From an uncultured Methanospirillum sp. (GTDB taxonomy: Archaea > Halobacteriota > Methanomicrobia > Methanomicrobiales > Methanospirillaceae), in assembly GCA_964637135.1 (NCBI GenBank), contig CAZWTX010000001.1, positions 1 to 64,000 on the forward strand: a stretch of DNA of 64,000 nt, written 5' to 3'. Positions 1-64,000 of the stretch are shown here, piece after piece (within the stretch, counting starts at the first letter, position 1; every line of letters begins with the position of its first letter). The notes beneath the pieces were generated by a model. That model saw only the letters and a list, made by a program, of their open reading frames with translations. It searched no databases and was not told the DNA's origin. A program made the translations under genes and the position numbers.

Positions 1-52
1 AAAGAACCGTGCCAGGAGAGAGTCGGAAACCGGGGAAAAAAACCGGGAACTG

Positions 53-2791
53 ATGATGAATGCACAGCGGTTCCTGATGGAACGGCTCTGGAAGGCGACC
101 ACAAAGAACGAGGCAGCAGATGCAACCCTGCTGACTATCGAGTCCCTGACAGGCAGTACCATCGGCAGTATCCACCTGGTGAACCCGGGATCAGGAACAT
201 ATGATCTCACGATCGCACATAACCTCCCGACCGAACTTATCAGACAGTTTACCTATGGAGATATCCAGTACGTCATCTCCTCAAACAAACCGCTTTTCTT
301 TGAATCCGAATCTGGTGACGGGGAGTCGTCCCCGATTACCGGCGGACAGATTCCGGTACGGGCGTCTGGAGAGGTAATCGGGGTTTTATCCTTCATCATG
401 GATACACCGGCATCCCTTCATCCTCTTGTGAAGGATACCATCGAACTGCTTGCCAATCAGCTTGGCCATTCACTCATCCGGCTCCATTCAGAGGAGCAGG
501 TACAGCACCGGGAGGAGGAGTTATCCGAACTCTATGCTGCCATGCAGGAACTTGTTCTCGTCATCGACATGGACGGAACCATCCTTAATGTGAATCCTGC
601 TGCTGCCCGGGCACTCGGATGGGGAGAGAATGAACTCTTCGGTATGCCGGTTCAGACGATCTATCCATCTGAACTCATGGATGAGATCATCCTCCAGTTC
701 CTCTCCCTCACCGGAACCGGTGTCTCCATCAAAAATTCGTTCCCTCTTCTGACCCGATCAGGAAAACAGATCCCGGTTGAGACACGGGGAAGTGTCGGTA
801 CCTGGGGAGGCCGGAGCGTACTCTTCTGCATCTCCCGCGACATCAGCGAACGGCTGGAGGCAGAACGCAACCTGCATGAGTACTATGAACGGATGAATGC
901 CATCCTCTCCTCATCGACGGCACAGATCTACCTGAAAGATCGTGACATGAAGTACGTCATGGCAAATGAGGTGTTCTGTTCATTTGTAAATACCGATCCC
1001 GCTGCCATCGCCGGGAAGACGGATGATGAGCTCTTTCCTCCGGAGATCGCAGTGAAGAGACATGACGGGGATATCTACGTGATGGACGAGGACGTCCCGG
1101 TATACAATGTCGAGGAAGAGATTGAGACCAGGGAGAAAGAGTCAGTCTGGCTTGCCACATCAAAGGTCCCTGTCCATGATCAGACCGGGAATGTAACCGG
1201 AATCGTCGGAACAACCATCGTCATATCAGATCTCGTAAGAACCAGGGAAGAACTCATTCACCGCGACCGGATTCTGAGTGCGGTCAGCACGGTGGCCCAG
1301 GATCTCGTACGGGGCAATGAATGGGAACCCATCATACCGGCATGCCTTGAACTCCTCGGTGCGGCATCTCAGATGGACATCGTCTTTTTTGCCAGTCTCA
1401 GTCCGGGGACCGAATCTCATATGAACCAGTATTACCAGGAATGGAATAACCAGGCAATCTCGCCAGAACAATCGGATGGGTATACCTTTTTCCGGCGCTT
1501 CACCCCCGGCCTTACCCCGTTCCTGCAGAACAGGCCCTTCTATCAGGCAAACCGGTCGTCCCTGTCAGCATTATGCACTGGTATAGAGGATATCTGGTAT
1601 CCGGAATCACTTCTGCTCTTCCCGGTCTTTTCCTACAATATCCTCTGGGGTGTGCTCGGGTTTATCTCCCGGGATGAGGATCGCCCCTGGTCGATTGCCG
1701 AGATCGAATCCCTCACGATGGCTGCCGACCTGATCGGGTCTGCCATCAGCAGGTACCAGACCGAGGAACTCTTCCATAAGCCGGTTGAACACTCACTTGT
1801 CGGGATATACCTCCTTCAGAATGACCAGTTTGTCTATACCAACCCAAGGTTGTCTGATATTCTCGGTCAACCCCGTGATCTCCTCAGTAATACGCCGATC
1901 ACCGCATATGTACATCCGGATGATGTCGTGATGGTGGAAAACCATCATCTTCGGGTGATCGAAAATCCCCTGAATGCAGTTGATTACGAATTTCGAGCCA
2001 TCACGGGAGACGGGATGGTTATCACCCTAGAAAACCTCATCAGCGGGTTTATGTACCTCGGCAGGCCGGCGGTCATCGGGAGTATCATGGACGTGACCAA
2101 ACGGAAGAGGGCTGAAGAGGAACTCATGCAATCCCTCCATGAAAAGGATATCCTCCTGCGTGAGATCCATCACCGGGTCAAGAACAACATGCAGATCATC
2201 GTCAGCATGCTCCGGATGCAGGCAAAACTCATCGAGGATCCGGCGATCTACGCCATTCTCCAGGAGAGCAAGAACAGGATCCTCTCTATGGCGATGATCC
2301 ATGAGAAACTCTACCGGACCGACAACCTCGTAAGCATCAATCTTCTGGAGTATATCCACTCGCTTGCTTCAACCCTGATATCAGATTTCTCGCCGGATGA
2401 ATCCCTGATTACCCTTGATATCGTCTGCGATCCATCGATCGAGATGACAATCGATGTCGGTATCCCGCTTGGCCTTATCCTGAATGAACTGGTGACAAAC
2501 TCCTTTAAACATGGATTTTCTCCGGGAATACGAGGTACCATCGGCGTCAGGGTACTTCCTGACGGAGCCGGAGGAATGGATATCATCTACCGGGATTCGG
2601 GCAAAGGACTCCCTCCTGCGTTTGATCCTGACGTACATGATTCCCTTGGGATGCAGATCATCTCCAATCTCATTTTTCAACTAGAAGGAGAGATTATCTT
2701 CTCATCTGAAAACGGAGCCGTAGTCACCATGAAGATACCCGTTCATGAAGGATTCAGTGGAGGAGGTGATCTCCATACCCCAGGGGAGTAG
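53..2791 (+). CDS. GAF/multi-PAS sensor histidine kinase (HisKA_2 type)
   Basis: 912 aa; several PAS/PAC repeats; H-box LLREIHHRVKNNMQ; N-box NELVTNSFKHGF; G-box DSGKG. Confidence 0.93.
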   Translation: MMNAQRFLMERLWKATTKNEAADATLLTIESLTGSTIGSIHLVNPGSGTYDLTIAHNLPTELIRQFTYGDIQYVISSNKPLFFESESGDGESSPITGGQIPVRASGEVIGVLSFIMDTPASLHPLVKDTIELLANQLGHSLIRLHSEEQVQHREEELSELYAAMQELVLVIDMDGTILNVNPAAARALGWGENELFGMPVQTIYPSELMDEIILQFLSLTGTGVSIKNSFPLLTRSGKQIPVETRGSVGTWGGRSVLFCISRDISERLEAERNLHEYYERMNAILSSSTAQIYLKDRDMKYVMANEVFCSFVNTDPAAIAGKTDDELFPPEIAVKRHDGDIYVMDEDVPVYNVEEEIETREKESVWLATSKVPVHDQTGNVTGIVGTTIVISDLVRTREELIHRDRILSAVSTVAQDLVRGNEWEPIIPACLELLGAASQMDIVFFASLSPGTESHMNQYYQEWNNQAISPEQSDGYTFFRRFTPGLTPFLQNRPFYQANRSSLSALCTGIEDIWYPESLLLFPVFSYNILWGVLGFISRDEDRPWSIAEIESLTMAADLIGSAISRYQTEELFHKPVEHSLVGIYLLQNDQFVYTNPRLSDILGQPRDLLSNTPITAYVHPDDVVMVENHHLRVIENPLNAVDYEFRAITGDGMVITLENLISGFMYLGRPAVIGSIMDVTKRKRAEEELMQSLHEKDILLREIHHRVKNNMQIIVSMLRMQAKLIEDPAIYAILQESKNRILSMAMIHEKLYRTDNLVSINLLEYIHSLASTLISDFSPDESLITLDIVCDPSIEMTIDVGIPLGLILNELVTNSFKHGFSPGIRGTIGVRVLPDGAGGMDIIYRDSGKGLPPAFDPDVHDSLGMQIISNLIFQLEGEIIFSSENGAVVTMKIPVHEGFSGGGDLHTPGE

Positions 2792-4202
2792 GATCCTGAT
2801 CGTAGAAGATGAGATGATTATATCGATGGAGATCAAGCAGAAACTCACGGAGATGGGGTACACTGTCGTCGGACAGGCGATATCAGGTGAATCTGCTATT
2901 CAGAAGGCGGGAACGGTGAGGCCTGACCTCGTCCTCATGGATATCCGGCTGAAAGGCGAGATGGATGGAATCACCGCCGGAAAGCGGATCATCGAGCTCT
3001 ACGATCTCCCGATCATCTTCCTCACGGCCCATTCAGACAAGGCGACTCTGGAACGTGCCGTTGCGATATCTCCCTCCGGGTACCTGCTCAAGCCGTTCAA
3101 AGAACGCGAGCTCATGACCAATATCGAAATGAGCCTGCACAAGCACCGTATCCGGCGAAAGGTCCGTGAAGAGACGCTCCCTGAAGGAACAGCACTCATT
3201 GGTAGTGAAATTGCCACTCTTACGACTCCTGCAGTAATTGTCACTGCCAATGGGACAATTGAGACGATGAACGCCGCTGCAACCGGTATCACCGGCTTCT
3301 CAACGGAAACTGTCGCCGGGAAACCCCTGAAGATCCTGCTTGATGCCGGAGACCAGCCTGATTCAGGAGAAGAGACCTGGACCGGATCCCGCCTGGTACT
3401 ACCCGATCAGGTCGTTCTGAAACACCGGGATGGGAGAATGATCCCGGTAACCCTCTCTTCAGGCCTTGTCAGATCTGAGGATGATACATTTCATTACCTC
3501 ATCCTGTTTGAGACCGGTGAGGAAGAACTACCCCTCTCCGCTCCCGGTCCGCAGATGATCCGGTATCTCGTTGCCCTTGCAACAGCTCTCCGTCTTCCGA
3601 TCTTCATCCTTGACCGGAGTTTTCTCCTCTCCGGGCATAACCAGCTCTTCTTTGATCTCGCTCGAAAGGCAGGTATCAGCCAGTACATGCTGAAACGTCC
3701 GTTATTTGAAACTCCTAAGTTTTCGTTCTTTGGGGACATGCAGGTTTTCCAGGAGATATTTGCGTCAGGGCAGACTGAACATGTCATCCGGAAATGTATC
3801 TTCGAAGATGCGGTGAAGTTCATTGATTTTACCTGGATCCCCCTCAAGAAGAATGATGTTACCACCCATATCGCGACGATCATGGTGGATGTGACGAGCG
3901 AGAAGATGGCCATTTTCGAGACTGAAAAAATTAAAAAACGTTCATCAGAGTTGTTTAATGCATTTGATGCGATTCAGACCCTTTCAACGGATCTGCGTAT
4001 TCCGCTCTATGAATTGATCAGGAGAATCATGGACGATGAGTCATCGCATGGGGGAAAAGCGGTCAGACTTGCCGAACAGGTCTCTGATCTCATGAACCGG
4101 TATGACACCGCATGGGTCAAGTTTTCAGGGATAAAAGAGCAGTACCTCTCCGAATTTGTGACGAAGTACCTGCCGCCGGAGCAGAAGGAATCCAGGCAGT
4201 AA
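2745..4202 (+). CDS. Response regulator receiver + PAS domain protein
   Basis: Receiver motifs ILIVEDE, DLVLMDI, FLTAHS, YLLKPF, followed by PAS-like segments; overlaps the kinase end. Confidence 0.9.
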   Translation: MKDSVEEVISIPQGSRILIVEDEMIISMEIKQKLTEMGYTVVGQAISGESAIQKAGTVRPDLVLMDIRLKGEMDGITAGKRIIELYDLPIIFLTAHSDKATLERAVAISPSGYLLKPFKERELMTNIEMSLHKHRIRRKVREETLPEGTALIGSEIATLTTPAVIVTANGTIETMNAAATGITGFSTETVAGKPLKILLDAGDQPDSGEETWTGSRLVLPDQVVLKHRDGRMIPVTLSSGLVRSEDDTFHYLILFETGEEELPLSAPGPQMIRYLVALATALRLPIFILDRSFLLSGHNQLFFDLARKAGISQYMLKRPLFETPKFSFFGDMQVFQEIFASGQTEHVIRKCIFEDAVKFIDFTWIPLKKNDVTTHIATIMVDVTSEKMAIFETEKIKKRSSELFNAFDAIQTLSTDLRIPLYELIRRIMDDESSHGGKAVRLAEQVSDLMNRYDTAWVKFSGIKEQYLSEFVTKYLPPEQKESRQ

Positions 4203-4432
4203 TTCTCCGTTATGCCTCCCCGGGAGAGGAGATCCAAAAGAGGCCGGGACAGGCACGGACGAAAAATCCAGGGCCGCTATCCCGGCCCCTCAGGGTTTGA
4301 CGGTTAGGGCAGGGTTTAGAACCGGGGTATTATGACCATCATTTTTCCGGGATGTTGCGGTCGAGATCTTTTTCCTTTAAACTTGAACTTATGAGTGTTC
4401 GATTCCGGAAAACCGGGAACCGTTGGGCAGTA

Positions 4433-5059
4433 TTACCTCTGTGAACAGGAGAAATGCTTGTCAAGGGTTTCGATCTTTCTGATCTCTTCCTCGATCATGG
4501 AACGGAGGGCATTGATATTATCAGTGTATCCGGATTCTGAATCCAGTTTTGATGCAAGGATATTCTCCTGTTTTTCAAGAATGGTCGTGAGAAATGCGAG
4601 AACCTTTCTTTTTTTATGATATCTCCGGCATTGTTCTGCCATCTCCGGAGGATATCCTGCCTTGAGCGCCTGATCGTACTTTTCCGTTGATTCCGTGAGA
4701 ATTTTCTCAATGTCCTGAATCGCCCTCAGAAGAACGGATTGTTCAAGGGGTTTCATGATGAAGCCGTCAATCATCAAGCCGTATTTTAACGCTTCACTGG
4801 TTGTCATAACCTTCCCGGTGAGGATAATAACCGGCAGATCGGCAAAATCAGGATCCTTCCTGATCCCCTCAAGAACTACCCACCCGTTGAGCGGCTCCAT
4901 CATGATATCGAGGAGAACCATGTCAGGGCGGGTCTCCCGTATAGTATCAAGCGCCATGCCTGAATTTGTCTGGATGATCGGATCGTACCCTGCATTTTGC
5001 AGGATCTTCTGGTAGAGGAATGTCAGTGTTTCATTATCATCGATCATCAATATCTGCAT
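4433..5059 (-). CDS. Response regulator receiver protein with helical C-terminal domain
   Basis: ILMIDDN, LLDIMM, ILTGK, FIMKP. Confidence 0.9.
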   Translation of the reverse strand: MQILMIDDNETLTFLYQKILQNAGYDPIIQTNSGMALDTIRETRPDMVLLDIMMEPLNGWVVLEGIRKDPDFADLPVIILTGKVMTTSEALKYGLMIDGFIMKPLEQSVLLRAIQDIEKILTESTEKYDQALKAGYPPEMAEQCRRYHKKRKVLAFLTTILEKQENILASKLDSESGYTDNINALRSMIEEEIRKIETLDKHFSCSQR

Positions 5060-5227
5060 AAAAATACCCTTTTTTGTATATGACTGAGTGATAAGTTATA
5101 ATGGTATTGTCTTTCTGGAGGTTCAGTCCGTCTGCTCCGGGGAGACCGGGATAACACGATTCGCTCATCCCACAGTACCGTATGTTTTATCGGGGACCTC
5201 CTTTTCAGACTTATCTGCCGGGTTCGG

Positions 5228-6259
5228 TCAGGTAACCTCATGATGGCATTTGAGGAATGAATGGACTTTCTCTGACTTGATATATCCCTCGTCAAGCTGA
5301 TCGATTATTTCGTCAATCTCTTTTATCTGGGGCATGAGATCGTTCAGCATGCCGGGATCATACAGATCATGCATCGCTACGATCACGGCAAGCGGATTGT
5401 GTATCTGGTCGTTGAGGAGAGCAAACCATTCCATGTTGATTTCAATCTGGTTCAGGGCATCCGTGATCATCTTATTGGCGGTGATCTTCTCGGTGATATC
5501 CCTGATTGATATCACGTACCCAAGAAGTTCTCTCCCGGGACCGTATATTGGTGCGACAATTCCGTCAACGTACCGGTTTTTCCCTCTCCATCCACCAGAA
5601 AGAGCGGGAATTCAAACCGGGAAAATGGTGTCGGCTGCTCGATATTCCGGGTAATAGTCACTGAGGTGTGATCTGACGGCCGGTAGAGTTACGAGCTGGT
5701 TCAGGCTCATGGTGTCTTCTGCCGGTGAAGGTGCCAAACTGAGCATACTCCGTGCGACCGGGTGTGCAAATCTGATCTCTCCATCCGGGTGAACAACAAT
5801 GAGTCCTTCACCAACGCTGTTCAGAATGCTTTCAAACCAAATCCGGTTCTTCTGCATCCGGGTTTCAATCTCGGATCTGTACAGGGCAGATTCAATGACG
5901 TGTTGAATCTCACGTTCATGGTATGGCTTGAGGATATACCCAGCAATATAGGCAGGATGTACTGCCGGCATTGCCGTAGCGTCTGGGCTTGTGGTAAGGA
6001 TGATAACCTGTATCTCCTGTACCGCCTGTATCAACCCGATCGCGGTGATCCCGCTGATTGTTCCGGGAAGATCGATCTCCATCAGGATCAGGGCAGGACG
6101 GTATTGTTCTGAAAGACGGACTGCCTCCTCGACGGTAGTCGCAACAGCAGGTATGGAGTAGCCAAGAGACCCGATGAACCAGCTGAGTTGTTCTGCCAGT
6201 TCCGGGTCATCTTCTGCGATGAGGATCTGATAATCTTCCCTTTTACGCCCGGGAATCAT
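5228..6259 (-). pseudogene. Receiver-PAS/PAC protein interrupted by one in-frame TGA (5612-5614)
   Basis: ORFs 5612-6259 and 5228-5515 share a frame; the sequence between them reads on as IPALSGGWRGKNRYVDGIVAPIYGPGRELLGYVISIRDITE (PAC motif). Confidence 0.75.
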
Positions 6260-6364
6260 ACTGGAAAAATCAGGTGGTACAACACTCCCTCCCTGCCTGT
6301 TCCATAGGATTCTCTCTCTTTCCGGTCTATTACCCGAATGGGTGACCAGGGAGAATATCGGTGG

Positions 6365-7516
6365 TCAGAGGTGTTCAGTCGGATCGAGATCTCCCCCCTT
6401 CTCAGAACCATAGATCTTCAGGAGAACTGACCGTACTTTTTCCGACTGAACCCATCCGGCATCCAGAGAGGTGATGAAGGAATCGATGGTTCTGACTGCT
6501 TCATGGATCTGCTCTCTCCTGGTACAGTCACATTCGTCACAGTATCCCTGGATAATTGAGAGCGGGTTTCGTATCCTGTCTCCTATCATTGCGATATTGT
6601 GGAGATTACGGTTAATCTGGCGGATGGCACCGGCCAGTTCTGCCATTGCAATCATACGCTCGGTGATATCCCTGCTTATTGAGATGCAGAGAAGAGTATC
6701 CCCGTCTCTGAAGATACGGACGCTGTTTTCCACGGGTATGATGGTCCCGGTTTTTGAATAGTGTTCTCCCTCGAAGGTCAGGGGAGATTCTTCAGGGAGG
6801 GTGCTGAGGAACTCCTTGAATTGTGCAAACCAGTGCGGAGGAGTGATATCGCTGATCTGCAGGGAGAGGAGTTCGTCACGGGAGTATCCAAGCTGTCTGC
6901 ATGCGGCTTCATTTACCTCGAGGATCCTGCCGGGTGTTCCTTCGGGTACCACTTCATGCAGGAATATCGCATCGCTTGCACTTTCAAAGAGATTGCGGTA
7001 TTTCAGTTCTGACCGCATGAGATCCCCATTCAGGCGTTCCAGCTCTGAAAGTTTCTTCTCGAGCTGGCTGATGAGGCGCTGGTTATGCTCTGATAGAAAT
7101 TCTTCTTCCCTGATTAGAACCGGTTCCCGGGGAGGGGCAGACAAGTGCGGGTATGTTTTGATCAGGTCCTGAATAATAAGTATAAACTCCGCCGGATCGG
7201 TAGGTTTGAGAATGAACCGGTCAGCCCCGAGATTTTGCCCAAATTCCTGGTCCTTCTGTCCGGTGTAGGCAGAAGAGTAAAAGACAAAGGGAATATGCCG
7301 GTAATCAGGATGCGTTTTAACTTCCCGGCAGAGCTGGAATCCATCCATACGGGGAAGGAGGATATCCGAGATGATGAGATCGATCCCGTCCTTCTCAAGC
7401 ACGGATAGGGCATCCTCCCCGTTTTCTGCAGTAATTACGGTGTAGCCGTACCCGCCCAGGAGCGACACAAGGAGGTACCGGTTTTCATACTGATCGTCAA
7501 CCACGAGGATTTTCAT
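6365..7516 (-). CDS. Response regulator receiver + PAS protein
   Basis: KILVVDD, ISDILLPRMDG, FILKP; PAS domain; DRIRNPL-type C-terminal tail. Confidence 0.9.
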   Translation of the reverse strand: MKILVVDDQYENRYLLVSLLGGYGYTVITAENGEDALSVLEKDGIDLIISDILLPRMDGFQLCREVKTHPDYRHIPFVFYSSAYTGQKDQEFGQNLGADRFILKPTDPAEFILIIQDLIKTYPHLSAPPREPVLIREEEFLSEHNQRLISQLEKKLSELERLNGDLMRSELKYRNLFESASDAIFLHEVVPEGTPGRILEVNEAACRQLGYSRDELLSLQISDITPPHWFAQFKEFLSTLPEESPLTFEGEHYSKTGTIIPVENSVRIFRDGDTLLCISISRDITERMIAMAELAGAIRQINRNLHNIAMIGDRIRNPLSIIQGYCDECDCTRREQIHEAVRTIDSFITSLDAGWVQSEKVRSVLLKIYGSEKGGDLDPTEHL

Positions 7517-7899
7517 GACCTTCCTGCCTCCCGGGCGGTTATGTAGGTCATGATCTGATCAGTGAACGTCGTGGGATTAATGGGTTTCTCGATATAACCA
7601 GTTGCTCCTGCTTTAATGATCCGTTCCCGGTCGCCGGGCATCGCGTAGGATGTCACGGCAACGATCGGGATCTCTGCCGTATCTGGGGTGATACTGAGTA
7701 TCCCGGCGATCTCATACCCGTCCATGCCGGGGAGCTGGATGTCAAGGAGGATGAGATCCGGCTGTTCATTTTTCGCGAGCCTGATCCCTTCAATCCCGTC
7801 TTCCGCTTCAATGACTGAAAAACCCTTTGCTTCAAGGAGAAAATGCATCAGGTACCTGTTCTGCTCGTTATCTTCGATTACAAGAACTTTATTCCCCAT
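7513..7899 (-). CDS. Single-domain response regulator (DivK/CheY-like)
   Basis: Start refined to MGNKVLVIEDN at 7899; LLDIQLPGMDG, AVTSYA, YIEKPI. Confidence 0.9.
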   Translation of the reverse strand: MGNKVLVIEDNEQNRYLMHFLLEAKGFSVIEAEDGIEGIRLAKNEQPDLILLDIQLPGMDGYEIAGILSITPDTAEIPIVAVTSYAMPGDRERIIKAGATGYIEKPINPTTFTDQIMTYITAREAGRS

Positions 7900-9832
7900 G
7901 TATGCCCGCTCCTGTTGGCAGGGTGAATGAGAATATGCTCCCTGTTCCCGGGGTACTTCTGACGGTGATGGTCCCCCCATGGAGTTCGATCAGCCGCTTT
8001 GTGATGGAGAGCCCAAGACCGGTTCCTTCATACTTCCGCGTGGTCCCCGAATCGATCTGCTGAAACGGCCTGAATAAGGATGTCATGTCCCGCTCATCAA
8101 TGCCGATGCCCGTATCGCTGACTGACAGCCTGACCTGTCCCGGTTGACGCACGCCTGATATGGTGATCGTTCCGGATTCGGTGAACTTGACTGCATTCGT
8201 CAGCAGGTTGATGAGTACCTGTTCGATTCTCCTGGAATCTCCCATGACTGCCCCGATCTCCGGGGAGATGTCCCTGATTAATTCAAGTCCTTTCCGTACA
8301 ATGACTGGTTCCATGCTCTTTGCAACGTTCTCTATCAGGGCGGGCAACTCAACCAATTCTCTCTGGATCACCAGTTCATCTGCCTCAATCTTTGATATAT
8401 CCAGGACATCATTGATGAGGGCGAGCAGGTGCCGGGCACTGTGCTGTACCATCCCCAGTTGTTTTGCCTGTTCAGCCGTGATCGGACCGACGAGGCCTTC
8501 AAGGATAATACCGGTAAACCCGATGATCGAGTTGAGCGGTGTGCGCAGTTCATGGGACATAGTGGCTAGGAATGCCGATTTTAAGCGATCAGCTGCCTCT
8601 GCATGTTCTTTCGCAGTTACGAGAAGAGTATTTGCTGATTCGAGCTGGCTGGTCCGTTCCCTGACCTGGTCCTCGAGGTGATCCCGGTACTCAGACAATT
8701 GCAGATAGGCCTCTTTCCGTTCGATTTCCGTGGAACGGATACGGGATATCATCAGGTTAAAAGACCGGGACAGTTCGCCGATCTCTCCCTTCTGTTCACC
8801 GTCTGCATGAAGGTCAAGATCCCCGGTCTCAGTGATCTTCCGGGTAATCTCAGTCAGGTCCATGAGCGGCCTGATGACGGTCTGGTCAAGAATGACGAGC
8901 GTGATCGCGCTGAGGAGGATCAGGGCGCCGGATACGAAGATGAGGATGAGAACCAATGACTCCTGCAGTTCTTTTTCCAATGCCTGAAACGGCAGTATCA
9001 TGGCATATTTCCAGCCAAGTTCCGGGGAGGTGTAGAAGATGAGGTATCCGGAACCGAGGGTGATAATACCGCTCGTCTCGTTCAGCAGCACCGGGGTATG
9101 GTCGCCGGTGATGATCTGTATCGGGGAAAACCGGAGAGCCGGGTCCCGTGCTGCAAGGATGGTTCCGGTTTCATTAATGAGGATGATTTCTCCGCTTCGC
9201 CGGACCTGAAAGCCGGATATGTAATCGGTCAGGTTATTCAGGGTGACATCTGCCCCGAGTACCCCATACACTGATCCATTTGTAAAAGTCATCGCCCTGA
9301 CAATGCCGATATTCACGTCAGGCGTGGTGAGGGATGTATAGGGCTCTGTCCGCATGATCCGGTCAGGATGCTGTTTTGCCAGGATGTACCACGGCCGGGT
9401 CCGGGGATCATACGCGGTCGGGACCGAACGCGGATGGGATCTCACGAAGGTTCCTGTCTCTCTTCCTTCGTACACGGAGTTCACCTGCGGGTGGCTCATC
9501 CGGAACGCGTTCAGGTGGGTGATGATCTCCGATTCCCGTTCACCAATCGTGTAGGTGAATGTATCCGGGGAGGCATTCAGAAACGAGGTAAAGCCGGTAT
9601 CATCAGGCGTAACCACGTTCTCATGCAGCATCAGTTCGGTGATGTCGTTTTCTACCTCCCTGAAAAAATTCGTTGTCGCAAAATCGATGTGGGTGAGCTG
9701 GTTAATTCCGTCTTCCTGCACATTCCGGAGATTTACCTGGTGCACGGACGAGGGAATGATGACTCCAATGCAGACCAGTACCAGCGCCAGGATACTGATG
9801 AAGAGAAAGAGCACCTTCGAGCGGAGCTTCAT
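7889..9832 (-). CDS. Membrane Cache/HAMP sensor histidine kinase (HisKA)
   Basis: Two TM segments; Cache motif YDPRTRPWY; HAMP; H-box ATMSHELRTPLN; G-boxes DTGIGI and GTGLGL. Confidence 0.93.
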   Translation of the reverse strand: MKLRSKVLFLFISILALVLVCIGVIIPSSVHQVNLRNVQEDGINQLTHIDFATTNFFREVENDITELMLHENVVTPDDTGFTSFLNASPDTFTYTIGERESEIITHLNAFRMSHPQVNSVYEGRETGTFVRSHPRSVPTAYDPRTRPWYILAKQHPDRIMRTEPYTSLTTPDVNIGIVRAMTFTNGSVYGVLGADVTLNNLTDYISGFQVRRSGEIILINETGTILAARDPALRFSPIQIITGDHTPVLLNETSGIITLGSGYLIFYTSPELGWKYAMILPFQALEKELQESLVLILIFVSGALILLSAITLVILDQTVIRPLMDLTEITRKITETGDLDLHADGEQKGEIGELSRSFNLMISRIRSTEIERKEAYLQLSEYRDHLEDQVRERTSQLESANTLLVTAKEHAEAADRLKSAFLATMSHELRTPLNSIIGFTGIILEGLVGPITAEQAKQLGMVQHSARHLLALINDVLDISKIEADELVIQRELVELPALIENVAKSMEPVIVRKGLELIRDISPEIGAVMGDSRRIEQVLINLLTNAVKFTESGTITISGVRQPGQVRLSVSDTGIGIDERDMTSLFRPFQQIDSGTTRKYEGTGLGLSITKRLIELHGGTITVRSTPGTGSIFSFTLPTGAGIHGE

Positions 9833-10000
9833 TCAAACGGACAATTGTTGTTCCTGGTATATATGGGATTGGGAGCCCCGCATACCGGGGATATGTCTCC
9901 CGCATCTCCCGGTCTTCATGAGGATGCTATCACACGTTTCAGGCAACCATTTTCCGGAAAGATGCGAAGGTTTTCAGGGTTTCCTGACCTATCTCATCCT

Positions 10001-10891
10001 ATGAACGGTGTTGAACACGAGAGTTTTCTTTCCATCGACGGGCATCGGATCTGGTATGGGATTGCCGGGGAGGGGGCACCAGGCATTCCCCTGCTGGTTC
10101 TTCACGGCGGGCCGGGCGTACCCCATGAGTACCTGCTCCCGCTGATCGGACTTGCATCAGACCGTCCGGTCATCTTTTATGATCAGCTCGGGTGCGGCAA
10201 CTCAGAAAAACCTGCAGATACTTCCCGGTATACCCTGGAATATTTTACCCGCGAACTTGCCATGGTCAGGGAGGAGCTCGGGCTCGATGAGGTTCATATT
10301 CTCGGACAGTCCTGGGGAACAATGCTCGGAGCCGAATACCTCCTGAACCACCATCCTGCCGGGGTGATATCTCTCGTGCTATCCGCACCCTGCCTCTCTG
10401 CTTCCCGGTGGGATATTGATCAACGAACGTACATCATGGACCTTCCTAATCCGGTTCGTGATACCATTCTCCGGCACGAAAAAGATCACGATTATGCCTC
10501 CCCCGAATACCAGGATGCGATGATGACCTATTACGAGCGTCATATCTGTCGGATGGATCCCTGGCCGGACTGCCTGAATGCATCCATGGAAAAATTTGCA
10601 CATGATATCTATGAACTCATGTGGGGACCGAGTGAGTTCACGATAACCGGAACCCTGAAGGATTTCGATGTGACCGGATCGCTTGGCAGGATCACTGTTC
10701 CGGTACTCTTTACCTGTGGAGAGTTCGATGAGGCCACCCCTACCTCGACAAGATATTACCATGAACAGGTGCCCGGATCTGAACTGAAAATCTTTGCCGG
10801 AGCCTCCCATTCACATCATCTTGAGGAGGAGGCTGCATACCTGGAGACCGTGACAAGCTTTCTGAAACGGGCCGGACCGACGGGCAGGTGA
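10001..10891 (+). CDS. Proline iminopeptidase family alpha/beta hydrolase
   Basis: HGGPG, YDQLGCG, GQSWG nucleophile motif, GPSEF; start refined to the ATG at 10001. Confidence 0.9.
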   Translation: MNGVEHESFLSIDGHRIWYGIAGEGAPGIPLLVLHGGPGVPHEYLLPLIGLASDRPVIFYDQLGCGNSEKPADTSRYTLEYFTRELAMVREELGLDEVHILGQSWGTMLGAEYLLNHHPAGVISLVLSAPCLSASRWDIDQRTYIMDLPNPVRDTILRHEKDHDYASPEYQDAMMTYYERHICRMDPWPDCLNASMEKFAHDIYELMWGPSEFTITGTLKDFDVTGSLGRITVPVLFTCGEFDEATPTSTRYYHEQVPGSELKIFAGASHSHHLEEEAAYLETVTSFLKRAGPTGR

Positions 10892-11004
10892 TCCGATCCC
10901 GGGAATCGCCCCCGTTTTTCAATTTGCCGAAGTGAAGGGTTTTTTTTACTGATTCATCCATAGAATCGCGAGAGTCACTATTAGAAACATATTATAATAA
11001 TCAC

Positions 11005-11424
11005 GTGATAATATCTATCATTGGTGGGGGGTATCACGTGGATACTGGGCAGTATTTTTCAGAGATTGATGAAGAGATATCACTTATTTTCGTAGATATT
11101 GGGCTAAAAAAGAACACGGCACGGGTACTGACCATCCTGCTCAAGGAGATCAACCTGACATCACGGGAGATCGAGCGATGGGCAGACCTGAGACAACCGG
11201 AAGTGAGTCTCGCAATAACCGACCTGATCAAACGGCGGTGGGTGCAGAAGACTGACAAGAACTCAGAGAACAAAGGCAGACCGGTTCATATATATCACCT
11301 GGCCATTCCGGTTGACAACATTCTTGACGACCTCCAGGGTATGCTCACGGTCTCGTACCAGAAGAGCATGAGCAACCTGGAACGGGTCAGGGAACTTATC
11401 ATGGAAAGCAGGAACAAAGTGTAA
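11005..11424 (+). CDS. Archaeal winged-helix transcriptional regulator
   Basis: TSREIERWADLRQPEVSLA HTH and GRPVHIY wing; start may be the GTG at 11038. Confidence 0.85.
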   Translation: MIISIIGGGYHVDTGQYFSEIDEEISLIFVDIGLKKNTARVLTILLKEINLTSREIERWADLRQPEVSLAITDLIKRRWVQKTDKNSENKGRPVHIYHLAIPVDNILDDLQGMLTVSYQKSMSNLERVRELIMESRNKV

Positions 11425-11672
11425 TTTGTTCGGGGATACCTGTCGGGGGGCAGGTTTCCCGATTATTAGTATCTGATTCAGGAACAGGAGAATAAAATCT
11501 CCATCATTTTGTTTTTCCATTTTTCATGAAGATTGATGATACGTATCAAATCTTTCTTGTAGCACCTAAATAATTTTATAACGGGAATCAAAGTCCTTTT
11601 ACCGTATCCGCCTGTATCTACTCCTGCAAATCCTTCCATGGATATGGCATAGAGATTACGAGACGAATCGTC

Positions 11673-12599
11673 ATGAGTACAGCAGGCGAGAAAGAACGGA
11701 CGGCATTGTTATCAGTTGCCTCAAATACCACCCTTGTTCTTATGAAATTGGTGATCGGGTTAGCTCTTGGCTCGATCAGTATCATTTCCGAAGCGATTCA
11801 CTCTGGGATGGATCTGCTTGCCTCACTGATTGCCTTCATTTCAGTCAGGAAATCAGGTGAAGCGCCAGACCGGGAACATACGTATGGCCACGGAAAATTT
11901 GAATCGATATCAGGGTTGATCGAGGCCTGTCTGATCTTTGTCGCAGCTGGCCTGATCATCTATGAAGCACTTCTCTCCTTCATAGAACCCGGAAATGAAC
12001 CGATGAACGAGACCCTGATGCTTGCCGGGATATCGGTCATGGGAATATCTGCTCTTGTAAATACCTATGTCTCCTCTCGTCTCATGAAGATCGCAAAGAA
12101 GACTGATTCTATTGCGCTTGAAAGTGATGCCTGGCACCTTCGTACTGACATCTATACATCTGCCGGGGTTATGTTCGGTCTCATCCTGATCCGGATCACC
12201 GGTCTCGCTTTTCTAGACTCTGTTGTTGCGATTGCGGTGGCGCTGGTCATCATCAGGACCGCATACGGACTTTCAGTGCGATCATACCGGGATCTGATCG
12301 ATTACCACCTCACCGAAGATGAGGAGAACCGGATAATAACCATCATCTGTGAACACGAATCCGAATATGTTAATTATCACGGACTGAGGACCCGGCGGGC
12401 AGGACCGGAGATTTTTATCGAGTTTCATCTCGTGGTTGAGAAAGATATCACGGTTGAAAGCTCCCATGACCTGACCGATCATCTTGAATCAGATCTTCAC
12501 CTGGAATTTCCCAAAGCACAGGTGACAATCCATGTAGAGCCCAATACCGGTGAAAATGCAAAAACTCCATCATTATGCGAGAAACCCGGGATCAGTTGA
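11673..12599 (+). CDS. Cation diffusion facilitator (FieF-like)
   Basis: EAIHSGMD, HTYGHGKFE, DAWHLRTD, C-terminal IHVEP. Confidence 0.93.
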   Translation: MSTAGEKERTALLSVASNTTLVLMKLVIGLALGSISIISEAIHSGMDLLASLIAFISVRKSGEAPDREHTYGHGKFESISGLIEACLIFVAAGLIIYEALLSFIEPGNEPMNETLMLAGISVMGISALVNTYVSSRLMKIAKKTDSIALESDAWHLRTDIYTSAGVMFGLILIRITGLAFLDSVVAIAVALVIIRTAYGLSVRSYRDLIDYHLTEDEENRIITIICEHESEYVNYHGLRTRRAGPEIFIEFHLVVEKDITVESSHDLTDHLESDLHLEFPKAQVTIHVEPNTGENAKTPSLCEKPGIS

Positions 12600-12869
12600 T
12601 TACACCGTGAGGGATCGGATTTTCTGCAGGATCCGTATCCCCGGCACGGGACAATGTGCAGAACGGATGCGGTTGAACGCTCTGATCAGATAGCTTCTGC
12701 CTGAAATCCATGCGTCGTTGCCATCAGGTTCATCCTGAAACAGTCATGACCCGGATCTATTTCTTTTGACCGATGACACCAGGTAACATTCAGGATGATC
12801 TGATATCAGAGATGATACGCGAGTCCTTATGGCAGATAAGGTCACATATTCACAAAGCTGGGAGTCCTG

Positions 12870-14060
12870 ATGGAAGGAATACTGACAACTCCGGAATTTC
12901 AGATGAGCCTGCTTCTCTTCGTAGCCCTGGCAGGATATCTCATCGCTTCACGTATCAACCAGTCTGCCGTTATCGGCCTGATCCTGGTAGGTATCCTCGT
13001 CGGTCCGAGTGTCCTCCATCTTGTCGAGTATACCACCTTTATCAGCAGCCTCGCCGGTCTTGGAGCGGTAATCCTCCTCTTTGTAATCGGACTCGAATTC
13101 CAGCTCAAAGACATCGTGGTTCCAAGAAACGCGGTAATTGCACTTCTTGGCGTGATTATCCCCTGGATCGGCGGCTTTGGGATTGCCGAACTCTGGGGAT
13201 TCCCGTTATCCGGATCGATCTTTATTGGCACAGCACTCACGGCAACGAGTATCGCTATCACGGCCAATGTTCTCCGTGAGCTTGACCAGCTCCAGTCTGA
13301 TGCAGCAAAGGTGATCATCGGAGCAGCCGTGATCGATGATGTACTCAGCCTGATTGCCCTCGCGATAAGCAATGATATCGTCATGGGAACCCTCACCCTT
13401 ACCGGGATCGGGGTTCTTATCCTGAAAGCCGTTCTCTTCATCGTTCTTGGAACCGTACTCGGAATCGTCGTGGTAAGCCGGCTCATCAGCGGGCTTGACC
13501 GGACAAAGCTTGCCGGAAAATATCCTGAATTCACGTTCATATTTGCGATGATGATGGCGTTCTTCTATGCCATGATCGCAGAACTCGTCGGACTCTCCGC
13601 GATAGTCGGAGCGTTCATCGCCGGGGTCTCGTTCTCAGACGTGATGCTGACCCAGAGCAAGAACCTGAAGGAAGGAGCCGAATATCTCCAGATTATCTTT
13701 GCGTCGATATTCTTCGTTTCCCTGGGGATTATCGCCGATCTTCATGCATTAACCCTGGAGATCGGGATATTTGTCCTGGTACTGACGGTCGTAGCAGTAG
13801 CTACGAAGGTGATCGGTTGCGGAATCCCATCATATCTCTGCGGTCTTTCATTGAAAGACTCCCTTGTCGTCGGATTCGGAATGGCACCACGGGGTGAAGT
13901 AGCCATGATTGTTGCCCTCATCGGGCTTGAGGAAGGGGTGATTGACCAGGGAGTCTATGTAACGCTGGTCCTGATGGCATTGTTCACGACGCTCCTCACG
14001 CCGATTGTGTACCGGAGCTGGCTGTACCGGGATGACCTCCACAGACAACTTCATGAATAG
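12870..14060 (+). CDS. Cation:proton antiporter (CPA2, NapA-like)
   Basis: Polytopic membrane protein; ATSIAIT, AAVIDD, MAPRGE. Confidence 0.9.
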   Translation: MEGILTTPEFQMSLLLFVALAGYLIASRINQSAVIGLILVGILVGPSVLHLVEYTTFISSLAGLGAVILLFVIGLEFQLKDIVVPRNAVIALLGVIIPWIGGFGIAELWGFPLSGSIFIGTALTATSIAITANVLRELDQLQSDAAKVIIGAAVIDDVLSLIALAISNDIVMGTLTLTGIGVLILKAVLFIVLGTVLGIVVVSRLISGLDRTKLAGKYPEFTFIFAMMMAFFYAMIAELVGLSAIVGAFIAGVSFSDVMLTQSKNLKEGAEYLQIIFASIFFVSLGIIADLHALTLEIGIFVLVLTVVAVATKVIGCGIPSYLCGLSLKDSLVVGFGMAPRGEVAMIVALIGLEEGVIDQGVYVTLVLMALFTTLLTPIVYRSWLYRDDLHRQLHE

Positions 14061-14155
14061 GTCCCCGCAGTGATCCCCCTTATCCCCGGGAGGGGGGCAT
14101 CCCCTAAAAAAACCTGGGGATCAGGTATGAATATCCTGAAACCCATGAGGTACCA

Positions 14156-15913
14156 GTGCACGATCTGGATCTCATACTCACACTTGCCGGCGGGTTTGGG
14201 GCGGCCCTGCTCTTTGGGTATATCACCCACCGGCTCGGGCTTTCTCCTATTGTCGGGTACCTCCTTGCCGGGATCGTCGTCAGCCCGAACACACCCGGGT
14301 TTATTGCCAATACAGATCTTGCAAACCAGCTTGCAGAAATAGGCGTCATCCTGCTCATGTTCGGAGTGGGTCTGCAGTTCCATTTCAAGGAATTTTTTGC
14401 AGTCAGAAAGATTGCCATTCCCGGTGCCTTGATCCAGAGCCTCGCCGCCACCATTCTCGGGGCACTGATCATGCACGGGATGGGGTGGAACTGGTCTGCC
14501 GGCATCGTCTTCGGACTTGCCATTTCAGTTGCCAGTACCGTTGTCCTGACCCGGGTACTTGCTGATAATAATGATCTCCATACCCGGACCGGGCATATAG
14601 CCATCGGCTGGCTCGTAATGGAAGATCTCTTCACCGTCTTCGTGCTGGTCCTCCTTCCTGCAGTCTTTGGAACGGCCGTTATGGGAGCCGTCGGCCTGGC
14701 AACCGCTGCCGGTATTGCAACGGGAAAGATCATTATCCTCGGTCTCATCCTGTTTGCCGTTGGCGGATGGGTCATTCCCCGGATCCTCACCAATATCGCG
14801 AATACTGGATCACGGGAACTGTTTACCCTTTCCATCCTGGCAATTGCCCTGTGCATCGCTATTGTCTCATCGATCCTTTTTTCAGTTTCGATGGCACTCG
14901 GGGCATTCCTCGCAGGCATGGTCGTCGGCCGGTCGGAATTCAGCCTTCGTGCCGCTACCGAGGCGCTTCCCCTCAGGGATGCATTTGCCGTTCTCTTTTT
15001 TGTATCGGTTGGAATGCTCTTTGATTACACGAGTCTCCTTGAATACCCCCTGCTCGTGATTGCGACCCTTCTTGTCATCCTCGTGGGAAAACCCCTGGTG
15101 GCGTTCTGTTTCGCAGCCGTCCTCCGGTACCCGCTCCGGGTTTGTCTCCAGGTTGCGATTGTTCTCTCGCAGATCGGAGAATTTTCATTCATTCTCGCCA
15201 CCATGGGAACCGATCTCGATATCCTTCCTCCCTCTGCGGTCAATATTCTCGTAGCGGCAGCCATCATCTCCATCACCCTGAATCCCATCCTCTACCGGGC
15301 GATCCGAAATGGTGAATGCTGGATAGCCCGGACCTGCCCGGGGCTGATTCGATCGTTCGACCAGCGGTGTTCGCTCGGAGGGGAAGAAAACACTCCTCCT
15401 GAACCTGATTTGGAAACCCCCCGGGCGGTTGTGATCGGGTACGGACCGATCGGGCGGACAGTTGTCAGGCTGCTCAGGGAGAACGAGATCGATCTGACAA
15501 TCGTGGAACTGAATATCGAAACAGTCAAGGCGCTCCATACCACGGGCATTCGAGCCGTGTACGGGGATGCCACCCGGGCAGACACGCTTGCGGGAGCAGG
15601 AGTGAAGAACGCAGATGTCCTGGTGATAAGTGTTCCGCATACCGGGGGAAGTAGCGAGATAGTCCGGCAGGCAAAGATTCTCAATCCCCGGATCCGGATT
15701 ATTGCCCGGACCGGATATCTCGGTGAAATCAATGATCTGCACGATGCCGGGGCTGATGCCGTCTTCTCTGATGAAGGGGAAGTGGCCCTCTCCATGACTG
15801 AGTATATCCTCCGGATCAACGGGGCAACTCCGGACCAGATTGACCGCGAACGTGACCGTGTTCACTCTGATCTCTTCTTCAAAAAGAGAGTGATGCTGTC
15901 CGATGAGGACTGA
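14156..15913 (+). CDS. Kef-type CPA2 antiporter with TrkA-N (RCK) domain (YbaL-like)
   Basis: EIGVILLMFGVGL, SQIGEFSF, C-terminal VIGYGPIG. Confidence 0.9.
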   Translation: MHDLDLILTLAGGFGAALLFGYITHRLGLSPIVGYLLAGIVVSPNTPGFIANTDLANQLAEIGVILLMFGVGLQFHFKEFFAVRKIAIPGALIQSLAATILGALIMHGMGWNWSAGIVFGLAISVASTVVLTRVLADNNDLHTRTGHIAIGWLVMEDLFTVFVLVLLPAVFGTAVMGAVGLATAAGIATGKIIILGLILFAVGGWVIPRILTNIANTGSRELFTLSILAIALCIAIVSSILFSVSMALGAFLAGMVVGRSEFSLRAATEALPLRDAFAVLFFVSVGMLFDYTSLLEYPLLVIATLLVILVGKPLVAFCFAAVLRYPLRVCLQVAIVLSQIGEFSFILATMGTDLDILPPSAVNILVAAAIISITLNPILYRAIRNGECWIARTCPGLIRSFDQRCSLGGEENTPPEPDLETPRAVVIGYGPIGRTVVRLLRENEIDLTIVELNIETVKALHTTGIRAVYGDATRADTLAGAGVKNADVLVISVPHTGGSSEIVRQAKILNPRIRIIARTGYLGEINDLHDAGADAVFSDEGEVALSMTEYILRINGATPDQIDRERDRVHSDLFFKKRVMLSDED

Positions 15914-16005
15914 ACCGGAAGGGGTGAACCCGGAACCGGGATCCTGGCAGAGGTAATCCGGGTTACCCGGATTAATTTTCGTGCACTCCCTGTATTCAGT
16001 TTAAT

Positions 16006-16914
16006 TTATGCAATTGACGGTAACCGGTCTGCCGGAACGGTCCTGCTCTCCCTGTCCGATGGTATTCCCGGTACAAGGTGCCGGTACCATACATGCATGC
16101 TCTCGAAATGACCACAAATTTGCGTATTTTTTACGAGCATTCCTCCGTGATAATATCCTTCTTTCCGGAAGACGGCATTGATCGGGTAAAGACTGGCACG
16201 GCAGATGGTGTACACGGTCAGTATGCCGGCCTCCTGCATTGCCCGTTCCATCGCCTTGAGAAGAACAGTTGCATACCCCATTCCCCTGAACGCGATTCCG
16301 GTAGCAAAATCAGTCATCTCTGCAGACTGGCTATCCGGGTCCACCTCGGCAGAGGAACAGGCAGCAATACTCCCTCCCGCCGGGATATAGAAGTACCGGA
16401 CTCCTATCTGCATGCTTTGCCTGATGTATGCGGGGTCCTGGATGGGAAAGGGGTAGGTCGGGAAGGTGTCTGCGTACAATCCGGCAATTCGTCCGGCATC
16501 TTCCGGTCCGGCTTCCTGAAGAACAGTCTTTGGCTGATTTTGAATACATTCCGATATCTGATGATTTAATACCCGGGCTAATAACTGGGTGATTGTCTCC
16601 TTTTCTTCCAAGGCACGCCAGTCAGCCAGGAACCGTGAGAGGAAGAGGCCATCCTCTTTTCCCCGGTACAGTCCGGGGATGACTGCTTCGGTCACAAACC
16701 CTGCCTCTTCAAACCCCGGTTTGAATTCTGCCGGGATCTTTGCCAGGATCTTTGAATAGCCTTTTTCTTCTGCCAGCCTGAGGAGGGTTCTGACGATCCC
16801 CGGGTAATCCTCTCGGGATAGTTTCAGGAGATAGACCCGGTCGTTCAGAGGGCCGTGCTGGACGATACTCTTCCCGATCTGCCCGACAAAATCACTCAAT
16901 TTCTCTCCTTTCAA
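16006..16914 (-). CDS. ablB: Beta-lysine N-acetyltransferase
   Basis: GNAT fold with [25 protein letters not shown]; directly downstream of lysine 2,3-aminomutase. Confidence 0.9.
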
Positions 16915-18202
16915 TCCGGCCGGTTCCGCCCGGAATGAGGGTAATCTGTTTATCGTAATCAGAAAGGAGCCGTTCTATCCCCTCAGCCCGTGACTCGTCG
17001 GCAGGCTGCACGGGAAGCTGAAGAGAGCACTCTCTGCAGTTACGATCACAGAAAACGGCAGTGTACCGGTCCGGTTCCCGGTACGTTGAAAACATCCCTT
17101 CATAATTACGGAGAACCACCTTGTTGGTCGACCAGGAGATGAGGTAATTTGGCATAACCGGAATTTTTCCCCCACCTCCCGGAGCGTCGATCACATAGGT
17201 TGGAACGGCAAGGCCCGATGTATGGCCAACCAGGCTTTCGATAATCTCGATCCCTTTTCCTATCGGGGTGCGGAAATGGGCCAGTCCTTCAGAGAGATCA
17301 CACTGGAAGAGATAGTATGGCCGGATACGGTTTTTCACCAGTTTCTGCACGAGAAATTTCATGATACGGGGGCAGTCATTCACCCCGGCAAGAAGAACAG
17401 ACTGGTTTCCAAGGGGAATGCCGGCATCGGCGAGCATTGCGATTGCCTGCTCTGATGAACGGGTAATTTCCCTCGGATGGTTGTAATGGGTATTGATCCA
17501 GAGCGGGTGATGTTTCCGGAGAACCCGTACCAGTCCTTCAGTCACCCGGAAGGGAAGCACAACAGGAACGCGGGTTCCGATCCGGATGATCTCCACGTGG
17601 GGGATGTTCCTGACCTCCGAGAGGATCCAGTCCAGGGTCTCATCAGAGAGCAGAAGGGGATCTCCCCCTGACAGGAGAACATCGCGGATCTCAGGGTGAA
17701 CGGCGATGTAGTCCAGCCCTGCCCTCAATTCTTCCCGGGTCGGGTTGAAAGACGTATCACCGACCTTTCGCTTTCTTGTGCAGTGCCGGCAGTACATGGC
17801 ACAGGAGGTACTTACGATAAACAGAACCCGGTCCGGGTACCGGTGGGTAATGCATGGTGCGGGGCTGTCTTTTTCTTCAGCCAGGGGATCGGGCATATCG
17901 CATGATTCAATGATCAGTTCTTCGGGTGAGGGAAACGACTGCCTGAAGACAGGATCGTTTGCATAATCATCGCGGTCGATGAGGGAGAGGTAATATGGAG
18001 TGATGCTCATCGGGAAACGGGCAATGGTTTCTTCAAGATGAGCCTGTGTTTCAGGAGGAAAAGAGATGCCAAGCAATTCTTCCACGACTGCAATATCGGT
18101 CACAAGATGACTCATGTGCCAGTGCCAGTCTTTCCATTGGGTTTTTTCTCCCCCCCGATCCAGTTTTTTCAGGATAAAATGTTCATGCGAAATTTCTGTC
18201 AT
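16892..18202 (-). CDS. ablA: Lysine 2,3-aminomutase
   Basis: [20 protein letters not shown] radical-SAM motif, [10 protein letters not shown]; start refined to MTEISHE. Confidence 0.95.
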
Positions 18203-18456
18203 AACATGCTCCAAAATGAGGAACGAACGGCAGACCACCAACACGAAAGGAATGGATAAAGACCTGATATCGTATCAAGCGTCAAACCGCCCGGGTAACC
18301 CGGGTCCGACGGATACCATTTATTCTGAGACGTGAAAGCATTTCTCCCGAGATTAACTTAGATATTAATAATTAAATAAATAAAAAAGTCAGTGTGAGAA
18401 ATAAAAAAATAATATTACTGCATCTATATATCCTATTGAAGAGATTTCTCATCTGT

Positions 18457-20283
18457 TCATGAAGCAGAATATTGTGACCGGAAATATACTTTCAGAATAT
18501 CCGTGCGGGTGATAAATCCAACCAGCCGGTCTGGATTATCCTCTGAAACCACCGGAAGATGATTTATGTTATGGGTCACCATCATGGTGAGTGCTTCTTC
18601 AAGCGTTCCAGAGGGAAAAACAAGGTGCAGCCGGGTTGACATGATTTTTTCAACCCGATTATCGGTTCCCTCATTGACCAGTGAATTCCTCACATCACGG
18701 TTTGTAATGATGCCGATAAGTATGTCTGACCTGATCACCGGATACCCGGTATGATTTGTCAGTACCATCTGCTGAAGAACGTGATCCATGGTATCATCTG
18801 GAGTACAGGTGAGTACTTTCCCGACAGGAGTCATGCTCTCCCCAATCTTTATTCTTTCAAGGATTTTCCGGTCAAATTCTCCACGGTGTGCATCCGAATA
18901 TGCCTTTGTGGGAACCTGTTCACGAAAGATTGAACGCTCTCCCGTCAGGAGATTGGAAATTGAGACTGCTGCCATCGCCGGGATAAGAATGGTAATACTT
19001 CCTACCATCTCAACAACCATGATCAACACCGCAATAGGCGCATTTGCTACCGCTCCAAAAAGGGAGATCATCCCCACGATAACGAATACCGGTACAGTTT
19101 CTATGGGAACATATTCCGGACTGATAATATGGAAAATCATGCCGACAGCCCCCCCGGTCGCTGCCCCGATTGTTAATCCAGGTGCAAAAACGCCACCACT
19201 GCCCCCTGAACCGAGAGTCAGGGAAGTAGCGAGAATTTTGAAGAACGGCAGAAGAATCATTACCAGGAGCGGAACCATGGAATATAACATCAACTGCGTA
19301 TATCCATAACTCGAACCGAGCCCGGCAAGTCCAACCATTTCGCATTCCGGCGATATCAGTGAGAGGGAAATCACTGTCAGACCAAGGATAACAGCTCCGG
19401 TTACCGGTTTGAGATACAAAGGAAGATGGTGTTTTTTGAAAAAAGAAGCAAAAAAATCCTTTGTCCAGTAAAAAGTGCCGATATACAAATGGCCGAATCC
19501 GGCACAGCAGACACCGAGAATAAAAAACAAGGGGATCTGCTGGATTGTCCAAACGTGGGTAACAAGGGTGAAGATGGGATAATATCCTTCAAAAAACCCA
19601 AAAATCGCATATCCTATCACCGAAGCGATAAATGCAGGTATGATGGCATCTGATTCAAAATCCCGTGTATAAAGGACTTCTGCAGCTAACACTGCCCCAC
19701 CCAGGGGAGCTTTAAATATTGTTCCAATACCGGCTCCGATTCCGGTTGTCAATGCAATTTTCCGTTCCTGTGGAGACAGGTGAAGAAGATCGGCTACAAG
19801 CGATCCAAGTCCGGCTGATATCTGGGCAGATGGTCCTTCCCTTCCGGCACTTCCCCCGGTTGAGATGGTGAGTATTGATGTAACCGCTTTAAGTACTGGT
19901 ATCTGCCAGCGGATCCTGCTGTTTCCATGAAATGCTTTTATTGCAGCATCGGTTCCATGCCCTTCCGCTTCGGGGGCAAATTTCGTCACGAGGATACCAG
20001 TCATCAGACTGCCAAAACATAATACCGGAAGAAGGAGCCAGAGAGATGAAGGATCTGTCCATTGACTGATTTCTGCAATACTCTGCCCTTCCTGCGGATA
20101 GGAATAACCAAGGAGGTATCCCATGAAGAACGCAGTACCCCATTTTAATCCATTATAAAAAAGAAGAGATCCAATGCCGGCGATGATTCCAATAATGATA
20201 GCAATACCAAGAATTCTCTTTGAAGGTGCTGTCATCGACGGAAATGCTACCATAATAACTCCGGAAATGGTATACTCATTCAC
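18457..20283 (-). CDS. CLC chloride channel/antiporter with two CBS domains
   Basis: GGSAGREGP, GGSGGVFAP, C-terminal CBS pair. Confidence 0.93.
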   Translation of the reverse strand: MNEYTISGVIMVAFPSMTAPSKRILGIAIIIGIIAGIGSLLFYNGLKWGTAFFMGYLLGYSYPQEGQSIAEISQWTDPSSLWLLLPVLCFGSLMTGILVTKFAPEAEGHGTDAAIKAFHGNSRIRWQIPVLKAVTSILTISTGGSAGREGPSAQISAGLGSLVADLLHLSPQERKIALTTGIGAGIGTIFKAPLGGAVLAAEVLYTRDFESDAIIPAFIASVIGYAIFGFFEGYYPIFTLVTHVWTIQQIPLFFILGVCCAGFGHLYIGTFYWTKDFFASFFKKHHLPLYLKPVTGAVILGLTVISLSLISPECEMVGLAGLGSSYGYTQLMLYSMVPLLVMILLPFFKILATSLTLGSGGSGGVFAPGLTIGAATGGAVGMIFHIISPEYVPIETVPVFVIVGMISLFGAVANAPIAVLIMVVEMVGSITILIPAMAAVSISNLLTGERSIFREQVPTKAYSDAHRGEFDRKILERIKIGESMTPVGKVLTCTPDDTMDHVLQQMVLTNHTGYPVIRSDILIGIITNRDVRNSLVNEGTDNRVEKIMSTRLHLVFPSGTLEEALTMMVTHNINHLPVVSEDNPDRLVGFITRTDILKVYFRSQYSAS

Positions 20284-20959
20284 CTCTCATCTGCAATATT
20301 CATCCAGGGATCGCACATACCGGATTTGTTCCCCTCCATGGGTAATTCTTCCGTATTGATCCTGCGGAGTTTCCCTTGTGATTCAGGAACATATCAAATC
20401 TGATTCTTTTTCAGGAAATGGGGGAGTAATTCTCAACTATCCTGAAAATTTCGTGTATTGAATTGGTACTCCTCATCTCTTTTCTGTCATAAGAAAAGAG
20501 GATTCATTCTCTCGATTTGTACTGATATTGCCCAGTCAACAGGATACCAGACAAATGGAGGAAAAATAAGATGAGCGAGATTTCACCGGAATCACCAGGC
20601 TGATCAAATAACGGAGCGGTCAGACATTCAGATGTGATACCTGGTGATGACATCCAGCACTCCGAGACATCTCTATTGCCACAATTTATATGAAATACTG
20701 GTCTGTACCGCCCGTTACTACATCCTATGAATCTTTGATGAATCCGGATGGGTTCTTCCGGTTCTCATTTGAAAATATTTCAATATTCCATAGATTCGTA
20801 GATTATCAGTCATATAAATGGCCAGAATTCCAGGATGAGCGGTATCGAAACGATGACATTCACGATCTCAAGCGGGAGACCGGGCCGTCAGTAAACTCCG
20901 AATCGGAGTCCTGCCGGGGTAGGAGAGGTTTCCATACCATGGCAGGATGATCCCACTGT

Positions 20960-21805
20960 TCAGGTAATGACTGCCTGTTCGACGGCATGCCTCGCAAAGA
21001 GGAAGGCTGCCAGGGCAAATATGGCAAGGTAGATGAAGGATATGAGTATCTCCCCGCCGGTATAGACAAACTCGAATCCGATTGCCGAGAAATGGTCTCC
21101 CAGCGTGAAGAACCGGAGTCCGTTCGTCAGATGGGTAAGCGGATTGAACAGGGCAAGTTCCCGGATGACCGGAGGCAGTCCGCTGAGCGGGTAGAGTGCG
21201 TTGGAAGCGAAGAATGCCGGCATTCCAAGGACGGTGATGATCCCTTCGTACCCTTCCGGTGAGGAGGCTTTCATGGCGATGTACACCGAGATGCAGAGAA
21301 CCGCCACCGAGAAGAGACTGATAAAGAGGATGATCCCGGCAAGAGAGAAGATCATCCCGGCCGGGGTCTGGCCGGCACAGAATGACATTCCAAGGATGAG
21401 TCCGAGAAGGATGATAATCGTTGTCTGGATGAGGGATTTGACGACCGTCGAGAGTGCGATACCAAGAACGAGATCTCCCCGTGGCATCGGACTTGCCATG
21501 ATCTCCCGGAGTATCCCCCAGTTTTTATCCATCAGGATTCCGAACCCGCCGGCCATGTTTGCAAAGAGGATCGTTACCGCAATCATTCCCGGCACCATGA
21601 AAGTCAGGTATCCGATCTGCGGGATACCGGGCTGGACTATTCCCGGCCCGAGCGCCTGCTGAAAGGTTCCGGCCATGGCAAACCCGAAGAGGGCTATCCA
21701 GAGAACCGGGTGAAGGAGGGAGATGAAGAGCTGATCGCGAAACCTCAGGTACCGTCGCATGTCGCGTCTGAATACAGGGATAAAACCAAAATTCATGGAA
21801 CTCAC
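20960..21805 (-). CDS. ABC-2 type exporter permease (DrrB-like)
   Basis: About 6 TM; FASNALYP, NPLTH; coupled to the ATPase gene. Confidence 0.9.
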   Translation of the reverse strand: MSSMNFGFIPVFRRDMRRYLRFRDQLFISLLHPVLWIALFGFAMAGTFQQALGPGIVQPGIPQIGYLTFMVPGMIAVTILFANMAGGFGILMDKNWGILREIMASPMPRGDLVLGIALSTVVKSLIQTTIIILLGLILGMSFCAGQTPAGMIFSLAGIILFISLFSVAVLCISVYIAMKASSPEGYEGIITVLGMPAFFASNALYPLSGLPPVIRELALFNPLTHLTNGLRFFTLGDHFSAIGFEFVYTGGEILISFIYLAIFALAAFLFARHAVEQAVIT

Positions 21806-22743
21806 TCCCTGAACCCTGTTCCCGTGTAATGGAGAAAAACGTCATCCATTGACGGTTTCTTCAGATTCACCGCGATAATTCCGATGGCATGGTCATCGAG
21901 TGTTCTGATGATATCAGGGAGAATTTCTGCCCCGTCGATGCCGGCATAGATGGTTATCTGATTGGTATGCTGTTGGATCTGGTCGATTCCGGGAAGTGAA
22001 CGTATCAGCGATTCGGCTTTTTGGTTATCGGTTGTCATGATGGTAATCAGGTCTTTCCCAAGACCGTTCTTCAGCTCATCCGGTGTTCCCGTCGTGATAA
22101 TTCTGCCGTGATCGATCAGGGCGATCCGGTCTGACAGGATGTCTGCTTCGTCCATGTAATGGGTCGTCATGAAAATGGTGGTTCCTTCCCGGTTGACCAA
22201 CCGGAGGTACTCCCAGGTCTTCTGCCGGGTCTGTGGATCCAGTCCGATCGTTGGTTCGTCAAGAAACAGGATGGCCGGCCGGGTGAGAAGACCGCGGGCG
22301 ATCTCAAGCCGGCGTTTCATTCCACCCGAGAGGGTTGAGACAAGAGCATCTTCTTTCTCTCCGAGTTCCACCATGTCGAGCAATTCCCGGATTCGTGCTG
22401 CTTTCTCTGCCCGGTCCATCCGGTAGATGTCTGCGTGAAAGTCAAGGCTCTCCCTGACCGTCATATCCTTGTCAAGGGTAATCTGTTGGAATACTATCCC
22501 AATCGCCTGCCTGACGCCGGTCCGGTCAGTCCTGAGGTTGTACCCGGCGATGGTAACCTCTCCTTCCTGCATCGGGAGCAGGGTGATGAGCGTATTGATC
22601 ACCGTTGTTTTTCCTGCCCCGTTCGGACCGAGAAATGAGAATATCTCCCCTTTCAAAACCTCAAACGTGATGTTGTCGACTGCCCGGGTTTCTCCATAGG
22701 CATACGAGAACCCGGATACGGAGAGTATTGCTTCGTTATTCAT
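21802..22743 (-). CDS. ABC exporter ATP-binding protein (DrrA-like)
   Basis: GPNGAGKT, LSGGMKRRLEIA, DEPTIGLD, PSMDDVFL. Confidence 0.93.
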   Translation of the reverse strand: MNNEAILSVSGFSYAYGETRAVDNITFEVLKGEIFSFLGPNGAGKTTVINTLITLLPMQEGEVTIAGYNLRTDRTGVRQAIGIVFQQITLDKDMTVRESLDFHADIYRMDRAEKAARIRELLDMVELGEKEDALVSTLSGGMKRRLEIARGLLTRPAILFLDEPTIGLDPQTRQKTWEYLRLVNREGTTIFMTTHYMDEADILSDRIALIDHGRIITTGTPDELKNGLGKDLITIMTTDNQKAESLIRSLPGIDQIQQHTNQITIYAGIDGAEILPDIIRTLDDHAIGIIAVNLKKPSMDDVFLHYTGTGFRE

Positions 22744-25016
22744 GGGATCTCCCCCGTCTGTGCCGGCATGGCACTTACGGTATCAATCACTCCCCTGAGG
22801 TATTGCCCGGTCACAGACCGGCTATTCCTGATAATCTCCCCGGGAGTCCCGGTTGCAATAATTTCGCCACCGCTGCTTCCTCCGCCAGGACCCATATCGA
22901 TGATCCAGTCTGCCTGGCTGATCACTTCGAGGTTGTGTTCGATGACGATCACTGTGTTTCCACCGTCTACGAGGCCGTTGATGATCCCTAGAAGCCGTTC
23001 GGTATCTGCCATATGAAGCCCGGTTGTCGGCTCATCCATCACGTAGATATTTCCTTTCCGGTGTAGTTCGGTTGCGAGTTTTAACCGCTGTGCTTCGCCC
23101 CCCGATAACGAAGAGAGCGATTGTCCGAGCTGGAGATAATCAAGTCCCACATCTGCAAGGACCCGGAGCCGGTGTCTGATCTCCTTGTGATCAAAAAATT
23201 CTACTGCCTCCCTGACCGTCAGGGAGAGAATTTCTGCAATATTTTTCCCCTTGTAGGAAAGCTCCAGGATCTCCGGTTTATACCGGAGACCGTTACACTC
23301 GTCGCATACCATCGCCACATCATCGAGGAAATGCATGTCAACTTTCAGAGTCCCGGTTCCGTTACATTTCGGGCAGGCTCCCTTCGAATTGAAACTGAAG
23401 AATGAGGGATCAGTTCCGGTTGCCTTCCCGATCTCTTTCCTCATCAGGTCAAAGATCCCGAGATATGTTGCCGGATTAGACCGGGAACTTCTTCCGACAG
23501 CTGACTGGTCGATCACGACTGCTTCCGGAAATTCTTCGCAGAAAACGCCGTGAATGAGTGAACTTTTCCCGCTTCCCGCAACTCCGGTGATACAGACAAG
23601 AACTCCTTTCGGAATCCTTACCGAGATATCCTTCAGGTTATGCAGTGATGCACCGGTGATCGGGTAGTATCCCTGTGGGATGCGACGGGTACGGTCAAAT
23701 GATACCCGTTTTTCGAGGTATTCGGCTGTCTTCGTTCCTGATGAGACGAGACCCGATACCGGACCATTGTACATGATTCTCCCTCCATTCACTCCCGCTC
23801 CCGGCCCGATATCGATCACGTGATCAGCCGAAAGGATCATCTCAGGATCGTGTTCGACGACGAGCACGGTATTTCCCTTGTCCCTGAGTTCTGCAAGGAT
23901 CTGGATGAGATTGCCGACATCCCTCGGGTGAAGTCCGATGCTTGGTTCGTCGAGGATGTAAACGAGGTTGACGAGGGTGCAGTCAAGCTGGCGGGCGATC
24001 TTTACCCGCTGTGCTTCCCCACCGGAAAGGGTTGCCACCGGACGGTGGAGCGAGAGGTACCCGACCCCGATATCCATCAGGTACCGGATAATAACCGTCA
24101 TCTTGCTGACAATCGGGCCGGCAAGGGGATGCTCGATTTCTTCCAAGTACGAGAGAAGGTCGGGCATCTCGAGAGAGACGATATCAGGAAGACGCCTTCC
24201 CTGGACGGTAACAGACCGGGCTGCTTCGTTAAGGCGGCTCCCGCCACATGCAGGACAGGTCTCGTACCGGAAAAAGCGGGTATACGCATCAGAGTTCTCC
24301 TCCTTGTTCATGTATGCCTTCTTCAGCCGGCTGATCACTCCCTCGTACTGAGCCTGGTACTGCTCCCCGCACCGCTCGCTGGTCACCCGGGTCTGCGGGT
24401 GGTACAGGAGATTATACCGTTCGCTCTCCTTCAATTCCCCGACCGGAATATTCGGATCAAAAAGTCCGCATTTCATCAGCGAGTTCCAGTAATATCCTCC
24501 TTTCTTGTACTGGGAATGGAGAATGGCTCCTTCTGCAACCGAACGGGAGGGATCGATCAGTCGTACCTCGTCCACGACCATCAGCTGGCCGAGACCGGCA
24601 CATTCCGGGCACATCCCTTCGGCATTGTTGAAAGAGAAGAGGTTGGATCCCCCGATGAACGGTTCCCCGCATCGCGAGAAGAGAAGCCGGAGGTACGTAT
24701 AGATCTCCGTCATGGTCCCGACCGTTGACCGGAGCGTTCTTCCCGGCCGTTTCTGGTCGATCACGATCACCGGGGCAAGGTTAGTGATCTCATCCATGTC
24801 AGGCCGGGTGATCTTCGGGAGGAGCGATCGCTCAAAGGTCCCGAACGTCTCGATCAGCTGTCGCTGTGCTTCCTGGCTGATCGTGTCAAATACAAGGGAT
24901 GATTTCCCACTCCCCGAGACACCGGTAAAAACCACGATCCGATTCTTCGGTACCGTGAGCGAGATATTCTTCAGGTTATGGACCCTGACTCCCGAAAGAC
25001 AGATATCCCCGTTCAT
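22740..25016 (-). CDS. Short UvrA-family ATPase (class II UvrA / DrrC-like)
   Basis: 758 aa; two ABC modules (GVSGSGKSS, GVAGSGKSS, LSGGEAQR twice); Zn fingers; shorter than canonical UvrA. Confidence 0.9.
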   Translation of the reverse strand: MNGDICLSGVRVHNLKNISLTVPKNRIVVFTGVSGSGKSSLVFDTISQEAQRQLIETFGTFERSLLPKITRPDMDEITNLAPVIVIDQKRPGRTLRSTVGTMTEIYTYLRLLFSRCGEPFIGGSNLFSFNNAEGMCPECAGLGQLMVVDEVRLIDPSRSVAEGAILHSQYKKGGYYWNSLMKCGLFDPNIPVGELKESERYNLLYHPQTRVTSERCGEQYQAQYEGVISRLKKAYMNKEENSDAYTRFFRYETCPACGGSRLNEAARSVTVQGRRLPDIVSLEMPDLLSYLEEIEHPLAGPIVSKMTVIIRYLMDIGVGYLSLHRPVATLSGGEAQRVKIARQLDCTLVNLVYILDEPSIGLHPRDVGNLIQILAELRDKGNTVLVVEHDPEMILSADHVIDIGPGAGVNGGRIMYNGPVSGLVSSGTKTAEYLEKRVSFDRTRRIPQGYYPITGASLHNLKDISVRIPKGVLVCITGVAGSGKSSLIHGVFCEEFPEAVVIDQSAVGRSSRSNPATYLGIFDLMRKEIGKATGTDPSFFSFNSKGACPKCNGTGTLKVDMHFLDDVAMVCDECNGLRYKPEILELSYKGKNIAEILSLTVREAVEFFDHKEIRHRLRVLADVGLDYLQLGQSLSSLSGGEAQRLKLATELHRKGNIYVMDEPTTGLHMADTERLLGIINGLVDGGNTVIVIEHNLEVISQADWIIDMGPGGGSSGGEIIATGTPGEIIRNSRSVTGQYLRGVIDTVSAMPAQTGEIP

Positions 25017-25567
25017 TCCTGCTCCGGATGGGCGGCATTGTACTCATCGATGAAACTCTTCGCCCATTCGAGTTCTCCTTTCAGGATGAATACCCGGCGG
25101 CGGGCGAGGGCGAGGTTGCCAACCTCGCATTCGTGGTCGAGGAGATATTGTTCCAGTTCTCCGTAACTGACAATCCGCTCGCTTATGGAGACAAGGTATT
25201 TTCCGAGTGCCTCCCTCACTTCTGCCGGAGTGAGTACCTGCAGGTTTGCAAGGGCAAGATCGATCTGGTAGATGGATATCTCCAGTTCTGAGAGGATCTC
25301 GGTCACCTTCTCCCTGAGTTCTTTCGTTCCTTTTTCGGTTAGGGTATAGATCTTCTTGACCTTGTTTGTCTCCGTGACTTCCAGGTTCACATCAACGAGG
25401 AGTTTCTTCTCGAGTTTCTCGAGGACCTTGTAGATGGATGAGAGCGAGATCTCAGTCCAGTACCGCATGTCATGCTCCCAGACGCTCTTTTCAATCTCAT
25501 ACGGGTACATGGGTTTCTCAGAGAGGAGCCCGAGAAGGGCGGTCTCCATGTTTGAGATCGTACTCAT
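25013..25567 (-). CDS. PadR family transcriptional regulator
   Basis: LLGLLSEKPMYPYEI, SIYKVLEKLE, KKIYTLTEKG. Confidence 0.9.
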   Translation of the reverse strand: MSTISNMETALLGLLSEKPMYPYEIEKSVWEHDMRYWTEISLSSIYKVLEKLEKKLLVDVNLEVTETNKVKKIYTLTEKGTKELREKVTEILSELEISIYQIDLALANLQVLTPAEVREALGKYLVSISERIVSYGELEQYLLDHECEVGNLALARRRVFILKGELEWAKSFIDEYNAAHPEQE

Positions 25568-25733
25568 ACAGTATTGTATTAGTACAATACTATATAAATA
25601 CAATTTCAGTATATAGGATACTCAACCCTCAAAGGCTCTTTCAACCGGTATCCGGATGAAAAAAATACAGAGCGTTCAGGCCTGGTTCACCTGTCGGATT
25701 CGTCCTACGCTCAGGCATCACCGGGATGAATGC

Positions 25734-26555
25734 TCATGCCAGGTAATCGTGCTCTACGGTGCCGGGAAGCAGGGTCAGGTCGCTGACAAAATGAACCCCG
25801 GATATTACCTTTCGAACCGGGAGATCGGCAACCGGGGCAAGGGCATGGTGGAAGAGTTCGAGGTCTGACGGTCCCGTCCAGGCACCTTTCACGGTGACAT
25901 TGTCCAGGTGGTACCTGACCAACTGGCGGATCTTCGATGATCCATCAACATCTGGGATCTCCTTGAGCAGGTAGTTGGGTGTTTCTTCCAGTGATTTTCT
26001 GATATCATCGGTGGGAAGCGTTTTCCATTTGTATCCCATCGTTCCCCGTGCCACCTCGAGTTCCCCGTAAAAGAGCCGTCCGACAAGGGTATCCCGGCTG
26101 ACCGGGTCGATACCGAGTGAAGGGCTGGCTGATTTCTTTGGGAACCCCCAGATTTCCCTTCCGGCAAGGATAGCAGGTTCATTATCAAGGTACATGGAGA
26201 GAACAAAGAGTCCGGGCTTTCCGTGGTAGGTGACCGGGATCACCTGGCCTGATTCGGTATAATCACCAAGCCCGGTTGAGTCCGGCATGCGGATGAATTC
26301 ATATTTGACAATCGGTTCCGTAACCTCAAGCGGCCAGGGTATCTTCTCTTTCAGAAGGGCAAGATCAGTCTCGTAGGTGATAATGAAGTACTCCCGGTCG
26401 ACAAACCGGTACGGAGGAAGGGGGTATGAAGGACTGTCCGGAGGCATGATCCCGGATGCATCGTGGCTCGTGTCAGGGGATACTGATCCGGAAACGAAAA
26501 CCAGAATAAGGAAGGTAACCAGGAGAATCATCCCGGTGAGTGGTATGAAGGTCAT
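25734..26555 (-). CDS. adc: Acetoacetate decarboxylase family protein with N-terminal hydrophobic segment
   Basis: [37 protein letters not shown] (Schiff-base Lys), GAWTGP; start inferred at MTFIPL. Confidence 0.85.
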
Positions 26556-26695
26556 ATCACATCTTCCGTGACCGGAGAAGATGAACGATCCGATCGGATG
26601 CATGAATATGCCTCCCCATGCTTTATCCCCTCCGGGAGCGATCTTCGCATCAGGGAGCCAGTGATATCTGCCGGGCATTCCTGACGGGGATTTAC

Positions 26696-27583
26696 ATGAC
26701 TGAAGCAATCGTTGCGGTATCAGATGTACACCTGGGATACCGTGATCAACAGAAACAGGATGCATTCCTGGAATTTTTGCATGCCTGTGAGCGGGAGAAT
26801 TTTGATCATCTCGTCCTCTGCGGTGATATTCTTGATATGTGGCGACGACGGAACGTGGACATCTTCTCATGCTACGAGGATGTCTGCAGAAAGCCCTATA
26901 CAAAAAAAGAACCGGCTGACCGGAAACCTACCAGCAAAAAGGTCACGATAAATGGAGAGATCCTCCGCAAACTGGGGAGGATGGAACGTCCACAGATCCA
27001 TTATATTGTTGGAAACCATGATTTTGCGCTCCTTTCGATGTGCCAGAATGATACCGGTGAATTTCCGTTTCCGGTGACTCTTTCAGAGCGGATCCATGAC
27101 GGGACACGGTGGAATACCTTCCTCCACGGGCATCAGCTCGATGTCCTGGCAAACATGGAGGGATGGGGAATCGACCTGTACGAGGAGTGGTCATACCGGC
27201 TCTGCGGGCTCGGGGACATGACCGGGGGGCTGACATCGAGTTTCTGGACGCTTAAGGAGACGATCGAAGCAAAACTGAACGCTCAGGTCAGGACGATGCT
27301 CAAAAATCCCAATCTCCGTGACGGCGTGGACCGGACCCATTCGTTTGCTGATTCCCAGGGGGCATATCTCTACCTCGGGATGCCCCCCGGTGATCGGCTG
27401 ATTTACGGGCACACCCATGACATGGATAAACCGATCTCCCAGGATGTTGCCAATACCGGGTGCTGGGGATGGGAAAATAACAAAGGCCAGAAGAACTGCT
27501 ACCTGACTATCATTGATGGAATCGTCGGGAGAGGGTTTTACGATGGGGGGGATATTCTCCCCGGGGAACCGGGAAGTCCGTAG
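26696..27583 (+). CDS. Calcineurin-like metallophosphoesterase (LpxH-like)
   Basis: SDVHLG, GDILD, GNHD, HGH, GHTH, NTGCW motifs. Confidence 0.88.
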
Positions 27584-27682
27584 AATATCCTTATTCAGAC
27601 GAGAAGGCAGCGCTTGATGTCCCCTGCGGTGATGTAACCGGACATTGCGTGATCTTTCCGAAAAAAGAAAAAATTCAGCCGT

Positions 27683-28669
27683 TCAGGAGGGTTGTATGGG
27701 ATCGATCTTACCAGGCAGGATATCATCCCGGCTGATCTGCCAGTCCCAGGGATCATGGGTGATGGTGACGGATACTTCTTTCACCCAGTTAATGAGCCGG
27801 ATACGAGATTCAACCTGTTTTGTGAGATATTCTATCAGCGGGCATGCATCGCAGTTGATGTACATCTCAACAACGACATCATCTCCTGAGATCCGTATTG
27901 ACCTAACCAGGCCGACATCGACGACGTTATGCCCGATCTCGGGATCGATCACCTGCCGGAGTGCCCCCAGGATCTCCTCCTCCCGGTCTGTTGAGGCCAT
28001 GATCTCATGCCCGGGCTTTAGCATGGTATTCTCCCGCTCCAGCCGGAAAATCCGGTCTTCCATCACCTGCTGTCGTTCAAGGAGCCGTGAAAGCACCCGG
28101 AGCGTCGGGTCAGGCATTGCGTTATCACGTATCTCATCCTGATTCATCCGTTTATCCAGCCCGGCTATCCTGCCGGGAACACCGACAACCGTTGCGCCGG
28201 GCGGGACATCCCTGACGACTACCGCCCCTGCACCAATCCGTGCATACTCTCCGACAGTAACCGGCCCGAGGACCGACGAACCTGATCCAAGGACTACCCC
28301 GGTTCCTATCGTCGGGTGGCGTTTTCCTTTCGTGAGCGTGGTTCCGCCGAGAACAACCCCCATATAGATGAGTACGTCATCACCGACCTCGGCTGTCTCT
28401 CCGATAACAACGCCCATACCATGATCGATAACAACTCCCTTCCCGATGACTGCTCCCGGATGGATCTCGATCCCGGTCAGAAACCGGGTAAGATGAGAGA
28501 TGAATCGGGCAGAAAGGTATCGTCGGTGCTGCCAGAGTGAGTGCGATATCCGGTACCCGATCATGGCATGAAACCCGGGGTAGCAGAGTACGATCTCAAG
28601 CCCTGATCTGGCAGCGGGATCTTTCCTGATGATGGCATGGATATCCTGTCGAATTTCTTTTATCATCAT
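27683..28669 (-). CDS. cysE: Serine O-acetyltransferase fused to a C-terminal DUF59 (FeS assembly/SufT-like) domain
   Basis: [33 protein letters not shown]-terminal [27 protein letters not shown]. Confidence 0.92.
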
Positions 28670-29614
28670 CTATTCCTCGAAAAGGGCTGTTGAGAGGTAT
28701 CTCTCCCCGGTATCGGGGAGGATGACCACGATCAGTTTTCCTTCGCTCTCCGGTCGTCCTGCGATCTGCATCGCCGCAGAAACCGCTGCTCCTGATGAAG
28801 CACCGGCGAGAATACCCTCTTCCCTGGCAAGACGCCGTGCCATGGCAAACGCCTCGGTCGTGGCGACAGGTATCACCTCGTCGAGCAGATCAGTCCTGAG
28901 TACACCGGGAATAAAGCCCGGGCTAATCCCCCATATAGAATGAGGACCTGGCCTGCCTCCCGAAATGACCGGGGAGTCTGCAGCTTCAACGGCGACTACT
29001 TGAAAGGATGGTTTTCGCTGTTTCAGGACTGTTGCAATCCCGGTGATCGTCCCTCCGGTTCCGGCACCGGCTACGACAATGTCCACCCTGCCGTCAGTAT
29101 CTTCCCAGATCTCTTCGGCAGTGGTCTCCATGTGGATCCCGGGGTTTGCCGGGTTATTAAATTGTTGCAGGATCAGAAACCGTTCGGGATCCTCCTGCTG
29201 TATAGCCTCGGCTTTTCTGACGGCTCCACTCATTCCCTCACTGGCAGGGGTAAGAACAAGTTCAGCCCCGAGAGCAGCCAGAAGTTTTCTCCGCTCAATA
29301 CTGAACGATTCCGGCATTGTCAGGATAAGGCGGTATCCCCGTGCTGCACAGACAAATGCCAGGGCAACCCCGGTGTTCCCGCTTGTGGGTTCAATGATGG
29401 TGGTATCCGGACCTATCAGCCCGTCCCGCTCGGCTGCTTCGATAAGGGCAATCCCGATCCGATCCTTGACACTTCCCAGCGGATTTCTCGACTCCTGTTT
29501 TACCACGATCACGGGTGGTCTGGCCAGGACGTTCAGGCTGCGAGGAATACGACGAAGCCTGATTAACGGGGTTTTACCGATCGTTCTGGTGATATCATCA
29601 TATATTTGTGCCAT
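28670..29614 (-). CDS. cysK: Cysteine synthase A (paralog 1)
   Basis: [10 protein letters not shown] (PLP Lys), [25 protein letters not shown]. Confidence 0.93.
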
Positions 29615-29733
29615 GGGATCAGATTCAGGTACCGGTTGCATCGATTATTAGACCCGGTTTGATAAAGGGATAGGGGTTGCGGCAACCGGCTCCTCTCTCC
29701 TTCGCGGATATCCTGAATTCTCTGGATCGTCTG

Positions 29734-29987
29734 TTATGAGACCTTCTGGATCTTTTCAGTGAATGCGTTGTTTTGAAGGGCTTTCTTCAGATTATCCATT
29801 TTTTCACCTGATAGCGATGGAAGCCGGATACGAAATGTTCCATCCACGGATACCGGTCCACGTAACTGTATCGTCTTCATACTATTCCCATCCGGGATGG
29901 GAACCCAGTACACCGCCTCCCAGGTATCCCTGGGATACCAGGTCACATAGGTATCCTTCTGTAATACCTGGATGGAACCGATGAACC
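29734..29987 (-). CDS. 3' fragment of a hypothetical gene that runs into the assembly gap
   Basis: Frame open from the N-run (FIGSIQVLQKDTYVTWYP...) to TAA at 29734; probably the C-terminus of the 31007 gene. Confidence 0.5.
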
Positions 29988-29997
29988 NNNNNNNNNN
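29988..29997. other. Assembly gap (10 N)
   Basis: Run of N in the sequence. Confidence 1.
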
Positions 29998-31007
29998 TAT
30001 GTCCCAATCCTGATATGGGTGACCTGATCGTTCTCTCCGGGTTCTGCAGTTTCCGGCCTCGTCTCTGACTCGGAGGAGGTATCATCGGCTGTTTCTTCCC
30101 CTCCGATCGATACCTGTGTTTCGGCCATCCCGGACTCATACCCGGTCTTTTCTGCTTCGGTACGGATCCATATCCTTCCTGAAACCTGCTGCGGCCAGGT
30201 TCCGGTGAGGACGCAGATTCCTTCTGAATTCGTGACGATATCCTTCTCCAGGGATTCATCGATGGAAGGAGCATAGAGAAGGAGAGAAACGGGCACCTCG
30301 GGGACCGTTTTTCCGGTTAAATCTGTTACCCGGACGGTTATCGTATAGGGATCACCGGGTTTGTAGACCCCGGTATCTGTCTGAATCCCGGGTACGAGTG
30401 ACTGGCTGACGGAAGGTTCCTCGCCCTCTTTTGTGATACCGGTATCAGAAAGCCCTTCAGGTGCTTTCAGGATCATGAGGCATTTTCCTATCCAGGAAGA
30501 GACATCCTCGTAGTTTTTTCCGAATCCTTCAGGATCGACTTTACGGAAATAGGCAACCCAGACTTCGTGGTTTCCGGTGACATAGCCGATCTCGCATCCG
30601 ATAACCTGGTCTGCATAGGTATCGGTGATCTCCATCACGTACCCGGTATCACCAAGATCAACCGGCTCCTTTTTCGATTGCGATTCATCTGCCTTCGATT
30701 CACGGATGTATTGCTCCATCGAAGCAACCCGTTTGTCATGATCTGACGGTTTAAACTCGCTCACGGTGATCCGGAATGTGATCCGCACCTCATCTCTGAC
30801 CGGGTAGTAACTTTTTGACTGGTAATACGAGTAGGTGTGATCGATCATCGTGTCATAGATGTCCGGGTCCAGTTCTGTGCAGGGATACGGATCAAAGAGG
30901 GTCTGGATCGCATCTCCTGAAGGAATCAGATCTTCCATCGTCTCTGCCAGACCAGGCTGAACGAACAGGAACAGAAAGAAAACGAAGAGGATTGCTGACC
31001 GGTTCAT
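29998..31007 (-). CDS. Secreted hypothetical protein with Ig-like (MG2/Big-type) domain, partial
   Basis: Signal peptide MNRSAILFVFFLFLFVQPGLA; TDTGVYKPGDPYTITVRV Ig-like motif; acidic linker; ends at the gap. Confidence 0.7.
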
Positions 31008-31075
31008 GACTCACCCACGGAATAATACCGGTATGAGAAGAAAAAGATTATCTGGCCTAAAGATCGATGAGAGAT

Positions 31076-31858
31076 CTACCGGTTCTCTCTTCCGTCGCTC
31101 ACAATTCCTGTTTCCCGAATGCGTTGCGGATGGGTATAGATGATCATCTTCCTCCCCCTGACAAATCCACCGATGGTAAGGCCCTTCGCTCCGGCAAGGG
31201 AGATCGCCATTGAGGTGGTCGCCCCCCGGGAGAAGATCACCGGAATGTTAGCGATGATGCATTTTCGTGCCATTTCAGAAGATATCCGGCCGGAGATAAG
31301 TGTCCAGGTCCGGGAGAGATCGATCCGGTTTTTCACCGCATAGCCGATCACCCGGTCGAGAGCATTGTGCCTCCCGATATCCTCTGCGACCGTAATGAGA
31401 CCGTTTTCGTCAGCAAGCCCGACAACGTGAATTCCCCCGGTCAGGCGGTGAAGTTCGGAGTCAAGAACCGTTTTTATGAGCTCATGAATCAGCCCGGCAG
31501 ATATGACAAGGTCTGACGAGATCTCCGGAAGGCGGGAGGGATCGAGGAACGAACTGTCCCCGCCGCATCCGGAGAGGACGGTCTTTGTACCGCCCTGGAT
31601 CCGTGTCCGTCCGGTGGTGAGCACCCGGATCTGGTGGCCGTCGATCTGGAGGGATTCAACCTCTTCCACGGTCCGGATGATCCCCTCGGTAACGAGGTAC
31701 CCGATGGCAAACTCCTCAAGTCTGGTCGGACTGGTCATGGCATTGAGCAACTGGCGTCCGTTCACCCAGAGCCCATACTGCTCCTCGATAATCACCTGGT
31801 GATCCCGGGATGCAAAGACCCCGTCATCTTCTCCGATACATGGTATGGTTATATACAT
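31076..31858 (-). CDS. fdhD: Formate dehydrogenase accessory sulfurtransferase
   Basis: SGCG, TGGIH, EDIGRHNALD, SGRISSEM. Confidence 0.93.
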   Translation of the reverse strand: MYITIPCIGEDDGVFASRDHQVIIEEQYGLWVNGRQLLNAMTSPTRLEEFAIGYLVTEGIIRTVEEVESLQIDGHQIRVLTTGRTRIQGGTKTVLSGCGGDSSFLDPSRLPEISSDLVISAGLIHELIKTVLDSELHRLTGGIHVVGLADENGLITVAEDIGRHNALDRVIGYAVKNRIDLSRTWTLISGRISSEMARKCIIANIPVIFSRGATTSMAISLAGAKGLTIGGFVRGRKMIIYTHPQRIRETGIVSDGRENR

Positions 31859-33048
31859 CAGATCCCTTCCGCGATCTCCCTGACCGCATCGGTAAAGAAT
31901 TCAACCTCATCGGCCGTATTGTAGAGATACAGGCTTGCCCTGATGGTCCCGTCCGGGCAGCCGAGATGCTCCATGAGCGGCATGCAGCAGTGATGACCTG
32001 ACCGGACCATGGTATCGTACTGGTCATCGAGGAGATGGGCTGCCTCATGCGGATGGTACCCGTCGATCAGGAAGGAAACGGTTCCAACCCGCTTATCACT
32101 CCCATCCGGACCGAAGAGGGTAACCCCTTCGATACCGGACAGTCCATCCAGGAGCAGTCCGGTCAGGGCCGTCTCATGGGCGAAGATCTCATCCATCCCT
32201 ATCCCGGAGAGGATCTGTACCGCCTTTCGAAGCCCGATCGCTCCGGTCACGTTCGGGGTTCCTGCCTCGAGACCCGCATACCCATCCTCCGGCGTGTATC
32301 CATCGGTCGTCACCTCCCGTATCATTCCGCCGCCGAGGAGCATCGGCGTAAGATCCGGCTCCTTCATCCAGAGCACCCCGGTTCCAGTCGGACCAAGCAT
32401 CTTGTGGCCTGAGAAGCAGAGGTAGTCACAGCCAATGGCTCTCACATCCACCGGTAGGTGGGGAACCGACTGGGCAGCATCGATCAGGGTCTTCACCCCA
32501 TTGTCCCGGGCAATGGCGGCAATCTCCTGGACCGGCTGGATCGTGCCGAGAACATTGGAGAGATGGCTGCAGGCAATGAGCCGGATATTCTTCGTGATCT
32601 TCTCCCCGATGGCGTCAGGGTCGAGGTACCCGTCCGGTCCGGGAGTGACGATCTCGACCGTAATTCCTCTCTTTCGAAGATCAATCCAGGGAAGAAGGTT
32701 TGAATGATGTTCAAGGAGGGTCGTTATCACCTGGTCTCCTTCCTGAAATTCCATCCCGAACGCCACCTGGTTGATCGCCTCGGTCGTGTTCTTCGTGAAG
32801 ACCGTAACGCCTCCTTCGCCGTGGATGAACCGGGAGACTGTCTCGTGGGCATCCCAGTAGAGCTGGGAACTAACCTGGCTGAGCCGGTGAATGCCCCGAC
32901 CAACATTTCCCCGGCTGGTCAGGTCGTAGGAGTACATCTCGTCGAGTACTGACCGGGGAACGAGGCTGGTTGCCGCCGAGTCAAAATAGATGAGTTCCCC
33001 GGCAAGCGGAATCTCCCCCCTGATGGATTCGATAGTAATAATGCTCAT
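31858..33048 (-). CDS. sufS: Cysteine desulfurase (SufS type)
   Basis: YFDSAAT, EHHSN, FSGHKMLGPTG, RSGHHC. Confidence 0.93.
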   Translation of the reverse strand: MSIITIESIRGEIPLAGELIYFDSAATSLVPRSVLDEMYSYDLTSRGNVGRGIHRLSQVSSQLYWDAHETVSRFIHGEGGVTVFTKNTTEAINQVAFGMEFQEGDQVITTLLEHHSNLLPWIDLRKRGITVEIVTPGPDGYLDPDAIGEKITKNIRLIACSHLSNVLGTIQPVQEIAAIARDNGVKTLIDAAQSVPHLPVDVRAIGCDYLCFSGHKMLGPTGTGVLWMKEPDLTPMLLGGGMIREVTTDGYTPEDGYAGLEAGTPNVTGAIGLRKAVQILSGIGMDEIFAHETALTGLLLDGLSGIEGVTLFGPDGSDKRVGTVSFLIDGYHPHEAAHLLDDQYDTMVRSGHHCCMPLMEHLGCPDGTIRASLYLYNTADEVEFFTDAVREIAEGI

Positions 33049-33120
33049 ATCACAAATGTAACCAGTGCCTGACTGTTCTCTCTCCTGCCAATACTCTTAT
33101 GGAATGGTGCATCTAATAGT

Positions 33121-33136
33121 TTTCACAATTGTGAAA
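33121..33136. promoter_or_regulatory. Perfect palindrome TTTCACAATTGTGAAA (putative sulfur-regulon operator)
   Basis: Between divergent sufS and nadA; the motif recurs at four other promoters of the sulfur locus. Confidence 0.8.
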
Positions 33137-34129
33137 CGAGATCCTCCTGATCAAAATTCTCCCGGTTTCTCAAACGATGAGGTAACCGGCGAGATTCTTG
33201 CCCTCAAGGACGAACTCAATGCCTGTATCCTCGTGCATAACTATCAGCGGCCTGAGATCTACGAGGTCGCCGACCGGATCGGCGACTCCCTGGAACTGGC
33301 TCTCGCAGCGAAACGGGCCGGAAAGGAGACCATCGTATTTTGCGGGGTTGATTTCATGGCCGAGACAGCAAAGATCGTGAATCCCGGCTGCCGGGTCCTC
33401 CATCCGGTTCCGTCTGCCCGATGCCCGATGGCCCACATGGTCACCCCTGAAAAGGTGGCCGTGATGCGGGAGAAATATCCGGATGCCACCGTCGTCAGTT
33501 ATGTAAATACCACGACCGAACTTAAATCAGTCTCCGATCTCTGCTGCACATCTGCCAATGCGGTGGATATTGTCAGGTCAGCACCGTCTGACGACGTGAT
33601 CTTCCTTCCCGACCTGAACCTCGCCGCCTATGTCCAGCGGTACACCACGAAACGGATCATTCCCGGCCGGGGGAACTGCTATGTCCATGATGCCATCACG
33701 CCGGCAAAGATAGATGCTCTCCGTTCATTCCATCCCGGATCTTCTGTCATTGCCCATCCCGAATGCCGGCCGGAGGTGCTTGATCGGGCTGATGCCATCT
33801 GTTCAACCGGAGGGATGATTGCCTACTGTAAGGACAGTTCTGCCGGATCTTTTATCATCGGAACAGAGGTAGGTATGATCGAACGATTGAAGCGGGAGAT
33901 CCCAGAAAAAAAATTTTTCCCGGCTGCAGGAACCTGTGGACCGATGAAAGAGATCACCCTTGGAAAAATCCTTGCCTCCCTCCGGGACGGGACCGGAGAA
34001 GTGACGATCTCCCCGGATCTTGCAGCAAAAGCCCTCGTCCCGCTTGAGAGGATGCTGGAACGCAGTCGGAACCGTCGGTATGTTCCCTGCCGGAGCCTGA
34101 AGAAGACCGGTCTCGGATTCTTCTCGTAA
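33131..34129 (+). CDS. nadA: Quinolinate synthase
   Basis: HNYQ, GDSLEL, FCGVDFMAETAK, YVNT, CYVH, HPEC; start uncertain (33104 or 33131). Confidence 0.93.
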   Translation: MKRDPPDQNSPGFSNDEVTGEILALKDELNACILVHNYQRPEIYEVADRIGDSLELALAAKRAGKETIVFCGVDFMAETAKIVNPGCRVLHPVPSARCPMAHMVTPEKVAVMREKYPDATVVSYVNTTTELKSVSDLCCTSANAVDIVRSAPSDDVIFLPDLNLAAYVQRYTTKRIIPGRGNCYVHDAITPAKIDALRSFHPGSSVIAHPECRPEVLDRADAICSTGGMIAYCKDSSAGSFIIGTEVGMIERLKREIPEKKFFPAAGTCGPMKEITLGKILASLRDGTGEVTISPDLAAKALVPLERMLERSRNRRYVPCRSLKKTGLGFFS

Positions 34130-34318
34130 GGAGAGATCAATTCTCCCTGACGCCCGGTCCATCCGGCACAGGGGATGAGCGGGGATCCAGATCAGATCGC
34201 CGATCTGAAATCCTGTATATTTGGCCTTATTTTGAAAGATTGCGGGGATAATCTATTTCTGCAAATACTGCCTATTCCCAACTACTTTTATGGATAGTTG
34301 TCAATTCTTATGAGTAAC

Positions 34319-34332
34319 GTCACAATTGTGAA
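34319..34332. promoter_or_regulatory. Operator-like site GTCACAATTGTGAA upstream of pscS-metY-metX
   Basis: 13/14 match to TTCACAATTGTGAA, about 37 bp before the ATG. Confidence 0.8.
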
Positions 34333-34368
34333 AACCAAATCATTCTGATACGGAGGTGAAATAACACG

Positions 34369-38513
<4,145 letters not shown>

Positions 38514-38530
<17 letters not shown>

Positions 38531-38765
38531 TTTTGTCCGGGAACTTCTGGTAAAGAGCCGGCGTATTATTCTCAGTCATCTTCACCGGCTTGAAGATCCT
38601 TCCAGTGCTCCGGGCATTGAGCGACTTGCAGAAGATGTGTACCGGATGCATGTCGGACGGACATACACGATACTCTTTGCTATTCTGCCTGAACAAAATG
38701 TTGTCAGAGTAACTGACATCTTTCCCATTGGAATCGCTCATAAACGATACAACCGATATACGTGA
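38514..38765 (+). CDS. RelE/ParE-like toxin, probably a 5'-truncated remnant
   Basis: YRMHVGRTYTILFAI..VVRV..AHKRY pattern; TTG start overlapping metX; no antitoxin gene upstream. Confidence 0.55.
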
Positions 38766-38972
38766 GCCGTGATGGACACTATCTCTTAATCTGAAACATC
38801 CTGGATTGACGCCTTCGACTCTCTGAAAGGCCTATTACGCCTGCTGGAAGAGACCGATGCGGTTCGGATCGGTTATCGCCTCCTTCCCGGCTCCGGCTAT
38901 GCCCCGGCCGTATAGTTCAAGGAAGGAGTACTGCCTGTATTATACAGATGGATCTGTCAAGGCTGGTACAAG

Positions 38973-39069
38973 GAGGCTGTCCAGTGAAGAGAATTTAAGG
39001 CGAAATAATACTCTAATTAGACGAAAAGGGGCATAGATATATATAAGAAATCCTTCACTGGACAGCCTC
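38973..39069. mobile_element. 97-bp MITE-like IS remnant
   Basis: Perfect 17-bp terminal inverted repeats GAGGCTGTCCAGTGAAG (38973-38989) and CTTCACTGGACAGCCTC (39053-39069), AT-rich interior. Confidence 0.75.
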
Positions 39070-39279
39070 ACAACAATCAGTGCATCCGTCAATGACCGCG
39101 ATCTTCTCAGCATGAAATAGAGCATCATGAAATCGGTCCGGATCGACCCGGCAGGAGATACAATGCTCAATCATCCCGGGGTATCGTTGCATCAGATGCT
39201 CTCCGGTCTTCGCGGTAAGTTTCCCAGTATTCGATATCACGGAGCAGGTGATCAAGGTGATACCGTCATCGTCATGCAT
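39055..39279 (-). pseudogene. DGC zinc-binding domain gene truncated by the MITE
   Basis: TCSVISNTGKLT..IDGCTDCC, then reads into the inverted repeat and stops. Confidence 0.75.
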
Positions 39280-39291
39280 AAAATATGGTGA

Positions 39292-39750
39292 TTAGCAGCA
39301 TTTTCCGCCGCAACCACAGCCACCTGATCCATCGGATTTCTTCCCTCCGGTACCAGACTCCTGGATCTTCCCTTCCCCTTTCCAGGCAGCAGATGCAATA
39401 GATTCAACTTCGTCCGGGGTAAATGAACGATCCCCGCTCTTCTTCTCAACACCTAGATCGGTGATTACCAGGTGCTGGTGAACTGGGACTCCTGCCGACT
39501 CTGCTATCTTCTTTGCACAATCCATTCCGCACCCGTCGATGGCGACCACTTCATCAACCTCGTTGGCACGTTTTGCAAGTGCTTCAGACGATGCAAGGAG
39601 GGCGGTGCATGCATATCCCCCGTATCCTTCCTCATTGAGCTGGATTGCGGCTGCATTTGTGATCTGACCGGTATTTGCCTGCCCGCAGCAGGGGAAGATA
39701 ATCCGTGATTTTTCTCCACGGGCACAGGAGCACGGGGTTTGCTCTGCCAT
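39292..39750 (-). CDS. DGC domain putative zinc-binding protein
   Basis: IFPCCGQANTGQIT, AIDGCGMDCA; Cys-rich C-terminus. Confidence 0.88.
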   Translation of the reverse strand: MAEQTPCSCARGEKSRIIFPCCGQANTGQITNAAAIQLNEEGYGGYACTALLASSEALAKRANEVDEVVAIDGCGMDCAKKIAESAGVPVHQHLVITDLGVEKKSGDRSFTPDEVESIASAAWKGEGKIQESGTGGKKSDGSGGCGCGGKCC

Positions 39751-39989
39751 TATGCACTCTCCTTGATAATTTCCATAATCTCGTTGACGGTTGGAACCCG
39801 GCCGGCTATTACTTCTTCGCCGTCCAGGAACAGAGACGGAGTCATCATCACACCTCTGCTCACAATCTCCTCTAGCGCTTCAACTTTTACCACTTCTGCC
39901 TGAATGCCGGATTTTTTTACTGCATCGGTCACATTATCATACATACGCTTGCATTTCGTACATCCGGTTCCCAATATTTCGAGTTTCAT
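39750..39989 (-). CDS. Small redox-active disulfide protein (MTH895/ArsE-like thioredoxin)
   Basis: ILGTGCTKC, GVMMTP, GRVP. Confidence 0.9.
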   Translation of the reverse strand: MKLEILGTGCTKCKRMYDNVTDAVKKSGIQAEVVKVEALEEIVSRGVMMTPSLFLDGEEVIAGRVPTVNEIMEIIKESA

Positions 39990-40033
39990 ATTTCACCTTA
40001 ATTTGAATTATCTATGCATTTCTTGATCTGAAT

Positions 40034-40294
40034 TCATGTTTTACTTTTGTAATACTCTGCTAGAATCGCTGTTGCGTACATCTCCTCAGCACCCTTAGAG
40101 ATGTAATTATACACCTTCACTTTCTTCAAAATGATCTCTTTAATCTGCTGTTCGGATGAGAGATTCATCTCTTTTACCTCAGTGATAATCTCATCAAGCA
40201 TGGTGATCCCAGTCGGGATCCCGTTCACTGGAATTATCCGGATCCGACGCAATGCATCAGCTTGGCAACAGGGAACATCCTTATTCATGATCAC
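40034..40294 (-). CDS. Hypothetical protein with N-terminal PCC motif
   Basis: 86 aa, translationally coupled to the permease gene. Confidence 0.7.
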   Translation of the reverse strand: MIMNKDVPCCQADALRRIRIIPVNGIPTGITMLDEIITEVKEMNLSSEQQIKEIILKKVKVYNYISKGAEEMYATAILAEYYKSKT

Positions 40295-41361
40295 CCCGCC
40301 AGGTTTCCAAAGACAAATCCTGCCAGTGTTGAGAAGATAACTACCAGAACTGTGTACACCCCGGTCTTCTTCGCTCCCATCACTCTTGTCAGAACAAGCA
40401 GACTGGGCAGGCTCACACTCGGTCCGGTCAGGAGCAAGGCAAGAGCCGGTCCTTTTGCCATGTTCCCGGAGAGATACCCAAGAGTAGTCCCGATAACCGG
40501 TACTTCAAGCAGGGTTGGCATGTAGAGAATTGTCCCAATAACCGCAGCGGTAAAGTTAGCCAGGAGAGAATTGTCACCTAAATATGGTTTAAAGGTCTCA
40601 GGCGGGATAAAGTAGGAGAGCACTCCAAGAGCGAAAGTTCCAATCACCAGGATAGGGAAGATCTTCTTGGTCAGATCCCAGATCTCGTATCCCCATTCGG
40701 TCACCTCATCCCTGCTGAAATAATACATAAGCAGGAATGCAACGGCCATGGAGAGGAAGTACACAATCAGGAGTCTGATAAAGATGTCAAGTTGTGAGGT
40801 TGCAATGAGCAGGATTGCAATCAGGAAGATGAAGAATGCCGGCACAACCCACTGTGGCCGTTCCTCGCCTGCGGAAGAAATCCGAGGATTCTTTTTGGCA
40901 TTCGCCCGGACCTCATCATCATGCTCTTTAAAGATCAATGCCATGATAAGACCGATGGCGATTGACAGAAAGATAGCAGAGACCGCACGGGCTATCCCGA
41001 TATCAAGGCCGAGCACTTTTGCAGAATAGACAATTGCGAGTATGTTAATCGCCGGACCAGCATAGAGGAAGGTAATGGCCGGACCAATGCCACTTCCCTT
41101 TTTGAGAATTCCGGCAAACATTGGTAAAATTGTACAACTGCAGACTGCGAGAACGGTTCCGGACACAGAAGCGATTCCATAACTTACCGACTTCTTTGCA
41201 TCGGGACTAAAATATTTTAAAATGGCTTCTTTCTTAACAAAAGCCGCAATTGCACCGGCGATAAAAAAAGCCGGAATGAGGCAGGTAACGACGTGTTCGG
41301 AGAGGTATGCGAGAAGTGTCGTCCACCCTACTGAGAGGGCCCCGGTTAGAATATCAATCAT
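40291..41361 (-). CDS. ArsP/DUF318 family permease
   Basis: AVCSCTILP, FLYAGPAIN, MPTLLEVP, GPSVSLPS. Confidence 0.88.
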   Translation of the reverse strand: MIDILTGALSVGWTTLLAYLSEHVVTCLIPAFFIAGAIAAFVKKEAILKYFSPDAKKSVSYGIASVSGTVLAVCSCTILPMFAGILKKGSGIGPAITFLYAGPAINILAIVYSAKVLGLDIGIARAVSAIFLSIAIGLIMALIFKEHDDEVRANAKKNPRISSAGEERPQWVVPAFFIFLIAILLIATSQLDIFIRLLIVYFLSMAVAFLLMYYFSRDEVTEWGYEIWDLTKKIFPILVIGTFALGVLSYFIPPETFKPYLGDNSLLANFTAAVIGTILYMPTLLEVPVIGTTLGYLSGNMAKGPALALLLTGPSVSLPSLLVLTRVMGAKKTGVYTVLVVIFSTLAGFVFGNLAG

Positions 41362-41626
41362 TTATTAACACAACTCTTTCATTTTTGTCACATCTGCAGG
41401 GTTTTCTATTACACGCTGACACCATCTGCAATGGCAATATGCAGGCATTTCATCTTCACCAAAAAGTGGTCCGGGAATTTTCTATCATTTCAACAATTAT
41501 TGAATTGATTTAAAACTATTTAAGAATGATTATTTCAAGATTTTTTATATGAATTATGTGAAGGGTTTCATGGAAATCTGAAATCTGTCTTCGGGATTAT
41601 TCCCCATTGCAGACAAAGAAGAGAGT

Positions 41627-41812
41627 ATGTTTGAAGATATGGTTATCTCGTTTCCGTTGTTTGGAATTGTCGTCATGGTACTGTTCATGGTCATCATGAT
41701 GTGCGGGTGTTTCCTGATTATGCGGGTATTCAGGCGGAGAATGGGTTACATAAACGGATGCTGCAGATGCATGGAAATGGTCTGTAACAGGATAGAGGAG
41801 CTTGAATCATGA
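41627..41812 (+). CDS. Small Cys-containing membrane protein
   Basis: 61 aa with a hydrophobic segment; overlaps the next start (ATGA). Confidence 0.5.
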   Translation: MFEDMVISFPLFGIVVMVLFMVIMMCGCFLIMRVFRRRMGYINGCCRCMEMVCNRIEELES

Positions 41813-42180
41813 TCGCAGTACCTGACCAGCCCAGGGAAACGGCTGCAAAATCAGGCCCCATCATTCTCGCAACGTGTTCAGGGGTCTGTAACGTCGGACA
41901 GCTGACCACTCAGGCGGCGATCCAATTGATCCGGCGGGCTCCGGGATCGTTCAGATGGATGAAGGTGGAGAAGGGAAAGCGGGTACCGGCGGTATCACCG
42001 GAGGATACCGTCTGGGCAATTGTCGGCTGTGAGGACCGGTGTGCCTGCAAAGAACTGGAGAAATCCAAAATCTTCTATGAAAAAACCGTGATTGCAACTG
42101 ATCTTGGAATCGTCAGGGACATCAAAGCCCAAGTCCGGTTCGATGAGATAGACCGGTTTGCTGAAAAGATACGATCCTAA
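41809..42180 (+). CDS. DGC domain protein
   Basis: ATCSGVCNVGQLT, IVGCEDRCA. Confidence 0.82.
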   Translation: MIAVPDQPRETAAKSGPIILATCSGVCNVGQLTTQAAIQLIRRAPGSFRWMKVEKGKRVPAVSPEDTVWAIVGCEDRCACKELEKSKIFYEKTVIATDLGIVRDIKAQVRFDEIDRFAEKIRS

Positions 42181-42251
42181 TCGGCGAGATAATCTCTTAT
42201 TTAGAATATCGAATATCCACTTTCCACGAGAGAGAAATAGTCAGAAATCTC

Positions 42252-43091
42252 ATGAATACACTCAACGTCGTGAACAATATGGATTCATTTGCCTCAGGGT
42301 TTGCACGGGTTGATACCACCAGTGACGCCCATTCATTTGTACAATATCTTGATCTGGTACACTCACTCCCCTTTTTCCAGGAGTGTAAATCACTCAGTTA
42401 CGAACGGCTTGCCCTTTCACCAGGAGATTCCGTTCTTGAGATCGGGTGTGGGAATGGGGTTGATACCAAAAACCTTGCAGGAATAACCGGACCATCAGGA
42501 ACGGTCGTGGGAATTGACATCAGTGCTACCATGCTGAATGCTGCCCGGACTAATGCCGAAGCATCATCCGTCTCCCCCGAATTTCTCCTCTGTGACGGGC
42601 ATCATCTTGCGTTCCCGGACGAGACCTTCCACGCAGTGCGGTCTGACCGGGTGATCCAGCATACCCGGAATCCGTCTGCAGTGATTGCCGAGATCGCCCG
42701 GGTTACCAGGTCAGGAGGGACGGTGGTTATCTTTGAACCTGACTGGGGTACCTTCTCTCTCTGGCCGGCTGAACGCGGGATGAGCAGAACCGTTCTTGAT
42801 TTCTGGTGTGATAGTATCCCGTCCGGATGGGTAGGACGAACAATATTTACGGCGTGCACAGAGGCCGGGCTGGATGATATCAGCATTGAACCGAAGACCC
42901 TGATCATTACCGATCTAACGATTGCCAGAAAACTGTTCGATCTTGATACCACGTTCTCCCATGTGGTTCAGAGAGGGATTGTCCCACAAAAAGCCGTAAC
43001 ACAATGGGAGGAAGATCTGATTCAGGCTGATCGGAGGAAGCAGATGTTCAGTTCGCTGACCTTTTTCCTGGTAACCGGAAAAAAACCCTGA
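42252..43091 (+). CDS. Class I SAM-dependent methyltransferase (UbiE-like)
   Basis: VLEIGCGNG, GIDIS, LAFPDETF, RVTRSGG. Confidence 0.88.
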   Translation: MNTLNVVNNMDSFASGFARVDTTSDAHSFVQYLDLVHSLPFFQECKSLSYERLALSPGDSVLEIGCGNGVDTKNLAGITGPSGTVVGIDISATMLNAARTNAEASSVSPEFLLCDGHHLAFPDETFHAVRSDRVIQHTRNPSAVIAEIARVTRSGGTVVIFEPDWGTFSLWPAERGMSRTVLDFWCDSIPSGWVGRTIFTACTEAGLDDISIEPKTLIITDLTIARKLFDLDTTFSHVVQRGIVPQKAVTQWEEDLIQADRRKQMFSSLTFFLVTGKKP

Positions 43092-43216
43092 TATATTTCC
43101 AATATTTTAGATATTGTTGAGAGCCAGGATCGACACAGATTTCAACATCAGATATAAGATTATACCGTATTCCAAGATATTCTAAAATATTTCGAAACCA
43201 CGAGGATTGAATAGAA

Positions 43217-43552
43217 ATGGGATTACCTGAACCAATAGAAGAGAATCTTTGTGAGATTGGCGGAGTAGACGGTCTCAGACAATATCTCCCCCCTGATGAA
43301 GAACTGCTCAGGAAGAAGCAGGTGTTTACTGCACTCGCAGATACCACCCGGCTCCAGATCCTCTATCTCCTGAATGTTCAGCCGCTCTGTGTCTGTGTGA
43401 TCAAGGAAGTTATCGATATCGCAGACTCGAAACTTTCGTATCATCTCAAAACGCTTACCACTGCCGGTCTGATCGAAAAAGAACCGGAGGGTATCTTTCT
43501 CATCTATTCGATTACCCAGATGGGAAAGCGGTGTATCCAGATCTGGGTTTGA
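43217..43552 (+). CDS. ArsR/SmtB family regulator
   Basis: ALADTTRLQIL, PLCVCVI, SKLSYHLKTL. Confidence 0.9.
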   Translation: MGLPEPIEENLCEIGGVDGLRQYLPPDEELLRKKQVFTALADTTRLQILYLLNVQPLCVCVIKEVIDIADSKLSYHLKTLTTAGLIEKEPEGIFLIYSITQMGKRCIQIWV

Positions 43553-43766
43553 TCTTTTTTAGAAAAAGGACTGTTATCTCCATCGATCCGGGTAATGGAT
43601 TCAAAATTTTTTGGAGTGTCCAACATCTATTTATTAGTTCAAAATAAATTGAATGGGAGGGACCACCAGGTATGGGAGCGTTGAATATCACACCAATCCT
43701 GAAATCTTCGTTTCCCAGTACCCGGAAATCAGATCCCGAATATTCATTCTTCTTTCAGGTGTATCC

Positions 43767-44234
43767 ATGATTCAATCAGTACTACGTGTATTATCACTCC
43801 GGTCTGTTGTAATTGCCTTGATGTTCTGTCTCATCGGTGGTGCAGTCATCTCCGGCACGGTTGCTGCTGAAACGAACACGACCTCATCAGGAGTCACTCA
43901 GGTTGAGGTGTATCATTTTCATCCGAACCAGGGATGCAAGACCTGTACCACAATCGGGGATTATGCAGAAGAACTCGTGAATACATCCTATCCTACCGAA
44001 CTTGAAAACAGGAAGATGGTCTTTGACCACATTAATTTCCAGGATCCAAAAAATGCTGACCTTGTCAAGAAATTTGAGGTGACTGGCTCCTCTTTGATGA
44101 TTGGAGTGACCGATGCCTCGGGGTTCCATAAGGAAGAAGATATCAAGGTCTGGTATAAAGTGGGAAACAAAGATGATTTCATGACCTATCTCAAAGACCT
44201 GCTTGACAAACGGCTTGCCGGGAACCTGGAATAA
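43767..44234 (+). CDS. Exported thioredoxin-like protein (ArsF-like)
   Basis: N-terminal signal/TM segment; VYHFHPNQGCKTC. Confidence 0.78.
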   Translation: MIQSVLRVLSLRSVVIALMFCLIGGAVISGTVAAETNTTSSGVTQVEVYHFHPNQGCKTCTTIGDYAEELVNTSYPTELENRKMVFDHINFQDPKNADLVKKFEVTGSSLMIGVTDASGFHKEEDIKVWYKVGNKDDFMTYLKDLLDKRLAGNLE

Positions 44235-44270
44235 TCTATAAAAATCGCTCCCTTTCGTCTGATTTTTTGA

Positions 44271-44999
44271 ATGACAGATCTTATGAGTTTTATGGAGGCG
44301 ATGGGATCGAGTGATATCCCCCTTGTCGCCGCCTTCTTTATCGGGCTGATGATGGCGATCAGCCCCTGCCCGATGGCAACCAACGTCACCGCGATCGCAT
44401 ATGTGTCCCGGAAGATCGGGGATAGCCGATACACCATCCTCGTCGGATTATTGTATAGTCTGGGCCGGATGTTTGTGTATGTTGCCATCGCTGCCCTCAT
44501 CGTGCTCTGTGGTCTGAATGTACAGTCTATCGCCCTATTCCTGCAGGAATACGGGGATCTCCTTCTCGGTCCGATTCTCCTGATCTGTGGTATCCTTATG
44601 CTGGAGATCATCCCGCTATCCCTTGGGTTTGAGCATGCAGGGCTGCAGGAACTAAAAGAGCGGATGAGTCAGAAGTTATCAGACCAGGGACTAATTGGCA
44701 GTTTTTTTCTCGGAATCCTCTTTGCCCTGAGTTTCTGCCCGTTCAGTGCAGTCCTCTTCTTCGGGATGCTCGTGCCTCTCGCTCTGAGTACCCAGGATCC
44801 GATTGGAGTTCCTTTGGCATTTGGGTTTGCGACCGGGCTGCCCGTGATTCTCTTCTCGGTGCTGCTGGTCACCGGGGTGAAACGGTGCAGTTCCTTCCTG
44901 GGAAAAGTTCAGGCAGCTGAGGTCTGGTTCAGGAGAATCGTCGCGGTTGTGTTTATCCTGATTGGGCTGTACTTCATCATACGACCCTTCACCGGGTAA
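44271..44999 (+). CDS. CcdA/DsbD-like membrane protein (ArsG-like)
   Basis: ISPCPMATN and LSFCPFS Cys motifs; polytopic. Confidence 0.82.
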   Translation: MTDLMSFMEAMGSSDIPLVAAFFIGLMMAISPCPMATNVTAIAYVSRKIGDSRYTILVGLLYSLGRMFVYVAIAALIVLCGLNVQSIALFLQEYGDLLLGPILLICGILMLEIIPLSLGFEHAGLQELKERMSQKLSDQGLIGSFFLGILFALSFCPFSAVLFFGMLVPLALSTQDPIGVPLAFGFATGLPVILFSVLLVTGVKRCSSFLGKVQAAEVWFRRIVAVVFILIGLYFIIRPFTG

Positions 45000-45170
45000 T
45001 GTAGATGTGCAAAAAAGAGAAATTGCACAATATCTAAACCGTTTCAGAAAAAACTGATTGCTCTTTTTTTTGATATCGATGCAAATATTGAATCTATACA
45101 TACGTATTTGTAGATCGTATCTTACAATATTTTTGTATAAATTAGCGTGGAAACTAAAATAGAGGGTATA

Positions 45171-45599
45171 ATGAGTGGGAATGAAGTTCAGGTAACGATG
45201 GCACAGGTGGATGCGTTATGTTTTAAGGCTACTACCGGATCAGGTGTCGATTTTTTTGTTGAAGCATCACCAGGGCTTGGAGGAAGTGGGACAAATCCGA
45301 GTCCACTAGCACATTTCCTCGCAGCATTGGGTGGATGTACATCTATCAAAACCAAACTCGGACTTAAAAAAAGAGGAGAACCTTGTGAGTCTCTCTCTGT
45401 TGATATCAAAGCAAAACAAAAGGAAGAACCACCACAGATCTTTGAGAGCATACACCTTTCATTCACTCTAAAAGGGAACCTAGACGACCATAAGGTGTCT
45501 GAAACAATATCTGATGTGATAACTTTGAGTTGTCCGGTAGCGGTTATGATTGGTAAGGCCGTACCAATTACATGGGAATACCGGATTGTTAAAGATTAA
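45171..45599 (+). CDS. OsmC/YhfA family protein
   Basis: PSPLAHFLAALGGC..SCPVA. Confidence 0.85.
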   Translation: MSGNEVQVTMAQVDALCFKATTGSGVDFFVEASPGLGGSGTNPSPLAHFLAALGGCTSIKTKLGLKKRGEPCESLSVDIKAKQKEEPPQIFESIHLSFTLKGNLDDHKVSETISDVITLSCPVAVMIGKAVPITWEYRIVKD

Positions 45600-45644
45600 A
45601 AATTAAGATAGAAAACCCTGTTCCTGATTTTCTTTTTAATGTCA

Positions 45645-46055
45645 CTATTTTCCGAATTGATCGTCAATCCAGGCACAGAGAATATCCCTTACTTGTCTGA
45701 ACGTCTTCATCTGCTCATCCTCGGGTCCGGTGGCCGTGGATGGATCAGGAAAACTGACATGGATAGTCTCTTTTGCTCCAGGAAACATAGGACAGACAGC
45801 ATTGGCACTATCACAGACCGTGACTACTTGATCGATCTCTTGATTAAAAAATTCTTTCAGTTCCTTTGAACGGTGGTGACAAATATCTATTCCAATCTCC
45901 TTCATGGCCTTGATTGCGAGGGGATGGACCCGGGTCACTTCGGTCCCGGCACTCAGGCCTTGATATCGATAGTTGTATTTTGCGTTGAGATACCCTTCTG
46001 CCATCTGGGATCGGGCTGAATTATGGGTACAGATAAAGAGAATCTTCAGTTTCAT
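45645..46055 (-). CDS. arsC: Arsenate reductase (LMW-PTP fold)
   Basis: FICTHNSARSQMAEG, TVCD..CP, FPDP. Confidence 0.92.
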   Translation of the reverse strand: MKLKILFICTHNSARSQMAEGYLNAKYNYRYQGLSAGTEVTRVHPLAIKAMKEIGIDICHHRSKELKEFFNQEIDQVVTVCDSANAVCPMFPGAKETIHVSFPDPSTATGPEDEQMKTFRQVRDILCAWIDDQFGK

Positions 46056-46064
46056 CTTTATCCC

Positions 46065-46442
46065 TTATTTTGCCCGGTATTTTTTCTTCCACAGCTGATG
46101 AAGAAAGGTGATAATTGTTTTATCGGTATCTTCCTTGAGCCGATAGATCTTGTGATTCGAGCGATAGTAAGTATCGATGATATCGGCATCCTTGAGAATC
46201 TTCAGGTGGTTTGAGATTTGTGTTGGGGATTCTGTGAATATCCAATTAAACTCACAGACACACTGGTCCCGGTTACAGAGCATGAGAAGGATCTTAAGCC
46301 GAAGAGGATGGCTGACTGCTTTTAGAATCCGCTCCATCTCGTCTACATACGGATCTTCAAGTGCATTTTTCACCTGGTTGAGTTCATCTTCCCAGTCTTC
46401 CCGCAGGGCACAATCAGCGGGACAACACTTCCCGGTTACCAT
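46065..46442 (-). CDS. arsR: ArsR family regulator
   Basis: N-terminal CCPADC, HPLRLKIL, QCVCE, SNHLKILK; directly upstream of arsC. Confidence 0.88.
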   Translation of the reverse strand: MVTGKCCPADCALREDWEDELNQVKNALEDPYVDEMERILKAVSHPLRLKILLMLCNRDQCVCEFNWIFTESPTQISNHLKILKDADIIDTYYRSNHKIYRLKEDTDKTIITFLHQLWKKKYRAK

Positions 46443-46569
46443 ACCTGGACCTCCCAAAGCGGTGGCATAAGATACCTGCCAGAAGCCATAGATAATCGTA
46501 TTCCTTCATTTCATAAAAAACTGAATTGTAGATCATCCCTTTTCCCATTCTTTCGTTGATGTCATACTG

Positions 46570-47046
46570 GTGAATCAGATGGAGTATGAAACCATTCAGA
46601 TCAGTAAGATAGAAGGGGCCTGTGGCCTGTGTGAAGAATATTCAGAAAAGAACAGCACCACTCCCCCGAAGATTGCAATCCTCTCCTGCGAAGGGGCGTG
46701 TGCACGGGGAGAAGTCTCGCGAAGGGCGGCAAATCTTATTGCTCACACGTTAGTAAAAGATAAAACGGTCCGGATCTGTCTTGGCGGGGCGTTTACGAAG
46801 AACACTGGCCAACGGAGCCTGGTCAGGAGATCTGAAAAGAGTCTTGCTATTGAGGGCTGTTTTGTCTCCTGTGCTACCCGGATGATGCAGGGTGTGCTGC
46901 CGGACTGGAAACCGGAGATTATCCTTGCCGATACCCTGTATAATGAGTCTCTTCCGTTCGGGATAGATGAGGTGTCAGATGAGAAGTTCGATGCCTATGC
47001 CAGGCAGGTAGCTGAAAAAGTGATTGCAAAGTACATCCGGAATTAA
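46570..47046 (+). CDS. DGC domain protein
   Basis: CGLC, SCEGACARGE, RICLG, IEGCFVSCA. Confidence 0.85.
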   Translation: MNQMEYETIQISKIEGACGLCEEYSEKNSTTPPKIAILSCEGACARGEVSRRAANLIAHTLVKDKTVRICLGGAFTKNTGQRSLVRRSEKSLAIEGCFVSCATRMMQGVLPDWKPEIILADTLYNESLPFGIDEVSDEKFDAYARQVAEKVIAKYIRN

Positions 47047-47054
47047 TTATTTTA

Positions 47055-48122
47055 TTAACAAGAGGAACACGTTCCTCCTGAATTTTCTCCATACCACTTT
47101 TTCTTCAGCCAGAAAGCGACATTCACCAGGCTTATCAGGACCGGCACTTCTACCAGTGGTCCGATGACCGTTGCGAATGCGACCGGAGATGCAATTCCGA
47201 ATACGGCGATTGCAACCGCGATAGCGAGTTCGAAGTTGTTCGATGCTGCTGTAAAGGAGAGGGTTGCCGATTTCTGGTAATCTACTCCTGCCTTCCAGCT
47301 CATCCAGAATGTTGCAAAGAACATGATCAGGAAGTAACAGACCAGAGGAATGGCGACCCGAATTACATCAAATGGTACTTCGATGATGTACTCGCCTTTC
47401 AGGGAAAACATGACGATGATCGTAAAGAGCAGGGCGATGAGTGTTATCGGGGATATCCGGGGGATATAGGTCGTCTCATACCAGGTCTTTCCTTTCGCTT
47501 TGATGAGGATGATTCTGCTTAACAGGCCGGCAAGGAACGGGATCCCCAGGTAGATAAAGACACTGACCGCGATTTCTGCTATCGTTACGGTGACCGCTGT
47601 TCCTCTGATACCAAAGAACCGGGGGAGCATAGTGATGAATATCCAGGCATACAGGGAGAAGAAAAGAACCTGGAAAATGGAGTTGAGTCCTACGATAGCG
47701 GCACAATACTCCCCGTCTCCTCCGGCCAGATCATTCCAGACGATAACCATGGCGATACACCGGGCAAGGCCGACCAGGATAAGCCCGTACATGAGGAGTG
47801 GCTGGTCCTGGAGGAATATGATTGCAAGGATGAACATGAGCACCGGCCCGATGATCCAGTTCTGGACAAGCGAGACGCCGAGGACTTTCTTATCCCTGAA
47901 TACCCGGGAGAGTTCTTCGTACCTGACTTTGGCAAGGGGGGGATACATCATGAGAATCAGGCCGATCGCAATCGGAATGGAGGTTGTCCCGACGGAGAGA
48001 CCGGTGATGAACGCTGGGGCAGAGGGAGCGAAATACCCGATCGCGATGCCGATGATCATAGCGAGAAATATCCAGAGGGTCAGATATGTATCAAGAAATG
48101 AGAGTTTTTTCATCATGGTCAT
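47055..48122 (-). CDS. acr3: Acr3 arsenite efflux transporter
   Basis: [34 protein letters not shown]. Confidence 0.95.
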
Positions 48123-48201
48123 GACAATCTCCTGAAATCATCATGGAGTATGACCTCAATATTTATTGAAATTGAGTATATACGTAACTCACGAACAACA
48201 G

Positions 48202-48891
48202 ATGAAGATCGGGATCGTGAGCGACGGGCAATATGGCGAGCGTGCATTTGAACAGATCCGGAAACGGTTCCCAACTGAGTGGATTCTTCTCCCGTTTCCC
48301 TCTTCTCCGGTCGTAGACGATATCGATCTCACCATTCCCTCCTGTGATCTTTACCTATCTTATCTCCGGCATCCTGATATCGCGATGGAACTAGTAAAAA
48401 CCGGTGTCCCGGTTCTTCTCGGGGTGAATCTCGGGCCGGGATTTCTTGCCCAGGCTCGTGAGTACAACCCAGCGGTGATAGGTCCGGAGACGATGTGTTC
48501 CCTCCTCCCGAATACCCCTTTCTGGCAGATCAACGAGTATGCAAAAGTTTTCGGCAGGCCGGTTTTCTATGTGATTCTGGACGGAGACCGGGTGGTCTGG
48601 TGTCACCCACTCCGTGGGTCTCCGTGCGGTTCAACAAAAGCAGCAGCCCGTGAGCTGAATGGGCAGAATTTCAACCAGGAAGCAATGAATCGGTTTGCTC
48701 TCTCAATCTGTCACAATTGCCGGGCTCCCCGGTTCGGAAGAACCTGTGATAAGGAGAAGGCCGGAATCATCCACCTGGAAGAACTACTTGTTGCAATGAA
48801 GAGGATTAATCCGGATCTGTGGGAGAGGAGAAGCAGTGATATCGAGCGTATCCGATGTTCGGTTGCATCAGAGCGTGATGAGGAAAAATAG
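48202..48891 (+). CDS. DUF166-like conserved archaeal protein
   Basis: GQYGER, HPD, MCSL, FGRP, SPCGST. Confidence 0.75.
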   Translation: MKIGIVSDGQYGERAFEQIRKRFPTEWILLPFPSSPVVDDIDLTIPSCDLYLSYLRHPDIAMELVKTGVPVLLGVNLGPGFLAQAREYNPAVIGPETMCSLLPNTPFWQINEYAKVFGRPVFYVILDGDRVVWCHPLRGSPCGSTKAAARELNGQNFNQEAMNRFALSICHNCRAPRFGRTCDKEKAGIIHLEELLVAMKRINPDLWERRSSDIERIRCSVASERDEEK

Positions 48892-48904
48892 AAGAATGGC
48901 AGAT

Positions 48905-49342
48905 TCAGTTCTCTATCCGGTGTTCCCAGGTGATATCTGCAACTTTCATGAATGATCCTGAGATTGGACAGAGGATTGTTACTGACTTTTCGATTGCAGC
49001 TGCGAGCATTGTATCTTCAATCGTTCCTTTTATTGAGAATATCAGGTGAATCTGTTCAAATAAACTTGGAGGTGTGAGCGACCGGGTTGCATCCACGGAT
49101 ACTGAAAGTGATTCAGGCTCGATTCCCTGTTTTGAGAGTAATGAAACGAGATTCATACTAATGCACCCTCCTAAGGAAGAGAGAAAGATCTCAATTGGGT
49201 TGAGAGTTGTCTGGGAGCAACAGGAGCTGCATCCGGGCTGTTGATTATTTCCGCCCATGGGGATCTTCCATCCGGCATTATTTTCGGCAACGAAGGTATT
49301 ACCATCATAGGTAATGTTCATGTTATTGGTAGGTTTTTGCAT
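48905..49342 (-). CDS. OsmC/YhfA family protein
   Basis: NPIEIFLSSLGGC..LCPIS; extra CSSCC segment. Confidence 0.85.
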   Translation of the reverse strand: MQKPTNNMNITYDGNTFVAENNAGWKIPMGGNNQQPGCSSCCSQTTLNPIEIFLSSLGGCISMNLVSLLSKQGIEPESLSVSVDATRSLTPPSLFEQIHLIFSIKGTIEDTMLAAAIEKSVTILCPISGSFMKVADITWEHRIEN

Positions 49343-49765
49343 TTTCTCGCTCCTTACATCGGAGAGTCATTATGAGACCAGGTCCAGAAATCGTGATAGA
49401 CTCTTCCTGGAGTACTTCTCTGATCAAAGTTTACGCAGATTATCATATGAAGGGGGGATGTCCATTTCAGAAAAAACTGAAATTTAATTTTTCGGATTAT
49501 GAAGATGGAAGCCATGAGTAGCCATTTCCCTATTCACACGGAATTACGTTGCAGAGGAGCTGATTATCGCGAGGAACAGAAAACGGGGGGAATGAGGAGG
49601 AGGCTACGCGACGAACAGGATCACCGGTCATCGTGAATGCTCACCTGCCCGTGATTTACATTGAGACGGATTCGGCTGCTCTGATTCTGAGCGGCCGACC
49701 CCGGAAAGACTGAACTGATAAGGAACACGTACCGTCGAATACGAATAATTTCAGGAAAATAAGAG

Positions 49766-49836
49766 TACCCCAGCCCGGAATCGAACCAGGATTCGCTGAT
49801 CTGCAGTCAGCCACATAGCCTCTCGGCCACGCTGAT
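49766..49836 (-). pseudogene. Degenerate tRNA-Cys(GCA) copy 1
   Basis: Anticodon arm GCTGA-CTGCAGA-TCAGC and T arm CCTGG-TTCGATT-CCGGG are intact; acceptor stem ATCAGCG/CTGGGGT has 3 mismatches. Confidence 0.75.
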
Positions 49837-49941
49837 CGAGCCAGGCATCCGCATATCATCCAGATATATGTAGAATCTGAGATGGTGGGGAGGTTATGGG
49901 GGATCCGGTTCTCACCCAAAAGTCATCTCCGCTTGATCTGT

Positions 49942-51435
49942 TTAAATCCGTGTAAAGGTGCCGAACTCATCGGATGTAAAACCATTTACAGAACCCAAAG
50001 GAGTCGCAGTAAAGGTAAGATATCCGACGAGATCATCCGGATTCGGGAAAGAGAGATACCAGGTATTATTCGTCCAATGCGTCAGATTCCCTTCGTAGCC
50101 ATTCGGACCAAGTCTGATGATCATATTTTCTGCATCCAATCCATCTTCTATCTCCATGCTGCCATACAGATCGCTCTTGAATGATCCTGCAATGGCAGAT
50201 GGTTTGATTGTCGCAGGTTCAGGATTTTCAGGGCGGTCAGGATTTTTAATAAGGGAATTCCATCCTGCTTGTGATGCTATTTCCTGAGCCTGAAGATCCA
50301 CTTCACTTTTCCCGATGTACCGTTCAAGAAACTCATCCCTGACAGCCTCCGGGAACGCAGTCAGCTGTTTGTTGGCAATGACCACAAGACCACTGTTCTT
50401 TCCAGGTATGAGGATAACAATCGAACGAACACCGTCTAGTGCTCCGTTCTTCTCAATGACACGTTCACCGAGGAAATAATACGAGTCGCAACCAAGGCCG
50501 ACCGCCCCGTTTGGATCTTTCAGTGGTCCACTCGGTCCGGCGACAAAACTTGCTGCATGAATATCATTTACCGTTTTTTGTGTGAGGATCTGTGTACCAT
50601 CTATTGTCCCCCCGTTCAACATCATTCGCAAAAATTGCGTCATATCCCTGCCGGTTGATACGATCTGACCAGCAGCGGGGAGTGAAGCCTCCTCTAACGG
50701 GATAATATGAACACTTCCGGAAGTCCCTCCATGGCCGGCGATATGGTTCTGGTCTAGATACAGTGTTTCAGGATTGGCTCCTGATCTGGTCATCCCAAGT
50801 GGTTTGATAATTCGTGCATCGGTTAGGTTTTCCCAGCTCTGGTTGTCGGCTTTTGCCGCTACTTCTCCTGCAATGAAATATCCCGCATTTGAATAGAGAT
50901 ACCGTTCCCGGAAACCTGCATCAGATTCAAGGTATCTCATGCGGTACAATATTTCCTCAGGGGAATACCCGATTCTTCCAAGTAACTCACCGTCACGTCT
51001 GAGGCCGGTCCGATGAGCAAGCATATCACGAAGATTCGAATGGTTACCGACGTATGAATCTTTCAATGTAAAACCTGGCAGATAGGTGGAAACCGGTGTG
51101 TCCCAGTTCAGTTTTCCTTCATCCACCAAAGTACCGATAGCAGCCCCGGTGAAATACTTGGTCACCGATGCGATCTGAAACCGGGTATCCGGATCAACTT
51201 TCTCAGGGTTCCCCAGTTCCCGAACACCGAACCCCTTCAGAAATACGACTGAATCGTTCTCTACGATACCTACTACAGCACCCGGGACCTCATAATCAAC
51301 CATCTTCTGACTGAAAAAAGTATCAAATCCATCAAGTTTGTCAGCCTCCTGGTGGATATCTGCATACCCAAAACAGACAAAGATGGCAGATATAAAACAG
51401 ATTGCAAAAAAAAGGCGTCGGAAAGTATTCTGCAT
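49942..51435 (-). CDS. Secreted serine hydrolase (beta-lactamase/AmpC-like family)
   Basis: Signal peptide; FQIASVTK (SxxK), YSN, LAHRTG. Confidence 0.9.
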   Translation of the reverse strand: MQNTFRRLFFAICFISAIFVCFGYADIHQEADKLDGFDTFFSQKMVDYEVPGAVVGIVENDSVVFLKGFGVRELGNPEKVDPDTRFQIASVTKYFTGAAIGTLVDEGKLNWDTPVSTYLPGFTLKDSYVGNHSNLRDMLAHRTGLRRDGELLGRIGYSPEEILYRMRYLESDAGFRERYLYSNAGYFIAGEVAAKADNQSWENLTDARIIKPLGMTRSGANPETLYLDQNHIAGHGGTSGSVHIIPLEEASLPAAGQIVSTGRDMTQFLRMMLNGGTIDGTQILTQKTVNDIHAASFVAGPSGPLKDPNGAVGLGCDSYYFLGERVIEKNGALDGVRSIVILIPGKNSGLVVIANKQLTAFPEAVRDEFLERYIGKSEVDLQAQEIASQAGWNSLIKNPDRPENPEPATIKPSAIAGSFKSDLYGSMEIEDGLDAENMIIRLGPNGYEGNLTHWTNNTWYLSFPNPDDLVGYLTFTATPLGSVNGFTSDEFGTFTRI

Positions 51436-51520
51436 GAAATGGAATTAGTGTACAGGTAAAAAAAAATTCTTATTTTATTTGGCACGTATGAAGGAAAAAC
51501 CTGCAATCTGAAAGGAGTTT

Positions 51521-51591
51521 AGCCAGCATCTGAAGTCGAACCGGGCTTCGCTGATCTGCAGTCAGCCACACAGTTTCTCTGAAAAGCTGGC
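51521..51591 (-). pseudogene. Degenerate tRNA-Cys(GCA) copy 2
   Basis: Acceptor GCCAGC/GCTGGC with U73 and the same anticodon arm as copy 1; D and T stems are disrupted. Confidence 0.72.
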
Positions 51592-51807
51592 ATGGCACTG
51601 TCTATGCTGAACCAGTTGTCACCTCCGGAGACGATAATAGAGAAGAATCCGGTACGATCTTCCTCATTCCATTCTGCGTTGATGTATTGGATCCGGCATT
51701 CATTGCCGGTATCCGGTCTCTGATGAACTCGGCTCTCCTATCTGCACGTATCACCCGGCAGGTCATCCGAATCTTTTGGGACCCTGCCGGAATCCAGATA
51801 TGATACC

Positions 51808-52800
51808 ATGACCGGAAATCTAACCGCAGAACGAAAAGCTGAGCTCATCAGCATCGGCACCGTAACCGTTGACAAGGATCTGAAACTCCCTGAGTATATC
51901 GCCCGCTCGACCGCCGGCCCCGGCGCCGGAGGACAGTCGGTCTTCTTCGCTGCAGACAACCGGAGGGTCAGGCTCTCTATCCGGGATGAAAGCCGTCTTC
52001 ATATGAAGACGGACGGAGATCAGGTGATCCTTGAGAAGGACGGTATCGGGATTGCCAGGGGCGTTATCGAATCGGCACCGGCCCATTGTCCCCGGCAGGC
52101 ATACATCACCGTTTCAGAGCGATGTTGTTTCCACTGTGCCTTCTGCCCGGTTCATAGCCTGCAGGGACCGGTGAAGAGCAAGCAGGAGATTACCGCTCTT
52201 ATCGATCAGGTGCTGGTCACCGGGGATCTTCACGCGATCTCGCTCACGAGCGGGGTTGAGATCTCCCCCGAAGCAGAATGTGCTCGGATGGCCGGTCTTG
52301 TCAGGGAACTGCGCCCGGAGTACCGGGTTCCGGTCGGTGTCTCAGTCTATCCGACACCGGATAGTTCTGACGTGCTCCACGAGGCAGGAGCAGTCGAGGT
52401 CAAGTACAACCTGGAGACGACGGACCCTGAGATCTTTGCAAGGGTCTGTCCTGAACTGAACCAGGATGAGATCCGTGAGGCCCTCTCCGGGGCCGTGGAT
52501 ATCTTCGGGCCGGATCATGTCAGCTCCAACATCATCATCGGTCTTGGGGAGACGGACGGGAATGTCCTCTCCGGGGCAGAAGACCTGGCAGTTCTCGGAG
52601 TTATTCCGAACTTCCGTCCGGTGGTGCTCAGCCCCCGGGTCTCCCTTCCGGGAGCGGTCCGGCCTTCTGCAGAGAGACTGGTGACCCTTGGTCTCGCACT
52701 TAAGGATATCCTCTCTGATTACGGGCTTGATCCCCGCAATGCCCGGACAATGTGCCTGCCCTGCACCGGATGCGACATCGTTCCATTCCGGGATCTCTGA
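51808..52800 (+). CDS. Radical SAM protein (biotin-synthase-related methanogen family)
   Basis: STAGPGAG, HCPRQAY, CCFHCAFC, C-terminal CLPCTGCD. Confidence 0.85.
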   Translation: MTGNLTAERKAELISIGTVTVDKDLKLPEYIARSTAGPGAGGQSVFFAADNRRVRLSIRDESRLHMKTDGDQVILEKDGIGIARGVIESAPAHCPRQAYITVSERCCFHCAFCPVHSLQGPVKSKQEITALIDQVLVTGDLHAISLTSGVEISPEAECARMAGLVRELRPEYRVPVGVSVYPTPDSSDVLHEAGAVEVKYNLETTDPEIFARVCPELNQDEIREALSGAVDIFGPDHVSSNIIIGLGETDGNVLSGAEDLAVLGVIPNFRPVVLSPRVSLPGAVRPSAERLVTLGLALKDILSDYGLDPRNARTMCLPCTGCDIVPFRDL

Positions 52801-52876
52801 TTCTGTTCCCGGAGAGGATCATATCCTCTTTTCCAGCGACGTATTCCGGGCCGGTTGCAAGGATAAAAAAAAGGAA

Positions 52877-53827
52877 TTATGAAATCTGATCAAAGACACC
52901 GGTCGAGAGGTATCGCTCCCCGGTGTCAGGAAGGATGGCAATGATCAGCTTTCCGGCATTCTCCGGACGTGATGCAACCTGAAGAGCTGCAGCAACCGCT
53001 GCACCCGAAGAAATTCCCGCCAGGATTCCTTCCTCCCGGGCGAGCCTGCGGGCCATATCAAACGCCTCCTCATTTGTTATCCGGATCACTTCATCGAGCA
53101 GATCGGTCCGGAGGACATCAGGGATAAAACCCGGACTGATCCCCTGGATCTTATGAGGTCCCGGCTTTCCCCCCGAGATTACCGGAGAATCGGCCGCTTC
53201 GACAGCTATTGCCTTAAAAGATGGTCGTCTCTTCTTGAGAACCGTGGCGATCCCGGTGATCGTTCCTCCGGTACCGGCTCCGGCGACGACGATATCCGCG
53301 AGTCCGTCGGTATCATGCCATATCTCCTCGGCAGTGGTATGCATATGGATCTCAGGATTTGCCGGGTTCTTGAACTGTTGGGGAATCAGAAAAGTATCCG
53401 GATTTTCCCGGTGGATCTCCTCTGCCTTTCTTAGCGCTCCTGACATTCCTTCTGATGCAGGGGTGAGGATGAGCTCAGCACCAAGGGCTGAAAGGAGTTG
53501 CCTCCGTTCAATGCTGAATGACTCCGGCATGGTCAGAACCAGCCGGTACCCTTTTGCAGCGGAAACAAATGCAAGTGCAATTCCGGTGTTCCCGCTCGTG
53601 GGTTCGATGATGGTCGTTCCCTGCCTGATGAGTCCATCGCGTTCGGCAGCTTCTATCAGGGCAACTCCTATCCGGTCTTTTACACTCCCAAGGGGATTTC
53701 TCGACTCCTGTTTCACCACAATGGTCGGCGGAAAGGTCTGGGTCTGCAGCCCACTGGTAATCCTGTTCAGTCTGATAAGGGGAGTATTCCCGATCGTCTT
53801 GGTAATGTCATTGTAAATACGTGGCAT
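52877..53827 (-). CDS. cysK: Cysteine synthase A (paralog 2)
   Basis: [18 protein letters not shown], canonical [17 protein letters not shown]. Confidence 0.95.
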
Positions 53828-53845
53828 ATCTGTCAGCACCTTTTT

Positions 53846-53859
53846 TTCACAATTGTGAT
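53846..53859. promoter_or_regulatory. Operator-like site TTCACAATTGTGAT upstream of cysK paralog 2
   Basis: 13/14 match, about 19 bp from the start codon. Confidence 0.8.
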
Positions 53860-54136
53860 AGTGGTGATTATTGGATACCCTATCTAATAGGACTGCAGGT
53901 AGAGGCAATTATGGCAGGATATCCCGATCCAAAGAGAAATCTTGAGGCATCTATATCCTCATTCTCACTCATTATGTAGAGGAAGATCATACGTGTGTAT
54001 CACTTCGGTATACCCTGGTCCTGAATGTCTGGAATTCTGCGAAAAATAGATCATATATCCAGACCGGCATTCATCCCTTATTGAGGGAATGAGTCTGCAT
54101 GACGGGATATCCGGATTTTTATCCGATATGAATCGT

Positions 54137-54209
54137 GCCGGTGTGGCAGAGCGGCTAATGCGTTCGCCTGCAAAGCGAATTTCTGGGGGTTCAACTCCCT
54201 CCGCCGGCG
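54137..54209 (+). tRNA. tRNA-Cys(GCA), A37, apparent G73
   Basis: Full cloverleaf: GCCGGTG/CGCCGGC acceptor, TTCGC-CTGCAAA-GCGAA anticodon arm, GGGGG-TTCAACT-CCCTC T arm. Confidence 0.92.
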
Positions 54210-54231
54210 TAACCCACGATAAGGAGTTTTT

Positions 54232-55500
54232 TTGGTGGAACTATACAGTACATTGTCACGGACGGTTCAGCCTGTGGTTACGGTATCCCCCGGTCGTATC
54301 TCAATGTTTGTCTGTGGTCCCACGGTGTATGACTACGCTCATCTTGGCCATGCACGGACGTATGTTGTCTTTGATGTTCTTGCCAAATTCCTCCGGTTCA
54401 CCGGACTTGAGGTGTTCTACCTCCAGAACATTACCGACGTCGATGATAAGATCATCAACCGGGCAGAGGCTGACGGGGTATCCCAGCCGGTCCTGGCACG
54501 GACGTTTGAATTAGCGTACCTGGCAGATATGCAGTCTCTCGGGATTGATGCCGTGAGTTACTATGCACGGGCCACGACGCATATCCCTGAGATTGTCAAC
54601 CAGATCGAGCGGCTCGTTGCCAAAAAATCTGCGTATGTCACGGAATCAGGGGTCTACTTTGATCTTGATACCTATCCCCGGAACGGGGAACTCTCCGGGC
54701 AGAAGCGTGATAAAAGAGTCAGCCGGGTGACTGATACGACCAAACATAATCCCCAGGATTTTGCCCTCTGGAAGTTCGGGGAGTTTGGTGAGTATACCTG
54801 GGACTCACCCTGGGGCCGGGGCCGTCCTGGCTGGCATATCGAAGATACCGCGATCACGGAGAAGTACTTCGGGCAGCAGTACGATCTCCACGGAGGCGGA
54901 CTTGATCTCATCTTCCCTCATCATGAAGCCGAGATCGCCCAGATGGAATCGCTTGAAGGAAAGTACCCGATGGTGCGGTACTGGGTGCATACCGGATTCC
55001 TTACCATGGAAGGCGAGAAGATGTCAAAATCTCTCGGAAACTTTATTACCATCAGAAAGGCACTCTCCACCTGGAACAAAGATGTTCTCCGCTTTTTTAT
55101 CCTTCTCTCCCATTACCGCTCTCCCCTGCAGGCTTCGGATGAGGGGATTGAACGTGCACGGCAGGCCCTTGAACATATCCGGGCCATTGCCACGAAAGAC
55201 AACGGGGAGAACCCGGAGGGGAGGAGAGCATTCATCGAGGCCATGGAGGCTGACCTGAACACCCCGATGGCCCTGGCTGCCATTCAGAAGCTGGCATCCA
55301 GCGGGGATATCGAAGCACTCAGGATGTACGGCGAGATCCTCGGGATCACCTTCCTGCGTGAGGAATCGGTTCCGATCACGATCCTCCAGGATATCCGGGC
55401 AGAACTTCGTGCACGGCGAGCCTTCGATCTCGCTGATACCATCCGTGACCGGATGGTTTCTGCCGGAATCACCATCACGGATCCCCCATTAAAAAAATAA
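54232..55500 (+). CDS. cysS: Cysteine--tRNA ligase
   Basis: CGPTVYD..HLGH, NITDVDDK, GRPGWHIE, FPHHE, KMSKS, ADTIRD; RBS AAGGAG; 22 bp after the tRNA. Confidence 0.95.
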   Translation: MVELYSTLSRTVQPVVTVSPGRISMFVCGPTVYDYAHLGHARTYVVFDVLAKFLRFTGLEVFYLQNITDVDDKIINRAEADGVSQPVLARTFELAYLADMQSLGIDAVSYYARATTHIPEIVNQIERLVAKKSAYVTESGVYFDLDTYPRNGELSGQKRDKRVSRVTDTTKHNPQDFALWKFGEFGEYTWDSPWGRGRPGWHIEDTAITEKYFGQQYDLHGGGLDLIFPHHEAEIAQMESLEGKYPMVRYWVHTGFLTMEGEKMSKSLGNFITIRKALSTWNKDVLRFFILLSHYRSPLQASDEGIERARQALEHIRAIATKDNGENPEGRRAFIEAMEADLNTPMALAAIQKLASSGDIEALRMYGEILGITFLREESVPITILQDIRAELRARRAFDLADTIRDRMVSAGITITDPPLKK

Positions 55501-55787
55501 CATCTGTTCATCATGCTCTTGTCTGTCTATACCGTTCCATTGAATGTGTACCATTCAGACAACACCGTGTTCTGGTTGATCTGATGATCTGACCAGAAAA
55601 AGACAACAGACATCTGTCTTGTTCTGACTGCATCGACGGGGATATCATCAGCCAGCGAAACTATCTCAAATCTCCGAAACAATTCTTACCCCCCGGGACA
55701 ATATTCTGATTGGGAGATATCATTACTATTCAGGTTTTTCGGGAGAATACACTCCCATCCGGGACATTCAGGACATTCCACCGGAAT

Positions 55788-56708
55788 ATGGCCGGACTGC
55801 TGTATTATCTTCCGATTGTTATCCTGATCCTTCTTCTTATCAATCCGGTATCAGGAACAGGAGAACAACCAGCCCCGGAATATGCTGAAATTACAATATA
55901 TCTCATTGATTTTAACAATTTGGATATTGTTACCGGAACTGTTGAGGTTGATTGTTACCTGGTACTCAAATCCAGTGAAAATATCTCCCTGAATAACCTG
56001 GAATTGATGAATGGTATGATTACTTCCTCCATCCAGTTTCAGGATTCACCAACTGAAAAAGAGTACCGGATCAAAGCCACTCTTGCGGTTGTACCAAATC
56101 TCATCCGGTATCCGTTTGATTCGCATATAATCCCGATTAAACTGGAACCGAAACTGAAGGATTCACGGGAGATGCTCATAGTAACAAATGAATCAGCGAA
56201 CGGAATCGGCCCTGATGCAGATCTTCCCGGATGGGAGATAACGAGATCCTGGAGTGAAACTACTTCAATGACATATAGGCCCGGAGAAATCCCGTTTTCT
56301 CGGATCATCTTTAACTATGAAGTCAGGCGGGATACCACATCAACGATCCTGAAGTTTTTCCTGCCGGTGATCCTTATCGTCATCATCTCACTTTCATCGC
56401 TTTTCCTGAAATTTTCTTCCCGGCTGGCTTTGAATGCCTCCATGTTCCTGTCGGTAGTAATGATTCACTGGCGGATTGCCGGGACCATTCCGGTTGTTAC
56501 ATATGCAATGTTTCTCGACCTGTTCATGATCATCACATACGGAACGCTGGGGATGGTCTTGATCAGCGGGATATTCGCCCTCAATTCCATCGAGTCAGAG
56601 GATACAAAAAAGGCTGAGCTGATCCAAACCTGGTCATTGCGGCTGATCCCCACGGTATCAATCGCCCTGTATCTTGTGCTGATAGCGGCTTTTTTCCTCG
56701 AACGGTAG
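55788..56708 (+). CDS. Prokaryotic pentameric ligand-gated ion channel homolog (GLIC/ELIC-like)
   Basis: Signal peptide; beta-rich ectodomain with YPFD Pro-loop and LPGWEI; pre-M1 RR; M1 proline (FFLP); 4 TM. Confidence 0.8.
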   Translation: MAGLLYYLPIVILILLLINPVSGTGEQPAPEYAEITIYLIDFNNLDIVTGTVEVDCYLVLKSSENISLNNLELMNGMITSSIQFQDSPTEKEYRIKATLAVVPNLIRYPFDSHIIPIKLEPKLKDSREMLIVTNESANGIGPDADLPGWEITRSWSETTSMTYRPGEIPFSRIIFNYEVRRDTTSTILKFFLPVILIVIISLSSLFLKFSSRLALNASMFLSVVMIHWRIAGTIPVVTYAMFLDLFMIITYGTLGMVLISGIFALNSIESEDTKKAELIQTWSLRLIPTVSIALYLVLIAAFFLER

Positions 56709-56721
56709 GGGAAAAATAGAA

Positions 56722-56747
56722 CCGGATAGTATCGCAATACTATCCGG
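56722..56747. terminator. Perfect 11-bp hairpin between convergent genes
   Basis: CCGGATAGTAT-CGCA-ATACTATCCGG. Confidence 0.55.
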
Positions 56748-56755
56748 ATAAAAAG

Positions 56756-57418
56756 TCAGCCCTGGATCTCCCCATCCCTGAGCCGAATAACCCGGTGAGC
56801 CCGTCCGGCGAGTTCGGTATTGTGGGTGACGATGATCATCGTATACCCGTTCGCGATAAGTTGTTCAAAGACCTCGTACACCTGTTCTGCGGTAGCCGAG
56901 TCGAGGTTTCCGGTCGGCTCATCGGCAAGGATGATCTTCGGATCATTGATCAGGGCCCGGCCGATGGCAACCCGCTGCATCTCGCCGCCGGAGAGTTCGT
57001 GCGGGAGATGATCGGCCCGGTGGGAGAGCCCGACCATCCCGAGGATCTCCTCGGCCCGGCCGGAACTGACGCTCTTTTTGCTGAATGTCAGGGGAAGGAG
57101 AATGTTCTCGCGTGCAGATAATGTCGGGATCAGGGAGAACTGCTGGAAGATGAATCCTATCGCCTCCCGTCTGATAACCACCCGCTCTGACTCGGCACGT
57201 CCGGTGACGTCTGTCCCATTGATGAGGAGCTTCCCGCCGGAGGCAGTGTCCAGGCAGCCGAGCAGGTTGAGGAGAGCAGTCTTTCCGGATCCGGACGGAC
57301 CGACGATGGAGATATACTCTCCGGCCTGGACGGTGAGGCTGACTCCCCGGAGGGCATGTACCTCTTCGGCACCGCGGCTGTAGATCTTCGTAAGACCGGA
57401 TGCTTCGATGACGTTCAT
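56756..57418 (-). CDS. ABC transporter ATP-binding protein (LolD/MacB-like)
   Basis: GPSGSGKT, LSGGEMQRVAIGRAL, ADEPTGNLD. Confidence 0.93.
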   Translation of the reverse strand: MNVIEASGLTKIYSRGAEEVHALRGVSLTVQAGEYISIVGPSGSGKTALLNLLGCLDTASGGKLLINGTDVTGRAESERVVIRREAIGFIFQQFSLIPTLSARENILLPLTFSKKSVSSGRAEEILGMVGLSHRADHLPHELSGGEMQRVAIGRALINDPKIILADEPTGNLDSATAEQVYEVFEQLIANGYTMIIVTHNTELAGRAHRVIRLRDGEIQG

Positions 57419-58584
57419 GAAACCTCGCTCCGCATCGCTTCCATCGGAGACTGTCGTGCCGACCGGATGGCCGGGTAGATACTGCAGATCAGACCGAGCA
57501 CGACTGAGAGCCCGATACACGAGAAGGCCATCATCGGATTGGCTGCAATAAGGCTTCCGGCCGGGGCATAGGGGACATTTGCCCTGATGAAGGCCTCGAT
57601 GATCCCTGACCCGATGAGAGCAGCTATCACTCCGGCTATCCCGCCGGCGAGGGTGACGATAATCGTCTCGGTCACCACCATCCGGGCGATATCTCCTGAA
57701 GATGCCCCGATAGCCCGGAGCATCCCGAACTCACGGGTTCGCTCGTGGACGGACATCAGGAGGGTATTACTTATCCCGACCGCGGTGATGACGAGGGAAA
57801 CCGCGATGAGGGAGAACAGGAGGGTCCGTGCTGAACCGACGATGTTCATGATCGTCCCGGTTATCTGGGACATCGTGACGACCTGGACATCAGGGATCTC
57901 CTCGATCGTATCTGCCAGTTCTCCCGATTTTTCAATGGAATCGGCCCGGATCATGATCGTCGTGATCTTCCCCTCCTTGCCGAAAATCCGCTGTGCCTCG
58001 CTGATCGAGGTAAAGTGGAACTCATCATCCTGTCCGCCGGTGGGATTCAGTATCCCGACGATCTCGAAAGGTTCCTTCTTCGCTCCGAAGGGAAGCATCT
58101 GGCCGACCTTGAGACCTTCCCGGTCGGCGATCGACCGGCCGACGACCATGACCTTCTGTTCGTCATCAGTGAAGAACCGTCCCTCGACCGACCACTGTGG
58201 CCTGAGTTCCTGCATCTTCGAGCTCTCGATCCCGTAGACGATATGCGGTGATCCGTTCACCATGAACTGGTGCAGGAGAACCGGAGAGGCTATAGCAACC
58301 CCCGGGATCTGCTGGATAGATGCAAGATCAGTCATATTCAGGTACTTCGGAAAGACCCCGCCATGCATGATGAGGCTCGCTGCCTCATACGGGCAGCCCT
58401 TGGGGACTGCGAGCATGTGAATGCCGAGACTATCAACTTCCCTGGTGAGTTCTGCTTCATACCCTGCCTGGAATGCAAGCAGGGAGAAGAGGACCGCTAC
58501 GGCGATGGCTACTCCGGCCACGGTGAGGATGGTCCGGATCTTTCTCCGTTTCAGGTTCCTGACCGCGAGGGTTGGGATATTCAT
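57415..58584 (-). CDS. ABC transporter permease (MacB/FtsX family)
   Basis: RNLKRRKIRTILT, SVHERTREFGMLRAIGA, SPMEAMR; VPKGCPYEA motif. Confidence 0.92.
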   Translation of the reverse strand: MNIPTLAVRNLKRRKIRTILTVAGVAIAVAVLFSLLAFQAGYEAELTREVDSLGIHMLAVPKGCPYEAASLIMHGGVFPKYLNMTDLASIQQIPGVAIASPVLLHQFMVNGSPHIVYGIESSKMQELRPQWSVEGRFFTDDEQKVMVVGRSIADREGLKVGQMLPFGAKKEPFEIVGILNPTGGQDDEFHFTSISEAQRIFGKEGKITTIMIRADSIEKSGELADTIEEIPDVQVVTMSQITGTIMNIVGSARTLLFSLIAVSLVITAVGISNTLLMSVHERTREFGMLRAIGASSGDIARMVVTETIIVTLAGGIAGVIAALIGSGIIEAFIRANVPYAPAGSLIAANPMMAFSCIGLSVVLGLICSIYPAIRSARQSPMEAMRSEVS

Positions 58585-58949
58585 GGATAGACAGTATCCC
58601 CGATCACGACCTGACTGCCGACCAGGTAGGTGTCATCCTTCTTCTGAACTTTCCCCGTGACCGTTGCTTCTTTTCCCATGGCCGGCGGGATGGTGAAGTT
58701 GTTCGGCCGGATATTTACGTAGATCTCGCCGGTATCATCTCCAATGATAAACCAGCATCCTGACCCGCACTCCGAGGAGATTGTCCCGGTGAAGGTCACG
58801 TTCTGGCCGGCGTAGGTATCCGGCTGTTCAAGGATCTCTCCGATGGTCACGTGTAATGGTTCTGAATCGTTCGAAATTTCCTCAGCAATGCATACGACAC
58901 TAAGCATGACCACAATAAGGAAGATAAAGAAATTACTGATTTTTTTCAT
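58581..58949 (-). CDS. Exported OB-fold protein with CxxxC motif
   Basis: Signal peptide; YAGQNVTFTGTI..ECGSGCWF..DDTGEIYV. Confidence 0.75.
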   Translation of the reverse strand: MKKISNFFIFLIVVMLSVVCIAEEISNDSEPLHVTIGEILEQPDTYAGQNVTFTGTISSECGSGCWFIIGDDTGEIYVNIRPNNFTIPPAMGKEATVTGKVQKKDDTYLVGSQVVIGDTVYP

Positions 58950-59166
58950 GAAACCCTCCCGTTTGTCTGCCTGACGGGGAGATAGAGCTCCTGGTACCAC
59001 GGGGCATAATCAGCTATCCGGAAGATATCCGGAAACAGATGTTGGTGCGTCCGCTTCAATACAGCATTGAACATTGAGAATACCAACATCAGGATAGCCC
59101 CGCGAATTCTTCTCATTAGGCTATTTTTTAGATATTGCCTGTAGGAACGTCGGGGTTCATACTATA

Positions 59167-59180
59167 TTAACAATTGTGAA
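59167..59180. promoter_or_regulatory. Operator-like site TTAACAATTGTGAA
   Basis: 13/14 match; lies between the divergent ABC operon and DUF1890. Confidence 0.7.
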
Positions 59181-59277
59181 GATTGATATCCTTCAGGAAC
59201 CTTATCTGATCAGTACGGGACTGAACAGGTACCGGCTGGAATCAGTTCTGTTACATTCTGCTCAACCAGGACAAAAT

Positions 59278-59751
59278 ATGTCAGAGCCAGGGAAAACAGC
59301 ACTATTGGTACTTGGATGCCCTGAAGTGCCCATCCAGATGGCCCTTGCCCTTTTTGCCGGATACCATCTGAAAGCAAAGGGGTACCAGGTAATTTCTGCA
59401 GGGAATCCGGCGGTGATGAAACTGATCAGGACCTCGGATCCGGCCGGTCACTACCTTGACCAGTTTACATCACTTGAACGATCTATCGAGGGGATCACCG
59501 GAGGACAAACCACCTACGATCTCTGTCTCTGTTTTGCACACAACGATTCAGGGATTGCATATGCGGCAACCTTCCGGTATCTCCTTCCGGAGACCCGGCT
59601 GGTGACGGTGGTCTTCGGTCGGGAGGCAGAGGATCTTGCCACGAGGATCGAGTACGAAGGTGAGGTCATTATCGAGAAGGCGGTGCATAATCCGATTCCA
59701 CTCCGGAGAAAACTTCAGGAGGTGATGGGATGGGCTGCATCGAAGACCTGA
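59278..59751 (+). CDS. DUF1890 family methanogen protein
   Basis: ALLVLGCPEVP, FAHNDSG, AVHNP. Confidence 0.8.
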   Translation: MSEPGKTALLVLGCPEVPIQMALALFAGYHLKAKGYQVISAGNPAVMKLIRTSDPAGHYLDQFTSLERSIEGITGGQTTYDLCLCFAHNDSGIAYAATFRYLLPETRLVTVVFGREAEDLATRIEYEGEVIIEKAVHNPIPLRRKLQEVMGWAASKT

Positions 59752-60029
59752 CCTATGATGTGATCGCAAAAAACCTGAGTTTTGCCGAATCCAGAAAACT
59801 CATAGAGAACCGGTGTGATGAAACCCACCAGATAGAACCGGGATCCAAGCTCTTCGGTGAACCGATCATCGGCCCGCCGCCGATTGTGATCGGGATCGAT
59901 GGTGACGCTGTTTTCTTCCCCTATGTGAAACCCTGCCATGGCACCTTCCTCCTGCGCATCAGCGATCCGGAGGAGGTCAGCCGGATTCGTGAAAAAGTTC
60001 GATCTAAGATCCTCTCAAAACGTAGATAA
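59730..60029 (+). CDS. DUF1894 family methanogen protein
   Basis: MGCIE..IIGPPPIVIG..FPYVKPCHGTF. Confidence 0.8.
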   Translation: MGCIEDLTYDVIAKNLSFAESRKLIENRCDETHQIEPGSKLFGEPIIGPPPIVIGIDGDAVFFPYVKPCHGTFLLRISDPEEVSRIREKVRSKILSKRR

Positions 60030-60119
60030 GATGTATCCGGGTAAATATAGCCGGTATCTATGCAATTAAACCGGGGAGAGATCTCCTGTACCTCCCTCTT
60101 TTTTTGCTCCCCGACTCAC

Positions 60120-60133
60120 TTCACAATCGTGAA
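60120..60133. promoter_or_regulatory. Operator-like site TTCACAATCGTGAA just upstream of a TATA-like box
   Basis: 13/14 match, followed by TTCATATA about 26 bp before ATG 60169. Confidence 0.72.
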
Positions 60134-60168
60134 CATTCATATAGGTATGAGACAGACATGTATTATAC

Positions 60169-60457
60169 ATGACAAGAAGGGATCGTTTTTGCCTCTACTG
60201 AGGCCGAAATTCAGTACACCAGAGTAATCGGGCATCTGCCACCATCGGCCAAACTGGTCTATCTGGCGCTCGAAAATGGAGAGCAACTGACTCAGAAAGA
60301 TCTCATTGGAAAGACCCGGCTCCCTCCACGGACAGTCCGGTACGCTATCCAGCGTCTGAAAGAGACTGAGATTGTCAGGGAGAGAATGAGTTACAAGGAC
60401 GCTCGTCAGAGTTTCTACATCTTAAATGAGGTGGTACCACTTTCACAGGCTGCCTGA
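60169..60457 (+). CDS. Archaeal MarR/TrmB-like wHTH regulator requiring a +1 frameshift (not in the ORF track)
   Basis: Frame 60173-60457 encodes LPPSAKLVYLALENGEQLTQKDLIGKTRLPPRTVRYAIQRLKE..DARQSFY with no in-frame ATG/GTG/TTG ahead of the domain; ATG 60169 opens MTRRDRFCLY* in the adjacent frame. Confidence 0.82.
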
Positions 60458-60781
60458 TTCCTTGGTCTCCCGGGTCTTTGACCCTTTTCTTTTTATCATC
60501 CTGCAAGCCCGAGAGTTACATTCACGATATCTTCACCGTTCTATTCATCGTATTCATCCAATCAATGAGTTTCAGACCTGACGGCCTCTTGATCGAAAAA
60601 CCCCCATCTGGTCTATCACTGTGATGAGTTTTCATCGAATCATCCCATGAACAGAAGATCAGGATTTTTATGTCAGTATTGCCGTGATGGACAGCGACGG
60701 ATTCAGGACGAATTCCCACGAACTGTATCGGCAAGGAAGTGACTTTGAAGGCTTGAAAAAAAAATAGGATTTTGGAATGAA

Positions 60782-62134
60782 TCAGAGCGGGCCGACAAAG
60801 GAACTGATCAGTTCTTCCATAAGGGAGAGTCCCCCCTCATATCCGGCAAGACTCCGGTTCAGGATGAGCCGGTTGTATGCCGGGAACGAGATCGTGACCG
60901 GGTTTGCCCCGAGGCCGAAGTCGGCAAGGGCGGTCGGTGCCTCAAGGGAACTGGCGAAGAGGAAGAGGGCTGATCGTCCTTTTAGATTCTCCTTGATCAG
61001 GTGTGAATCGCTCTCAAACCGGATCTCGGGAACCACCGGGGTTTCAAGACCGGTGGACAGTGCCCTGACGATATCGTCCCTGACCTCTTCAGGCGGGTTG
61101 TCCGTTACCTGGATAAGGTCCGGGAGGTACCCAAGTTCATTGATCAGGAACCTGCTCACGCCGATCGCGGTCCCTGAGTCTGCCACCACCGAGAAGTAGG
61201 CATGTGGTCTGACAAGGACAAGGGCATCTCCCCCGTACTCGATGAACCGGTATGCCCGCTGTTCTTCCTCTTTGATCACCGACTCTACCAGATCGGAGGG
61301 AACCTTGAAGTGTTTCCCGATGGTCCGGAGGAACGCTGCGGTCTGCTTGGGGCCGATCGGCACCGAGGGGAACGCAAGGTACGGCTGATCGAACTTCTCT
61401 TTCAGTTTCCCAGCGGTCTTGATCCCGTTCCAGGTCGAGAGAACGACGTTTAGCGATGCAGATGGGATCTGCTTGAGCTGGGCTGCTCCGTCAAACTCCG
61501 CGGCAAAGACCCTGGCCTTGACGCCGATCCGTGCCAGGAGCTGTTTGATTGCTCTTGTATCTCCTTTCCAGAAGATATGCTGATATGGCACGACTCCGAA
61601 GATGTTCACCGTCTTGTCTTCTTTCGGCAGGGGAACGAGAAGATCTTCGATGACGGCATCGAAGAAGAGCTCGTACCCGTCATAGGAGGTACCGTTGAAC
61701 CCCGAGGTCTTCACGTGGATGACATCTGCCGTGTCCTTAAACTCCCGGACGACTGCGTTGACATCATCGCCGATCAGGGACGGGACACAACCGGTGATCA
61801 CGGCATAGATATCCCCATCCATGACCTCGATTGTAGAACTGATCAGATGGCGGAGTTTGTCTTCTCCACCGAAGACCACATGATGCTCCACGAGTCCTGA
61901 ACAGGGGGAACTGGTTCCTCCCTGGGGACCTCCGGCATTCTGACCACCGGCATAGAGTTGTCCAAAGAGCTGTCCGATACCACAGCCGGCTCCTGAATGG
62001 AGGATCGGCACCACACCGAAGATGCCGACCGCGGTTGCATAGGCTCCACCAAGGGCACAACTATACCGCGGGGCCTCGATTGCTCCAAGACCATTTTCCG
62101 TGGATGGTGCTTCTGCTTCTATAGGGGGTGTCAT
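60782..62134 (-). CDS. Nitrogenase-like component 1 beta subunit (group IV, MarK-like)
   Basis: RYSCALGG, HSGAGC, VVFGGE, ITGC..IGDD (three P-cluster-type Cys). Confidence 0.88.
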   Translation of the reverse strand: MTPPIEAEAPSTENGLGAIEAPRYSCALGGAYATAVGIFGVVPILHSGAGCGIGQLFGQLYAGGQNAGGPQGGTSSPCSGLVEHHVVFGGEDKLRHLISSTIEVMDGDIYAVITGCVPSLIGDDVNAVVREFKDTADVIHVKTSGFNGTSYDGYELFFDAVIEDLLVPLPKEDKTVNIFGVVPYQHIFWKGDTRAIKQLLARIGVKARVFAAEFDGAAQLKQIPSASLNVVLSTWNGIKTAGKLKEKFDQPYLAFPSVPIGPKQTAAFLRTIGKHFKVPSDLVESVIKEEEQRAYRFIEYGGDALVLVRPHAYFSVVADSGTAIGVSRFLINELGYLPDLIQVTDNPPEEVRDDIVRALSTGLETPVVPEIRFESDSHLIKENLKGRSALFLFASSLEAPTALADFGLGANPVTISFPAYNRLILNRSLAGYEGGLSLMEELISSFVGPL

Positions 62135-63687
62135 TATTCTGCCTCTTTTATCAGGTAGTAGAGCGGGTCAGGCTGGGCATAGAACCACTCCTTGTAACTG
62201 TCGGCGGTCTTCTCCTTGAGAGTCTTCTGGAATGCCGAACTCTTCAGGGACTGGAGCAGGAAGTTACCGTAGGCGACTGCTCCCGTGTACCCGCTCTGGG
62301 TGCTCCACGGGTGCGGATCTCCTCTCAGTGCATGAATCCTGGTCATTCCCTTCTCACGCTTGTACGCTCCTCCCTGGAACGGGCAGGAGAGGGTCAGGTC
62401 GGGGTCAACCTTCCGAGTGATATGTGCCTGTTCGGCAGCCTGGAAGGTATTGATCAGGAGATCGAAGTCACCGATCCGTTTCACGAGATCCTCAAGCTCC
62501 TCAAGGATCAGGTTGTCATAGTCCTGGGACATGGCAGCCGGCGATGCGATCCCGAGTTCGTCGAAGTACGGGAGCTGGGCAAGGAGCCGCCCCTGTCCGA
62601 GGGATCCAAGAACCGAGAGTTTTCTCCCCTTTTCCTCGGCAATCCGGTCGAACTCTGCCCTGATGGCATGAAGTTTCGGCTTCCAGGTCGCATGCTCCTC
62701 GGTGATGAGGTTCTCAATCTCTACTTCCTTTCCAGTGTATTTTCCGATCTCACGAAGCCATCCGTCGGTGTTGGCAAATCCCATCGGGGACGGGTAGAGG
62801 AAGAACGGAACCCCGTGCTCCTGTTCAAGGCCGCGAGAGATATAGTCGGTATAGGTCGGGCAGAGCGGTGCCGTTACGGCAGCAGATGAGAGCTGCTGGA
62901 ACTGCTCGACGGTTGCAAACTCCGGAACCAGGTTTGCCCGGAGACCTACTTTTCCGAGCAGGCGCTGCACTTCCATCCGGTCCTGCCAGGTATAGGAGAG
63001 CATGCTCGCGACGTTGACCAGGTCGGGCTGTTTCTCCGTGGGCTTCTTGACCAGGTACTTCAGGATGGCATGCCAGAAGGCATCGTATCCGGTCTGGACA
63101 AGCCGGGATCTGACTCCCTCACAATGAACCGGAACCAGGGTTGATTTGATGTGGGGCTGCACATCGGCAACCACTCCTTCAATATCCTCCCCGATGATCC
63201 CGGTCGTACAGGAGGTCAGGATGAAGATTGCCTTCGGGTCATATCTCCGCTCGGCCTCAAGGATCGCCTTCTTGAGCTTGTCTCCGGCCCCGTAGACCAC
63301 GTCCTGCTCCCGCAGGTTGGTGGTCATCCAGTGCATTTCGTAATTGGCTGGTCTGCCAAACTCGACTGGAACCCCCCGGTAGAGTTCCCGGTATCCAAGG
63401 GCGGAAGAGGAACATCCAACCGGTGCATGGAAGATCGTTGCCGCATCACGGATGGTCGAGATCCGGACCGAGAGGTAGAAGTTGAGGGAACAGCCGGACG
63501 TCTGCTGAAATCCCCGTTCATGGTTCTTCAGGCAGCCGCCTTTGGCCTGCTCCACGAGCTCGCTTGCCTTTCCGTAGAAGATGTTGACTCCTCCGGCACG
63601 TTGCTCCCGGTTTGGACAGGTCGGCTGGGAAAGATCGATCTTGCGCTCGAAGTACTCCTTCTCCGCCTCTTCAGTATTTTTGTACAT
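62134..63687 (-). CDS. Nitrogenase-like component 1 alpha subunit (group IV, MarD-like)
   Basis: REQR, QTSGC, HAPVGC, TTNLREQDVVYG, TSCTTGIIGED, HCEG, PLCPT. Confidence 0.88.
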   Translation of the reverse strand: MYKNTEEAEKEYFERKIDLSQPTCPNREQRAGGVNIFYGKASELVEQAKGGCLKNHERGFQQTSGCSLNFYLSVRISTIRDAATIFHAPVGCSSSALGYRELYRGVPVEFGRPANYEMHWMTTNLREQDVVYGAGDKLKKAILEAERRYDPKAIFILTSCTTGIIGEDIEGVVADVQPHIKSTLVPVHCEGVRSRLVQTGYDAFWHAILKYLVKKPTEKQPDLVNVASMLSYTWQDRMEVQRLLGKVGLRANLVPEFATVEQFQQLSSAAVTAPLCPTYTDYISRGLEQEHGVPFFLYPSPMGFANTDGWLREIGKYTGKEVEIENLITEEHATWKPKLHAIRAEFDRIAEEKGRKLSVLGSLGQGRLLAQLPYFDELGIASPAAMSQDYDNLILEELEDLVKRIGDFDLLINTFQAAEQAHITRKVDPDLTLSCPFQGGAYKREKGMTRIHALRGDPHPWSTQSGYTGAVAYGNFLLQSLKSSAFQKTLKEKTADSYKEWFYAQPDPLYYLIKEAE

Positions 63688-63695
63688 GTTTGCTC

Positions 63696-64000
63696 CTATC
63701 TGGCCCTGACCGACTCGGCAGACCGGGCATTGCCCGGCTGCACGGTCAGTTCATTATCTGTCTTCGTCTCGAGCAGCCGGTCAGACCAGGACTCTGCCCA
63801 TGCCTTCAATTCATCAGCCTCGAGTGGTTTTGGTACATACCGCTCCTCATTGCCGAGAATGGTTCTCGCCAGGATCCGGTATTTCTCTGCCTGTTCGGAA
63901 TCAGGATCGTATTCTACCGCCGTCTGTCCACGCAGTTCGCTCCTCGTGATCGTGGGAGACCGCGGGATGTATCCGGCTATGGTGGTTGAGGTCTTTGCGG
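63696..64000 (-). CDS. NifH-like Fe protein (MarH-like), 3' part only
   Basis: Hand translation: ..GYIPRSPTITRSELRGQTAVEYDPDSEQAEKYRILA..PKPLEADELKAWAESWSDRLL..*; the start lies beyond the window. Confidence 0.85.
   Translation of the reverse strand, partial: AKTSTTIAGYIPRSPTITRSELRGQTAVEYDPDSEQAEKYRILARTILGNEERYVPKPLEADELKAWAESWSDRLLETKTDNELTVQPGNARSAESVRAR

Follow-up and report, generated by a model that had tools for sequence, protein, structure and literature searches.

The closest described counterpart of the locus reported here is the RF2 gene, prfB, whose +1 shift sites are CUU_U and UUU_U with a close 5′ Shine-Dalgarno (SD) sequence, according to the accessible portions of PMC5009743. 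Hungry-codon +1 shifts are a second point of reference, and the same portions of that review state that, as of 2016, no hungry-codon trans-frame protein with a starvation-specific function was known (PMC5009743). With respect to archaea, the frameshifts listed in the available part of PMC8211752 are Sulfolobus fucA1 (−1), the Mg-chelatase of Methanococcales (−1) and those of haloviruses (−1, with HSTV-2 probably +1), none of which either senses an amino acid or represents an SD-stimulated +1 shift in a chromosomal gene; as far as their available text extends, neither review names a chromosomal +1 frameshift in archaea (PMC8211752, PMC5009743). Frameshifting as a sensor that makes a regulator of metabolite supply is known, from the part of the literature at hand, in the +1 shift of antizyme, which is eukaryotic and senses polyamines. 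A stop codon occupies the A site in antizyme, while the yeast cases Ty1, EST3 and ABP140 shift at a slowly decoded sense codon. In the polycysteine uORFs of Actinobacteria, a Cys leader gauges Cys-tRNA and controls a separate gene further downstream by way of RNA structure or termination of transcription.

Here we describe a locus from an uncultured Methanospirillum sp. in which a winged-helix (wHTH) regulator is probably made by a programmed +1 frameshift that senses Cys-tRNA. That programmed +1 shifting is used at all, whichever the sign of its response, we regard as highly probable. The locus lies near the end of the 64,000-nucleotide stretch of DNA that was analysed (the window), and its features are collected in Table 1.

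Table 1. Positions of the shift-site locus and of related elements in the window
Feature	Position	Strand	Basis or remark
Zero-frame leader ORF, 10 codons	60169..60201	+	Sequence; Phe-Cys are codons 7-8
+1 frame: linker and winged-helix DNA-binding domain	60188..60457	+	LPPS at 60236
Shift site UUU-U	60187..60190	+	CUU-U in about a third of homologues
A-site Cys codon TGC, putative sensor codon	60190..60192	+	Invariant Cys codon among homologues
Internal SD-like stimulator, predicted	60175..60184	+	16S 3′ tail pairing, −9.1 kcal/mol
TATA-like box (TTTATNTA-like in orthologues)	60136..60143	+	Sequence and alignment
Hairpin and T-tract after stop, terminator-like	60472..60494	+	Consensus match only; shuffle mean 0.4
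Palindromic sulfur-regulon operator, putative (consensus TTMACAATTGTKAA)	60120..60133	.	2 nt upstream of TATA-like box, covers BRE position
Operator copy	33122..33135	.	Between divergent sufS and nadA
Operator copy	34319..34332	.	Before SepCysS (pscS)-metY-metX
Operator copy	53846..53859	.	Just before cysK ribosome-binding site
Operator copy	59167..59180	.	Overlaps TATA-like box of DUF1890-DUF1894
tRNA-Cys(GCA)	54136..54210	+	Directly before cysS (CysRS, 54232-55500)
Second tRNA-Cys(GCA)	49767..49837	-	One of three in this genome

As the preliminary description of this DNA had reported, the stop-to-stop frame of the regulator (60173-60457, 94 aa) has no ATG, GTG or TTG ahead of the domain, that is, before LPPS, and an out-of-frame ATG opens a short leader that contains TTT-TGC. 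This leader runs from ATG (60169-71) through ACA, AGA, AGG, GAT and CGT to TTT (60187-89), TGC (60190-92), CTC, TAC and the stop codon TGA (60199-201), with a run of five Ts (T5) at 60186-60190. The slip into the regulator frame that had been proposed there also works on paper, as conceptual translation with a +1 step at TTTT yields a single open product of 95 aa (P0152). The SD-like element said to end 3 nt before TTT is present, although its best predicted duplex reaches C 60184, so that the last pair lies at −3 from the P-site codon and the spacer is 2 nt; the 16S tail used for this pairing came from 16S genes of relatives, the 16S gene of this genome (G000) being unassembled. Twenty-five nucleotides separate the end of the TATA-like 8-mer from the ATG, compared with 29 nt in the aligned orthologues, and transcription would start a few nucleotides before the leader ATG. 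The suggestion that the message is leaderless is plausible within the genus, where upstream SD pairing is weak (+0.6 to −3.5 kcal/mol in the 8 loci listed), yet an upstream SD is found in 87% of cassette loci overall.

In terms of its protein family, the regulator matches Pfam HTH_24 above the cut-off and MarR_2 below it. A comparison with NCBIfam at 1e-8 gave no match, comparison with solved structures gave weak MarR matches only, and an Atlas search returned only generic archaeal wHTH clusters. The protein belongs with the small wHTH regulators of archaea, which carry the database labels MarR/ArsR-like. Database start sites for its relatives are inconsistent, with lengths of 63, 66 and 78 aa within one 90% cluster.

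A sequencing error, or a pseudogene with one extra T, would account for the arrangement without any frameshift, and the gene is indeed patchy, being present in 13 of the 25 genomes of the genus. Against this, contigs from two other studies (X3 and X6) cross the T5 site with no difference and no gap. The comparison is one of contigs; a further contig (X1) agrees but may be the source assembly, and another (X2), which begins 11 nt before the T5 run, was not counted as bridging. Given these identical contigs and the same phase in 172 homologous loci (see below), the caveat of an extra T raised in the preliminary description is excluded, and we assign error or pseudogene formation a vanishingly small probability. 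Contigs of other organisms, found in X1 and X3, match a 1.3-kb stretch around the site only at 60169-60208, which is the cassette itself.

Homologues were sought with an alignment of the domain only, so the cassette was unable to bias their recovery. The search covered 317 genomes from the order, 401 from the phylum and metagenomes, of whose 339 loci the best 80 were taken; further loci were added that were picked for diversity. From 254 matches we obtained 226 distinct loci with enough 5′ sequence, four being too short at the 5′ end and duplicates having been collapsed; two truncated or spurious entries (L026, L027) were left unscored. The cassette, defined as ATG, 0-3 codons, an SD-like hexamer, one codon and (T/C)TT-TG(C/T) with the regulator in the +1 frame, occurs in this phase in 172 of the 226. 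Of these, 74 come from metagenomes and the remainder from 26 genera in 11 coded families; the genomes concerned are related and hence not independent, and many are incomplete. The first classifier required TGY, and the codons were recounted with no condition on the P- or A-site codon, anchoring only on the ATG and then on the SD-like hexamer. This recount found the +1 phase in 171 loci, an in-frame arrangement in 3, the third phase in 1 and no leader in 51; one of the 51 (L145) is a cassette by the first classifier and brings the total to 172. A conserved out-of-frame ATG with TTT-TG(C/T) among orthologues, named beforehand as the decisive observation, was thus found.

The cassette extends to homologues with as little as 50% domain identity. 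Within Methanospirillum, the 11 other orthologues whose 5′ end is present share 61-66% protein identity, and every one retains the out-of-frame ATG and TTT-TGY; in the genus of G608 the gene is present in 13 of 35 genomes, with the cassette in 15 of 15 matches. Names attached to close database proteins include Methanospirillum, Methanoregula, Methanocella and Methanotrichaceae. Several genomes or loci hold multiple cassette-bearing paralogues, sometimes in tandem (three copies in G294, two in G161, and L148, L150, L151 and L294). Conversely, the cassette is missing from 20 loci of seven further families (probably haloarchaea) and from the wHTH paralogues of the GTTAAC type, all of which have an in-frame ATG. 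A handful of exceptions, comprising an intact cassette in frame (L262), an intact cassette out of phase (L213), a second gene with a degenerate in-frame leader (L326) and a CTA shift codon (L159), may be assembly errors or constitutive or dead alleles. Scans with loose DNA patterns were set aside: of the 80 listed among 112 matching stretches, 4 carried the name Methanospirillum and the rest mostly from unrelated bacteria, as by chance, and a second scan, which matched 296 of 317 genomes and gave many control matches, was uninformative.

The 171 loci scored without any codon condition reveal a strikingly constrained shift site. The A-site codon is TGT in 94, TGC in 77 and nothing else, and the P-site codon is TTT in 117, CTT in 53 and CTA in 1, with a P-site Phe codon that is never TTC (two rows were re-anchored by one codon for these counts). 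A quick tree built on only 70 columns implies at least 8 changes between TGC and TGT and at least 8 between TTT and CTT, and none to a non-Cys codon. The distance from ATG to Cys is a whole number of codons (5, 6, 7 or 8) in 171 of 171, in an anchor search that permitted whole codons only. Downstream, the +1 frame is open to LPPS in every locus (shuffle expectation 0.47 per locus), while a stop codon interrupts frame 0 ahead of LPPS in 165 of 171 loci and frame +2 in 164, and an in-frame ATG in that interval is absent in 164. Because Phe-Ala/Val in the +1 frame automatically makes TGY, selection on the protein is a partial confound; against it, the +1-frame residue after Phe is only ever Ala or Val, where the next positions allow 11-16 residues each, and TTC never encodes the Phe.

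The SD-like element is constrained in a different manner. Its hexamer variants (AGG, AGT or GGG, followed by GAT, AAT or GGT) are non-synonymous and never synonymous, which indicates that selection acts on the nucleotides, and the codon between hexamer and P site varies in sequence and is constant in length. Computed duplexes with the 16S tail average about −10.7 kcal/mol, against a background of −2.5 kcal/mol (5th percentile −6.3), and end at −3 from the P codon, a spacer of 2 nt, in 170 of 171 loci; for initiation SDs, the commonest distance to the ATG is 4 nt. The 50 nt downstream gave no sign of a stimulatory structure (mean MFE z 0.02 over 56 representatives). A −1 programmed frameshift with slippery heptamer and 3′ structure was rejected, as the product is in the +1 frame and there is no 3′ structure. 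A TTG behind the internal SD at initiation-like spacing was likewise dismissed as a gene start, since it opens a +2 ORF of 1-35 codons with no conservation.

These constraints bear on readings that dispense with ribosomal frameshifting. The leader could be a Cys-sensing uORF, with the regulator starting at an ATC or ATT (or GTG) inside the SD-like element and a stalled leader ribosome hiding that start. A +1-frame ATC or ATT lies within the SD in 170 of 171 loci, 23 loci have an in-frame GTG ahead of it, database entries place starts here, and the sign would be right for a repressor. However, such a start leaves unexplained why only TTT or CTT, and never TTC, GTT or ATT, precedes TG(C/T), and it would have to compete as a near-cognate codon with an ATG at least 7 nt away. 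Moreover, the spacing of the upstream SD suits the ATG, changes in the distance between ATG and ATC come in whole codons, and one locus has GTC at the ATC position. We consider this reading unlikely; the possibility of an ATC/ATT start, acknowledged from the outset, is weakened by the codon constraint and the SD spacing and keeps a small probability.

Termination at the end of the leader followed by a restart in the linker would also have the right sign for a repressor, and the frame-0 stop does lie within 8 codons past Cys in 164 of 171 loci. Yet 148 of 171 linkers lack ATG, GTG and TTG altogether, and 15 different codons occur at −3 from LPPS. The linker has also stayed open and in phase through at least 32 length changes on the tree, which a downstream restart would not need, and reinitiation therefore appears very unlikely. 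Even less probable is transcriptional slippage on the T run with removal of one U. Such slippage normally needs longer runs; the TTT variants do have a T5 run, but in the 53 CTT variants the C is followed by no more than three Ts, and the SD and the Cys codon would be left unexplained.

By contrast, the conserved pattern strongly supports the prediction of a programmed, prfB-like +1 shift at YUU-U while a Cys codon occupies the A site. The cassette and prfB have in common a short zero-frame ORF, a functional protein in the +1 frame with no start of its own, a CUU_U or UUU_U shift codon (170 of 171, with one CUA), an internal SD just 5′ of the shift site (here a computed pairing) and, as far as is apparent here, no 3′ structure. 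The likeness to prfB drawn in the preliminary description thus held in at least 170 of 171 loci for shift codon, internal SD and +1 frame. The differences are equally clear. The A site holds UGU or UGC, a Cys sense codon, in place of UGA; the product is a transcription factor, whereas RF2 itself decodes its A-site codon; the host is archaeal; and the shift falls at codon 5-8 rather than 26. Furthermore, the predicted SD pairing involves the GAUC portion of the 16S tail, and the duplex ends 2 nt before the shift codon. The cassette is therefore best described as predicted to work like prfB, with the Cys codon replacing the stop, and not as a member of the prfB family.

Other known systems share individual elements with the cassette. 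A P-site slip while the A site awaits a scarce aminoacyl-tRNA, as proposed here, is the hallmark of hungry-codon +1 shifts, the difference being that the A-site codon here matches the pathway of the neighbouring genes. A short leader with one or more Cys codons recalls leader-peptide attenuators, from which the cassette differs in that the downstream frame lacks its own start and is kept in the +1 phase.

With regard to this gene context, the window holds a sulfur cluster of cysE, cysK, sufS, nadA, SepCysS, metY/metX, a radical SAM gene, a second cysK and DUF1890/1894 (cysE, metY and metX are names we assume from their translations), together with a tRNA-Cys gene beside cysS and another tRNA-Cys gene. 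A third tRNA-Cys gene lies elsewhere in the genome (G000:C1:66982-67052), and relatives have up to three per cluster. More broadly, a sulfur gene or tRNA-Cys accompanies 94 of 163 cassette loci (median 3.2 kb) versus 0 of 47 cassette-less homologues, with tRNA-Cys in 56 of the 163. Among Methanospirillum genomes, many of them incomplete, CysRS is found in 9 of 13 with the regulator gene versus 0 of 12 without, and CysK in 11 of 13 versus 2 of 12. Several tRNA-Cys genes stand directly behind the operator (L399, L400 and L401 among the loci), and tRNA-Cys itself thus looks to be transcriptionally regulated. The invariant Cys codon, the tRNA-Cys, SepCysS and CysK neighbours and the co-occurrence with CysRS lend indirect support to the proposal that Cys-tRNA is sensed.

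Several neighbouring genes are of interest in their own right. SepCysS (34369-35733) is a long form of 454 aa, whose family match is preceded by some 60 additional N-terminal residues. The DUF1890-DUF1894 pair (59167-60029 with its operator) sits behind an operator and directly upstream of the regulator, a position that, as a prediction from context, ties both unknown families to sulfur metabolism. An operon similar to nifH/D/K extends from 60782 to 64000 and on to about 64600 of G000:C1, downstream of LarE-like, ThiI-like and tRNA-Cys genes, and scores below the NCBIfam nitrogenase cut-offs; similar genes occur in 10 of 163 cassette loci. We take it to resemble the sulfur-scavenging clusters of the methylthio-alkane reductase type.

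Seven sites in this genome match the palindrome of the putative operator with at most one mismatch, and five of these are in the window. The two others, each with one mismatch, lie before a Cas1-like ORF (G000:C81:1922; the name is our assumption), where the match is probably due to chance, and at the start of a UbaA/MoeB-like gene (C13:24689). Of 171 cassette loci, 129 have a site with at most one mismatch no more than 130 nt from the leader ATG, and in other genomes the operator precedes genes for tRNA-Cys, SepCysS, IscS/SufS, CysK, MetY, ThiI, a LarE-like sulfur transferase and a sulfonate-binding protein. Such operators cover the TATA box or lie beyond it (before tRNA-Cys, SepCysS, IscS and CysK), and in archaeal promoters an operator over or downstream of the TATA box means repression. 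A problem of sign follows: if starvation induced the shift and the product were itself the repressor at these positions, it would shut off Cys supply when that supply is short, which makes little sense.

A second candidate for the operator-binding protein is a small HTH_3 protein with an invariant Pro-Cys and CxxC (G000:C8:49121-49444, equivalent to L430:3122-3445), which we presume to be COG2522-like. Its homologues (L421:3884-4207, L398:12427-12768) are usually divergent from iscS across an operator, and genomes without the frameshifted gene often have the operator beside this protein; the genome scan for the palindrome found no operator near the HTH_3 gene of this organism itself. An alignment of the COG2522-like proteins found no solved relative. 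Among 317 genomes, those with both genes have the operator in 69 of 72 cases, those with the wHTH gene alone in 2 of 2, those with the HTH_3 gene alone in 81 of 127 and those with neither in 7 of 116. For the wHTH gene the total is 71 of 74, its presence being called by an E-value cut-off that may miss weak members. Because the operator tracks the HTH_3 protein better, this protein rather than the wHTH regulator is the likelier operator-binding repressor, with the wHTH gene probably one of its targets. It is a candidate sulfur-sensing repressor of methanogens, analogous to IscR.

Nevertheless, the wHTH gene tracks operator number within the groups coded g1 and g21. Two or more perfect operators occur in 40 of 41 g21 genomes with the gene versus 3 of 38 without, and in 10 of 12 versus 0 of 8 in Methanospirillum, so the wHTH protein may still bind the operator. 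A copy of the sulfur operator thus does lie at the regulator's own promoter, as first described, though the regulator is only a candidate for reading it, given the repressor-type positions and the better prediction by the HTH_3 protein. A further palindrome, ATTG-N3-CAAT, occurs ahead of the promoter in 32 of 171 cassette loci, chiefly those of the CTT clade; in 21 of the 32 it stands 6-7 nt upstream of the TATA-like box (loci including L142-L154, L449 and L453). It precedes a CysK-like gene in one of five genomes scanned, and its position makes it a possible activator site. As a separate observation, the in-frame wHTH paralogues (L013-L025, L277-L289) often adjoin a distant HTH_3 paralogue behind a GTTAAC-N3-GTTAAC palindrome, which suggests that the two families may work as pairs.

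The operator data leave room for a reading with the opposite sign, in which a constant fraction of ribosomes slips at YUU-U, the protein is a palindrome-binding repressor, and zero-frame ribosomes stalled at the Cys codon cover the start and keep further ribosomes from loading, so that less protein is made in starvation. Repressor-type operator positions and the gene-operator link in g1 and g21 fit this scheme, as do the second Cys codon that follows in 53 of 171 leaders and a leader short enough for a stalled ribosome to cover the ATG. It conflicts with the behaviour of RF2-type and hungry-codon slippage, which competes with A-site decoding according to the accessible parts of PMC5009743 and PMC8915115, and with the operator's presence in the 81 of 127 genomes that lack the wHTH gene and have the COG2522-like protein. 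We regard this scheme as rather unlikely.

Returning to shifting induced by Cys-tRNA shortage, we propose the following model. Ribosomes would initiate at the out-of-frame ATG, and once 4-7 codons have been read, the tRNA in the P site (tRNA-Phe on UUU or tRNA-Leu on CUU) would wait at an empty Cys codon, with the 16S tail meanwhile paired to the internal SD at a spacing closer than in normal initiation. With ample Cys-tRNA, the ribosome would decode Cys and soon stop, releasing a throw-away peptide; with Cys-tRNA scarce, the P-site tRNA would re-pair on the overlapping UUU and the winged-helix protein would be made. Comparison of the loci establishes how the cassette is built and phased, which codons it tolerates, its potential for SD pairing and its link to genes of Cys-tRNA supply, and from these we infer that shifting occurs and rises on Cys limitation. 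As to the product, we give roughly equal weight to either side of the proposal that it switches on the cysteine and tRNA-Cys genes, either by activation or by countering repression, at a step after a separate HTH repressor that is liganded by Cys and binds the palindrome. Transcriptional derepression and the translational shift would then form a two-step gate. Whether the whole constitutes an archaeal aminoacyl-tRNA gauge, in which Cys-tRNA shortage yields a factor that raises tRNA-Cys, SepCysS, CysRS and CysK in a homeostatic loop like that of prfB, is a question on which we are evenly divided.

Our literature search, with subscription journals mostly outside its scope, found no prior description of the gene or the cassette. 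The word 'frameshift' is absent from the text of a Ribo-seq paper on M. mazei (PMC11456600), and the leader and domain motifs are absent from those of its supplements that were searched (11 of 14 files, one in part) and from one supplement of PMC12704099. The available parts of the GeneTack survey (PMC3711429) do not mention the gene, and those of PMC7585200 and PMC10846266 contain nothing on either regulator.

The cassette, only about 20 nt long and conserved across 11 families, is, as read from sequence, a new form of regulatory +1 frameshifting. If the model is correct, archaeal ribosomes use mRNA-16S pairing during elongation, and a natural, functional hungry-codon switch has escaped annotation across 11 families of methanogens and related organisms. 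The locus also points to an operator and a second candidate regulator, and it opens the question of how cysteine, and the tRNA-dependent synthesis of cysteine, are controlled in methanogens. Many of these organisms keep a regulator out of frame, in what looks like a built-in sensor of cysteine supply.

Follow-up and report, generated by a model that had tools for sequence, protein, structure and literature searches.

The window, the whole 64,000-nucleotide stretch of DNA analyzed here from an uncultured Methanospirillum sp., carries a three-gene operon, nflHDK, whose products are predicted to form a two-component nitrogenase-like enzyme in a clade distinct from methylthio-alkane reductase (MAR). 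Judged by its sequence, this is a second nitrogenase-like enzyme of the methanogen, lodged among sulfur genes and held besides a true nitrogenase. A sulfur-related role is supported by MarDK being the best solved match, by the conservation of the cluster ligands and by the sulfur neighborhood, and we propose, at slightly better than even confidence, that the enzyme uses ATP to cleave reductively a C-S bond in an organosulfur compound brought in by an importer, thereby freeing its sulfur.

The nfl operon and its family affinities

The operon consists of three intact, adjoining minus-strand genes, as the first-pass annotation had described: nflK (60782-62134; beta subunit, 450 aa), nflD (62134-63687; alpha subunit, 517 aa), which overlaps nflK by one base, and nflH, the Fe protein gene, whose 3' part (63696-64000) is cut by the window edge and which is present at full length on genome contig C1 (C1:63696-64598; 300 aa). 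NflH displays a Walker A motif and Cys96/132. The reported lack of nifI between H and D and of nifEN after K is likewise confirmed. Elsewhere in the same genome are a true nif operon, cfbC and cfbD (both on C3) and a single nifB copy unlinked to the nfl operon; no MtaA-corrinoid module was found in this genome. Beyond the window edge, C1 bears an upstream motif (C1:64661-64704) and a small conserved ORF (C1:64718-65020), both upstream of nflH, along with larE, thiI and a tRNA-Cys gene; the search for transporters suggested earlier found an SsuA-like ABC importer at C1:69648-72437. No family was found for the small ORF, and since sulfur islands devoid of nfl genes (L125 and L126) contain it as well, a role as an enzyme subunit is not supported. 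Four RNA-labelled runs each yielded one contig of 183-254 bases identical to nflK or nflD, which we do not treat as evidence of expression because DNA carry-over is possible.

None of the H, D and K subunits reaches an NCBIfam cut-off: the alpha subunit scores 123.8 against 653.55 for nifD, 121.7 against 505.1 for nifE and 49 against 268.4 for CfbD (TIGR03282), and NflH scores 386.4 against 394.35 for nifH and 348.1 against 402 for CfbC. The top PDB match of NflD is MarD (9fmg_A, 233.5 bits; best NifD, 99.8) and that of NflK is MarK (9d9u_C, 296 bits; runner-up, 72.5); 9FMG and 9D9U are both titled 'Nitrogenase' in the PDB search, and 9FMG is named MAR in PMC12552129, from which we take the MarD and MarK residue numbering. 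In D-subunit trees, a check proposed by the first-pass annotation, the clade falls within Group IV, separate from NifD and NifE (SH-aLRT 100), and outside an Arg-His group with the IV-A/C/E proxies (100/100), the IV-A proxies being labelled by eye from rows of the accessible part of the published Table S1 and the trees being built without any IsrD sequence. A tree uniting the clade with the MarD proxy, a single sequence (P0138, 616 bits to MarD) standing for IV-C, was rejected (AU p=1.24e-07). The earlier assignment to a Group IV nitrogenase-like HDK system, rather than Nif, NifEN or Cfb, is upheld by these comparisons, as is the exclusion of the single-subunit CfbD arrangement.

The clade is both large and tight, with its best 120 proteins being 65-80% identical, and is common to several lineages of methanogens and to anaerobic bacteria; cultured carriers are Methanospirillum lacunae Ki8-1 and Methanoculleus palmolei DSM 4273. 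It was matched by none of the nine organisms checked from the 75 rows of Table S1, and that table has no 'Methano' row. Several genomes encode two or three DK paralogues. None of five Methanomicrobiales carriers tested from families other than the window's has a nifD above the cut-off, and nifD is present in nine of ten other carriers tested. One unlinked nifB was recovered in all ten carriers tested, which lends little weight as nifB is general in methanogens; a linked marB or nifB, for which the first-pass annotation had proposed a search beyond the window, was found at none of 23 archaeal loci and at one of four bacterial loci.

Cluster ligands and the predicted active-site pocket

The three P-cluster-type cysteines reported earlier for each subunit correspond to Cys66/92/160 in NflD and Cys26/51/116 in NflK, and the cofactor-type cysteine of the PLCPT motif is Cys276. 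Among the best 120 homologues, Cys92, Cys160 and Cys276 are invariant (120/120) and Cys66 is kept in 119; Cys189 and Cys435 of NflD are also conserved. His452 (TRIHALRGD) is equally invariant (120/120) and matches the NifD His442 column in the realigned hhalign and L-INS-i alignments, with the unrealigned hhalign run placing it differently. Hence, the earlier remark that an HSWDY-type His is missing is correct for the literal motif but overlooks an invariant His at the NifD His442 position. Based on these alignments, Cys276 and His452 are the predicted cofactor ligands.

The column of MarD Arg428-His429 is occupied in NflD by Cys435-Pro436, or by Arg444-Glu445 in one profile alignment, with no His either way. 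The MarD pocket residues His194/Trp195/Phe199/His375 are replaced by Leu196/Val197/Tyr201/Asp389, and NifD Gln191/His195/Gly424 by Val197/Tyr201/Cys435. Retained NifD-like residues are Val74, Arg100 and Arg367 (equivalent to NifD Val70, Arg96 and Arg359), a constellation that could favor small inorganic substrates.

Sulfur neighborhood and putative control

The sulfur-metabolism context noted earlier is recovered both in the window and in a survey of 27 neighborhoods (4-30 kb each; kin among them are not independent). Within the window, cysE, cysK, fdhD, a sufS-like gene, nadA, SepCysS, metY and metX (27683-38530) are sulfur-assimilation genes that might act as a sink for released sulfur, and two tRNA-Cys genes, a radical SAM gene, a second cysK and cysS span 49767-55500. 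The metXY genes previously ascribed to the locus are real, though situated about 22 kb from nflK. Across the survey, a sulfur-assimilation or sulfur-transfer gene is found in 15/27 neighborhoods and absent from 12/27, with metY or cysK present in 12/27; metY adjoins nflH in Methanoculleus palmolei and metX-metY adjoin nflK at one other locus (L010). Cysteine desulfurase and sulfur-transfer genes (thiI, larE, moeB) occur near operon copies, as do genes for an MtaA-like methyltransferase (5/27), nifX-like (3/27) and AnfO-like genes; a PII/nifI homologue was found in 0/27. An SsuA/SsuC-type importer is encoded in 13/27 neighborhoods and absent from 14/27, the binding proteins scoring 48-131 against the SsuA cut-off of 163.5. 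Importers beside archaeal copies are SsuA/NMT1-type, not sulfate-type; a Geotalea cluster combines a sulfate-binding protein, an Rrf2 regulator and cysK. Sulfur neighbors are shared by almost every Group IV clade, irrespective of function.

The window further contains five sites of a palindrome, against 0.01 expected by chance. One (TTCACAATCGTGAA, 60120-60133) lies in the promoter of a small winged-HTH gene (60169-60457, plus strand) convergent with nflK; the others precede the DUF1890/DUF1894 genes (site 59167-59180; genes 59176-60029), the second cysK (53846-53859; 52877-53908) and SepCysS-metY-metX (34319-34332; 34369-38530), with a perfect copy (33122-33135) between sufS-fdhD and nadA. 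The palindrome is present at 29 of 30 homologue loci. The HTH domain scores above the cut-off for HTH_24 and below that for MarR_2. The ATG at 60169 starts a ten-codon frame (Arg-Phe-Cys) and the HTH domain is encoded in the +1 frame (60173-60457), making this gene an apparent candidate for +1 frameshifting at the Cys codon. The TTCACAATTGTGAA site pointed out by the first-pass annotation is real but does not lie directly upstream of nflH: no palindrome occurs within the 450 bases upstream of nflH in any of 17 promoters (this genome and 16 relatives), nor between nflH and the thiI start in this genome. We accordingly reject it as a direct nflH operator, and for the same reason regard sulfur control of the operon as only putative. 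The second, upstream motif in its loose form turns up in 60 of 201 genomes and also gives numerous hits in controls, so that only its fixed place upstream of nfl genes counts; its strict pattern was found at none of four clade loci from other orders (L141-L144). A GGAA-N6-TTCC (NrpR) site was detected neither before nflH nor before the true nifH.

Proposed function and relation to known systems

By homology, NflH would deliver electrons to the P-cluster and from there to an L-type [Fe8S9C] cluster, for which Cys276 and probably His452 would be the ligands and the one NifB of this genome, encoded away from the operon, would be the source; NifB is able to replace MarB (PMC13753814). The gene context suggests a sulfonate or polar thioether, e.g. 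coenzyme M or methyl-CoM, as a candidate substrate, and a non-volatile compound is likelier than DMS or EMS because SsuA/SsuC-type importers are frequent neighbors; SsuA/SsuC of M. acetivorans is a CoM importer (PMC12068725). The freed thiol, sulfide or sulfite might then be passed to CysK, MetY and SepCysS, with the nfl genes presumably used under sulfur shortage. Both sulfur-linked Group IV enzymes of described function, MAR and isethionate reductase (ISR), cleave C-S bonds (PMC13474568). Any methane or ethylene would be produced in traces, as the enzyme would serve sulfur assimilation. We consider decidedly unlikely a more elaborate reading in its entirety, namely that the clade is an archaeal P-cluster/L-cluster enzyme degrading coenzyme M or a related sulfonate-thiol, with Mcr-independent ethylene/ethane, a nitrogenase-type loop-II His, a mobile sulfur island and a regulator acting via a cysteine-sensing +1 frameshift.

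The MAR (Group IV-C) identity favored by the first-pass annotation does not survive, given the missing Arg428-His429, the replaced Mar pocket, the position outside the MarD-proxy group with the AU rejection, and the want of an adjoining nifB or, in 23/23 archaeal loci, a linked marB. As for activity, a MAR-type conversion of DMS, EMS or methylthio-ethanol, with methanethiol passed to MetY and methane, ethane or ethylene given off, would accord with MarDK as the nearest solved structure, with metY adjoining the operon in several relatives and with the MtaA-like methyltransferases at 5/27 loci. We nevertheless deem it unlikely: Arg428/His429, His194/Trp195 and His375 are all replaced, NflD is only 31% identical to the MarD proxy versus 52-65% among three R. 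palustris Mar-like DK homologues, and the source genome is without an MtaA-corrinoid module. Furthermore, MAR activity is reported only within Group IV-C, with systems outside it staying below the MAR threshold save for one DMS exception (PMC13753814).

Nitrogenase itself reduces small sulfur molecules such as thiocyanate, COS and CS2. Reduction of these, or of thiosulfate or polysulfide, to sulfide for assimilation would suit the NifD-like Val74, Arg100, Arg367 and loop-II His452 as well as the Geotalea cluster, but is improbable to the same degree, as the importers of archaeal copies are not sulfate-type and two or three DK paralogues in several genomes fit varied organic substrates. Nearby cysteine desulfurase, thiI, larE, moeB, nifX-like and AnfO-like genes could be taken to indicate a non-catalytic metallocluster scaffold or store with a NifEN-like role; the dedicated Fe protein, the full six-Cys P-cluster set, the grouping of the clade far from NifE and the occurrence of the operon in genomes without nifD render this very improbable, and the last two points lead us to reject a NifEN maturase proper. 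Least credible of all is N2 fixation or reduction of nitrogen compounds, as proposed for Group IV-A Nfa: Cys276 and His452 do occupy FeMo-co ligand positions, yet Gln191/His195 are replaced by Val197/Tyr201, the D subunit falls outside the IV-A clade, PII/nifI neighbors are absent and the genome already has a true nif operon.

Most Group IV clades are without an assigned function, and MAR and ISR are described from bacteria alone in the literature surveyed. That survey, in which subscription journals were mostly uncovered, yielded no functional study of a methanogen nitrogenase-like sulfur enzyme, of the palindrome or of the frameshift. What the present analysis adds is the linkage of clade, palindrome and frameshift leader, an upstream motif specific to the operon, and two hosts in culture; with these strains the clade can be put to experimental test now. 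Should C-S cleavage prove true, methanogens would have a way to scavenge organic sulfur and, independently of Mcr, a minor source of hydrocarbons. Moreover, the pairing of a predicted His ligand of the nitrogenase type with a pocket not built for N2 fixation is relevant to how the nitrogenase/MAR ancestor held its cluster, a question in PMC12552129.

Among known systems, NflHDK resembles MarBHDK of Rhodospirillum rubrum (Group IV-C) in the H-D-K layout, the six P-cluster Cys, the cofactor Cys (MarD Cys270) and the sulfur-gene context, but differs in having Cys435-Pro436 for the loop-I Arg428-His429 with an invariant loop-II His instead, and in its separate clade, archaeal host, other regulatory motifs and lack of a linked marB. 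Mar2 of Rhodopseudomonas palustris illustrates that Mar relatives can take on different C-S substrates, ethanedithiol among them; sharing about 65% identity with Mar1, it retains Cys270 as well as His429, the latter missing from NflD. With Mo-nitrogenase NifHDK the enzyme appears to share the P-cluster Cys, the Cys275 and His442 positions and the Val70/Arg96/Arg359 equivalents, whereas Gln191, His195 and Gly424, as well as nifI and nifEN, are lacking and the scores fall far under the NCBIfam cut-offs. CfbCD (Group IV-B) is likewise a methanogen nitrogenase-like reductase, but CfbD is a single-subunit homodimer whereas NflDK has two subunits. Finally, isethionate reductase IsrBHDK of Rhodobacter capsulatus (Group IV-F) parallels the nfl system in its sulfur-supply context and accompanying sulfonate-type ABC importers; IsrDK has only four P-cluster Cys and is missing the cofactor Cys and His (PMC13474568), whereas NflDK keeps all six together with Cys276 and His452.

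A nitrogenase-like operon in a sulfur-gene setting

The HDK operon of the first-pass annotation is real: nflH (C1:63696-64598, 300 aa, its 5' part past the window edge), nflD (62134-63687, 517 aa) and nflK (60782-62134, 450 aa), coding for a nitrogenase-like Fe protein, alpha subunit and beta subunit, lie on the minus strand with 8 bases between the first two and a one-base overlap between the last two, and are cut by the window end. The host, a Methanomicrobiales genome of 2.8 Mb (completeness 97.7%), carries elsewhere nifH-nifI1-nifI2-nifD-nifK-nifE, cfbC, cfbD and one nifB; none of the three Nfl proteins reaches the Nif, Vnf, Anf, NifE, Cfb or Bch family cut-offs. Small contigs of this genome (G000) hold a further NifH-like fragment (C97:1865-2488) and a ligand-poor NifD/E-like gene (C110:257-1492), putatively of another nitrogenase-like system.

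The order thiI-larE-small ORF-nflHDK is common to the Methanospirillum loci L008 and L010 and partial in L005 and L009, with alpha identities of 80-82% to named Methanospirillum loci, which makes Methanospirillum the most likely genus of the host. An ORF of ~100 aa from no known family (G000:C1:64718-65020, minus strand) is shared by 15 of the 23 nfl loci from archaea, two of these from another order, and also turns up in sulfur islands without nfl. Sulfur genes of the window span cysE (27683) to cysS (55500), with tRNA-Cys genes at 49767-49837 and 54136-54210 and a third upstream of thiI (C1:66982-67052); relatives hold 2-4 copies, frequently directly after a palindrome. The island includes a fusion of cysE with a SUF-associated C-terminal domain (27683-28669), a metX-CBS domain fusion (37049-38530) and a cysS (54232-55500) that co-occurs with SepCysS. 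Between its two sulfur blocks (39292-48891) lie ACR3-like transporter, arsenate-reductase-like and ArsR-like genes, permeases and OsmC proteins, named from their translations, OsmC and DUF166 being the ones scanned.

Across 27 nfl neighbourhoods of 4-30 kb, from related and hence not independent genomes, a sulfur gene was present in 15, metY or cysK in 12 and an MtaA-like methyltransferase in 5. The last stands beside the operon with a corrinoid protein, RACo activase and DUF1847 in hydrogenotrophic methanogens (L012:13776-17725, L004, L126, L133), a module not found in the window's genome; the cluster resembles the methyl-sulfur clusters of PMC10418091. A radical SAM gene adjoins nfl genes in several loci (L144:6651-7826, of family NF045502; L043:9246-10478; L046:11780-12940), with a weaker relative in the window (51808-52800); it could have a role like that of IsrB. 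In L043, whose genome has three DK pairs, an AnfO-family gene (10700-11341) immediately follows nflK.

Phylogenetic position and cluster ligands

Searching sequence representatives clustered at 50% identity yielded 1,409 matches, the best 150 of which were considered; representatives of 430-560 aa, clade members and locus proteins made up 123 rows, with P0138 (616 bits to MarD) standing in for MarD. Trees of 121, 62, 34 and 39 rows were mutually consistent and placed the window alpha subunit in a fully supported clade, with P0121, P0122 and a second Geotalea paralogue as sisters. The Arg-His group, which contains the proxies of IV-A, IV-C and IV-E, is separate from this clade (100/100); labels for IV-A, IV-E and the non-Isr part of IV-F were assigned by eye, using 9 organisms in Table S1 of PMC13753814. 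A tree constrained to include P0138, which is 31% identical to NflD, within the clade is worse by 87.9 log units (AU p=1.24e-07).

Members among the listed homologues come from Methanoregula, Methanospirillum, Methanosarcina, Methanothrix, Methanoperedenaceae, Methanobacterium and Methanobrevibacter and, among bacteria, from Clostridia, Negativicutes, Geobacteraceae and Oscillochloris. Occurrence is patchy (19/401 genomes of the order, 8/24 other genomes of the genus, 10/301 of the phylum), some carriers have two or three DK pairs, and two are cultured (Methanospirillum lacunae Ki8-1 and Methanoculleus palmolei DSM 4273). Two methanogen genomes hold a distinct Group IV DK pair (L145:6582-9313, L001:18365-21099), ~34% identical to the window alpha subunit, that belongs neither to this clade nor to the Mar group. 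An earlier survey named a Geobacter sp. FRC-32 sequence near sulfur genes (PMC3464626); archaeal NifDK of Group IV are also noted in PMC9447857, which states that methylthio-alkane reductase (MAR) is known only from bacteria. We conclude that nflHDK is a sulfur-linked Group IV type and not the Group IV-C MAR; our literature search found no functional study of the clade and no tested member of the type.

In the PDB both subunits match 9FMG/9D9U best, alpha at 233.5 bits (best NifD, 99.8) and beta at 296 (next best, 72.5); 9FMG is the R. rubrum MAR. In that enzyme the ligands are six P-cluster cysteines, Cys270 and His429, the pocket comprises His194, Trp195, Phe199 and His375, and Arg428-His429 is the proposed hallmark (PMC12552129). 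NflD has Leu, Val, Tyr and Asp in place of the pocket residues, and Cys435-Pro436 at the hallmark position, although one profile alignment moves it to Arg444-Glu445.

In an alignment of the 120 listed homologues Cys92, Cys160, Cys189, Gln198, Tyr201, Cys276, Arg367, Asp389 and His452 are invariant, while Cys66 is retained in 119, Cys435 in 118, Arg100 in 117 and Val74 in 99. Compared with NifD proteins from relatives, His452 occupies the His442 position in realigned hhalign and L-INS-i, whereas unrealigned hhalign differs; Val74 and Arg100 correspond to Val70 and Arg96, Arg367 lies at or adjoining Arg359, and Gln191 and His195 are not present. Arg96 and Arg359 are numbered as in A. vinelandii. 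From this alignment pattern relative to MarD and NifD, the enzyme is likely to carry both a P-cluster and an L-type cluster, the latter bound in the nitrogenase rather than the Mar manner. Alternatively, Cys435 may be the second cluster ligand; one sister sequence (L002:19681) has lost it and kept the His.

Regulatory motifs and the HTH gene

The palindrome TTCACAATTGTGAA of the first-pass annotation holds up within the island, where five window sites at <=1 mismatch (0.01 expected) precede sufS/nadA, SepCysS-metY-metX, cysK, DUF1890 and a small HTH gene, yet none was found in the 450 bases upstream of nflH. That stretch instead carries, ~105 bases from the gene and just past the window edge (G000:C1:64661-64704, minus strand), a two-part motif, TTGCCGCA followed ~23 bases later by GCCA-N4-TTGC, which occurs once in its own genome. 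The TTGCCGCA half is exact in 13/16 related promoters and 1-2 bases off in 3, and the motif reappears before nflD where D-K transcription is separate from H (L042, L045).

The HTH gene (60169-60457, plus strand) adjoins nflK and is found in 10/23 archaeal nfl loci; among 30 close homologues, 29 carry a promoter copy of the palindrome. The gene's ATG starts a short Arg-Phe-Cys frame, whereas the HTH domain is encoded in the +1 frame. The pattern ATG-(0 or 2 codons)-AGK-GAT-YGT-YTT-TGY with a +1 domain holds in 35/36 loci (34 by script, 1 by eye), the remaining one being truncated by a contig end; it occurs in 36/151 genomes, with zero control matches, and in 8/8 nfl carriers against 28/143 others of the same sample. 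This leader is a candidate for a programmed +1 frameshift sensing cysteine, similar to that of prfB, where a stop codon sits at the shift site in place of the Cys codon. However, an in-frame GTG in 4 loci makes a shift unnecessary, and the observed base changes would be silent in the +1 frame as well. A second type of HTH protein, rich in Cys, is encoded in 4/27 nfl loci and on contig C8 of the window's genome.

Proposed function and related systems

To the genes, ligands, clade and context observed for nflHDK we add a scheme in which clusters, substrate, product and induction are all putative. We lean towards an ATP-driven reduction of a C-S bond in an imported organosulfur compound: NflH would send electrons via the P-cluster to an L-type cluster built by NifB, where that bond would be reduced, and the freed sulfur would pass to CysK, MetY and SepCysS. 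The first-pass annotation had suggested looking for transporters and nifB/marB nearby; SsuA/SsuC-type importers occur in 13/27 neighbourhoods and nifB in 1/27. The ABC importers point to a non-volatile substrate. A single unlinked nifB was found in 10/10 carriers tested; the gene is general in methanogens (PMC13474568) and NifB is able to mature MAR (PMC13753814).

True MAR activity is improbable given the separation from the IV-C proxy and the replaced hallmark and pocket residues. The activity was shown for 15/20 Group IV-C systems, and the systems assayed from IV-A, IV-D, IV-E and IV-F fell under the MAR threshold with one exception on DMS; Table S1 of that work has no 'Methano' row (PMC13753814). 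Small inorganic sulfur substrates appear about equally doubtful. A scaffold role is harder still to credit, and nitrogen chemistry is the least plausible reading, PII/nifI genes occurring in 0/27 nfl neighbourhoods. True nifD is missing in 5/5 carriers tested and present in 9/10 others tested.

Any gas released by nflHDK would be limited by sulfur demand, at 10-90 umol per litre per OD in R. rubrum, and would probably be negligible beside methanogenesis. Among known systems, SsuA/SsuC is a coenzyme M importer in M. acetivorans (PMC12068725), R. palustris Mar2 shows a substrate shift to ethanedithiol (bioRxiv 10.64898/2026.08.20.746119), and the Group IV-F isethionate reductase acts on a sulfonate (PMC11423573).
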